This document shows positions 1 to 45,719 of a stretch of DNA of 45,719 nucleotides, piece by piece (the first letter of the stretch is position 1; each line of letters opens with the position of its first letter). The stretch comes from a virus. Taxonomy: Duplodnaviria > Caudoviricetes. The translations under genes were made by a program, and so were the position numbers. The notes under the pieces were generated by a model, which was not told the origin of the DNA, did not search any database, and was given only the letters and a program-made list of their open reading frames with translations. The stretch is from IMG/VR virus record IMGVR_UViG_3300031519_004485, positions 1 to 45,719 of that record. One strand, written 5' to 3'.

Positions 1-275
1 CATTAATGTTATACTGTTACAATTATCGCCCAGATGGTCAACTATTAAACGATTATATGGCAGTGCAATGGATTAAAGATTATACACTTGCTGGCTGTAA
101 GTATATGCTAGGCGAAGCAAGAGAAAAGTTTGCTACTATTGCAGGACCACAAGGCGGAACAAGTTTAAACGGTTCTAGTTTAAAAGCAGAAGCACAAAGT
201 GAAATGGAAAAACTAGAAAACGAAGTAGCAATGGCGGTAGCTGGCGGTAGTGGCTACGGATTTGTAATTGGCTAA
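1..275 (+). CDS. C-terminal part of neck/head-tail connector protein (T4 gp13-like), truncated by window start
   Basis: W-I-K-D-Y-x-L-A...KF-x-T-I-A-GPQGG-x-S-LNG-x-x-L...EA-x-x-E-x-x-x-LE pattern and FVIG end resemble gp13-like neck proteins; lies upstream of the tail sheath gene. Confidence 0.7.
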   Translation, partial: LMLYCYNYRPDGQLLNDYMAVQWIKDYTLAGCKYMLGEAREKFATIAGPQGGTSLNGSSLKAEAQSEMEKLENEVAMAVAGGSGYGFVIG

Positions 276-322
276 CCTATTGAAATCATTAGAGAAAAAA
301 ATCTAGTAAAATCAATGACTTA
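271..322. promoter_or_regulatory. Inverted pair of IHF-consensus-like sites
   Basis: AATCAATGACTTA at 310-322 matches WATCAANNNNTTR exactly; TAACCTATTGAAA at 273-285 is the reverse-orientation consensus with one mismatch. Confidence 0.45.
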
Positions 323-360
323 TACGGTCCTGAGTTTGCGCTAACAAGTTACACCCTGTG

Positions 361-366
361 TAAATA
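361..366 (+). promoter_or_regulatory. Late-type promoter (TAAATA)
   Basis: TAAATA followed by AGGAG and ATG at 388; the same hexamer precedes most structural genes. Confidence 0.55.
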
Positions 367-387
367 CAATTACAGTAGGAGAAACAA

Positions 388-636
388 ATGTGTTCACCAT
401 ACGTGCGTAAACAAGCCAATAGACTTAATTGGATGGTCAAAGGTAAACTTATTGATATAAGTTGGTCTGATGAAGATGTTGAAAAAACTTACCATTCATA
501 TTTTAAACGCCTGTGGGGCAACAACGAAATATATCTTCACGAAGAAGGATTTGCTGAAGCATATGCAGAACGCGAAGAACAACTTTACCAAGATGACATA
601 AACACCATTGCTGTTTTAGGCGGTCATTACGATTAA
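388..636 (+). CDS. Hypothetical protein (82 aa)
   Basis: ORF with AGGAG ribosome-binding site and upstream TAAATA; no recognisable motif. Confidence 0.7.
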   Translation: MCSPYVRKQANRLNWMVKGKLIDISWSDEDVEKTYHSYFKRLWGNNEIYLHEEGFAEAYAEREEQLYQDDINTIAVLGGHYD

Positions 637-638
637 GG

Positions 639-667
639 TTGACATTTACTAGTTCTTAGTTTATAAT
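639..667 (+). promoter_or_regulatory. Sigma70-consensus promoter for dNMP kinase
   Basis: TTGACA (639-644), 17 nt, TATAAT (662-667). Confidence 0.85.
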
Positions 668-689
668 AAGTTATTACTAGGAGAAGTTA

Positions 690-1199
690 ATGAGCAACCC
701 CAAATTACTTGTTATTGGACACGGTCGACATGGTAAAGATACTGTGTGTGAAATGCTACGTGACCATTACGGATACACTTTTGAAAGCAGTTCAAAGTTT
801 TGTAGTCTACAATTTATATACAATGATCTAAAGGACAAGTATGGATATGCTAATGAGGAAGAGTGTTATGCTGACAGGCATAATCACAGAGCAGAATGGT
901 ATAATGCTATCTGCGATTATAATGTTCCTGATGCAGCGACTCTAGGCAGAGAGATGTTTGAAGCTTACGATATCTATTGTGGGCTACGCAACAAGCGTGA
1001 ATTCTTTGCAATGCAAAATACTGGTGTATTTGATTACTGTATTTGGGTTGATCGTAGCATGCATCTAGAAGCTGAATCTACTGACTCAATGAGCTTAGAG
1101 CAATGGATGTCTGACTTTACAATTGACAACAACGGCACATTAGAAGATTTAAAGTTTAACTTGGATCAATTAATGAGCTACTTAAAAGTCGGGAATTAA
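690..1199 (+). CDS. Deoxynucleoside monophosphate kinase-like P-loop protein
   Basis: N-terminal GHGRHGKDT P-loop; C-terminal DFTIDNNGTLEDL typical of phage dNMP kinases. Confidence 0.75.
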   Translation: MSNPKLLVIGHGRHGKDTVCEMLRDHYGYTFESSSKFCSLQFIYNDLKDKYGYANEEECYADRHNHRAEWYNAICDYNVPDAATLGREMFEAYDIYCGLRNKREFFAMQNTGVFDYCIWVDRSMHLEAESTDSMSLEQWMSDFTIDNNGTLEDLKFNLDQLMSYLKVGN

Positions 1200-1517
1200 A
1201 TTTCCTTGCTTCCACTTAACTCCTTCTTTTTGCATAATACGCTGACAGTTAGCACATATAGTTTTTAAATTAGAAAATCTAGAATTAGTTAAATCTCCAT
1301 CTACATAGTAAACATTAAACTGTTCTTGGTGTTTACTATGGTAACTGCACTTTTCGCATGTATCCTTTTTAACATACCCTGCTTGCTTCCACTTAGGAAT
1401 TCCGTGATGAATTCCGTTGCGCAGACAAGTTTCGCATAGCTTACGATAGTATGTTCTATTGCCTTTTTTATAGTTTATAGCTGCTGGACGATGTCCGCAT
1501 TTGCATAATGGTCTCAT
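1182..1517 (-). CDS. Zn-binding HNH-like protein with degenerate active site
   Basis: Multiple Cys pairs; NVYYVDGDLTNSRFSNLKTICANCQ aligns with HHxDGxxxNNxxxNLxxLCxNCH. Start reassigned to ATG 1517 (MRPLCKC), just downstream of a minus-strand TAAATA at 1522-1527. Confidence 0.7.
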   Translation of the reverse strand: MRPLCKCGHRPAAINYKKGNRTYYRKLCETCLRNGIHHGIPKWKQAGYVKKDTCEKCSYHSKHQEQFNVYYVDGDLTNSRFSNLKTICANCQRIMQKEGVKWKQGNLIPDF

Positions 1518-1521
1518 ATTG

Positions 1522-1592
1522 TATTTAGCACACCTTTTCGATCCCTTTTTATACGGCATAACTAATACATTTTTATCGAGATGAGCTAAATA
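1522..1592. promoter_or_regulatory. Back-to-back late-type promoters
   Basis: TATTTA at 1522-1527 (minus strand, HNH-like gene) and TAAATA at 1587-1592 (plus strand, tail sheath). Confidence 0.6.
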
Positions 1593-1632
1593 CATATAAT
1601 AACTAATCCAAATTGGACAATAGGAGAACGAA

Positions 1633-4600
1633 ATGGCATTAACATCACCAGGCGTACAAGTCAGCGTTATTGACGAGAGTTTTTATACTCCGGCAGAACC
1701 TGGCACAGTACCAATGATATTTGTTGCTACTGCACAAAACAAAGCAAACGCTAGTGCAACAGGGACAGCAGCAGGAACACTAAAAGCAAACGCAGGTAAC
1801 CCATACTTGCTTACTTCACAACGAGATTTAGCAGATACATTTGGAGATCCAAGTTTCCAAATAGACTCAAACAATAATCCAATACACGGATCAGAACTTA
1901 ATGAGTACGGATTACAATCAGCTTACAGTTTACTAGGTGTTAGTAACAGAGCATGGGTTGTACGTGCAGATATTGACTTAGGCGAACTAGTTCCGACAGC
2001 AACTGCTCCGGCAGCTAATCCAACAGCAGGTACATACTGGTTTGACACAGCAGACTCACTATATGGTATATTTGAATGGAATGGTGCAGCATCTACTGTT
2101 ACTAACGGACAATCATTTGTAAATAAGGCTCCGACTGTAATCACAGATACAGCAAAAGTTGTAAACTATGTAGGTAAAGATTATACACCAAAAGCTAGTG
2201 TTGGCGCTATCGGCGAGTATGCTGTAGTTGCAGTAACTTCACTAAACAAATTATGGTACAAGAATGCAAGCGGTACTTGGGTTGAAGTAGGAAGCGACAG
2301 TTGGACAGCAAGTCGTCCCACTGTTAAAAATACAAAATCAGCAGTTAACGTTGTTGCTCCGGGCGGCACATTAGAAGTTAACGGTTCTCCGATAGCAGTA
2401 GCCGCAGGTGCTACAGCAACGGTTATTGCTGCAAGTATTAGTAACGCAGTAATTACAGGTGTTACAGCAGCAGCAGTCGACGGATACTTAGAAATTTACA
2501 GTGACGGTACAGGATCAGCAGCAGCAGATTCTACTGCTAGTGGCGACATCTTAATAGGCGGCGACAGCGAAGTTTTACTAGGAATAGGCCTTACAGCTGG
2601 CACATATTATCCACCTGCTGTGCAGATTACTGCACATACAGGAGTTCCAAGTTGGAAGATTACTGATACTAACTTAGGTCAACCAACTGGTATTAGTGCT
2701 AGACCAACAGGTAGTATTTGGTTTAAAACATCAACTCCTAACTTAGGTGCTAATCTAAAAGTTAAATTATGGAATGCAGAAACTTTACTATGGGACACAG
2801 TTAGTGCTCCACTATATGATTCAGCAGCAGCAGCATTATATGCACTTGATTCAACAGGCGGCGGCGCAAACCTAAGCGTTGGAAATATTTTTGCAAAGAC
2901 TAATGTTGCAGACGACACGCAACCTTTAGCAACATTTAGCTTTTACAGACGTAGTGCAGCAGGCGCAACTAATGTTTCAAGTAATCCAATCACATCAAGC
3001 GCACCTGGTGCAGGCACAACAACATTCTTAGTATCTAGTACAGATGATGGCAGTGCTGCATTTAGTACAGCAGTACAAGTTAGTGTAACAGCAACTGGCG
3101 CAACCGGCGATGCTGATGTTATAGCAGGCGCTATTAACGCAGCAGGAGTTACTAATGTAAGTGCAAGCGTAGATGCAAGTAATAGGCTTGTAATTACACA
3201 TTCACAAGGCGGTGAAATTAAACTTACTGATACTGACGGTACACTAGCAGCTATTGGCTTCCAAGCTAAAGACACAGAAGTTAGTGAAAGTCAGTGGACT
3301 GCCGGCGTGTATTATGTAGACGGCACATCAAGTGGAACTTCTCCTAAGCAATTAGTTGCAAGTAATTGGAATTCATTAACAAATACTCCTAGCGATAATG
3401 CAGTTACTAGTTTAGCTTTAGACGGTCAGCTATGGTATAGTTCAGTAGTTGATGAAATCGACTTAATGGTGCATGACGGTACTAACTGGAAAGGCTACCA
3501 AAATGTAAACGCAACTGCTGATCCAGCAGGACCAATAGTTACAGCAACAATGCCAACAGTACAGTCAGATGGTAGCGCACTGGTAACAGGTGACATTTGG
3601 GTGTCAACAGCAGACTTAGAAAACTATCCAACTATCTACATATACAACGATACTGTTGCAGGTACAAAATCACAAAAATGGGGAACTCCGTTAGATAAAT
3701 CTGATCAGACTACTGAAAATGGTATGTTATTTGCAGATGCACGTGACGGCACTTCAGGCGGTACTGCAACAACTGCTCCATCAGGAACTATTCCGGAACT
3801 TCTAGTAAGTGACTACTTAGATCCAGATGCACCAGATCCTGCACTATATCCAAAAGGTATGTTGCTATGGAACTTACGTAGAAGTGGATTTAATGTTAAG
3901 CGTTTTGAGCGTAACTATATTGATACAAACGCAGACAACACAAGATTCAAAGAAGATAATGTAGACCAAGATATGGGTACATACTATCCAAATCGTTGGG
4001 TTACTGAATCAGGAAACCAAGCAGACGGATCAGGAAGCTTCGGGCGTAAGGCACAGCGTAAAGTTGTTGTTCAAGCACTACAAGCAGTTGTTAATAAAAA
4101 CGACGAAATCCGTGATGACGAATCTCGTTTGTTTAACCTAATGGCAACACCAGGTTATCCAGAACTAATTGGCGAAATGATTAGCTTGAACTTTGATAGA
4201 GGCTTAACAGCATTTATTGTAGGCGACTCACCAATGCGTTTAACACCAGATGCAACTTCACTTAATGAGTGGGGAACAAATGTTAACGCAGCAGTAGAAG
4301 ATAACGATGACGGACTTGTAAGCCGTGATGAATACTTAGGTGTATTTTATCCAGCAGGATTTACAAGTGACAATTTTGGCAACAATGTTGTAGTTCCAGC
4401 ATCGCACATGATGCTACGTACTATTGCACTAAGTGATCAAGTTAGCTATCCATGGTTTGCACCAGCAGGTACAAGACGTGGCGGAGTTACTAACGCAACT
4501 TCAACTGGTTACATTAGTAACGAGAACGAATTCGTAAGTGTATCACTTAACGAAGGACAGCGTGATACATTGTACGCAAACAGTATTAATCCAATTACGT

Positions 4601-4983
4601 TTATTAGTGGTGCTGGACTTGTTGCATTTGGTCAAAAGACTCGTGCAAGAGGCGCTAGTGCATTAGATCGTATTAACGTAGCACGTTTGGTTATCTACTT
4701 ACGCAGTCAGTTAAACACACTTGCTAAGCCTTACATCTTTGAACCTAACGATAAGATTACACGGGACGAGATTAAACAGGCAGCAGAAAGTTTACTACTT
4801 GAATTATTAGGCCAAAGAGCTTTATATGATTATCTAGTAGTATGCGATGAATCAAATAATACGCCTTCTAGAATTGATCGTAATGAACTATATCTAGATA
4901 TTGCGATTGAACCAGTAAAAGCAGTTGAATTTATTTATATTCCACTACGCTTGAAAAATACTGGCGAGATAGCAGGTCTATAA
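1633..4983 (+). CDS. Contractile tail sheath protein (T4 gp18-like), 1116 aa
   Basis: N-terminal SPGVQVSVIDES; C-terminal PWFAPAGTRRG, INPI, GQKT, DRINVARL, FEPND, VVCDESNNTPSRIDRNEL, EFIYI motifs; AGGAG RBS. Confidence 0.97.
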   Translation: MALTSPGVQVSVIDESFYTPAEPGTVPMIFVATAQNKANASATGTAAGTLKANAGNPYLLTSQRDLADTFGDPSFQIDSNNNPIHGSELNEYGLQSAYSLLGVSNRAWVVRADIDLGELVPTATAPAANPTAGTYWFDTADSLYGIFEWNGAASTVTNGQSFVNKAPTVITDTAKVVNYVGKDYTPKASVGAIGEYAVVAVTSLNKLWYKNASGTWVEVGSDSWTASRPTVKNTKSAVNVVAPGGTLEVNGSPIAVAAGATATVIAASISNAVITGVTAAAVDGYLEIYSDGTGSAAADSTASGDILIGGDSEVLLGIGLTAGTYYPPAVQITAHTGVPSWKITDTNLGQPTGISARPTGSIWFKTSTPNLGANLKVKLWNAETLLWDTVSAPLYDSAAAALYALDSTGGGANLSVGNIFAKTNVADDTQPLATFSFYRRSAAGATNVSSNPITSSAPGAGTTTFLVSSTDDGSAAFSTAVQVSVTATGATGDADVIAGAINAAGVTNVSASVDASNRLVITHSQGGEIKLTDTDGTLAAIGFQAKDTEVSESQWTAGVYYVDGTSSGTSPKQLVASNWNSLTNTPSDNAVTSLALDGQLWYSSVVDEIDLMVHDGTNWKGYQNVNATADPAGPIVTATMPTVQSDGSALVTGDIWVSTADLENYPTIYIYNDTVAGTKSQKWGTPLDKSDQTTENGMLFADARDGTSGGTATTAPSGTIPELLVSDYLDPDAPDPALYPKGMLLWNLRRSGFNVKRFERNYIDTNADNTRFKEDNVDQDMGTYYPNRWVTESGNQADGSGSFGRKAQRKVVVQALQAVVNKNDEIRDDESRLFNLMATPGYPELIGEMISLNFDRGLTAFIVGDSPMRLTPDATSLNEWGTNVNAAVEDNDDGLVSRDEYLGVFYPAGFTSDNFGNNVVVPASHMMLRTIALSDQVSYPWFAPAGTRRGGVTNATSTGYISNENEFVSVSLNEGQRDTLYANSINPITFISGAGLVAFGQKTRARGASALDRINVARLVIYLRSQLNTLAKPYIFEPNDKITRDEIKQAAESLLLELLGQRALYDYLVVCDESNNTPSRIDRNELYLDIAIEPVKAVEFIYIPLRLKNTGEIAGL

Positions 4984-4988
4984 ACTGA

Positions 4989-4994
4989 TAAATA
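4989..4994 (+). promoter_or_regulatory. Late-type promoter (GATAAATA)
   Basis: TAAATA between sheath and tube genes, followed by AGGAG and ATG 5018. Confidence 0.6.
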
Positions 4995-5017
4995 TATACA
5001 TAACAGGAGCAGATTAA

Positions 5018-5647
5018 ATGGCTATTTCATCATTATCAAAAATTACAGTTCCCCTAGCTAGCGGTGATTCCGCTAGCAACCAGGGACTGTTAATGCCAAA
5101 ACTACAGTACCGCTTTAGAGTGTCACTGGAGAACTTTGGTATTTCAACACCAACTACTGAACTTACAAAACAAGTTATTGACGTAACTCGTCCAAATGTA
5201 AGTTTTGAACAAATGACTATCGACGTATACAACTCAAAAGTATACCTTGCAGGCAAACATAACTGGGAACCAATTACGCTTAACTTGCGTGAAGACGTTA
5301 ACAACAATGTACAAAAGCTAGTAGGCGAGCAACTTCAAAAGCAGTTCGACTTTTACGAGCAGTCAAGTGCAGCATCAGGATTAGATTATAAATTCGTTAC
5401 ACGTATTGAAATCTTAGACGGCGGCAACGGAGCTAACACTCCAAATGTACTTGAGACATTTGAATTATATGGATGTTATGTAGAATCTGCAAACTATAAT
5501 AGTTTAGCTTATTCTAACTCAACAGATCCAGTAAGTGTCACTCTTAACATACGTTATGACAACGCTTTACAATCACCACAAGGTACAGGTATTGGAACAG
5601 CAATTGGTCGTACAGTTAACACTATGGTAACTGGCGGCGGCGCATAA
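5018..5647 (+). CDS. Tail tube protein (T4 gp19-like)
   Basis: Directly follows sheath; PKLQYRFRV, RPNVSFE, YLAGKHNWEPITL, LxY...LNIRYD motifs. Confidence 0.9.
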   Translation: MAISSLSKITVPLASGDSASNQGLLMPKLQYRFRVSLENFGISTPTTELTKQVIDVTRPNVSFEQMTIDVYNSKVYLAGKHNWEPITLNLREDVNNNVQKLVGEQLQKQFDFYEQSSAASGLDYKFVTRIEILDGGNGANTPNVLETFELYGCYVESANYNSLAYSNSTDPVSVTLNIRYDNALQSPQGTGIGTAIGRTVNTMVTGGGA

Positions 5648-5669
5648 TTTTAATTACATTTAGTCTGTA

Positions 5670-5700
5670 AAAAAGGGAGCAAATTGCTCCCTTTTTCTTT
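5670..5700. terminator. Intrinsic terminator, probably bidirectional
   Basis: AAAAAGGGAGC-AAATT-GCTCCCTTTTT hairpin with A and T tracts on both sides. Confidence 0.9.
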
Positions 5701-5735
5701 AAATACGCAGTTAATATTTATGGATAAATATTTAT

Positions 5736-7025
5736 ATGGCAAACAAGTTCAACGCATTATTAGACTCAGTCGCAAATGGTACATTAAATCCCAAAGGTAA
5801 TCTTGCGGATTTTCAACATGCTGCAAGATTGTTTACAGATAGTAATCACGCTCTTGCACCCAAAACAAAATTTCTGTTTCATGTATTTTTTGATGTTAAC
5901 GCTGACGCAGCAGGCATTAACCAAAACATTGATGCACGAAAAGTAAACGAAATGGGCATGCTTGTTAAAAGCGCAGACTTGCCACAATATCAAGCAAATG
6001 TTGAAACAAAGAAAAAATATAATAGAGTTAAAAATGTACAAACTTCTATAGTATATCAACCAGTGAGAATTACATTCCACGACGATAATAGTAGCTTAAC
6101 ATCTATGCTGATGCAAGCATACTATAGATATCATTATGCCGATGGAAATCAAGACAGAAACAGCGGAAAAGCATATGCACGAACTCCTGATAGTACATAC
6201 GAAGGCGCTGAAAGAAACAAAGAAAAATTTGGCTTAGACAATAATCAAACTGTACCTTTCTTTAACAATATACAAATTAGCCAATTGTCTAGAGGCGCAT
6301 ACGTAACATATACTTTAGTAAATCCAATTATTACACAATGGGGTCACGACAGACTAGATAATTCTGATGGCCAAGGCACTATGGAAAACTTCATGGAAAT
6401 TGCATACGAAGCAGTTTTCTATACCGCAGGCAAAATTGAAGGTGGAGCAAATGGCGAACCAAATGGATTTGCACAAGATCACTATGATAATATGCCAAGC
6501 CCTAATAGCTTACAAGGCGGAGCAGGTGGTGGATTAGGTGCAATAATAAACGGTGCAGTAGATTTATATGATTTTATTAGCGGCGGCGACTCATTTAAGA
6601 ATCCTTTAGAAGCAGCATTAGTAGCTGCTAACTTAATTGGTAATTTTAAAAACTTGTCTAGTGAAGGGTTGCGCCAAGAAGGGTTTAATATTCTTACAGG
6701 GGCAATAGGTCGAACTGCTGGCATTAACGTTAGTGGAGTTTCTCAAACACTATTTCCTAAGTCTAACGGCAACGGCGGGGAAGGAAAGACACTATTAGCG
6801 ACAGCCGGAGTAGCTCTTGCTTTAGGAGCTGTAAATAACTATAGTAAGAACCAACAACTTAGAAATGACCCAGCAGCACTTGACTCAGCAGCTAGACAAG
6901 AGTTTAGTAAAGAGTGGCAAAATGAAGGTAAGGTTGGCGGCGTAAACAGTAGAAATTCTGCGTATGATGCATTACAAACAGATGAAAAACAAGTATACAA
7001 AGACAAAGCACTAGGAGAATCATAA
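5736..7025 (+). CDS. Tail-tube-like baseplate/tube initiator protein
   Basis: LVKSADLP, YQPVRITFHDD, LVNPIIT...LD...IAYE resemble gp19/gp54-fold proteins; TAAATA 5 nt upstream of ATG. Confidence 0.65.
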   Translation: MANKFNALLDSVANGTLNPKGNLADFQHAARLFTDSNHALAPKTKFLFHVFFDVNADAAGINQNIDARKVNEMGMLVKSADLPQYQANVETKKKYNRVKNVQTSIVYQPVRITFHDDNSSLTSMLMQAYYRYHYADGNQDRNSGKAYARTPDSTYEGAERNKEKFGLDNNQTVPFFNNIQISQLSRGAYVTYTLVNPIITQWGHDRLDNSDGQGTMENFMEIAYEAVFYTAGKIEGGANGEPNGFAQDHYDNMPSPNSLQGGAGGGLGAIINGAVDLYDFISGGDSFKNPLEAALVAANLIGNFKNLSSEGLRQEGFNILTGAIGRTAGINVSGVSQTLFPKSNGNGGEGKTLLATAGVALALGAVNNYSKNQQLRNDPAALDSAARQEFSKEWQNEGKVGGVNSRNSAYDALQTDEKQVYKDKALGES

Positions 7026-7387
7026 TGAGTAGTCTTCCAATACCAGCACAGACAACAGATAAAAAGATAACTCAACTTTTTAATAATTATTTTACTAAAA
7101 CATTAAGTTTTGGTAGTAACGAAGTTGATGCGGTTGTTGGGTTTTTTGAAAGCCGAAATTTTGGCAACGCAGCGGCAATAAGCACAGCAACCGTTATGTT
7201 AAATCAAGCAAAATTAGATAACGTAAAAGTATTTGAATTACTCGACACACTCAAAGGATTAAATGAATTACAACTAAGTGCTGTTGTAACTGAAGTATTA
7301 AACTATAATAGATTACGTACTAGTGTACTAGGATACAAAATTACAGAACCTACTGAGCAAATAGAAAGACGTAATATTGTGGTATGA
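7025..7387 (+). CDS. Hypothetical protein in tail/head module (120 aa)
   Basis: AGGAG RBS; translationally coupled to both neighbours. Confidence 0.75.
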   Translation: MSSLPIPAQTTDKKITQLFNNYFTKTLSFGSNEVDAVVGFFESRNFGNAAAISTATVMLNQAKLDNVKVFELLDTLKGLNELQLSAVVTEVLNYNRLRTSVLGYKITEPTEQIERRNIVV

Positions 7388-7824
7388 GCCGATTTGCATC
7401 AGGTAAGTTTAATCCTAAATTTCCAAACAAATATGTAGGCACAAGAACTCCTACATATCGCAGCAGTTGGGAATTCACCTTTATGCGATTTTGTGACGAA
7501 AACCCTCATGTCGAAACCTGGGCATCAGAAGCTATTCGTATTCCTTACAGACACCCAATAACAGGCAAGTATACAGTCTATGTACCTGACTTCTTTATTG
7601 CTTATGCAAATAAAGGCGGAAAAAAAATAGTAGAACTTATCGAAGTTAAGCCTGAAAATCAAACACTAAAAGAAAAGACAGGACGTTCGAGAGCTAATCA
7701 GCTAGCCTGGGTTGTTAATCAAGCAAAGTGGGAAGCTGCAAGAGCCTGGTGTAAACAAAAAGGCATCTTTTTTAGAGTTATTACAGAAAACGATATTTTT
7801 CATAAAGGCAAAAAAAGAAGGTAA
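7384..7824 (+). CDS. Head completion nuclease (T4 gp4-like, TnsA-N/PD-(D/E)xK fold)
   Basis: KYVG, YRSSWE, WASE, YVPDF, IEVKP, NQAKWEAA, FRVITE motifs. Confidence 0.92.
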   Translation: MSRFASGKFNPKFPNKYVGTRTPTYRSSWEFTFMRFCDENPHVETWASEAIRIPYRHPITGKYTVYVPDFFIAYANKGGKKIVELIEVKPENQTLKEKTGRSRANQLAWVVNQAKWEAARAWCKQKGIFFRVITENDIFHKGKKRR

Positions 7825-7828
7825 TATA

Positions 7829-8398
7829 ATGCAGTATTCAGAAGTGGGTCAAGATATATTTGCACTTAGTGTAGCTAATTGTAAATCCTATATTGAAATT
7901 GGCGCTGCTGATCCTATAACATATAATAATACGTTATTACTAGAGCAAAATGGCTGGGAAGGATTTAGTCTAGAACTTGATAACAAATTTAAAGAAGATT
8001 GGAATCAAAAAAGACAGAATTTGTGCGTATACGAAGATGCTGTAAACTTTAAATATTTTGATATTAAAAGGTATGGATATCTCAGTTGTGATATTAATCC
8101 TCCTGAACTTACACTTGCAGCACTAAAGAATGTTATTTCGCAAGGCATTGAGTTTGATTGTATTACATTTGAGCACGATGATTATTGGCACGAAGAACGT
8201 GGATTTGAGAGAACGTTACACACAACAACAGAATACTTAAAAGCTAACGGGTATAAAATTGCAGTAGATAATGTGTTTTGTGTTAGAAGAAGAAAGGCCT
8301 GGACAGGCGAATGTCATTTTGAAACTTGGTATGTAAACAAAGATATTGACTTTGATACTATTGATTATAGGGTTTGGCTAAATAATAGTAGCATATAA
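7829..8398 (+). CDS. FkbM-family SAM methyltransferase
   Basis: YSEVGQD, YIEIGAADP, NNTLLLE..GWEG, YLSCD, ITFEHD; start reassigned to ATG 7829 to remove the long overlap with gp4. Confidence 0.75.
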   Translation: MQYSEVGQDIFALSVANCKSYIEIGAADPITYNNTLLLEQNGWEGFSLELDNKFKEDWNQKRQNLCVYEDAVNFKYFDIKRYGYLSCDINPPELTLAALKNVISQGIEFDCITFEHDDYWHEERGFERTLHTTTEYLKANGYKIAVDNVFCVRRRKAWTGECHFETWYVNKDIDFDTIDYRVWLNNSSI

Positions 8399-8410
8399 TG
8401 GAAAGTTTAA

Positions 8411-8902
8411 ATGACTAAAAAATTAGAAGACCTTTTAAATTTGCCTGACAGCAAAGATATAATAAAAGAAGAACAAAAAAAACAAAATCTAGAAACTGCA
8501 ATTGTTGACCAAGAAGAAACAATTCGTAGTATAGATGAGTTTGACAAGATTGCAAGTGCATTGCCAGCAGTTAAAGGCTTAGGCCAAAAAGCAGATGACG
8601 AACTTGAAGACATTGCACAACGTGCTTTATCGGCATACGAAGACTTAATGGATTTGGGCATGAATGTCGAAAGTCGTTATAGTGGTAGAGTGTTCGAAGT
8701 AGCAGGCGGTATGCTTAAAACTAGTTTAGATGCTAAAGTTGCAAAGATGGATAAGAAGTTAAAAATGATCGACTTGCAACTTAAAAAAGAAAAAATGGAC
8801 CGTGACGGTGGATCAGGTGACAGTGATGTAGTAAGTGGCGCAGGTTACATAGTTACTGATCGTAATAGTTTGCTTGAAAAACTAAAGAACATGGATAAAT
8901 AG
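8411..8902 (+). CDS. Probable terminase small subunit (gp16-like)
   Basis: Helical; GRVFEVAGGMLKT resembles the gp16 PRAxEV motif; TAAATA at 8379-8384; upstream of the large terminase. Confidence 0.6.
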   Translation: MTKKLEDLLNLPDSKDIIKEEQKKQNLETAIVDQEETIRSIDEFDKIASALPAVKGLGQKADDELEDIAQRALSAYEDLMDLGMNVESRYSGRVFEVAGGMLKTSLDAKVAKMDKKLKMIDLQLKKEKMDRDGGSGDSDVVSGAGYIVTDRNSLLEKLKNMDK

Positions 8903-8924
8903 TATATATAATAGGAATCGATCA

Positions 8925-9482
8925 ATGAAAACATTTAATGAATTTTTAACAGAAAGCCAAAAGACTTATAAATTTAAAATTAGAGTTGCAGGTGAACTTC
9001 CTGAAGGGTTTGTAGAGCATGCAAAAATGAGCTTAGAAAAGTTTGATCTTGTAAATTTAACTACTGGCAAAACGATTCCTATATCAGAAAAGCCACTAGA
9101 CTTCCCACAGTTAAAGAATATGGAAGTACATAATTTTGAAGCAGAAGTAAAATATCCAACTACGACAGAGGTATTACAAACTTACTTAGTAGACTCGTGT
9201 ACAGTAGGCCGCAGTTACCTTATTGTACGTGGCGAATTTGACCCTATAGAAGCACAACAAGAAACTAAAGAAGACACTCCTTATGAAACATTGCTTACTA
9301 AAGAAGAGTTAGCTGATATTAGTGGACAAGAACAAGTTAGTAACGATAGAATAATGTCTTTACTAAAAGAATTAGAAACTGTGCGCAACGAGCGCGAGAT
9401 TGATCCAATGGAAGGTGCACCAAAAGGCACTTCAACAGACATTGGTGATTCTGAAAATTTAAAGTCACCGGTCGGAAGTTGA
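8925..9482 (+). CDS. Probable virion/prohead protein (185 aa)
   Basis: TAAATA at 8896-8901; N-terminal MKTFNEFLTES resembles T4-type capsid-targeting/prohead protease cleavage leaders. Confidence 0.6.
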   Translation: MKTFNEFLTESQKTYKFKIRVAGELPEGFVEHAKMSLEKFDLVNLTTGKTIPISEKPLDFPQLKNMEVHNFEAEVKYPTTTEVLQTYLVDSCTVGRSYLIVRGEFDPIEAQQETKEDTPYETLLTKEELADISGQEQVSNDRIMSLLKELETVRNEREIDPMEGAPKGTSTDIGDSENLKSPVGS

Positions 9483-9483
9483 T

Positions 9484-11532
9484 ATGAAAAGTATTAGAGA
9501 ATTATTAACTGTAGTAGATGCATACGGGCAAACATTAAGTGAAGGCCCTGTATATGACATGCTAATTAAAAATGGTGCAACACCAGCTAACGCTAAAGCA
9601 ATGGCACAGGCGCAAGGCGAAACTGATCTTGATGATGCACAAGATACAAACTTAAAAAGTATAATAACAGATTTAATATCACCTATTGAGCCAAGACCTA
9701 CCGGAAGCGGCGTTATAGGTGACTATGGTAGAAATGATTGGGATACAAAATACGGGGAAACACATAATGCAGATGGTACTCCTAAAGTAGTAGTCGATGA
9801 CGGTGGAAATATTGAACGTATGGATCTTAGACCCGGCGATAAGGGTTACGATGCTATGCAAACTTTTATAAACAACCTAGATTCTGGGTCACAAAAACCC
9901 CCGCGTATAATCACACCACAGGTGCAACAACGTTTAGATGATCTTGGTATTGATAAAGGTATAATCGGCGAACCACTAACAGCAGATGATATTGCTGCAT
10001 TAGATGCAGATAGTACTGGTCCAGATGATGGAACCAGAGGTGGTCAAGAACCAAACCGTCCAACAGATACAGATAGTACTGGTCCAGATGATGGAACTAG
10101 AGGTGGTCAAGAACCAAACCGTCCAGGAGATGCTGAACTTGATGCTTTTTTATCTAAAAATAATCCTAATACAACTTTTGATTCTTATACCGATGCATAT
10201 AACGCAGATAATTTAAAAGACGGCGACATAATTACTATTGACGGTATAGAGGCTGAAGTTAGAGACGCTAAAGATGGAGATCAACAATTTTTTGTACATC
10301 CGGGCACTAACACAGTATATGATCAACCAAAACCACCAGCACCACAAGACGAACTTGCCGCAACTGACACAGCACAAACAGCAACAAAAACAGTAGCCCC
10401 AGGCACAGGAGCAGGTGGACCTGCAGGTGGAGCAAAAGCACCAGTAGATACACCACCAGAAGCACAACAATCAGCAGGGCCAGATGATGGAACCAGAGGT
10501 GGTCAAGAACCAAACCGCGAACCAGCAGCACCTAGCAACGGTTCATTACTAGGACGTAAATTAGATACTGCAACACCAAATTTAATGACAGCATATAATC
10601 AAGGTGGCAAACAAGCAATGCCTGCAATTAGAAATATGCAAACTGCACTATCACGTTTAGGTTTTGACCCAAATGGTATTGATGGTAAGTACGGCAATGG
10701 TACATTCAAAGCTGTACAGGCATTTCAAAAAGCAAACGGATTAGCAGTAGACGGACAAGCTGGACCAAATACAACGGCTGCAATTAAAAAGGCACTCGAT
10801 GATAAATTTGAGAAGAATAAAGTTACTCCGGCAGATAGCGCACAAGCTGCTCAACCTAGAAGTAACGCAAGTGATGATCCAGCAGAAACAGGAAGTACTG
10901 GAGCACAACCAAAAACTAAACCAAATTCAGCAGTTAATACAACAGGTAAAGCGCCGACAACTCAACTCGCAAGTAAGGATAATAACATGAATAAAAACAA
11001 AATAAATGAAGCATCTATGAACATTTCAATGAATGGCCAAAATGCACAAGAAATATCAGACCTAATGCGTATGATGCAACTAGCAGGAGCAAAAGAAGCT
11101 ACTCCTGTTTCTGCTTTACATAAAGGTCCAGTAGACGGCCATGATGATATGGTTAGTTTAATGCAAATCGCAAATGACGAACATGAAGGACACGACGATA
11201 GTCCATGTGGGATGGGCGAAGAAGGCGTAGAAGAAGAGTGGAACAATTCACCTAATGAAGAATACGGTGATTTGAGTGACGCTATACCTGCAGGTAACGA
11301 TATGCATAAAAAGAAAAAAGCATATGCTGCTACACAGCCAGGCGACAACGCAATGGCAGTTGAAACTTCAATCAAAGAAGCACTTTGGGCTGCACTAAGC
11401 GAAAAGCAAACTACTGAGGGCAGAGGACGCGGTAAGAAGATGAAGTTAAAAGCATCACGCGGCAACGAAGACACTAAAACAACTGAGGGCTCTAGAGGTA
11501 AAAAGAGTCGTGGTAAGAAGTCAAGAGGTTAA
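9484..11532 (+). CDS. Low-complexity probable virion protein with peptidoglycan-binding (PG_binding_1) domain
   Basis: IRNMQTALSRLGFDPNGIDGKYGNGTFKAVQAFQKANGLAVDGQAGPNT at ~10627-10790 is a typical PGBD; internal repeats; basic C-terminal tail. Confidence 0.8.
   Translation: MKSIRELLTVVDAYGQTLSEGPVYDMLIKNGATPANAKAMAQAQGETDLDDAQDTNLKSIITDLISPIEPRPTGSGVIGDYGRNDWDTKYGETHNADGTPKVVVDDGGNIERMDLRPGDKGYDAMQTFINNLDSGSQKPPRIITPQVQQRLDDLGIDKGIIGEPLTADDIAALDADSTGPDDGTRGGQEPNRPTDTDSTGPDDGTRGGQEPNRPGDAELDAFLSKNNPNTTFDSYTDAYNADNLKDGDIITIDGIEAEVRDAKDGDQQFFVHPGTNTVYDQPKPPAPQDELAATDTAQTATKTVAPGTGAGGPAGGAKAPVDTPPEAQQSAGPDDGTRGGQEPNREPAAPSNGSLLGRKLDTATPNLMTAYNQGGKQAMPAIRNMQTALSRLGFDPNGIDGKYGNGTFKAVQAFQKANGLAVDGQAGPNTTAAIKKALDDKFEKNKVTPADSAQAAQPRSNASDDPAETGSTGAQPKTKPNSAVNTTGKAPTTQLASKDNNMNKNKINEASMNISMNGQNAQEISDLMRMMQLAGAKEATPVSALHKGPVDGHDDMVSLMQIANDEHEGHDDSPCGMGEEGVEEEWNNSPNEEYGDLSDAIPAGNDMHKKKKAYAATQPGDNAMAVETSIKEALWAALSEKQTTEGRGRGKKMKLKASRGNEDTKTTEGSRGKKSRGKKSRG
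10007..10517 (+). repeat. Intragenic repeat encoding GPDDGTRGGQEPNR, 3 copies
   Basis: Near-identical copies at 10007-10062 and 10070-10125 (63-nt period) plus a shorter copy at 10477-10517. Confidence 0.95.
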
Positions 11533-11860
11533 TTGGGAAGAATATTTCCAACACATTAAACCAGTTTGTCCTTGGAGTGGCGCAGCTCACAAAAAGGGCG
11601 AAATAAAAATAATACAATGGTCTGGAGAGATTGAGCCGCTAGGCAACAACCAGGCCATTGTTTATATTTGTCCCAAACTTAATCGTAGAAGATTAAAAAA
11701 ATTACACAAAAAAATTGATAACGGCACATATGAATGGCTATGGAGCGAACCTACAAATGGTCCAAATGCAGCTCCTGTACCAGTATTAATACAGCAAGAC
11801 AAACGTAAGTTATTTGACCTGAGATTCGATACCGGTTACTATGACGACATTATAGGTTAA
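11510..11860 (+). CDS. Hypothetical protein (116 aa) with VCPW motif
   Basis: Fills the gap before the terminase; start codon uncertain. Confidence 0.65.
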   Translation: MVRSQEVNWEEYFQHIKPVCPWSGAAHKKGEIKIIQWSGEIEPLGNNQAIVYICPKLNRRRLKKLHKKIDNGTYEWLWSEPTNGPNAAPVPVLIQQDKRKLFDLRFDTGYYDDIIG

Positions 11861-11868
11861 ATAGTATT

Positions 11869-13449
11869 ATGGCAGCATCACTAGACGGCGTCTTAATTAA
11901 GAAGGCAAATAGAAAAGAAACATACACTGAATCACAGATGGCAGATTTACTTGCCTGCATGGATACTTCAGAAGGATATTTATACTTTGCTAAAAACTTT
12001 GCTTACATCCAGCATCCTGTACAAGGTAAACTGTTGTACGATCCTTACGAGTATCAACTAGGGTTAATGGATAGTTATCACAACTATCGCTTTAATATTA
12101 ATATGATGCCTAGACAAACAGGTAAAACTACCTGTGCTAGTATCTATCTAGCATGGTATGCAATGTTTGTACCGGATCAAACTATTCTAGTTGCTGCACA
12201 CAAATATACAGGCGCACAAGAGATTATGTCACGCATACGCTTTGTGTATGAAAGTTGTCCTGATCATATACGTGCAGGTGTTACAAGTTATAACAAACAA
12301 TCAATCGAATTTGAAAATGGTTCACGTATTGTTGCACAAACAACAACAGGCAACACAGGACGTGGTATGTCCATATCATTGCTATACTGTGATGAGTTTG
12401 CATTTGTGCAGCCTAATATTGCAGAAGAGTTTTGGACTTCGATATCTCCTACACTAGCAACTGGTGGCCGTGCTATTATTACAAGCACACCAAACTCGGA
12501 TGAAGATACCTTTGCAACCATTTGGAAACAAGCAGAAAATAAGTTTGACGAACACGGCAACGAAAATGCACTAGGTTCAAACGGTTTCCATAGCTTTATA
12601 TCACATTGGAGTGAACATCCAGATCGCGACGAAGCCTGGAAAGTAGAAGAAGTTGGCCGTATTGGCGAAGAGAAGTTCCGTCGCGAGTACGGTTGTGAAT
12701 TCCTTGTATTTGACGAAACACTAATTAATAGTTTAAAACTTGCTGCAATGGAAGGTGTATCACCAATACTTAATATGGGACAAACACGCTGGTACAAGAA
12801 ACCTAGTCCTAGTTACACGTATGCAGTAGCACTTGACCCTAGTATGGGCACAGGTGGCGATAATGCAGCAATACAAGTATTTGAACTACCTAGTTACGAA
12901 CAAGTTGCTGAATGGCAACATAATACAACTGCTATTCCTGGGCAAATAAGAGTACTAGCAGACATATGCACTTACTTACAACAACAAACTAATAATCCAA
13001 ATGGTATATATTGGAGTGTAGAAAACAACGGTATTGGCGAAGCATGTTTACTAGTTATTAATGACTTTGGTGAAGAAAATATACCAGGACTATTTGTAAG
13101 CGAGCCTATGCGCAAAGGACATGTGAGGAAGTTCCGCAAAGGATTTAACACTACACATGGCACTAAGATTACAGCATGTAGTAGACTTAAAACAATGATA
13201 GAAAATGATAAGATGAAGCTTAAAAGCAAGCCGCTTATTAGTGAGCTTAAAGGATTTGTAGCAACAGGTTCAAGCTTCCAAGCAAAGTCAGGCATGGGAG
13301 ACGACTTAGTAAGTGCAACATTACTTGCACTTAGGATGATGGCAGTACTTAAAGACTGGGACCCAAGAGTGTATAATACATTTACCCAGGCAGAAGATAT
13401 AGAAGATTACGAAGCACCCATGCCAATCTTCATTAGCGGTAACTATTGA
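11869..13449 (+). CDS. terL: Terminase large subunit (T4 gp17-like)
   Basis: PRQTGKTT Walker A, LLYCDEFAF Walker B, ITSTPN, FRREYGCEF, ALDPS nuclease motif, VENNGIG, DDLV. Confidence 0.97.
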   Translation: MAASLDGVLIKKANRKETYTESQMADLLACMDTSEGYLYFAKNFAYIQHPVQGKLLYDPYEYQLGLMDSYHNYRFNINMMPRQTGKTTCASIYLAWYAMFVPDQTILVAAHKYTGAQEIMSRIRFVYESCPDHIRAGVTSYNKQSIEFENGSRIVAQTTTGNTGRGMSISLLYCDEFAFVQPNIAEEFWTSISPTLATGGRAIITSTPNSDEDTFATIWKQAENKFDEHGNENALGSNGFHSFISHWSEHPDRDEAWKVEEVGRIGEEKFRREYGCEFLVFDETLINSLKLAAMEGVSPILNMGQTRWYKKPSPSYTYAVALDPSMGTGGDNAAIQVFELPSYEQVAEWQHNTTAIPGQIRVLADICTYLQQQTNNPNGIYWSVENNGIGEACLLVINDFGEENIPGLFVSEPMRKGHVRKFRKGFNTTHGTKITACSRLKTMIENDKMKLKSKPLISELKGFVATGSSFQAKSGMGDDLVSATLLALRMMAVLKDWDPRVYNTFTQAEDIEDYEAPMPIFISGNY

Positions 13450-13462
13450 TAAATATATTATA

Positions 13463-16063
13463 ATGAGAAACTTAAATCTAATAGCAGAAGAACTTTTTAA
13501 CAAAATACGAGGACGCTTTCCAAGTGTAACAATCGGCGACAGCAACGGAAAGGTTACTAACAAACCTGACCTAGCACGATTCTACGACTTTGATTATACT
13601 GAAGGCGATGCAAAATTAGGCCGAGTTAGTGTCACAATAGATGAAGAATCAGTTGAGGTTATGTATTCAAATGACTTTGTTGCAAACGAAGATACTATTA
13701 CTAGGAACAATTGGTATAGCTTTTTAAAGGAATTAAGAGCGTTTAGTAAAAAACGTCTTCTTAAGTTTGATACAAGAAATATAAATAAATCAAATTTAGA
13801 TCAAAGAGATTACAAATTTTTAGCCACAAATCGCACCGGAGATGGAACTATGACAGAATCAAAAATGTACGGCACTAGTAAAACTAGTTACCAAAACGTT
13901 GGAGAGGCACGAATTGCAATTAAGCATAATAAGCCTGTAAATACAGAATCTGCTTCAGGCAGAATTCAAAATATTAGCGCAATTTATATTGAAAGCGCAG
14001 ATGGCGAAAGATTTAAATATCCTTTCAAACATGTTAATGGTGCAAGAGCAATGGCCCGTCACGTATCAGAAGGCGGCAAGCCATTTGATGAATTTGGCAC
14101 ACACGTAGCTAGCTTATCAGAAGAATTAGTAAATCTTAAAAGATTTAAATCTTATGTTAATCGTTCAAGTGTAATGGCAGAAGGTTTAAGTGGTTATAAA
14201 CTAGCAGTCAATGAACGTGTTGAAGAACTAAAGAAGACTATTACATCTTTACAAAAAGAGAATTTTTATAAAACAACATTTGAAAATTTTGTAAAGCCAA
14301 TATTTGAAGACATTCCGGAAGATGTTGCAGAAAATTGGATTGATCAATTAACTATCCGTCAATTTAACGAAGAGTTAAAAGATGTATTTCCCTTTGTATA
14401 TCGCTTAGTAAGTGAAGCAACTAAAGCAACTGTAGTTACAGCATCTGATTTATTAGGCGAAAGTGATATAGATGACGAGTTAAGTGAAGAGCAACCAGCA
14501 GAATCATACGTTGTTAAATCAGGCGATACTATTTGGTCAATTGCTGACAGGTTTTCTAACAGTAACTATATGGGAGACACTAAAGCTGGCGCAAAAGATA
14601 TTCTAGAACTAAACGGCATTACTGATCCAAGATCATTACAGCCAGGACAGAAATTAGAAATTGGTTACGTTATGGGAACAGGTCCAGATGGCGGTACACG
14701 CGGTCTTCCACCAGGTGGATTTAAAAGCTACGAAGCACAAATAGAAGATAGTTTTGAAGACATGATGGGTCAATTTGCAGAAGCTAAAGAAGAAACAAAG
14801 GTATGTAAAGACTGCGGCGACACCTTTAATAAGCCTACTACAGATTGTAAGCACGACTCACATGACCCAAAAGGCAGTCATTGGGTAGATGCAAACAACA
14901 ACGGTATTGGAGATCTTGACGAAAGCGAAGATGATGACGATACTATGGACGTTAAAATAGACAAAAACGGCAATCTAAGTAAAGACAATGGCCAGGATGG
15001 AAAAGAACAAAAGATTCCAGTAAGTGAATTTATTCTTAGCATGTTTGATCGCGAAAGCGGACAGTTTCCAAAAGGTGAAACAGCAGTACTAACAGCAATA
15101 GAAAAAGATTACGGTGAGCAATATATTAATCCTGGCAAAGCATTTATTGAAGCAATTACTGCAAAGTTTGAAGAATTAAATGTAGCAAGCGATCCAATGA
15201 TTGACGAAGACGGCATTTTGTCAGAACGTCCGTTTACTAGTTGGGAAGAAGCAATGAAATTTGCAGGAGACTTTAAACAAGGTACTGAAGTTGACATTGC
15301 CGGAAGAAAGCATGAGCTAACGACTATGCGCGGCGGTGAGGGTCCAATATGGCTACCAGTAAGTCCAACGGGAAGAGATATCCAGGTTGCACACGAACGG
15401 CTGGCCGCAATGAAAAAGGCTGCCAATGGCGGCGGCGTTTTAGATAAAATTAAAAAGTTTGCCGGGCTTGGTGAAGAACCACAAGGTACTGTAATGGAAC
15501 CAACTGTTGAACAAGACGATGATTTAAGCGAAGATTTATCACAGAACTATGAAAACGATGCTGAAGCAATCAAAGCATTAACGGCAGCGTCGGGTCATTC
15601 ACCAGAAGAACATTCATATCTAAAAATGCTTGCTTATAAGTACGACTTTTACGGTAAGCCAGAAAACATTGGCACTGCAATAGCAAAAGCTGAAAAAGCC
15701 GCAGCTGACGATGAAGCTGCATATATGGCAAGTAACAGAGGCAATGTTGGTGATCCAGGCGAAACGCCTTCAACACCAGATGCACCTGCAAACTTTCCGA
15801 GCATAGAAGCAGCAATGCAAAAAGTAATGTATTACGAACCGGGTGAAAAAGCTAATATTGGCGGTCAACTACATGTTAGAGATGTAAAAGATGGTAAGAA
15901 GATATGGCGCCCTGTTAAAGCAGCACCTGTTAAAGCAGCACCTGCTAAAGCAGCACCTGCTAAAGCAGCACCGGCAAATCCAGATGCAACAGATCCACGT
16001 GGCAGAGATCAACGAGGCGAGTCACAAGAACAAGTAGATATTAAGAGATTAGCAGGGCTATAA
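13463..16063 (+). CDS. Large acidic probable virion protein with LysM domain
   Basis: YVVKSGDTIWSIA...ILELNGITDPRSLQPGQKLEI at ~14507-14663 is a LysM; CKDC...CKH motif; ends IKRLAGL; TAAATA at 13450-13455. Confidence 0.8.
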   Translation: MRNLNLIAEELFNKIRGRFPSVTIGDSNGKVTNKPDLARFYDFDYTEGDAKLGRVSVTIDEESVEVMYSNDFVANEDTITRNNWYSFLKELRAFSKKRLLKFDTRNINKSNLDQRDYKFLATNRTGDGTMTESKMYGTSKTSYQNVGEARIAIKHNKPVNTESASGRIQNISAIYIESADGERFKYPFKHVNGARAMARHVSEGGKPFDEFGTHVASLSEELVNLKRFKSYVNRSSVMAEGLSGYKLAVNERVEELKKTITSLQKENFYKTTFENFVKPIFEDIPEDVAENWIDQLTIRQFNEELKDVFPFVYRLVSEATKATVVTASDLLGESDIDDELSEEQPAESYVVKSGDTIWSIADRFSNSNYMGDTKAGAKDILELNGITDPRSLQPGQKLEIGYVMGTGPDGGTRGLPPGGFKSYEAQIEDSFEDMMGQFAEAKEETKVCKDCGDTFNKPTTDCKHDSHDPKGSHWVDANNNGIGDLDESEDDDDTMDVKIDKNGNLSKDNGQDGKEQKIPVSEFILSMFDRESGQFPKGETAVLTAIEKDYGEQYINPGKAFIEAITAKFEELNVASDPMIDEDGILSERPFTSWEEAMKFAGDFKQGTEVDIAGRKHELTTMRGGEGPIWLPVSPTGRDIQVAHERLAAMKKAANGGGVLDKIKKFAGLGEEPQGTVMEPTVEQDDDLSEDLSQNYENDAEAIKALTAASGHSPEEHSYLKMLAYKYDFYGKPENIGTAIAKAEKAAADDEAAYMASNRGNVGDPGETPSTPDAPANFPSIEAAMQKVMYYEPGEKANIGGQLHVRDVKDGKKIWRPVKAAPVKAAPAKAAPAKAAPANPDATDPRGRDQRGESQEQVDIKRLAGL
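15911..15970 (+). repeat. 15-bp tandem repeat x4 encoding P(V/A)KAA
   Basis: CCTG(T/C)TAAAGCAGCA x4. Confidence 0.95.
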
Positions 16064-16095
16064 TAGTCCTGTTATAAGTTTTTATGTTTTTTCTT
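16051..16095 (+). terminator. Hairpin over stop codon followed by T-rich tract
   Basis: AGCAGGGCTA-TAA-TAGTCCTGTT then T runs. Confidence 0.6.
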
Positions 16096-16105
16096 TAAAA
16101 AAAAC

Positions 16106-16133
16106 TTGACAAAGTTTGTAGAGGTGTTATAAT
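16106..16133 (+). promoter_or_regulatory. Sigma70-consensus promoter for gp32
   Basis: TTGACA (16106-16111), 16 nt, extended TGnTATAAT (16125-16133); upstream A tract. Confidence 0.85.
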
Positions 16134-16222
16134 AATAACTGTGCTACAAACTAAACAGGCACAAGAAGTAACGTAGCAATGTAGCTACAAATATCATAGG
16201 CACTATTAGGAGGCATTAAACT

Positions 16223-17215
16223 ATGGCATCATTAGCAGAAATCCGAGCGAAGCTCAAAGAACAAGAGTCAAAAGCAGGCGGAAACCGAGGACCACAAGGT
16301 CCAAACCCAATTTACCCATTTTGGAATATCAAAGAAGGCGAATCAGCAACGATGCGTTTCTTACCTGATGGCGATCAAGACAACACTTTCTTTTGGAAAG
16401 AACGTTTAATGATCAAACTACCTTTTGCAGGCATCAAAGGTGAAACTGATTCACGTCCGGTACAGGTACAAGTACCGTGTATGGAAATGTATGGCGATAG
16501 CTGTTCAATCCTACAAGAAGTACGTGGTTGGTTTAAAGACGCAAGTCTTGAAGACATGGGTCGTAAATATTGGAAAAAGCGTTCATACATTTTCCAAGGG
16601 TTTGTAACAGATAACCCACTAACAGATGATCAAGCACCGGAAAATCCAGTACGTAGATTCATTATTGGCCCGCAGATCTTTCAGATCATTAAGGCAGCAT
16701 TAATGGATCCAGACATGGAAGAATTGCCAACAGATTATACTGCTGGTGTAGACTTCCGTCTTAACAAAACATCTAAAGGTGGTTATGCAGACTACGGCAC
16801 AAGTAATTGGGCACGTAGAGATCGTCCACTAGGTGATGCGGAGATGGCAGCAGTTAACACACACGGCTTGTTTAATCTAAATGACTTCCTTCCTAAGAAG
16901 CCAGGTGCAATAGAGATTAAAGTAATGCAAGAAATGTTTGAAGCGTCAGTAGATGGTGAAGCATACGATCCAGATCGTTGGTCACAATACTTCCGTCCAG
17001 CAGGCATGCAAGCACGTACAGGTGATCCAACTAAAGAAGCAAGCGCAGGCGCAACTGCTGTTAGTCAAAGTGCTCCAGTAGCAACGGCAGCAGCACCAGT
17101 AGCAGCACCGTTTGAGGCAGATGTTAAAGTAGCAGAAGCGGCTATTGCAGCGCCTGCTGACGGTGGCGGCAACGCACAGGACATTCTAGCAATGATCCGT
17201 TCACGTCAAGGTTAA
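16223..17215 (+). CDS. Single-stranded DNA-binding protein (T4 gp32-like)
   Basis: MRFLP, YWKKRSY, DFRLNK..KGGYADY..S motifs; flexible tail; AGGAGG RBS; upstream of uvsX. Confidence 0.9.
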   Translation: MASLAEIRAKLKEQESKAGGNRGPQGPNPIYPFWNIKEGESATMRFLPDGDQDNTFFWKERLMIKLPFAGIKGETDSRPVQVQVPCMEMYGDSCSILQEVRGWFKDASLEDMGRKYWKKRSYIFQGFVTDNPLTDDQAPENPVRRFIIGPQIFQIIKAALMDPDMEELPTDYTAGVDFRLNKTSKGGYADYGTSNWARRDRPLGDAEMAAVNTHGLFNLNDFLPKKPGAIEIKVMQEMFEASVDGEAYDPDRWSQYFRPAGMQARTGDPTKEASAGATAVSQSAPVATAAAPVAAPFEADVKVAEAAIAAPADGGGNAQDILAMIRSRQG

Positions 17216-17226
17216 TTAACCTGCAT

Positions 17227-17254
17227 AGTAAGGGGCTAAGGTCCCTTACTTCTT
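17227..17254 (+). terminator. Hairpin/terminator after gp32
   Basis: AGTAAGGGGC-TAAG-GTCCCTTACT then TCTT. Confidence 0.7.
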
Positions 17255-17276
17255 AACAGCTTTTTAGGAGAATTTA

Positions 17277-18365
17277 ATGGCTAAGTCATTTGATGTTAGT
17301 AAGTTCCGCAAGGACTTGACTAAAAGTATCTCAGGCATGAGTACTGGATTTAACGATCCTACTGATTGGATTTCAACAGGATCATATGCACTAAACTATC
17401 TTATCTCAGGAGACTTTCACAAAGGTGTTCCGCTAGGTAAGGTTACTGTGTTTGCAGGTGAATCAGGAGCAGGTAAGAGTTATTTCTGCGCTGGCAACAT
17501 TGTAAAACACGCACAAGACCAAGACATTTTTGTAGTATTAATTGACACAGAAAATGCGCTTGACGAAAGCTGGCTACAAGCTCTACAAGTAGACACAAGT
17601 CCAGAGAAGTTACTTAAACTTAATATGAGTATGATTGACGATGTGGCAAAAACTATCTCAACATTTGTTAACGACTATCGTTCTTTAGACGAAGATGATC
17701 GTCCTAAGGTATTGTTTGTAGTCGATTCGTTGGGTATGTTACTAACACCTACTGACGTTGATCAGTTTAACAAGGGTGATATGAAAGGTGATATGGGTCG
17801 TAAGCCTAAAGCACTAACTTCATTAGTCCGTAATACTGTTAACATGATTGGCTCATTGAATGTAGGCTTAGTATGTACTAACCACACTTATGCATCACAG
17901 GATATGTTTGATCCAGATGATAAGATCAGCGGCGGTGCAGGCTTTATCTATGCATCAAGTATTGTTGTTGCAATGAAAAAGATGAAGTTGAAAGAAGACG
18001 AAGACGGCAATAAGATCTCAGAAGTTATGGGCATCCGTGCTGGTTGTAAAGTAATGAAGACACGCTATGCAAAACCTTTCGAAGGTGTGCAGGTTAAGAT
18101 TCCTTATGAAACCGGTATGAACCCATACAGTGGTCTTGTTGAATTGTTTGAGAAGAAGAACTTGTTAGTTAAGCAAGGCAATCGACTCAAGTATATTAAC
18201 CTAGCAGGTGAAGAAGTTCTTGAATATCGTAAAGCATGGATGATTGGTGGTAAACTTGATCAGATCATGATGGAATATAACGAGAAGATGAAGCCTGTGG
18301 TAAATACCGCTGAAGCTGATTTAGTTGATGCCGATTTAATTGACGAAAACATGGTTGAGGAATAA
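17277..18365 (+). CDS. uvsX: RecA-like recombinase UvsX
   Basis: ISTGSYALN, GESGAGKS Walker A, IDTENA, VVDSLG, NHTY, SGG..FIYASS, KTRYAKPF. Confidence 0.95.
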   Translation: MAKSFDVSKFRKDLTKSISGMSTGFNDPTDWISTGSYALNYLISGDFHKGVPLGKVTVFAGESGAGKSYFCAGNIVKHAQDQDIFVVLIDTENALDESWLQALQVDTSPEKLLKLNMSMIDDVAKTISTFVNDYRSLDEDDRPKVLFVVDSLGMLLTPTDVDQFNKGDMKGDMGRKPKALTSLVRNTVNMIGSLNVGLVCTNHTYASQDMFDPDDKISGGAGFIYASSIVVAMKKMKLKEDEDGNKISEVMGIRAGCKVMKTRYAKPFEGVQVKIPYETGMNPYSGLVELFEKKNLLVKQGNRLKYINLAGEEVLEYRKAWMIGGKLDQIMMEYNEKMKPVVNTAEADLVDADLIDENMVEE

Positions 18366-18370
18366 GAATA

Positions 18371-18604
18371 ATGGACGAGAGCCACATTGTAGATATTTGG
18401 ACTTTATTTAAAGAGTATGTTGACAAAAAACATATAGAAATGGCAGCTGAACGCTACATAGATCTATTGGCAGATTACGGTATTGCAGACGATACCCTAA
18501 TTGCGTCTGTAGGATCAGATGTCATTCTTGATCATGCAATTAACTATTATCTAGACTTTGATGAAGAAGATGTCTTGGATGAAGAAACTGAATGGGATGA
18601 ATAA
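18371..18604 (+). CDS. Small acidic hypothetical protein (77 aa)
   Basis: GAGGA RBS; between uvsX and uvsY; very D/E-rich C-terminus. Confidence 0.75.
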   Translation: MDESHIVDIWTLFKEYVDKKHIEMAAERYIDLLADYGIADDTLIASVGSDVILDHAINYYLDFDEEDVLDEETEWDE

Positions 18605-19059
18605 TGGGATGGTATAGTGAAGTATCACGAGACATATCTAAGATACCTTCAGCTGTGCAGTTCTTTGAAGGCGAGTTAATACAAGGACGTTTAGATGTAA
18701 AGCTCAAAGGCAATGTTGAACGTGCCGCGGCAGAAATGCCCGGTATCGTTGAACAACGCTTTAATCAACTTCAAGAAATTGAAGCAATCCTTAACTACTT
18801 AAACATCGAGCTGCGTAGATTGCGCAGCTCGTACTTTAAGAAATACCTCGAAAACTATCAACGAGCTCTGTCTAGTCGTGACGTTGAAAAATACGTAGAC
18901 GGCGAGGCAGATGTTGTTGACTACGAAAAGATTATCAATGAGTTTGCACTAATGCGCAACAAGTGGTTAGGACTCTTAAAAGGCCTTGATCAAAAGCAAT
19001 GGCAGATAACTAATGTTGTAAAGCTAAGAGTGGCCGGGATGGAAGATGCAACACTTTAA
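18604..19059 (+). CDS. uvsY: Recombination mediator UvsY
   Basis: Helical protein with DVEKYVDGEAD and KGLDQKQWQITN pattern; near uvsX. Confidence 0.8.
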   Translation: MGWYSEVSRDISKIPSAVQFFEGELIQGRLDVKLKGNVERAAAEMPGIVEQRFNQLQEIEAILNYLNIELRRLRSSYFKKYLENYQRALSSRDVEKYVDGEADVVDYEKIINEFALMRNKWLGLLKGLDQKQWQITNVVKLRVAGMEDATL

Positions 19060-19756
19060 AACATTTATTATTAGATTATCAGGTAATGACCATTCTTGTA
19101 AAATGGCGCTGGACTGTAAAGAACAAGCAGCAAAATTTGGTATACAAGCCGAATACTTCGAAGCTATTAATGGCCTACAAGCTGATGTTCATTATGAGTT
19201 AACTGGAGTGCCTAGACCTAAGAAAGGTCTAAAGAAAGGAAAGCTTGGTGTAATAGGATGTTTTTTTAGTCACTACTATCTATGGCAAGCGTGTGTTCAA
19301 CAAAACATACCTTACTTAATCTTAGAACACGACGGTTATATAATTAAAGATATACCTAACACTATATGCAATCAATTTACTGATGTACTAAAATTAGATA
19401 GATGTGATCCGTTTAGTAATACGTATAATGATGTAATTGAACAAGAAAAAGATATTCCATTAACTATAGAAAAATATGTAAATCATAGTCCAAAAGCAAT
19501 TCATAAAATAGGCACTGGCAACTATTTTAGAGGAGCGTACTCTTATATCATTAAGCCCAGCGGCGCACAAAAACTAATTAACTTTCTTAAATTAAATGAA
19601 AATGGCAACGGCCACAGACCTGCTGATCAGCAGATAGGTGATGGTGTATTAGATACTTGGGTAACTGTACCAACAGTTGCTAAGTTACATCCCTTTTATT
19701 CAATTGGTACTAATCTAAAAACTGCCAGCTTAACAGGCAATCCGGAGTTATTATAA
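19046..19756 (+). CDS. Glycosyltransferase family 25-like
   Basis: FEAING, GCFFSHYYLW, LILEHD, GAYSYIIKPSGAQKL, PADQ. Confidence 0.88.
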   Translation: MQHFKTFIIRLSGNDHSCKMALDCKEQAAKFGIQAEYFEAINGLQADVHYELTGVPRPKKGLKKGKLGVIGCFFSHYYLWQACVQQNIPYLILEHDGYIIKDIPNTICNQFTDVLKLDRCDPFSNTYNDVIEQEKDIPLTIEKYVNHSPKAIHKIGTGNYFRGAYSYIIKPSGAQKLINFLKLNENGNGHRPADQQIGDGVLDTWVTVPTVAKLHPFYSIGTNLKTASLTGNPELL

Positions 19757-19760
19757 TTTA

Positions 19761-20426
19761 ATGAATACAGATTACTCTATATTTTTAATATCAAATAAAA
19801 AAGAATATTATGAAACTATTAAAAATAGTATCCTTCCTGAAAAACTAGAATATTTTGACGGAACAAATGCTTCTTCATTTTCGGGATTAGTTAACGCTTG
19901 TGTAGAAAGTTGTACTACAGAAATAATTATAATAATGTCTGATAAAGTACTACCGCAACAAGAACATATTCAAAAGATTTTAGATTTAATTCACCAAGGA
20001 CATGGCTTTGTAGGACTTTATCGATTTGGTTGTTTTGGATTTAAAAAAGATTTATTTAGACAAATTGGTATGATGGACGAACGATTTATAGGTGGCGGTT
20101 ATGAAGACGATGACTTTTATATACGATTAATAGAATCAAATATTAGTGCATACCTATCTCACGAAGTACCATATACTAAACGACCATCGGCTTGGGGAGA
20201 TGTACATAAAAATCCTTCAGCTGATTTTTTTACTAAAAAATGGGGCGTTATAGAAGATAAACTTAACACTGTATACAGAAGATTTCCTGAAGAAACATAT
20301 AACTATAATCTCGGTGATAGTACTAATGCTATGTTTTTAACATGGGACAAAACTGTAATGTCAGTTAAGAAATTAAAAAAATATGCAACATTACGCATAT
20401 CAAAGGAGAATACCAGTGGCCAGTAA
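19761..20426 (+). CDS. GT-A fold glycosyltransferase (GT2/GT7-like)
   Basis: IGMMDERFIGGGYEDDDFYIRL and FFTKKWG motifs. Confidence 0.8.
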   Translation: MNTDYSIFLISNKKEYYETIKNSILPEKLEYFDGTNASSFSGLVNACVESCTTEIIIIMSDKVLPQQEHIQKILDLIHQGHGFVGLYRFGCFGFKKDLFRQIGMMDERFIGGGYEDDDFYIRLIESNISAYLSHEVPYTKRPSAWGDVHKNPSADFFTKKWGVIEDKLNTVYRRFPEETYNYNLGDSTNAMFLTWDKTVMSVKKLKKYATLRISKENTSGQ

Positions 20427-21003
20427 AAATCGTAGAATTTATGATCAAGGGTGTAATATTATTAACATGCTTCCGGGAATAGAAGACTGTTCGTATTTAG
20501 AACTAGGTGTCCGAGACAATATAAACTTTGAAGCAATAAAATGTAAAACGCAAATGAGTGTTGACATTAACGGCAAAGCAAAGTATACTGGGACAACTGA
20601 TGAGTACTTTACACAAACCAACATACCTAACTACGATATTATTTTTATTGACGCAAACCACGATAAAGAGTTTGTAGTTAGAGATTATAATAACTCAATA
20701 GAATACGCTACAAAATGGGTGCTAATTCATGATATGATTCCACCTAAGAAAAAACATGCAACCTCGGATCGTTGCTCAGATTCTTTTCGTGTACTACATT
20801 ATATGATGTCTAATACAAATATAGAATTATATCCAATGGACGAAAATTTAGGGCTAACATTAATTAAGATGCCTGCTACTAAAATTAAATTAGATAACGC
20901 TAGTACTAATTTAACTTATGAATTATTTAAATCATTTATAACAAATAAAAAAGTTTATTCAAGAACAGAAATAACAAAAATATTAAGGAACTCAAATGTT
21001 TAA
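20416..21003 (+). CDS. Class I SAM-dependent methyltransferase
   Basis: YLELGV, TDEYF, DIIFIDANH, LIHD; start reassigned to GTG 20416 after AGGAG. Confidence 0.8.
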   Translation: MASKNRRIYDQGCNIINMLPGIEDCSYLELGVRDNINFEAIKCKTQMSVDINGKAKYTGTTDEYFTQTNIPNYDIIFIDANHDKEFVVRDYNNSIEYATKWVLIHDMIPPKKKHATSDRCSDSFRVLHYMMSNTNIELYPMDENLGLTLIKMPATKIKLDNASTNLTYELFKSFITNKKVYSRTEITKILRNSNV

Positions 21004-21979
21004 CGGATCACGAATTTTTATAAGCGGCGCAACAGGAAGTTGGGGACAGACACTTACTACTATGTTATTAGACAGGTATGATGTCAAACAAATTATTTGT
21101 TTTTCAAGAGGTGAATTACAACAAGTAATGATGAAACGTAAGTTTAAGTCAAATCCCAAACTAAAATTTGTAATCGGTGACATACGAGATTACGATGCTG
21201 TGCGACATGCGACTAAAGACGTAGACTATATTTTTCATCTCGCTGCATTAAAGCATGTACCAGTATGTGAAGAAAACGTACAAGAAACAATTAAAACAAA
21301 TATTAACGGAACTACAAATATTGTTAACGCTGCAATAGAAAACCGTGTAAAGAAAGTAATTGATGTAAGTTCGGATAAAGCTGTAGAGCCAATTAATTTA
21401 TATGGCATGACAAAAAGTGTTGGTGAGAAAATAATTGTACAAGCAAACGATCTAAGTGACTTTACTAAATTTGTATGTATTCGAGGTGGAAACGTTATGG
21501 GATCAAGCGGTAGTGTTATTCCGTTCTTTATTGATCAAATTAATGCAGGCGGTCCTATTACTATTACTGATAATCAAATGACACGGTTTTTTATAACACT
21601 TGAAGAAGCTATTGAATTAGTATTTAAAGCAAGCATTGACAGTATCGGCGGAGAAACATTTGTTATTAATATGCCAGCTTGCTATATTACAGATATTGCT
21701 GAACTACTAATGGAAGAATACGGCACCGTAGAAGTTAAAGAAGTTGGCATTCGTCCAGGTGAAAAGTTAGACGAAATGTTAATTTCAAATCACGAATCAA
21801 AATTAAGTTACTGTTACGACACTAATTATTTTTTAACATTGCCTGCAAGCCATAGTCAAGCACTTGCAGTTAGATATCAGGATTGTGAACCGTTTCCGCA
21901 TAATGAGTTTTCTAGTAAAACAACAATTATGAATAAAACAGAAATTAAAGAAATGTTAAAGAAAGGCAAGTTCATATGA
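20996..21979 (+). CDS. UDP-GlcNAc 4,6-dehydratase/epimerase (CapD/FnlA/PseB family)
   Basis: GATGSWG, GDIRD, HLAALKHVP, SSDKAVEPINLYGMTK, RGGNVMGSSGSVIP, MTRF, GIRPGEKL. Confidence 0.93.
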   Translation: MFNGSRIFISGATGSWGQTLTTMLLDRYDVKQIICFSRGELQQVMMKRKFKSNPKLKFVIGDIRDYDAVRHATKDVDYIFHLAALKHVPVCEENVQETIKTNINGTTNIVNAAIENRVKKVIDVSSDKAVEPINLYGMTKSVGEKIIVQANDLSDFTKFVCIRGGNVMGSSGSVIPFFIDQINAGGPITITDNQMTRFFITLEEAIELVFKASIDSIGGETFVINMPACYITDIAELLMEEYGTVEVKEVGIRPGEKLDEMLISNHESKLSYCYDTNYFLTLPASHSQALAVRYQDCEPFPHNEFSSKTTIMNKTEIKEMLKKGKFI

Positions 21980-22782
21980 ACATTATGATATTAGGTGCTC
22001 ATGGTATGGCCGGGCATATGATATCAAAATATTTAAAACTGCACGGACATATAGTAACTGACATTACTAGGGCGCAAGTAGACTTTGAAAATAAAACTGA
22101 AATTGACAGTTTGAATTTTGATGAGATTAACTTTGTTATTAACTGTGTAGGACTGCTAGTACAAGAAAGTATTTCTCGTCCTGACAGAGCAACATTACTT
22201 AATAGCTGGTTACCTCACTATTTGGAATACAAGCTTGCTGATACAAACACTAAACTAGTACACTTATCAACCGACTGTGTGTTTAATGGCCTAACAGGAA
22301 ATTATACTGAAGATGATATCCCTAACGAAACAAATGCATATGGTAAGTCAAAATGCTTAGGTGAAATAAACAATAGTAAGGACGTTACTTTTAGGATGAG
22401 TATCATCGGTCCTGAACTTAAACAATCTGGTACAGGTCTAATGCATTGGTTTGTTAATAAAAGTGAAGACACTGTACAAGGGTGGGATAATGCATTTTGG
22501 AACGGTATTACAACTTTAGAATTAGCAAAATGCATTAATAGTTATATAAGCAATCCAATAATTAGCGGAATATATCATGTTGTAAATAATAATAACAAAA
22601 TATCTAAGTACGAGTTGTTACAAAAAATCAATCATGTTTTTAATTTAGAAAAAAATATAATACGCACACAAGGGCCCAAACCGGCTAACAAGATTCTTGT
22701 TGACACCCGAAACGATTTTAAGTTTAATATTCCTAATTACGACACAATGCTTAATGAACTAAAACAATTTATTAATACCTAG
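21976..22782 (+). CDS. RmlD-like NDP-4-keto-6-deoxysugar reductase
   Basis: GAHGMAG, INCVG, HLSTDCVF, YGKSK (YxxxK), RMSIIGPE. Confidence 0.88.
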   Translation: MNIMILGAHGMAGHMISKYLKLHGHIVTDITRAQVDFENKTEIDSLNFDEINFVINCVGLLVQESISRPDRATLLNSWLPHYLEYKLADTNTKLVHLSTDCVFNGLTGNYTEDDIPNETNAYGKSKCLGEINNSKDVTFRMSIIGPELKQSGTGLMHWFVNKSEDTVQGWDNAFWNGITTLELAKCINSYISNPIISGIYHVVNNNNKISKYELLQKINHVFNLEKNIIRTQGPKPANKILVDTRNDFKFNIPNYDTMLNELKQFINT

Positions 22783-22811
22783 CCAAAATTATATTTGTAA
22801 TAAACTGCACA

Positions 22812-22819
22812 TATAAATA
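22812..22819 (+). promoter_or_regulatory. T4 late-consensus promoter TATAAATA
   Basis: Exact TATAAATA, 5 nt before ATG 22825. Confidence 0.75.
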
Positions 22820-22824
22820 ACTAC

Positions 22825-23583
22825 ATGAACAGAATTGTATTAGTAACAGGTGGATTTGACCCACTACACAGCGGGCATATTGCCTATTTCAAAGAAGCAA
22901 AGAAATTAGGCGATCGATTGATCGTTGGCCTAAATTCAGATGAATGGCTTGAGCGTAAAAAGGGCAAAGCATTTATGCCTTGGAATGAGCGCCTATGCAT
23001 TGTAAACAACTTACAAATGGTAGACGAAGTTTTTACATTTATGGACGATGATGATTCTGCTATAAATTTTATAAAACAAGTTAAAGCACACTATCCCAAC
23101 GATAAAATAATATTTGCCAATGGCGGCGACCGAACCTCTGAAAACATTCCTGAGATGGCTGTTGAAGGTGTAGAGTTTGTATTTGGTGTCGGTGGAGAAA
23201 ACAAAGCTAACAGTTCGAGCTGGATACTAGAAGAGTGGAAAGCACCAAAAACAGAACGCCAGTGGGGGTACTACAGAGTGATACACGAATATGATGAACA
23301 CACTAAAGTAAAAGAATTAGCAGTACCACCTGGTGGTAAATTATCAATGCAGCGTCACACAGAACGTGCCGAACATTGGTTTGTTGCAGAAGGTACTGCA
23401 ACTGTATATACAATTAATAGAAATACAGACATAGAAACATTAGGTGTATATGCACAGCATCAGTCATTGCATATACCTGTAGGAACTTGGCATCAACTTG
23501 CTAACGAACACGAAACAACACTTAAACTTGTAGAAATACAATACGGAACAAATTGCGTGGAGAGCGACATTGAACGAAGATAA
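22825..23583 (+). CDS. Cytidylyltransferase-like (RfaE/TagD-type) domain fused to mannose-6-phosphate-isomerase-type cupin
   Basis: GGFDPLHSGH (HxGH), GLNSD, FANGGDR, SSSWIL; C-terminal RQWGYY, LSMQRH..RAEHW, WHQL, EIQYG...ESDIER. Confidence 0.9.
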   Translation: MNRIVLVTGGFDPLHSGHIAYFKEAKKLGDRLIVGLNSDEWLERKKGKAFMPWNERLCIVNNLQMVDEVFTFMDDDDSAINFIKQVKAHYPNDKIIFANGGDRTSENIPEMAVEGVEFVFGVGGENKANSSSWILEEWKAPKTERQWGYYRVIHEYDEHTKVKELAVPPGGKLSMQRHTERAEHWFVAEGTATVYTINRNTDIETLGVYAQHQSLHIPVGTWHQLANEHETTLKLVEIQYGTNCVESDIERR

Positions 23584-25264
23584 TCCATTACGAATATATG
23601 TAGGATACGATCCTAGAGAACATGATGCGTATGAAGTATGTAAATACAGTATACTTCATAATACAGAAGCCAATGTTGAAATAATTCCTATTAAACAAAA
23701 AAAATTACGCAAACAAGATATATATTGGAGAGAAGACGATCCGTTATCGTCGACTGAATTTACGTTTACTCGATTTCTTATTCCATACTTAGCAGAGTAC
23801 AACGGCTGGGCATTGTTTATAGATTGCGATTTTGTGTTTACTGATGATGTTCAAAATTTGTTCAATCATGCAAATGACAAATATGCAGTAATGTGTGCTC
23901 AACACGATTACAAGCCTAAAGAAGGTCTCAAGATGGATGGCAAACAACAACATGTTTATCCACGCAAAAATTGGTCAAGTATGATGCTAATTAATTGTGG
24001 CCATCCGTCAAATCGAAAACTTGATTTAAACCTAGTAAACAACCCAAATAAAACTGGTGCATATTTTCATAGATTTAGTTGGCTAACCGATAAAGAAATT
24101 GGCAGATTATCACACCAATGGAATTGGTTAGTAGGGCATTACAAATCACCTGAACATGGCACACCACAAGCATTACATTACACCGAAGGCGGCCCCTGGT
24201 TTGATGATTATAGAGAGTGCGAGTTTAATCATATATGGTACGAATATAAAATAAAACTACTCGAAAACGTTATTAAGAAACAAGAAAAAATATACGATAA
24301 GCTAAACACTGCTGACAATTTAAGTTTAACTGATAGCAAAAAGGTTATTATCAATACGTTGCTACATCACTTAGTTGACCCTCAAGGAAATTTTTATAGC
24401 GGATCGACTAAAGAAAAATTAGACATACTTATAAAGGATGAAATAGACATGGGAAACAAAGTTGCAACAATAGATAGCGAGGGCGGCGTAGGGTATGCAA
24501 AAAAAGGACACGAATATGACACGTACCTTACAGCATTTGTGCTAGGGTCAACAGGAACAATATCAAGTTGGGACCGAGAAAAAGATACTAAAACTCCATT
24601 AGTAATACGAGGCTTAGGAGGCGGCAGTAGAAAAGCTATTCAACATTGCTGGGCTTCTAAGAGAGATTTCTACGCAATTGACACAGGCTATCTTGGCAAT
24701 GGCAAAAGTAAATATTGGCATCGTGTAACTAAAAATGCACTACAACAACCGGGCCCAATTGTCGAACGTGACACTGATAGACTAAAAGGGCTAGGATGGA
24801 AGTTTAATAAGTTTACACCAGGAAGGAAGATTTTAATATGTCCTCCTAGTTTAAAAGTTATGGAGTTATGGGGACAGCCTGATCCTGAAACTTGGGTACA
24901 ACAAACTATAGCACGACTTAAATTACTAACTGATCGTCCTATTGAGGTTCGAATGAAACCTCGACGAGGAGACCGTGTTACACATAACAGTATCGAAGCT
25001 GCCTTAGCAGATGACGTACATTGTTTAATTACTTACAATAGTATTGCTGCTACTGAAGCTATTTTTGCAGGTAAGCCCGCAATTGCATTAGGTCCTAATG
25101 CAGCTTCGGTAATATGTCCTACAGATTTATCAAAAGTAGAAAGCTTAATTATCCCATCAAAGGATGATGTTGAAGCGTTTGCTAGGCATTTAAGTTACTG
25201 TCAGTTTAGCTATGGTGAGTTACAAAACGGCACCGCCTGGCGAATATTAAATGAAGGTAGTTAG
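23570..25264 (+). CDS. GT8-like glycosyltransferase fused to a KpsS/KpsC-like (capsule synthesis) domain
   Basis: N half: IYVGYDPRE, STEFTFTRF, DCDF, YPRKNWSS, HYTEGGPW. C half: IDTGY, VRMKP, ITYNSIAATEAIFAGKP, LSYCQF..EL..G. Confidence 0.75.
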   Translation: MNEDNPLRIYVGYDPREHDAYEVCKYSILHNTEANVEIIPIKQKKLRKQDIYWREDDPLSSTEFTFTRFLIPYLAEYNGWALFIDCDFVFTDDVQNLFNHANDKYAVMCAQHDYKPKEGLKMDGKQQHVYPRKNWSSMMLINCGHPSNRKLDLNLVNNPNKTGAYFHRFSWLTDKEIGRLSHQWNWLVGHYKSPEHGTPQALHYTEGGPWFDDYRECEFNHIWYEYKIKLLENVIKKQEKIYDKLNTADNLSLTDSKKVIINTLLHHLVDPQGNFYSGSTKEKLDILIKDEIDMGNKVATIDSEGGVGYAKKGHEYDTYLTAFVLGSTGTISSWDREKDTKTPLVIRGLGGGSRKAIQHCWASKRDFYAIDTGYLGNGKSKYWHRVTKNALQQPGPIVERDTDRLKGLGWKFNKFTPGRKILICPPSLKVMELWGQPDPETWVQQTIARLKLLTDRPIEVRMKPRRGDRVTHNSIEAALADDVHCLITYNSIAATEAIFAGKPAIALGPNAASVICPTDLSKVESLIIPSKDDVEAFARHLSYCQFSYGELQNGTAWRILNEGS

Positions 25265-26192
25265 TTATTATAATGTAGTACCTGGTAAAAATAAAAGCCA
25301 AGAAAAATTTGATATACTAACTAAGTTTATTAACGGCGTTAATGCTGCTGGCGATGAAGGTGTACTGCATAAACAATCTAATATAGTTAATTGCGATGTC
25401 GGAGTCATTCAAGGATGGCAACATGACCGAGGCAAGTCTGCTCCGCATTTACAATTAAGACAAAAAGTAATTGAAACACAAACTAATGCTAGCAAGTATG
25501 TTGTTTCAGGTGATGCTAATTTGTTTCTGTATGCAAATAAATCTAACCAACCACATCATTATTTACGCTATAGTTTTAATGGCATATTTCCTAGCACCGG
25601 AATATATTGCGATGATACTCCAGATCCAAAACGCTGGCAGCAAATATCCAAAGACACTGGGATAGAACTACAAGATTATAAAACTAAAGGAAAGACTATT
25701 GTTGTCTGTATGCAGCGCGAAGGCGGTTGGAGTATGGGACCAATGTCTATAGTTAACTGGACTAAGAACGTAGTAACTGAAATTAGAAAACATACTGATA
25801 GAAAGATTATTTTAAGACCTCATCCAGGAGACAAAAAAGCATTGTTAACATATCTGCCAGTCTTACAACAATTCTTTAAATCAGCAGCTGATGTAAAAAT
25901 ATCACAGTTTGGAACACCGATAGAACAAGATTTACATAAAGCCTGGGCAGTTGTAAATCACAATAGTAGTAGTGTAGTAGGTCCTATTATACAAGGATAT
26001 CATGCATTCATAACCGATCCTGAAAAGTCGCAGTGTACTGATGTTTCGCATACAGATTTTAGTAAAATTGAAACTCCTCAGCAGTTTGACAGACAAGCTT
26101 GGCTCGAGCGTATAAGCATGTTTCATTGGAAGTTTAGTGAACTAGACGATGGAACATGCTGGAAACATATGAGAAATTATGTGCGCCAGTAG
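25251..26192 (+). CDS. KpsS/KpsC-like GT-B protein (putative CMP-sugar transferase)
   Basis: VVCMQ, ILRPHP, AVVNHNSSSVVGPIIQG, DRQAWL...W...EL..G. Confidence 0.6.
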   Translation: MKVVSYYNVVPGKNKSQEKFDILTKFINGVNAAGDEGVLHKQSNIVNCDVGVIQGWQHDRGKSAPHLQLRQKVIETQTNASKYVVSGDANLFLYANKSNQPHHYLRYSFNGIFPSTGIYCDDTPDPKRWQQISKDTGIELQDYKTKGKTIVVCMQREGGWSMGPMSIVNWTKNVVTEIRKHTDRKIILRPHPGDKKALLTYLPVLQQFFKSAADVKISQFGTPIEQDLHKAWAVVNHNSSSVVGPIIQGYHAFITDPEKSQCTDVSHTDFSKIETPQQFDRQAWLERISMFHWKFSELDDGTCWKHMRNYVRQ

Positions 26193-27022
26193 TCTTCTTT
26201 ACGCTTAACCATTATATCAGACGTTTTTGATTTACCTTGATTTTTACGATCACCTTTCATATGATCTATCCACTTACCTAATTTAGTATTAATAAGAGGA
26301 TGACCCCCACCCCCTGTCTTGGCTTCACGTAGATACATTTCAGCACTGTAATCAAGTACGTTTGGCGAAGTAAATTTCATTCTATTAATAATGTTACCAA
26401 ACACAAAACTGTCATGCCATTCTTCTAATAAGAATATTCCGTTGTCTGCATCTTCGTATACCCGTTCAAACTCTGCTAAGAAATCTTGACACACGCCGTC
26501 ATTTAAGTTCATTCCATAGAATCCGCACTCAGGCCATGTCTGTGATCCTTTGCCTCTGCCTACATAAGTGATCCAACTTGTTTTAGGAAGTAACTCTGCA
26601 AACTGCTCATACGACCAATCACTATGTACAAACGTATCTGCGTCCATCCATACACACCAGTCCTTAGAGCGTGTACAAGCGTCATACACAGCATAAGTCT
26701 TATTAGCAAACCTTACTGCGTCCCATTTAAACTTTTTATTCCAGTCTCTTGGGCGCCTAGCTTTAATTTCTGCAGGAGGAATACCATTGGCTTTAGGTGT
26801 ATCTTTCCATTTTTCTTTAAATGCATTTAGTTTTGGTAATGCTGTTCTAGCATCAATAATTTCAATTTGTCTAGGATCAGGATTAACTGGCATACAATCT
26901 TCAACATAGCATAATAATTTAATACGTTTATCTACTCGTTGTGCAAAGCTATCTAAAAATCTTTGACCATATGTTCTCATTCCGGCTGGGTGAAAAGTTG
27001 TAACCACAGTTATGTTTGGCAT
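26177..27022 (-). CDS. GT-A fold glycosyltransferase-like protein
   Basis: VVTTF, WDAVRFANK, WMDADT (DxD), ECGF, WHDSFVF, DHMKG; AAGGA RBS. Confidence 0.75.
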   Translation of the reverse strand: MPNITVVTTFHPAGMRTYGQRFLDSFAQRVDKRIKLLCYVEDCMPVNPDPRQIEIIDARTALPKLNAFKEKWKDTPKANGIPPAEIKARRPRDWNKKFKWDAVRFANKTYAVYDACTRSKDWCVWMDADTFVHSDWSYEQFAELLPKTSWITYVGRGKGSQTWPECGFYGMNLNDGVCQDFLAEFERVYEDADNGIFLLEEWHDSFVFGNIINRMKFTSPNVLDYSAEMYLREAKTGGGGHPLINTKLGKWIDHMKGDRKNQGKSKTSDIMVKRKEDYWRT

Positions 27023-27034
27023 TTGTTAATCCTT

Positions 27035-27060
27035 GTAAATACGTTATATGAAATATTTAC
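27035..27060. promoter_or_regulatory. Face-to-face late-type promoters forming an inverted repeat
   Basis: GTAAATA (27035-27041) ... TATTTAC (27054-27060) between divergent genes. Confidence 0.65.
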
Positions 27061-27063
27061 CTA

Positions 27064-27903
27064 ATGAGATTTAGTTTATGGACAAGTTATGGCGCACTTA
27101 ACAGCAAACCTGTGTTTGATGCTTTTGCTCACAGCCTTGTATCTAACGGGCATATTGTTACTTATAATGATATCAATGCCGATGTTAATGTTATTTGGAG
27201 TGTATTGTTTAATGGACGTATGGCAGGAAATCAATCAGTTTGGCAACAAAAGAAACCTACCATAGTATTAGAAGTTGGCGGCATAAATAGAGGCACAACT
27301 TGGAAGGTAGGACTAAATGGAATCAACAGAGACGCTTACTTTGGTGAGCAAGACAATGATAGGTCTAGGGCTGATAGCCTGGGACTGGTTTGTAAGCCTT
27401 GGAGATCCAACGGGGATTTTATTCTAATATGCGGACAACACGATAAGAGTTTACAATGGCAAAACATGCCAGTATTAGCTACTTGGGCAATTGATACAAT
27501 TAAAACTATACGAATGTATAGTAAACGCCCTATTATATTTCGGCCACATCCTAGGTGCCCTTTACCAAATATCGAACACAAGTTTAAGAACGTACACAGG
27601 CAAGCACCAAAGAAGTTAAATGGCACATATGACAACTTTGACATAGGATTTGACAACGTACACGCTACTGTAAGCTACTCTAGCAACCCGGGTGTGCATA
27701 GTATCATTAACGGCATTCCAGCGTTTGTAGGCACCAGCTCGTTAGCATATGATGTTGCTAACGACATAGACTTCTTACACGATATTGAAAATCCAATGAT
27801 GCCAGATAGAACACAATGGCTTAATGACTATGCCCATACTGAATATACACTTGATGAAATAGCACAAGGTATTCCTCTTAAAAGGTTGACAGAGAAACTC
27901 TAA
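27064..27903 (+). CDS. KpsS/KpsC-like GT-B protein (putative CMP-sugar transferase)
   Basis: ILICGQ, IIFRPHP, VSYSSNPGVHSIINGIP, DRTQWL...EY...EI..G; paralogous to 25251-26192. Confidence 0.62.
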   Translation: MRFSLWTSYGALNSKPVFDAFAHSLVSNGHIVTYNDINADVNVIWSVLFNGRMAGNQSVWQQKKPTIVLEVGGINRGTTWKVGLNGINRDAYFGEQDNDRSRADSLGLVCKPWRSNGDFILICGQHDKSLQWQNMPVLATWAIDTIKTIRMYSKRPIIFRPHPRCPLPNIEHKFKNVHRQAPKKLNGTYDNFDIGFDNVHATVSYSSNPGVHSIINGIPAFVGTSSLAYDVANDIDFLHDIENPMMPDRTQWLNDYAHTEYTLDEIAQGIPLKRLTEKL

Positions 27904-27914
27904 TACGCTATACT
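27886..27914 (+). promoter_or_regulatory. Sigma70-type promoter, leaderless geometry
   Basis: TTGACA, 17 nt, TATACT, 6 nt, ATG 27921. Confidence 0.8.
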
Positions 27915-27920
27915 AAGTGT

Positions 27921-29141
27921 ATGATTACAATTGAAGATTACATAGAAACACTTACTGGATTGCAAGAAACAGATGTAGACTGTAACTTTTCCATTATTCG
28001 ATCTGACTATAGTCTTGTAACTAGTTTAGCTAAACAAACTGTTAAAGGAATAGGATTAACAGATCGGCAATACGAGTTAACAAAACTAAAACTGTTAGAT
28101 TACAAAGAGCAATTTGAATCTAATGGGTTTCATAATATAGACGACAATTTTAATAATTTACGTATACCAATTCGAAGTATAGATAGAAGTCGTTGGATTA
28201 AAATTGTCGAAGACTCTGATCGCAAATACATTGGTGTTAGATTTACGTTTAACAAAAAATTAATTAGTGCATTAGAGACAATGTCTTCTATTGAAGTGAA
28301 AACAATGTACGACAGTGAAAACAAGGTTCATTTTTATGAGCTTACTGAAATAAATGTTTATAAAATTATATCAGTGCTAGCAGACAAAAACTTTGTAATA
28401 GAATCTAAATTACAAGAAATTTTTAATATACTACAGGATATCAGTAATAACAAGGATGAATATATTCCTGGAATATATAATTTTAAATTAAAGAATTTAC
28501 ATCAACGAGCAATAGATTATATTGTGTCAGATATTGGTCTTCCTAATAAACAAAATCTTTCAATATTAAAAGATAGACATCGGCTTTATGGTTTAACACA
28601 TTTTGATAACAGTGCGTTGGAAGAAAGTTTAAACAATGTTACTGCACTTTCTAAAAAAATTGTCAAGCGTAATACTAGTACAGTGTTTATTAGTAATAAT
28701 ACCTGGTCGTTTAATCAAGTAATTGAAAGTATTATAGAGTTAGATCGATTTCCAATTGTAATATTAATAGATGAGCAAACTCCTTATGATGACTTAATAT
28801 CTTCGTATGGGCATATTAAAAATATCGTAGACTCAAAAGATGTATCAGTACAGTTTCGTATGCCGTCTAATTTAAGTAACGGGTTTAATGAATTTATTAA
28901 ACTTAACAACTTAAACAATGTTGTTGACAAAAATACTAAAGTAGTGTATACTAGTAAAGATAAGATAAACAAACCGTTAATCAAAAGTAGCTGTAAGCCT
29001 ATATGTGTGTTATCTACTTCTAGCAGTAGAGCTAATAGGCGTATGGAACCTTGGTTAGAATCATTTGATCTTGTTATACAATACGATAATACTGTATCCC
29101 AATTTATGAGATACGGAAAAACAGGAATAGAAGAACTTTAA
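27921..29141 (+). CDS. Hypothetical protein (406 aa) upstream of uvsW
   Basis: Long ORF, GLTDRQ motif, TAATG-coupled to uvsW. Confidence 0.8.
   Translation: MITIEDYIETLTGLQETDVDCNFSIIRSDYSLVTSLAKQTVKGIGLTDRQYELTKLKLLDYKEQFESNGFHNIDDNFNNLRIPIRSIDRSRWIKIVEDSDRKYIGVRFTFNKKLISALETMSSIEVKTMYDSENKVHFYELTEINVYKIISVLADKNFVIESKLQEIFNILQDISNNKDEYIPGIYNFKLKNLHQRAIDYIVSDIGLPNKQNLSILKDRHRLYGLTHFDNSALEESLNNVTALSKKIVKRNTSTVFISNNTWSFNQVIESIIELDRFPIVILIDEQTPYDDLISSYGHIKNIVDSKDVSVQFRMPSNLSNGFNEFIKLNNLNNVVDKNTKVVYTSKDKINKPLIKSSCKPICVLSTSSSRANRRMEPWLESFDLVIQYDNTVSQFMRYGKTGIEEL
28924..28952 (+). promoter_or_regulatory. Intragenic sigma70-type promoter, probably for uvsW
   Basis: TTGACA (28924-28929), 17 nt, TATACT (28947-28952), ~190 nt before the uvsW start. 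Confidence 0.55.
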
Positions 29142-30604
29142 TGGCATCATGTAAATTAATAATCGAAGATGAAGTAAACATTAGGATTGAAGGTCTTGAA
29201 GTAGATGTACGCCGGCAACTTGCAAATGCACTCAAGTTTGAAGTGCCTTATGCAAAGCATATGCCGCAATACAAACTTGGACGCTGGGATGGTAAAGTTG
29301 CTTTCTTTGGCATCGGCGGCAGTGGTTATGTTAATCACTTAGATGTAGTACAACGTGTACTAGCAAAGAACCGAGTACAGATCATTGACATTGAAGACAG
29401 ACGTCAGCCGGTTGATTTAAACTTTAAGCATGTAACAGAAGACTACTGGAAGGACCAAGGAGTTGTTTGGCCTGAAGGACATCCTGCAGAAGGTGAAGAT
29501 ATTATTCTGCGTGACTATCAAGTAGCAGCTATTAATACATTCTTGGATAATCCACAAAGCTTGCAACAGATTGCTACTGGCGCAGGTAAAACTATTACTA
29601 CAGCAACACTATCGCATATAACTGAGCCTTACGGACGTAGTCTTGTAATTGTTCCTAACAAGTCGTTAGTAGAACAAACAGAAGAAGACTATATTAACTG
29701 TGGGCTCGACGTTGGTGTGTACTTCGGCGACAGGAAGATGCTAGGTAAGACTCACACAATTTGCACTTGGCAAAGTTTAAATATACTTGACAAGAAGAAC
29801 AAGGACGGCAGCGCAGTACTAAGCCTTGCAGAGTTCCTTGATGGTGTGAGCACAGTTATTGTCGACGAAGTACACATGGCCAAAGCAGAAGTACTAAAGA
29901 ACTTACTTACACGTAACTTGAAGAACGCTCCGATACGTTGGGGACTAACTGGCACTGTGCCTAGAGAGAAGTTTGAGTTTGAAAGTATTCATGCAAGCTT
30001 AGGTCCGGTTGTTGGAAGCATTACAGCAAAGTCGTTACAGGATCAAGGAGTGCTATCAGCATGCCATGTTAACGTGTGTCAACTGATTGATGTTGTAGCA
30101 CATTCAGACTATCAAGGCGAACTAAAATACCTAACATCAGATCCTAAACGGTTAGCATACATTGCTAAGATGATGAACACTGTATCGCAAACAGGCAACA
30201 CACTAATCTTAGTAGACAGGATTAGCGCAGGACAAACACTAGCAGAACTTATCCCTGGTAGCACTTTCGTAAGTGGTGCAGTTAAAGTGAAAGACAGAAA
30301 ACAAACTTATGATACGATTCGTGAAGGAACAAATGAAGTTATTATTGCGACATATGGTGTCGCTGCGGTGGGCCTTAATATCCCTCGCATTTTTAATCTT
30401 GTACTCTTGGAGCCTGGCAAATCATTTGTAAGAGTAATACAATCAATCGGACGTGGCGTTCGTAAAGCAAAAGACAAAGACTTCGTTCAAATTTGGGACT
30501 TGACATCAACATGCAAGTTTGCGAAGCGACACTTAACTCAGCGTAAGAAATTTTACAAAGAAGCAGAGTACCCATTTACAATTGAGAAAGTGGACTGGAA
30601 CTAA
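29141..30604 (+). CDS. uvsW: SF2 DNA helicase UvsW
   Basis: WDGK, LRDYQ, ATGAGKT, VDEVH, GLTGT, QSIGRGVR. Confidence 0.93.
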   Translation: MASCKLIIEDEVNIRIEGLEVDVRRQLANALKFEVPYAKHMPQYKLGRWDGKVAFFGIGGSGYVNHLDVVQRVLAKNRVQIIDIEDRRQPVDLNFKHVTEDYWKDQGVVWPEGHPAEGEDIILRDYQVAAINTFLDNPQSLQQIATGAGKTITTATLSHITEPYGRSLVIVPNKSLVEQTEEDYINCGLDVGVYFGDRKMLGKTHTICTWQSLNILDKKNKDGSAVLSLAEFLDGVSTVIVDEVHMAKAEVLKNLLTRNLKNAPIRWGLTGTVPREKFEFESIHASLGPVVGSITAKSLQDQGVLSACHVNVCQLIDVVAHSDYQGELKYLTSDPKRLAYIAKMMNTVSQTGNTLILVDRISAGQTLAELIPGSTFVSGAVKVKDRKQTYDTIREGTNEVIIATYGVAAVGLNIPRIFNLVLLEPGKSFVRVIQSIGRGVRKAKDKDFVQIWDLTSTCKFAKRHLTQRKKFYKEAEYPFTIEKVDWN

Positions 30605-31242
30605 TGACATATCCTGTTGAACCAACAATATTTACATCTAACCCATATGATACAGCTTGGTATGATATTGACTTCTTTCATAGTCCAGATGGTAGCGAAC
30701 AATTTCCTAATCATCATTGCAAGCAAACTTGGCTAGCTAGCATCCCTTTTATTACAACTTATAGAAATGCAATTGATATAGGATGTCGTGACGGAGAGTA
30801 TTCTCGCTACTTGCACAAAGACTTTGAGCATGTTTTTTGTTTTGATTATAGACGTCGAAAGTTATTTCATAATAATGTAGACTTAAAAAAGATTACACAT
30901 TTTAAATGTGCGTTAGGCGAAGAAAGTAAAATAATAACCGTTAGCGGTGGCGGAAGTATTACAACTGGAAAGATACCTAAAGAAAAATGGTATGACGAAC
31001 AATTGTACACAGTTGATCAATTTAACTTACCTAACATTGATTATATTAAAATTGATGTTGACGGATTTGAATTGAGAGTATTACAAGGAGCAGTAAATAC
31101 AATAATACAGCATTCTCCTTTGATAGTTTTTGAGCAAGAATCTGATAACAATGATGTTATTAATTTTTGTAAAGAACTAGGTTACGAAACAGCAACATGG
31201 GACCAATCCCATCGAAATATAATAATGAGGAAGATATTGTAA
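30604..31242 (+). CDS. FkbM-family methyltransferase
   Basis: AIDIGCRDG, ALG, IDYIKIDVDGFELRVLQGA..TI....P.IVFE. Confidence 0.85.
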   Translation: MTYPVEPTIFTSNPYDTAWYDIDFFHSPDGSEQFPNHHCKQTWLASIPFITTYRNAIDIGCRDGEYSRYLHKDFEHVFCFDYRRRKLFHNNVDLKKITHFKCALGEESKIITVSGGGSITTGKIPKEKWYDEQLYTVDQFNLPNIDYIKIDVDGFELRVLQGAVNTIIQHSPLIVFEQESDNNDVINFCKELGYETATWDQSHRNIIMRKIL

Positions 31243-31748
31243 TGAGAATACTAACACTAGAAAACGAATGCTTTATTTTAAACAATTTACCAGATGAACT
31301 AGATGAGGATGTAAGATTTAGTGTATTAGATAATTCGGATCCTAAGGAACCTGATTTCTTTTTTATACCATTAATCTTTTTAGAATCTTTTAGCAGTCCA
31401 GCAATTGTAATGGAAATAAACGGACACGAGCTTATGATGCCGATTGACTGGAGTATAGCAGTTGGTGATAGTCAAAGTGGATGTGACTTAGAAATACTTC
31501 CGCTAACAAGTATTAATGATAGAGGATTTGAAGCATTTTTATTTAATCCACGAACCAGTTTTAAGTGCGACTTTGGTACTCTTAAAATAACTAATTTTTA
31601 CAGTGATGTAAAATGGTACTTTCCTAAGATGAAAAATGGTCAGCTACTAAGTGTACCAATTACAGAAGGTAAAAATCCAGACTGTGCATATTTTGTAAAA
31701 GATATAAGCAGACAAAGTGAAGTAATAGATTATAGTCAACTGTTGTAA
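31242..31748 (+). CDS. Hypothetical beta-rich protein (168 aa)
   Basis: Start reassigned to ATG 31242 (TAATG overlap, GAGG RBS). Confidence 0.75.
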   Translation: MRILTLENECFILNNLPDELDEDVRFSVLDNSDPKEPDFFFIPLIFLESFSSPAIVMEINGHELMMPIDWSIAVGDSQSGCDLEILPLTSINDRGFEAFLFNPRTSFKCDFGTLKITNFYSDVKWYFPKMKNGQLLSVPITEGKNPDCAYFVKDISRQSEVIDYSQLL

Positions 31749-31761
31749 GAAAGGAAATATA

Positions 31762-32121
31762 ATGGGAATTAAAGCAGGAAAAGTATGGGGAGCCACAGAG
31801 CTGATCCATGCAAACGGAGCATTAGAGTTTCACCGCATTAACTTTAATGCAGGATTCAAATGCAGTGAACACGCACATGAATTTAAATGGAACGGATTCT
31901 TTGTTGAATCGGGCAAGATGATTGTTCGAGTTTGGCAAGATGATCAAGGACTAGTTGATGAAACTATTCTTGAAGCAGGAGACTTTACGCAAGTGAAGCC
32001 AGGCAAGATTCACCAGTTTGAAGGTTTAGAAGACGGTGTCGCTTTTGAACTATACTGGGCTGAATTTAATCACGATGATATTGTTCGTCGTACTAGTGGC
32101 ACCGAAATAGGAAAGAAATAA
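31762..32121 (+). CDS. Cupin-domain protein (sugar isomerase-like)
   Basis: KVWG, CSEHAHEFKWNGFFVESG, GKIHQF, DDIVR. Confidence 0.8.
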   Translation: MGIKAGKVWGATELIHANGALEFHRINFNAGFKCSEHAHEFKWNGFFVESGKMIVRVWQDDQGLVDETILEAGDFTQVKPGKIHQFEGLEDGVAFELYWAEFNHDDIVRRTSGTEIGKK

Positions 32122-32124
32122 AAT

Positions 32125-32823
32125 ATGTTTAAAAATATTGATAAGAAAATGATGTTAAAACTTGCACTATTGCACGTTGTCATTATCACAATAAGTAACG
32201 CACTAGTTGCTATTCCAGTAGAGATCGCTGGATTTAAATTAACTTGGGCAGCGTTTACGTTTCCACTAGTTATTCTAGCAACTGACTTAACAGTACGTAT
32301 GTTAGGTAAGAACATTGCTCGAGCAACTATTCTAGCAGCGTATCCTATTGCTATCATTGCAAGTATTGCAGTAGTTCTAGCAGAAGGTGCACCAGAAAGT
32401 GTAGCAATGCGTATTGGCTTTGCAAGTGCAACAGCGTATGCAGTAGGTACATTCCTTGATGTATATGTGTTTCAATACTTCCGTGAGAACTGGTCAAAGC
32501 AGTGGTGGATTGCTCCAGCGTTGTCAACAGTTGTTGCAAACGTAATTGATAGTTACACATTCTTTGCAGTTGCGTTTAACAACTCAGCAGATGAGTATAT
32601 GGCTGCTAACTGGATAGAAATTGCTACAAGTCAAGCAGGCTTAAAGATTGCAGTAGGATTAATTATCTTCCTTCCAGCATACGGATTCTTGCTACGTTAT
32701 CTAAATGGCAGACTAGTTGATGCTCCAGTAGAAGCACCAAAGCCAGTAGCTAAGAAGAAAGCACCAGCTAAGAAGAAAGCACCAGCTAAGAAGAAAGCAC
32801 CAGCTAAGAAGAAAGCTGACTAA
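32125..32823 (+). CDS. yhhQ: Queuosine precursor (preQ0/preQ1) transporter, YhhQ/Vut_1 family, with basic tail
   Basis: H..IITISNALV..P, TWAAFTFP.V.LATDLTVR..G..AR, ASATAY..G..LDV.VF, WWIAP..S...N.IDS..FF.VAF match YhhQ; multiple hydrophobic segments. Confidence 0.9.
   Translation: MFKNIDKKMMLKLALLHVVIITISNALVAIPVEIAGFKLTWAAFTFPLVILATDLTVRMLGKNIARATILAAYPIAIIASIAVVLAEGAPESVAMRIGFASATAYAVGTFLDVYVFQYFRENWSKQWWIAPALSTVVANVIDSYTFFAVAFNNSADEYMAANWIEIATSQAGLKIAVGLIIFLPAYGFLLRYLNGRLVDAPVEAPKPVAKKKAPAKKKAPAKKKAPAKKKAD
32749..32816 (+). repeat. 18-bp tandem repeat (~3.8 copies) encoding AKKKAP
   Basis: GCTAAGAAGAAAGCACCA x3 plus partial copy. Confidence 0.95.
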
Positions 32824-32824
32824 T

Positions 32825-33352
32825 ATGTTTAGTCAAAAGTACATAGAAGAGCTTCGCGTAATACATGCTGACACTTCGCGTAAGAAAGGTTTTGGCGGCG
32901 CCCTAAAAAAATTAGGACAGTTTCATAATTACATGGAACAATGGAAGCCTTCTAGTGTACTTGATTACGGCTGTGGTAAAGGAACAATACTTGTTAGTCT
33001 TAGCGAACAATATCCTGATACAAACTTTATAGGTTACGACCCAGCTGTAATACATTATGCTAATACCGCAACTAATGCAGATTGTGTGTTTAGTAATGAT
33101 GTTCTAGAACACATTGAACCAAACCATATTATTAGTGTGCTGACACATATCAATTCACTGTCGGCACACTATGTTTGGTTAAGAATAGATACAATACCTG
33201 CTCGTAAACGATTGTCTGATGGACGCAATGCACATTTGATTTTAGAATCAGCTGAATGGTGGACTGACATTATACAACGTAACATTAGTGGAAAAATTGT
33301 TTATAGCGAATTAACAAAAAAAGGTAAATTTGACATTGCAATTGAAAAATAA
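32825..33352 (+). CDS. Class I SAM-dependent methyltransferase
   Basis: VLDYGCGKG, GYDPA, DVLEHIEP, DGRNAHL. Confidence 0.88.
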   Translation: MFSQKYIEELRVIHADTSRKKGFGGALKKLGQFHNYMEQWKPSSVLDYGCGKGTILVSLSEQYPDTNFIGYDPAVIHYANTATNADCVFSNDVLEHIEPNHIISVLTHINSLSAHYVWLRIDTIPARKRLSDGRNAHLILESAEWWTDIIQRNISGKIVYSELTKKGKFDIAIEK

Positions 33353-33353
33353 A

Positions 33354-33608
33354 ATGATAGAAGGCGAAGCATTATTATACACTCGTGTTGACGGCGTAGT
33401 GTATGCACAGTACCGCGACGCACCACACAGTAAAATTCCACGTTGGGTCATCGGTGGTGATCCTGCGGGAGTTGCTAGAGCACAAGGTGATTTAATAAAC
33501 TATGCTGAGTGGCAAGAGCTATGTGCCCTTAGCTTAGAGTATCCTACATTACGAAAGTTGTTAGATACATTAGTAACAACTTATTATACAGTTAAGGAAA
33601 ACAAATGA
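33354..33608 (+). CDS. Hypothetical protein (84 aa)
   Basis: ATG 33354 follows the previous stop; ATGA-coupled to kdsA. Confidence 0.7.
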   Translation: MIEGEALLYTRVDGVVYAQYRDAPHSKIPRWVIGGDPAGVARAQGDLINYAEWQELCALSLEYPTLRKLLDTLVTTYYTVKENK

Positions 33609-34384
33609 GAATTATAGCAGGACCGTGTCAGCACGAGTCATTGGGACAATCAGCAGCCATTGCAGAGAAGTGTAAAACAGTATGCGACAAGTACGGCATT
33701 GAATACTACTTCAAAGCAAGTTTTGATAAAGCAAATCGTTCTAGCTTAGGCAATAAGCGAGGAGTAGGTATAAATCAAACATTGGCTGACTTTAGACTAC
33801 TTAAAGAAGTGCATGGTGTTAAGACCCTCACAGATGTTCATACGGTAGAGCATTGTAGTCACATTACTTCTTTCTTTAATGATGCAGTAGATGTGCTACA
33901 GATACCTGCTTTCCTTTGCAGACAAACTGACTTGTTACGAGCTGCTTGTGCTACAGATAAAGTTGTTAATATTAAGAAAGGTCAATTCCTTGCACCGTGG
34001 GATATGAAGGGTATATTAACTAAGACAGAAGGTGCTAAAGAGGTTTGGATAACCGAGAGAGGAACAAGTTTTGGATATAACACATTGGTTGTCGACTTCA
34101 CTGGTCTACAATATATGTTGGATAATTTTAGCGAGCCATTGGTGTTCGATTGTACACATGCTGTACAGAAACCGGGCGGGCTCGGCGGATCGTCAGGTGG
34201 TAATCGTGACTACGTCCCTGGCATGGCTCGCGCTGGTAGTGCTTTGGGCATTTCATCTTTCTTTTTAGAAGTACATCCTGACCCAGACAACGCACCTAGT
34301 GACGGACCTAATATGTTACGCTTAGATGACTTTGAAAGTGTAGTAGCAGACATAGTTGCAATCAACAAAGTAGTAGCAGTATGA
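33605..34384 (+). CDS. kdsA: KDO8P synthase (3-deoxy-8-phosphooctulonate synthase)
   Basis: IAGPC, KASFDKANRSS, QIPAFLCRQTDLL, NIKKGQFLAP, ERGTSFGYN, D.THAVQ.PG, EVHPDP..APSDG; the Cys/His/Glu/Asp set suggests the metal-dependent class. Confidence 0.97.
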   Translation: MRIIAGPCQHESLGQSAAIAEKCKTVCDKYGIEYYFKASFDKANRSSLGNKRGVGINQTLADFRLLKEVHGVKTLTDVHTVEHCSHITSFFNDAVDVLQIPAFLCRQTDLLRAACATDKVVNIKKGQFLAPWDMKGILTKTEGAKEVWITERGTSFGYNTLVVDFTGLQYMLDNFSEPLVFDCTHAVQKPGGLGGSSGGNRDYVPGMARAGSALGISSFFLEVHPDPDNAPSDGPNMLRLDDFESVVADIVAINKVVAV

Positions 34385-35073
34385 GCAAGAAAACAGCAAT
34401 ACTAATTCCAGCACGTTACGAAAGCACACGCTTTCCCGGAAAGCCTCTTGCTATGTTAGATGGCGTTCCTATGATAAAACGTGTGTATGACGCTTGTGTT
34501 GCGTCTAAGCTACCAACATACGTGCTTACTGATGATAGACGTATTGCAGATTTAATACCCGATAAGCACTTTTGGATTGATGAACAAGATGAATATGATA
34601 ACGGCACAGAACGGTGTGCTGGCGCTGTGAAATACTGTTCTCAATTAGAACAGTACGATCAATTTATTAATGTGCAAGGTGACATGCCTGACGTAACAAC
34701 GGATATGGTTAACAAATGCATTTCAAGCTTGCAACATTATGCTGTAAGCACAGTGTTTACAAAGATGCCAGAAGAAAAACAAAATGATCCTAACTCAGTT
34801 AAGATGGTACGTGCTGGCGACAGCGCACTTTGGTTTGGTAGAGGTATGACAGGTTACGGCGAATGGCACCTAGGTGTTTACGGATACAAGCGTAATGCAT
34901 TAGAAATGTATCCTAATCTAATTGTAGAACGTGAAGAAGAAGTAGAGAAACTAGAACAACTCCGCTGGTTAAAAAACGGTTGGCAGATCGGCTGTTTGAG
35001 TGTATACTATAATGGAGTAGAGATAAACGCACCAGAGGATGTAGACGAATGGCAGCAGAAAAACTTGCAATAA
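34381..35073 (+). CDS. kdsB: CMP-Kdo synthetase (3-deoxy-manno-octulosonate cytidylyltransferase)
   Basis: IPARYESTRFPGKPLA, GTER, INVQGD.P, HLGVYGY, EKLEQLRWL. Confidence 0.95.
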   Translation: MSKKTAILIPARYESTRFPGKPLAMLDGVPMIKRVYDACVASKLPTYVLTDDRRIADLIPDKHFWIDEQDEYDNGTERCAGAVKYCSQLEQYDQFINVQGDMPDVTTDMVNKCISSLQHYAVSTVFTKMPEEKQNDPNSVKMVRAGDSALWFGRGMTGYGEWHLGVYGYKRNALEMYPNLIVEREEEVEKLEQLRWLKNGWQIGCLSVYYNGVEINAPEDVDEWQQKNLQ

Positions 35074-35516
35074 AAGAAATTCTCAGTTGGATCGATAATG
35101 GGCAAAGTGACATTTGGAATCACTTAGAAGATGATCATAAGAAACAAATTAGCTTTTGGTTATTGAATAGATATGTAGCAAGTGTACAAGGTAGTCGCGA
35201 AAAGCAAGAGCTTGCTATTTTTAAAACCAATGAATACTACAATAAACATTTTAATATAATTGGTGTTGGTAAGGATAACGGACATCAAAAGTTGATGTGG
35301 CAGTTACTATGTATGAGCGGCAATACAGGCAAGAATGAATTTCATCCTTGGATTGGGTTTAAGAAGAAAACTGGCGATAATAATAAAGGCGTAAAGTTAA
35401 TAGAACAACTTCATCCTAATATGAAACAAAACGAGGTTGAAATACTTGCTTCACTATATACAAAAAAAGAACTCAAACAATTGGCTGAGGAACATAACAT
35501 TGACATCAAGCTCTGA
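35049..35516 (+). CDS. Probable clamp loader small subunit (T4 gp62-like)
   Basis: SFWLLNRY, FHPWI, LYTKKELK pattern and size resemble gp62-like proteins. Confidence 0.55.
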   Translation: MAAEKLAIKEILSWIDNGQSDIWNHLEDDHKKQISFWLLNRYVASVQGSREKQELAIFKTNEYYNKHFNIIGVGKDNGHQKLMWQLLCMSGNTGKNEFHPWIGFKKKTGDNNKGVKLIEQLHPNMKQNEVEILASLYTKKELKQLAEEHNIDIKL

Positions 35517-36195
35517 GAAACCATACAAGTGCGATTACTGCGGAAGCAGTTACGTGAGAGAGTCTACTCTTGCAGCGCACATGTGTGAAAAGAAACGCAG
35601 AGCTTTACAAAAAGATGAAAAGCGTGTTCGTTATGGATATTATGCATTTGGAAGATTCTATAAATTAAGTGCAGGAACAAAGAAAGAAAAAACATACGAA
35701 GAGTTTTGTAAGAGCAGTTACTATAATGCATTTGTAAAGTTTGGCAGCTTCCTTAATAATGTTAAGCCGTTGTATCCAGAAAGATATATTGACTATGTTG
35801 TAACTAGCGGAGTAAAACTTGATCATTGGTGCAAAGACGAATTGTATGAAAAATATGCACTAGAGTTTATTCTTAAGGAAGATGTACATACTGCATTAGA
35901 ACGCAGCGTAAAAACAATGTCAGAATGGGCAGTCGAACATCAACCTGCGCCCTGGAATCATTACTTCCAACACATTAGTACTAACCGAGCTGTGTGGGAT
36001 ATTAAAGACGGAAAAATTAGTCCTTGGCTTATACTTAATTGTGCCAGCGGCAAAGATATGTTAGGCAACTTTAACGATGAACAACTAGCATTAGTGTATC
36101 ACGTAATTAATCCAGAACACTGGGCAGTAAGATTTCGACGACTGCCTACTGATGTACAGCTTGTTAAAGATGTTGCAAAGGAAAGTAATTTATGA
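35500..36195 (+). CDS. Hypothetical protein with N-terminal zinc finger
   Basis: EKPYKCDYCGSSYVRESTLAAHMC; probable TTG start at 35500 after GAGG. Confidence 0.75.
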   Translation: MTSSSEKPYKCDYCGSSYVRESTLAAHMCEKKRRALQKDEKRVRYGYYAFGRFYKLSAGTKKEKTYEEFCKSSYYNAFVKFGSFLNNVKPLYPERYIDYVVTSGVKLDHWCKDELYEKYALEFILKEDVHTALERSVKTMSEWAVEHQPAPWNHYFQHISTNRAVWDIKDGKISPWLILNCASGKDMLGNFNDEQLALVYHVINPEHWAVRFRRLPTDVQLVKDVAKESNL

Positions 36196-36377
36196 TCAGA
36201 AAATTATTAGATGGGACAACAGTACCGTCATTAGATATACCAATAGAACTGATTGTTAAAACAAAATGCCCAGGCAAGTATAAACTAGTTGACCTAGAAA
36301 CTGGATTAGAGTATACTGGTGTTATACCAGATTCTAACGACGGATATTTTTGGAAGAGAACCGATGAAGCCCAATAA
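36192..36377 (+). CDS. Hypothetical protein (61 aa)
   Basis: ATGA-coupled ORF; KTKCPGKY.LVDLETG motif. Confidence 0.65.
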   Translation: MIRKLLDGTTVPSLDIPIELIVKTKCPGKYKLVDLETGLEYTGVIPDSNDGYFWKRTDEAQ

Positions 36378-36594
36378 CAACTTTGAACTCACAGTAAGAG
36401 ATATTGAACTCATTGAACGTGCCTTGCAAGGGAAAATATCAAGGCGTGGAGTAAGTGTGGCATTGGATCCTAAGAGTGTATACGCTCCAGAACTACAGGA
36501 AGAGATTGATGAAATGAGAGATCTGTTGGGTCGCATACATCATCAAAAAGTTTGGTACAGACCTAAAGATGGCAGATTCCAAGGAGGTGGCTAA
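36364..36594 (+). CDS. Hypothetical protein (76 aa)
   Basis: Start reassigned to ATG 36364; TAATG-coupled to the DnaE-like gene. Confidence 0.65.
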   Translation: MKPNNNFELTVRDIELIERALQGKISRRGVSVALDPKSVYAPELQEEIDEMRDLLGRIHHQKVWYRPKDGRFQGGG

Positions 36595-37160
36595 TGCCTG
36601 ATATTGACATTGACTTTGCAGACAGAGATATTATACTATCTCAACTAGAACATCGTGTGGCAAAGTTAAACACAGGTAAGAAGCACAACACCGGAGTCTA
36701 CGCAACAGAGATTCCACACAACCCTATTGACAACTTGGCTACGGTTGAACATAAGGCAGCAGACGAACGTGGCTATTTTAAATTAGACTTCCTTAACGTA
36801 AGCATCTATAAAGACGTTAAGGATAATGAACACTTAACACAATTAATGGAAAGGGAACCACTATGGCAACTTCTGGAACACACGGACTTCAGCGACAAAG
36901 TCTTTCATCTAAACGGGCACGGCGAACTATTGAAGCAATTGAAGCCGTCGTCGGTACAACAATTAGCAGCGACACTAGCAATCATTCGTCCAGCGAAACG
37001 GTATCTATCGAAGAGCAATTGGAATTTGATTTTTCAAGAAGTGTGGACGAAACCTGAGGAAGGGTATTACTTTAAGAAAGCGCATGCCATTTCTTATGCA
37101 ATGGCGTGTGTGGTACACATGAATTTATTGTGTGAGCAATTAAAATCCGGAAGTAAATAA
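36594..37160 (+). CDS. Miniature DNA polymerase III alpha (DnaE, family C) catalytic-core protein, 188 aa
   Basis: PDIDIDF, KHNTGVY, GYFKLDFL, LKP....LAATLAIIRP, YYFKKAHAISYA in canonical DnaE order; AGGAGG RBS. Confidence 0.85.
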   Translation: MPDIDIDFADRDIILSQLEHRVAKLNTGKKHNTGVYATEIPHNPIDNLATVEHKAADERGYFKLDFLNVSIYKDVKDNEHLTQLMEREPLWQLLEHTDFSDKVFHLNGHGELLKQLKPSSVQQLAATLAIIRPAKRYLSKSNWNLIFQEVWTKPEEGYYFKKAHAISYAMACVVHMNLLCEQLKSGSK

Positions 37161-37916
37161 ATGTTTTTTAAAAATGTTAAGATAATTAAATACACCCAGG
37201 CAAGAAATAAAGTACTATTTCAATGTGATGAAGAGTTTTTTAATAACTGGGGAATTTATAATTTGTTGTCCTGTAACGAAATAGGATACAATGTACATCT
37301 TCATCTTATTAATCCTTCTGAGCCATTCTTAACAAAAATTTTAAATATTAATTTAGACATCGAATTATCTATTAGCACTGAAACACTAGATACTAATATT
37401 AATTTTTATAAACTAAAAAGTTATTATTTTGTATCTCGTTATTATATTTCTAGTTTACTATTTGATTTAGATTTAGTAGATAAGTTATACATCACAGATG
37501 CTGATATTATCTTTAATGAAAAACTTAATATGCCTGCTGATACAACCTTAGGAATTTTGTATTATCCGTTAGCTAACAACCTTTGGAAACAAACAGGCGC
37601 TAATATTTTATTTGTAACTAAGCAACGCAATGATTATTTAAAAAAAGTATTAGCTGATTATGAAATTAGATTGATGTCTACAGACTTTGATGCTATTACT
37701 GTTACATTAGATAAAATTACTAAAGCTAATGCGTATGCGTTAGATCAAGTTTGCATGTCGCATGTCTTAAAAAATGAAAAAGATTTTCTTAATTTAAATT
37801 CCATTGACAATTTTATTGGCAAAGACGACTCGTATAAAATATGGTCATTAACTGGCGGCCACCAAAAAGCTAGAGATGATATTAAAGAAAAATTAAAATT
37901 AAGATTTGGGGTTTAA
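37161..37916 (+). CDS. Glycosyltransferase-like protein (GT-A, DxD)
   Basis: HLHLIN, SRY, YITDADIIF, LDQ, KIWS; very AT-rich. Confidence 0.55.
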   Translation: MFFKNVKIIKYTQARNKVLFQCDEEFFNNWGIYNLLSCNEIGYNVHLHLINPSEPFLTKILNINLDIELSISTETLDTNINFYKLKSYYFVSRYYISSLLFDLDLVDKLYITDADIIFNEKLNMPADTTLGILYYPLANNLWKQTGANILFVTKQRNDYLKKVLADYEIRLMSTDFDAITVTLDKITKANAYALDQVCMSHVLKNEKDFLNLNSIDNFIGKDDSYKIWSLTGGHQKARDDIKEKLKLRFGV

Positions 37917-38284
37917 CTTTTTGGACGTCTAACTAATTGAACGCTTTTGCGTTTGATGCGTTTAACTGATAGGTTACTTAAATTAACACATGGACCTACG
38001 GTTACTTTTACATCTTTACTATTCATAGTCATTACTGCATATGCATAAGGTGCTACCTCGTTGCGCAGAAATATATTAATAGGAATTAATCTATTTGACT
38101 CCCACCACCAACTATCACCTAGTTCTAAAAATGCGTTACGTTCTTCAATTGTCTTGAGTGAAGTGTATATGTACATACTAGTAATGTATTGGTCTTGATT
38201 AGCAATGATGCCGACATACTCGTTGCCACCGTAAGTGACCACGCTTATGAATGGAAAATTCGTTTCAATATCTTTTAATAACAT
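37913..38284 (-). CDS. Hypothetical protein (123 aa)
   Basis: FPFISV, EYVGII, WWWESNRLIPI; start reassigned to ATG 38284; minus-strand TAAATA at 38324-38329. Confidence 0.75.
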   Translation of the reverse strand: MLLKDIETNFPFISVVTYGGNEYVGIIANQDQYITSMYIYTSLKTIEERNAFLELGDSWWWESNRLIPINIFLRNEVAPYAYAVMTMNSKDVKVTVGPCVNLSNLSVKRIKRKSVQLVRRPKS

Positions 38285-38305
38285 AGGTTCCCGATAAATA
38301 AAGTT

Positions 38306-39088
38306 ATGCAACTAACACCTAGATATTTAGTCAATAATAGAACAACCATTGTAACTAATGAAGCAGGATTCATAACGGAGTACAAGCCAGTGTATCAACG
38401 ACAATTAAAAGTCTATAGAGGAATCAATAATGTACTTGATTTTAAAGTTTTAAACGCAGATCAAAAACCAATTGATGTGTCTGCGTACACACCTAAGTTC
38501 CAAGCATTTGATGAGAACAACAGATTAATTTTAGAATACAACGGCACTGCTGTTCCTAGTGATGATAGCAGTTTGATTAGAGGATTGTTTCAAGTCACAG
38601 TTAGCGAAAATGATTTATTAAACGTTAAGCAACAGTATATAAAATATAATATACATCTTGTAGATGCAGCTAACTCAGCAACACTTACCTATACAGATAC
38701 ACACTTCGGAATGGACGGAATTATATATGTAAGTAGTCAAGCATTTCCTGGACCATCAGCAAGTCTTAGTATTTCAGCCTTTGCTGCACACAGTGATAAC
38801 TCCTGGTATACAGGTTCTGTAATTGCACAACCTGCAATTAACGGTAACGAAGCATTGCATACTGCTGTAGTTTATACAAACGCATACCAAGGCGAAGTAG
38901 TAGTACAAGCAACGTTAGATAACCAAGTAACAGATAATACATCATGGGCAGATGTTGCAACAGTAGTATTAAGCGGCACTGAGTCAGAACCAACACCTGT
39001 TAATTTTAACGGAGTGTTTAGTCATTTAAGATTTAAAGCAACTGCAAACCCTGCAGACAAAATAACAAAAATTTTAATAAGGAATTAA
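38306..39088 (+). CDS. Probable virion structural protein (beta-sandwich-like)
   Basis: TAAATA 5 nt upstream; alternating beta-strand pattern; VQATL, NFNGVFSHLRF. Confidence 0.6.
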   Translation: MQLTPRYLVNNRTTIVTNEAGFITEYKPVYQRQLKVYRGINNVLDFKVLNADQKPIDVSAYTPKFQAFDENNRLILEYNGTAVPSDDSSLIRGLFQVTVSENDLLNVKQQYIKYNIHLVDAANSATLTYTDTHFGMDGIIYVSSQAFPGPSASLSISAFAAHSDNSWYTGSVIAQPAINGNEALHTAVVYTNAYQGEVVVQATLDNQVTDNTSWADVATVVLSGTESEPTPVNFNGVFSHLRFKATANPADKITKILIRN

Positions 39089-39838
39089 ATGTCTACTCTA
39101 GTTATAACTACGTTTTCAGAAGACGGTTACTACTTGTATGGGAAAAAATTAATTGAGACTTGGCAACAGTATTGGCCAGCTAGTGGATACACATTACGAA
39201 TATATGCTGAGCATAATTTAGTAGTTGACGATCCAAGGATTGAAATAATTAATCTAAATGACGTAAGTCCAAAGTTACTTGCATTTAAAAAAAATTGTAA
39301 CATTAGTCTTGAATCAGAAACTAACAAAAAGTTAATCCATAAAATAGAAAAGACAGTAAAGTGGTGTCATAAAGTTTATGCAATCGAACATGCATTACAT
39401 AGCAATCACGATTATCTTATATACTTAGACGGAGACACTTATACTATAAACAATGTCCATCCAGGGGCATTAGAATCATTATCAGAAAAATGTTTGTTTA
39501 GTGTACACTTTGAAAGACTAAAAGGTATGGCACACTATGAAACTGGATTACTTATATTCAACAAGCATCATGAACAAATAGACGACCTAAAAGAACATAT
39601 TACTAGTGCATACGACACTGGCGAAATATTTGAACTTCCTAAGAGCTGGGACGGTTTTTGGTTTGCTGTACTGCACGAGCGTAGAGGATATCAAGTTAGA
39701 GATCTTGCTGGCGGAAAATTTAGAGGAGTCTTTACTAATCCAGTTGTAAAGAAGATCCTTGTGCATCTAGCAGGAAACGACAAGTACGAAGGCCAAGGCT
39801 TTAATACATTTTCTGGTAAAAAAATACTCCAAAACTGA
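39089..39838 (+). CDS. GT-A glycosyltransferase-like protein, paralog of 26177-27022
   Basis: VITTF..G...YG, PKLLAFK, KWCHKVYA, YLDGDT, ETG, WDGFWF, HLAG align with the 26177 protein. Confidence 0.72.
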   Translation: MSTLVITTFSEDGYYLYGKKLIETWQQYWPASGYTLRIYAEHNLVVDDPRIEIINLNDVSPKLLAFKKNCNISLESETNKKLIHKIEKTVKWCHKVYAIEHALHSNHDYLIYLDGDTYTINNVHPGALESLSEKCLFSVHFERLKGMAHYETGLLIFNKHHEQIDDLKEHITSAYDTGEIFELPKSWDGFWFAVLHERRGYQVRDLAGGKFRGVFTNPVVKKILVHLAGNDKYEGQGFNTFSGKKILQN

Positions 39839-39867
39839 TTGACACATGGATACATTAATGCTATAAT
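39839..39867 (+). promoter_or_regulatory. Sigma70-consensus promoter for primase, leaderless geometry
   Basis: TTGACA, 17 nt, (TGc)TATAAT, AACAGC, ATG. Confidence 0.88.
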
Positions 39868-39873
39868 AACAGC

Positions 39874-40854
39874 ATGAGTATTGTATCTGACATCATCATA
39901 GCACACCTGCCTGGTAAGCGCAAGACCACACCTAGTGGTTGGACTAGCTTTAACGCACCCTGCTGTCATCACAATGGCAATGCAATGGACAAACGTGGAC
40001 GTGGTGGACTTATTAGCGAAGGAGACACAGTAAGCTATCACTGCTTTAATTGTGGATATAAAGCTAGTTGGCAACCAGGCAGAGCGGTGTCTGTGAAGCT
40101 GCGTAAGCTTCTACAGTGGCTCGGTTGTAGTGATGATACAATAACTAAAATGACTTTTGATGTAATGCGCATAAACGAAGGTGTGCAAGTAGCAGAGCGT
40201 AAGATAGAGATACCTACGTTTGAAACTGTGCCGTTGCCAGACGATGCTATTCGTATTGCAGACATTACAGAGTTTAATAAGTTTAGCATAGCTATAGTTG
40301 AATACATGGCAGCACGACACTTGAACTTAGATGATACTGATTACTATTGGTGCCCAAGTCTAGCATACAGAGATAGATTAATTATTCCGTTCTACTATGA
40401 GAATCGTATAATAGGTTGGACTGGTAGAACTATTACAGCAGACAAAAAGCCCAAGTACATGAACGAACAACAACCGGGCTTTGTATATGGACTAGACAAA
40501 CAAACGTATGATAAAGAGTTTGCTATACTTGTTGAAGGTCCAATGGATGCTATTCACATAGACGGATGTGCGCTAGGTGGAAGTGAGATTAACGATGCAC
40601 AAGCATTACTACTTAACAGACTGAGTAAAGAGATTGTTGTTGTGCCTGATAGAGACCATGCAGGCAAGAAGCTTGTAGAAGATGCTATCGGCAGAGGATG
40701 GGGAGTTAGTATGCCCGAATGGGATCAAGAGATTAATGACGTCGGCGATTGTGTAGATAAGTACGGGAGACTATATGCATTATATAGCATTGCTAGTGCA
40801 GCAGAAACTAGCCCACTTAAAATTAGACTGAGAGCAAAGAAATGGTTCGTATGA
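39874..40854 (+). CDS. DNA primase (T4 gp61/DnaG-like)
   Basis: Zn-binding APCC...YHCFNC, RLIIPF, GWTGR, PKY, TOPRIM VEGPMDA and PDRD..G. Confidence 0.92.
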   Translation: MSIVSDIIIAHLPGKRKTTPSGWTSFNAPCCHHNGNAMDKRGRGGLISEGDTVSYHCFNCGYKASWQPGRAVSVKLRKLLQWLGCSDDTITKMTFDVMRINEGVQVAERKIEIPTFETVPLPDDAIRIADITEFNKFSIAIVEYMAARHLNLDDTDYYWCPSLAYRDRLIIPFYYENRIIGWTGRTITADKKPKYMNEQQPGFVYGLDKQTYDKEFAILVEGPMDAIHIDGCALGGSEINDAQALLLNRLSKEIVVVPDRDHAGKKLVEDAIGRGWGVSMPEWDQEINDVGDCVDKYGRLYALYSIASAAETSPLKIRLRAKKWFV

Positions 40855-40979
40855 TAAAGAAGATATTAAAAAAGATATGGGACATTATAGCATGGCCTTA
40901 TCGTAGAGTCAAAGAAGAAATTAAGTTCCGCAAGCGAATGAAAGAATTGCGCAAGCGCGATCCGTTCATCTATAAATGA
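40851..40979 (+). CDS. Small basic protein (42 aa), absent from the ORF track
   Basis: MIKKILKKIWDIIAWPYRRVKEEIKFRKRMKELRKRDPFIYK; ATGA overlaps at both ends. Confidence 0.75.
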   Translation: MIKKILKKIWDIIAWPYRRVKEEIKFRKRMKELRKRDPFIYK

Positions 40980-41185
40980 TTGACGCAGTAGGTGCAGCAC
41001 AAGTTGTAAGCAGCTTTAAACAACACCAATATGTCGGAGATGATATACATGTATCGCATGTTAAGCATGTAGAACATGCAGGTGCCAAGGTGGTAGAATC
41101 AGTTGAGTATGTAACATACAATGCACAGGGAAGATATGAAGATCCTTACAAACAGCCAGGAGCAGCAGTGGATATAATAATATGA
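40976..41185 (+). CDS. Hypothetical protein (69 aa)
   Basis: ATGA-coupled on both sides. Confidence 0.65.
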   Translation: MIDAVGAAQVVSSFKQHQYVGDDIHVSHVKHVEHAGAKVVESVEYVTYNAQGRYEDPYKQPGAAVDIII

Positions 41186-42141
41186 TAACGTGGGGCATTG
41201 TCGCTAACAGCCACGACGCAAGCATTGCAGTATTTAAAGACGATAACCTAAAGTGGGCAGGACTTGCTAAAGACTTTAGTAAGATACCAAACGATCCACA
41301 CCTTAACAAGAAGCTAATACGTAGAGCAATGCGGCTTGGTAAACCTAATAAAGTTATTTGGTATGAGCGCCCATTCCTTAAAACACTAAGACAGTTTTAT
41401 GCAGGACAGGGCTGGTTATACAAAGAGAACAACATACATCGTTATCTAACAGAGTACGGTATTCATTGCCCAATAGAATATACCCAACACCACTTGAGCC
41501 ATGCAGCCTATGCGTACTACACGCAACCCGAAGACAATTGTGCAGTAATATGTTTAGACAGCATTGGCGAGTTCGAGACCCTGACAATATGGCACGGAAA
41601 GAACAACACGCTAAAGAAGATACACAGTCAGGGCTATCCACATAGCTTGGGACTTTTCTATAGTGCTATGACACAACGACTAGGCTTACAAGCACAACGT
41701 GATGAATACTTAGTAGCCCAATGGGGAGCCAAAGGAGATAAGCATAGGTTCTTCTTTGATATGATGAAAGAGCTAGTAGAAACAAATGGCATGGGAGCCA
41801 ACCCTTTCATTAAGATGCGAGAGAATATGCATCGAGGTGTTAGCTGGTGGAGACCTGAACTAACTAGCCAAGAAGACTTGAATGACATTGCAGCAGCCAC
41901 ACAAGCAGTGTTTGAATATTGTGTGCTTAATATAGCAGCATGGACTAAGATAAGAACATTTTCTCCTAATCTAGCACTAGCAGGCGGCGGAGCACTTAAC
42001 CGTGACGCAGTAGACTTGCTTAGGCCTAAATGGGATACAGTGCATGTACCACAGAACCCAGGAGACCCTGGAAGCTGTATAGGCGCAGTACTTGCTAAAA
42101 CACAACAACGAATTAAACTTGACAAACAATGGCATAGGTAG
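41182..42141 (+). CDS. Carbamoyltransferase (NodU/CmcH/TobZ family), Kae1-like domain only
   Basis: HDAS, YERP, HHLSHAA, DSIGE, HSLGLFYS, AGGGALN, PGDPGSCIGA; ends before the YrdC-like domain. Confidence 0.85.
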   Translation: MITWGIVANSHDASIAVFKDDNLKWAGLAKDFSKIPNDPHLNKKLIRRAMRLGKPNKVIWYERPFLKTLRQFYAGQGWLYKENNIHRYLTEYGIHCPIEYTQHHLSHAAYAYYTQPEDNCAVICLDSIGEFETLTIWHGKNNTLKKIHSQGYPHSLGLFYSAMTQRLGLQAQRDEYLVAQWGAKGDKHRFFFDMMKELVETNGMGANPFIKMRENMHRGVSWWRPELTSQEDLNDIAAATQAVFEYCVLNIAAWTKIRTFSPNLALAGGGALNRDAVDLLRPKWDTVHVPQNPGDPGSCIGAVLAKTQQRIKLDKQWHR

Positions 42142-42147
42142 TATAAT
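42119..42147 (+). promoter_or_regulatory. Sigma70-consensus promoter for helicase, leaderless geometry
   Basis: TTGACA, 17 nt, TATAAT, AACAGT, ATG. Confidence 0.88.
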
Positions 42148-42153
42148 AACAGT

Positions 42154-43605
42154 ATGACAACTAGACAAAATACAGATTACGGTTACGATATACAGCGAGT
42201 GTATCTAGAAATGTTTATGACAGATGCTGAGAGCTTTGTACGCTGTCAGGGTGTGTTTGATCCAGAGACATTTGATAGGCGTTTGATTGAACCTGCAAAG
42301 TTTGTTAAGAGCTATGTAGATGAACACAATGCATTGCCTACATTTGATATGGTTAATGCAGCAACACAAAGTGATTTGAAACATCCGGGTGACTTGATGG
42401 AGAATCACTATGACTGGTTGCTACAAGACTTTGAAACGTTTAGTAAGCACAAAGCATTAGAAGCGGCTATCTTACAAAGTGCAGACTTGCTTGAAAAGGG
42501 CGAGTATGGCGCATGTGAAGATTTGGTCAAGCAGGCTGTGCAAATTGGTTTGCAAAAAGACTTGGGTACAGATTACTTCTTAGACCCTAGGGCAAGACTA
42601 AACGCTATCAAAGATAAGAACGGACAGATTAGTACAGGCTGGCCCACACTGGATAAGAAATTGTTTGGTGGCTTTAATAGAGGCGAGCTTAACATCTTTG
42701 CAGGCGGGTCTGGCTCAGGTAAGAGTTTGTTCCTAGCTAACATGGGTGTGAACTGGTGCCTACAAGGCCTTAACGTAATGTACTTGACGTTTGAGCTTAG
42801 TGAGAACTTGGTTAGTATGCGGCTTGACAGTATGGTATCAGACATTCCTAGTCGTGATGTGTTTAAGAGTCTTGACGATGTTGAGATGAAAGTTAAGATG
42901 ATTGGCAAGAAGAGTGGTGCATTCCAAGTTAAGTATATGCCCACAGGCAAGACAGCAAACGATGTACGTGCATACTTGAAAGAGTATGAGATTAAAACAG
43001 GACGTAAGATTGACGTACTATTGATTGACTACTTAGATCTTATGCATCCAATTGGACAAAAGATTAGCGCAGAGAACTTGTTTGTTAAAGACAAGTATGT
43101 ATCAGAAGAACTACGTAACCTAGCAATGGAACTTAATACAATCTTTGTTACAGCGTCACAGTTGAACAGAGCAGCAGTTGAAGAAATTGAATTTGATCAC
43201 AGTATGATCTCAGGTGGTATATCTAAGATTAATACAGCAGACAACTTGATTGGTATCTTTACAAGTAGAGCAATGCGTGAGCGTGGACGCTATCAGATTC
43301 AGTTAATGAAGACACGTTCGAGTAGTGGTGTTGGTATGAAGGTTGATCTAGCATTTAATGTAGACACACTACGCATTGAAGACCTAGGTGAAGATGATCA
43401 AGAGAACAGCGGCGGCACCAACTATGGAAGTGCAAGCACTAGTGCAAGCTCGATTGTTAGTTCACTCAAGCGCAACAATGCAAATGCAGGCAGTACTGGA
43501 ACAGTAAGCACTGATCCTGTAGACGGTGAACCAGCTAAAAAAATAACAGCACAAACAGACTCAACTAAACTGCGAGCGTTCTTAAACAATCTAGGCGACG
43601 AGTAA
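42154..43605 (+). CDS. Replicative DNA helicase (T4 gp41/DnaB-like)
   Basis: ISTGW..LD, GGSGSGKS Walker A, FELSE, IDYLDL, EELRNLA, TASQLNR, KTR. Confidence 0.95.
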   Translation: MTTRQNTDYGYDIQRVYLEMFMTDAESFVRCQGVFDPETFDRRLIEPAKFVKSYVDEHNALPTFDMVNAATQSDLKHPGDLMENHYDWLLQDFETFSKHKALEAAILQSADLLEKGEYGACEDLVKQAVQIGLQKDLGTDYFLDPRARLNAIKDKNGQISTGWPTLDKKLFGGFNRGELNIFAGGSGSGKSLFLANMGVNWCLQGLNVMYLTFELSENLVSMRLDSMVSDIPSRDVFKSLDDVEMKVKMIGKKSGAFQVKYMPTGKTANDVRAYLKEYEIKTGRKIDVLLIDYLDLMHPIGQKISAENLFVKDKYVSEELRNLAMELNTIFVTASQLNRAAVEEIEFDHSMISGGISKINTADNLIGIFTSRAMRERGRYQIQLMKTRSSSGVGMKVDLAFNVDTLRIEDLGEDDQENSGGTNYGSASTSASSIVSSLKRNNANAGSTGTVSTDPVDGEPAKKITAQTDSTKLRAFLNNLGDE

Positions 43606-44190
43606 ATGAATCTACAAACACTGTTTCCTACACCATTTGTACAAATTGAAAATCCTTATCTAGCAGCTCGTGTTCGTCCTTTGATTAACACGATACTAGA
43701 CGACCCGCAGTATCACAGCAGCATTATGAACTACACAAGTACGTTTGATCCTATGAACAAAATAGAAGATCAAATTGAACTAGCACAGCCTTTGGTAAGC
43801 ATGAAAGAGTATCTGTTCGATCTAGGCGTAGCATTTTTAAATCAAGCAGGCTACCAAACAGATCTAATGCATCTAGGCTGCGAATTACATTTTAATAGAA
43901 TCAATCAAGGACAAAGCCACCAGAAGCATTTACACTCAGGTAACATTGTAGCTAGTGGAACTTTCTATGTTGACTTCCCCACAGGCAGTAGTCCACTAGT
44001 ACTACACGATCCTAGACTGCACAGAGAGATGGTATCCTATCCTATGCGAGTTACCGAATGGAGCAAGCGACGACACTATACGGAACTTCGAACAGGAAGT
44101 ATCTGTATCATGGAAGGTTATCTACAACACGAAGTAGAAACTAATTCTACTAACGGACGCACAGTGGTGTTGTTCAATCTAGTAAACTAG
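43606..44190 (+). CDS. Putative 2OG-Fe(II) oxygenase
   Basis: LFPTP, HQKHLH, SGTFYV, DPR, LQHEV, R....FN. Confidence 0.82.
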   Translation: MNLQTLFPTPFVQIENPYLAARVRPLINTILDDPQYHSSIMNYTSTFDPMNKIEDQIELAQPLVSMKEYLFDLGVAFLNQAGYQTDLMHLGCELHFNRINQGQSHQKHLHSGNIVASGTFYVDFPTGSSPLVLHDPRLHREMVSYPMRVTEWSKRRHYTELRTGSICIMEGYLQHEVETNSTNGRTVVLFNLVN

Positions 44191-44191
44191 T

Positions 44192-44452
44192 ATGCAATAT
44201 TATCTAGGATCATGCGACTACAAGTGGACACACAAAGATACCCCTGCAGAAATTGTATGGGTACGCAGACAACTAGGTGATCAACTGTTTCTAGAATGTA
44301 GTCAACCTGGATTTAGATTATACTATACACACAGCAGCAGCGCTCACCTACCTGGTGACATATACTGTAGTTGCAGAATATATGTAGAGATTGATTCTAG
44401 CAAGCAAGCCACACTGTTTGCTCTCAAAGGTCACCCTCAACCGGACAGCTAA
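44192..44452 (+). CDS. Hypothetical protein (86 aa)
   Basis: Follows the oxygenase by 1 nt; ATLFALK end. Confidence 0.65.
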   Translation: MQYYLGSCDYKWTHKDTPAEIVWVRRQLGDQLFLECSQPGFRLYYTHSSSAHLPGDIYCSCRIYVEIDSSKQATLFALKGHPQPDS

Positions 44453-44655
44453 GCCGACCAAGCGCGAAGCGTCAACGCTAGAAGCTAGACTTTTAGCAAA
44501 ATTTTTAAGCCTCTTAAACTACACAGTTAACTCAATATAGTATCAGTGTACATAATACACCTATAGAAAAAGAAACTACAGACCCACTACGACAACTACA
44601 TTGCAACACTATGCATCATACCGTAATACATGATTTGAAATTTAAAGGCATTTTA

Positions 44656-44868
44656 TTACAATACCTTGATAGTATATCTAGAGTTTCCACACAGTGTTAA
44701 CTGAGCAAGCATACAGTGCCTAGCTGATTCAAACTCTAGTATATCATATTCAGGTTGAGTTGACTCTATACGCAACTGTACAAACAACTCTATTGATAGT
44801 GCAAACACTAGTGCGTCAATGGCTTGTATGTTAGTAACTGGTTTAAACTGTAGTTGTATCTTGTGCAT
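44656..44868 (-). CDS. Hypothetical protein (70 aa)
   Basis: ATG 44868 lies 4 nt downstream of a minus-strand TAAATA (44873-44878). Confidence 0.55.
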   Translation of the reverse strand: MHKIQLQFKPVTNIQAIDALVFALSIELFVQLRIESTQPEYDILEFESARHCMLAQLTLCGNSRYTIKVL

Positions 44869-45387
44869 AACGTATTTACACCTTGCTCGGATCGGTGACT
44901 TGCACATATACAACAGTAGACTATGTGTGTATATACACTAGAGCTAAAGCTCTAACACGCTACGCTAGTTCGCTTGCGTGTGTGTGCTTCGCGAAAAGGG
45001 TTGTACAGTGTATAAAAAAATATGCGCAAAAAAATTAGGACTGTGATTATATATAGAGAAAGGGTTTTGTATGATAAAAAAATGTTGCGCAGTTTTTTGT
45101 GGTGAAGTACTTACAGAAGTGAGGTGGTGATTTGTAACCATGGCATTTTTAAAAGTGTGCATTAAGCGCATAGCTAAGTGTTTGAAAACATTAACATATA
45201 ACCCTGACCCCTCTCTTTTTATTTTATATATGCCGACCCCTCGAGAAATATTTTTTATTTTATTAGTCTCCCCTGGTCAAGAAAAAAGGAAAGTATTTCT
45301 ACTCTCCCTTCTCTCATTGTCTACAGTGTTGTCTAGGCTGCTGGTTACCCTACGTAACACAGCACCCCCTAGTGGGTATGCCTACTG

Positions 45388-45663
45388 CTATGCTGCCAAC
45401 AGTGTTAGCATACTGGCAGTGACCTTCCAGCGTCCATCCCTTACTGTGTCTACTACTACAGTCTTGGAGTTGACCTTAGTGACTGTGCCTTGTACAGTTA
45501 CACCACGCTTGCTTTCAAAGCTAACAGGGTCGCCTATGAACAAGCCACGTGCGCTCTCCTTGGCTATGAATGTCCTACGCAACTTAACAGCTTCTACTAC
45601 ACGGTTAAGCTCAGCACTATCCATACGTGCTACTTGATCCATTACAGTGTTCATCATAGTCAT
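45388..45663 (-). CDS. Hypothetical protein with SH3/KOW-like beta barrel
   Basis: IGDPVSF..RG..VQGTVTKVNSKTVVV....WKV; GAGGAG RBS. Confidence 0.75.
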   Translation of the reverse strand: MTMMNTVMDQVARMDSAELNRVVEAVKLRRTFIAKESARGLFIGDPVSFESKRGVTVQGTVTKVNSKTVVVDTVRDGRWKVTASMLTLLAA

Positions 45664-45719
45664 TAGTACAACTCCTCTACAGTTACAGTTGGGTCTAGCT
45701 TGATCAGTTGCTCAGCTAC
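45663..45719 (-). CDS. 3' end of an upstream gene, truncated by window end
   Basis: VAEQLIKLDPTVTVEELY* with TAATG coupling to the next minus-strand gene. Confidence 0.55.
   Translation of the reverse strand, partial: VAEQLIKLDPTVTVEELY

Follow-up and report, generated by a model that had tools for sequence, protein, structure and literature searches.

The open reading frame at positions 36594-37160 of the window (the whole stretch of DNA analysed here, a linear virus record of 45.7 kb that represents about 13% of a complete genome) very probably encodes one half of a split DnaE, which we call DnaE-C. It would pair with a separately encoded N-terminal half (N), giving an enzyme of about 375 residues (N+C) in which the N half would bring the RGS triphosphate motif and the C half the Asp triad together with the primer, template, base and sugar-gate residues. 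Judging from the residues that are kept, N+C is likely an active template-directed DNA polymerase, and by analogy with bacterial DnaE it may have a primer-extension role at the phage fork, a proposal to which we give slightly less than an even chance. A phage-specific split minimal Pol III alpha was described in group 2.2 jumbo phages by Iyer et al. in 2021 (PMC7824862), of which DnaE-C is a further instance, and the novelty implied by a preliminary description of this stretch was too high. What we add here are natural single-chain fusions of the two halves, a predicted N-C complex and a residue map.

The DnaE-C gene is a clean reading frame of 188 codons. Its start is coupled to the preceding frame, whose TAA stop (36592-36594) overlaps the ATG, and five DnaE motifs follow in the order PDIDIDF (residues 2-8), HNTGV (31-35), KLDFL (63-67), AIIRP (129-133) and YFKKAHAISYA (159-169). 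The preliminary description had reported these motifs in this order, in a clean frame with a strong ribosome binding site and a coupled start, and inspection of 36594-37160 confirms each of these points. Conservation was counted over 87 full-length sequences of 29-90% identity, made up of 77 of the 150 listed representatives, nine closer relatives and the window protein; the other 73 representatives, namely the fusion P0236 and partial matches, were omitted, and in 44 of them the Asp motif occurs within the first 30 residues. D3, D5, D7, K63, D65, R132 and P133 are invariant in this set. The features of the gene are:

36594..37160, + strand: DnaE-C, the probable C-terminal metal-, primer- and template-binding subunit of a split minimal DnaE; 188 aa, the counterpart of residues ~400-774 of E. 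coli DnaE with internal deletions
36581..36588, + strand: Shine-Dalgarno sequence AAGGAGGT, 5 nt before the ATG of DnaE-C
36597..36617, + strand: PDIDIDF; D3, D5 and D7 correspond to E. coli D401, D403 and D405; invariant in 87/87
36684..36698, + strand: HNTGV; H31 corresponds to E. coli H511 (primer contact), on the kept thumb beta-hairpin; H31 in 86/87
36780..36794, + strand: KLDFL; K63 corresponds to K553 (primer phosphate) and D65 to D555 (third catalytic Asp); both in 87/87
36978..36992, + strand: AIIRP; R132 and P133 correspond to E. coli R639 and P640; 87/87
37065..37100, + strand: YYFKKAHAISYA; Y158 corresponds to Y754 (base stacking), F160 to F756 and H164 to H760 (deoxyribose steric gate)

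Position 158 is Tyr or Phe in 71 of the 87 sequences, and H164 is found in 85. Promoter-like sites occur at chance level (19 versus 14.5 +/- 4.1).

Because of sequence divergence, Pfam gave no family for the DnaE-C ORF and a single-sequence search of the PDB gave no match. A profile of the 87 relatives, however, matched nine PDB sequences, all of them DnaE (best E 2e-5), and PHROG 11778 matches DnaE-C with an E value of 5e-59, so that the DnaE likeness exceeds chance. Structure prediction likewise pointed to DnaE: the model of DnaE-C (pLDDT 95.9, pTM 0.88) retrieved DnaE in all of the top 14 Foldseek rows, although the best E value was only 1.5e-3. Aligned with E. coli DnaE, the protein begins at PDxDxD (400-406), keeps the thumb beta-hairpin (model strands E21-24 and E30-36) while the helical body of the thumb is deleted, runs co-linear via K553/D555, the F609 loop and R639/P640, jumps from about 645 to about 750, and ends past the Y754-H760 helix. 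In a 2026 cryo-EM preprint on the E. coli enzyme (bioRxiv 10.64898/2026.06.29.735100), K553 and H511 are primer contacts (K553 also in PMC8485763), R639 and P640 lie within 4 A of the templating base, Y754 and F756 roof the incoming base and H760 is the sugar gate (the last two points also in PMC8485763). According to the same preprint, R362-G363-S364 grips the nucleotide, mutation of R362 abolishes activity, and R390A carries a 27-fold cost.

The bacterial DnaE and PolC structures used as references were those of E. coli (2hnh, 5fkv), M. tuberculosis (7pu7), T. aquaticus (2hpi, 3e0d) and G. kaustophilus (3f2b). N+C shares with them the palm fold, the Asp triad, RGS and the equivalents of K553, H511, R639/P640, Y754, F756 and H760, but it has about one third of their size and comes as two chains. 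Gone are the thumb helices, the ring and little fingers, the clamp motif, HhH and OB, along with most of the index finger and any intact PHP. R390 is replaced by Glu, and R396, R709, R710, K714 and K715 are absent, R396 falling in the gap between N and C and the other four within the deleted finger segment of DnaE-C. With several basic residues gone, the triphosphate pocket of N+C appears remodelled; as a guess, K135 (kept in 80/87) and K161 (81/87) of DnaE-C and the terminal Arg/Lys of the N half could replace what was lost. The preliminary description was right about the loss of PHP, clamp, OB, thumb and finger parts, but it overlooked that the N-terminal half of the palm, with RGS, is missing from the ORF as well. 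Because the RGS motif is not in the ORF, DnaE-C alone is half an active site and no complete enzyme. A miniature enzyme consisting of the 188-aa protein by itself, as in the suggestion of a self-standing minimal nucleotidyltransferase, would be in keeping with its three Asp, its confident fold alone and the lack of an N partner in the window, but it lacks the motif whose R362 is essential in E. coli, N co-occurs with C in 8/9 large genomes and is fused to it in three clusters, and the window is 13% of a genome. We consider this reading hardly tenable.

A search of related genomes with PF07733 found the other half of the palm as a separate gene of 169-185 aa that ends just past the RGS-bearing segment. 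The N half aligns to E. coli DnaE 273-392 (probability 97.5). Of 110 distinct N halves, 109 retain RGS, 107 have Glu as the R390 equivalent and 109 have a terminal Arg or Lys; the stop lies 35-37 residues past the RGS motif in 162/163 loci, the motif pattern having picked the wrong ORF in the remaining one. The gene is present in single copy in eight of the nine large C-carrying genomes, 34-214 kb from C, while the ninth is a 73%-complete contig in which PolB is also missing. Neither the N gene nor its usual neighbours were found in the window, itself a 13%-complete contig. Likewise, N was not found in G001 and G003-G006 (0/5), nor C in G008-G011 and G015-G016, and since these contigs are 26-73% complete this is no evidence of absence. 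Record counts per genus in the phage collection, which are totals and not pairings within records, agree for N and C: Escherichia 34 vs 34, Erwinia 8 vs 8, Salmonella 8 vs 8, Xanthomonas 4 vs 4, Yersinia 4 vs 4 and Klebsiella 10 vs 11. The split between the halves falls at E. coli residue 393, with which the portion of the palm that remains rigid when DNA is bound comes to an end (bioRxiv 10.64898/2026.06.29.735100), and no intein sequence was found at the end of either half.

The N gene (L087:1174-1731, within the region L087:1174-2553) is followed by a gene of ~127 aa in 134/134 loci and by a GroES-like/head-morphogenesis gene in 133/134, also in cultured phages; its neighbours are not replication genes. 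The N half opens with ~70 residues (L087:1174-1731; residues 1-75 of P0236) that superpose on the start of PHP, with the alignment opening at residue 9-15 of every DnaE chain, while by sequence 47 of 100 shuffles scored as high. On this weak structural hint they are a possible PHP vestige. If such a remnant holds, N+C would be reduced from a full DnaE and would not be the pre-cellular ancestor as which minimal Pol III alpha was read in 2021 (PMC7824862).

Three proteins join the two halves naturally. P0236, P0288 and P0289 (ENA, Logan; three clusters) are single chains of N, a ten-residue linker and C, 375-376 aa long and 78-81% identical, known as protein records whose surrounding DNA was not found. 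Two loci checked as their DNA context proved to be ordinary bacterial DnaE. An origin by stop read-through or gene calling is disfavoured, solely by the conservation across three clusters. In a quick, midpoint-rooted tree the three fusions cluster together (100) within a clade of 13 rows (97), the remaining ten of which are stand-alone C proteins, and because they nest in this way the fusion seems to be secondary. All three had been missed when the window protein was used to look for longer forms. The sole match of that search among 1086 candidates, P0123, consists of an unrelated N-terminal part and a C half without the Asp motif, is a single member on a 1.4-kb contig, and was dropped as a probable chimera.

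Folded with 10 C and 38 N alignment rows, a mix picked after trial of nine, the fused chain gave a model of pLDDT 87.7 and pTM 0.86 with 19 Foldseek matches at E<=0.001, all of family C. VIA on this model gave Z 21.5 (rmsd 4.0, 327 aligned) versus Z 5.0 for the next family. A family C palm fold with both the Asp triad and RGS is found just in N and C together. We also predicted the complex of window C with the N half of a relative (G007), whose own C is 74% identical to that of the window. It scored 0.91 versus 0.01 for the best of three controls, the mark used being reached by 116/157 solved complexes and 2/215 mismatched pairs; the runs share at least 98% of contacts and the partner pLDDT is at least 91. 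In this predicted complex the N strand just before RGS pairs with the C strand PDIDIDF (contacts 1:149/150 with 2:6-8), so that the two halves are predicted to complete one beta-sheet across the interface. Because split-gene halves tend to pass via likeness to solved structures, such a pass shows likeness to solved DnaE and not binding, and the score may come from that likeness. The N gene in 8/9 large genomes, the fusions and PolB in 9/10 genomes favour the preliminary description's preference for streamlining over truncation and, among the options that it had offered, the split-polymerase subunit.

DnaE-C is one of a huge family of proteins that are constant in length and evolve under purifying selection. 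Among 8000 scored candidates (103-329 aa) 7986 match it, the best 120 of them being 184-203 aa long, and 406 representatives at 50% identity do so; the gene occurs in 96 cultured phage records, including PA5oct, RaK2, GAP32, Atu_ph07 and Sharanji. From the first Asp to the stop there are 183-188 codons in 75 distinct loci, which were seeded with the query's own peptides and are therefore biased towards intact motifs. The median dN/dS over these loci is 0.146 (10-90%: 0.11-0.19; 1058 of 2775 pairs with 0.05<dS<1.5). On the constant length, this ratio and the invariant Asp and Lys we reject a pseudogene or an assembly artefact. The DnaE-C ORF is an ordinary member of the family described in 2021, and the family is very common in aquatic phages. 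The sequencing runs with 71-95% of the region's sampled words are marine and brine metagenomes. Metagenome contigs at 90% likeness pile up on 36612-37116 of the window far above the flanks. This is consistent with many related phages sharing the gene, its depth being no measure of expression. Contigs from two RNA runs also cover the gene; such contigs cannot show transcription, and none among those listed spans the whole stretch.

A second frame lies inside the gene:

36863..37057, + strand: ORF of 64 codons nested within DnaE-C in its +2 frame, conserved in close relatives; a separate feature

In 72/75 loci it has an ATG and stays open for 60 codons at the least, versus 0.8 expected under synonymous re-drawing. 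Over codons 90-154 the nested frame contains 18 stops versus 322 expected, with normal stop counts on either side, and it is open in 44/47 less-related representatives; a purine-rich stretch lies upstream. The nested ORF would constrain synonymous sites and therefore, if anything, inflate the dN/dS of DnaE-C. It could add constraint to codons 90-154 even if DnaE-C were a catalytically dead DNA-binding scaffold, or a pseudogene or artefact, and the loss of many catalytic-support residues would suit such a protein. But the catalytic Asp and Lys are invariant and lie outside the nested ORF, the length is constant and the dN/dS low, and PA5oct, RaK2 and Atu_ph07 keep the DnaE-C gene, apparently without the nested ORF. 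We therefore regard a dead or decayed DnaE-C as very unlikely.

The window also carries tail sheath, terminase, gp32, UvsX, UvsY, UvsW, primase and DnaB genes, and the source, an uncultured marine phage, is a T4-like myovirus. The genes around DnaE-C that recur among related loci are:

35049..35516, + strand: conserved gene, possible clamp-loader small subunit (a lead only); 81/83 loci; phrog_11758; in a look-alike cluster (score 0.92), 13% of the members carry PF16790
35437..36195, + strand: C2H2 zinc-finger gene; 83/83 loci, including PA5oct, RaK2 and Atu_ph07
37913..38311, - strand: convergent gene phrog_11637; 81/83 loci; abuts DnaE-C in 55/81, displaced here by an inserted gene
39874..40854, + strand: DnaG-type primase; neighbour in 58/59 loci with enough flank
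42154..43605, + strand: DnaB-type replicative helicase; neighbour in 31/32 loci with enough flank

UvsW is a neighbour in 41/42 loci with enough flank. Of the neighbours named in the preliminary description, the zinc-finger gene and the primase stand, while the clamp-loader subunit is a lead only; in a 141-kb Alishewanella phage an annotated RFC small subunit is encoded four genes upstream. The gene between DnaE-C and the convergent gene (37161-37916, + strand, 251 aa) has no family match and occurs in 1/83 loci, and the small ORFs at 36192-36377 and 36319-36594 are sporadic (9/83 and 5/83 loci). Glycosyltransferase, epimerase, methyltransferase, KdsA-like, KdsB-like and Vut_1 transporter genes lie at 19046-26192 and 30604-35073 of the window.

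A family B polymerase (PolB) was found in 9 of the 10 related genomes tested and in none of the 56 window ORFs scanned. The search for further polymerase pieces, which the preliminary description had proposed along with that for PolB, gave neither PHP nor HhH above the cut-off in any of nine relatives (one weak PHP match, E 0.004), and the finger family matched just the C gene itself in 4/5. A separate DEDDh exonuclease is present in 4/9 genomes only, which does not support it as a fixed proofreading partner.

Our main reading, held tentatively and at a little under even probability, is that N+C acts as a helper polymerase, extending the primers that primase has made ahead of PolB. N+C would add a few deoxynucleotides to primers at the phage replication fork, the template-directed addition being expected because primer, template, base and sugar-gate residues are kept. 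With the clamp motif, PHP, the thumb helices, the ring and little fingers, HhH and OB all missing, its activity would be distributive and lack proofreading. The substrate would be a primer from the neighbouring primase, as for B. subtilis DnaE, which is the weakest step, and the family B polymerase would take over afterwards. In favour of such a helper are the catalytic, primer, template and sugar-gate residues at or near invariance, the single-copy N gene and the natural fusions, PolB in 9/10 genomes with primase and DnaB adjoining C, and the precedent of primer extension by DnaE (PMC5627055). On the other hand, the change of R390 to Glu, the loss of R396 at the split and the deletion of R709/R710/K714/K715 speak against it, as does the place of the N gene beside a GroES-like/head-morphogenesis gene, away from the replication genes. 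Additionally, the phage's own N gene was not seen in the window, the complex was modelled with a relative's N half, and the fusions are protein records without DNA context. T4-type PolB extends RNA primers unaided, and the need for a helper is thus not obvious.

The same anatomy would also serve a short-patch repair or recombination polymerase acting in gap filling, D-loop extension or lesion bypass, and not at each primer; an open, thumbless, unproofread site suits short patches, UvsW neighbours C in 41/42 loci, and UvsX, UvsY and gp32 are in the window. But among the conserved replication neighbours primase and DnaB lie closest, and retention in 96 cultured phage records, with one copy in each of the larger genomes tested, agrees with a core function, if not exclusively. 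We consider a repair polymerase possible but doubtful. Still less probable, in our assessment, is a repurposed nucleotidyltransferase for untemplated end addition, de novo priming, modified-nucleotide insertion or signalling. The loss of R390, R396, R709/R710 and K714/K715 would then mark a remodelled triphosphate pocket, the Pol-beta fold is common to such enzymes (weak rows, Z 5.0 or less), and the window has many sugar- and methyl-transfer genes; against it, R132/P133, K63/H31 and H164 are at or near invariance, as for templated dNTP addition. Of the repurposing that the preliminary description had raised, RNA priming or signalling is disfavoured, as the sugar-gate His and the primer/template residues are kept.

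The closest known system is the split minimal Pol III alpha of the group 2.2 jumbo phages, reported as two distant genes, one for an N-terminal part that binds NTP and one for a C-terminal part that binds Mg and the template, with no other Pol III domains and with a family B polymerase alongside (PMC7824862). A stand-alone C part with the Mg-binding Asp and template-binding elements is common to both. Atu_ph07, named as a member of group 2.2 in that paper, has homologues of both N and C; DnaE-C is 48% identical to its gene, with the same gene order. The available text of PMC7824862 mentions no natural fusion, residue map or assay, and the available parts of later genome papers list DnaE annotations and nothing further; no assay of a split minimal DnaE was found in the open-access literature. 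Whereas the 2021 system was that of jumbo phages, a 141-kb Alishewanella phage (OQ508956.1) has both halves about 11 kb apart (L267:12571-13182 and 24021-24533) as well as a family B polymerase to which two of its ORFs match, and therefore the split minimal DnaE is not confined to jumbo genomes.

Inteins split the DnaE of some cyanobacteria and phages, which are full-size replicases encoded in pieces. Split minimal DnaE is likewise in pieces, but its N half stops right after the last palm motif, its C half starts at the Asp motif, and there is no intein. Eukaryotic Pol alpha is a second low-processivity polymerase beside the main replicase, and we propose this as a feature that N+C may have in common with it and with B. 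subtilis DnaE. The B. subtilis enzyme, a primer-extending helper of PolC, is full length and works beside PolC (PMC5627055), whereas N+C is minimal, would stand beside a family B main replicase, and has this role by proposal.

In its widest form, N+C, and with it the single chain of 375 aa, would be the smallest working family C polymerase, a Pol-alpha-like enzyme with a rebuilt triphosphate pocket that matures primase-made primers for a family B replicase in a very large phage group; taken as a whole, this picture is rather unlikely to hold in every part. If active, N+C would define the minimal core of the bacterial replicase fold and would make the phage replication fork a mixed one of family B and family C. 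Given the residue map and a natural fusion in a single chain, one small gene is enough for a direct test of the enzyme.
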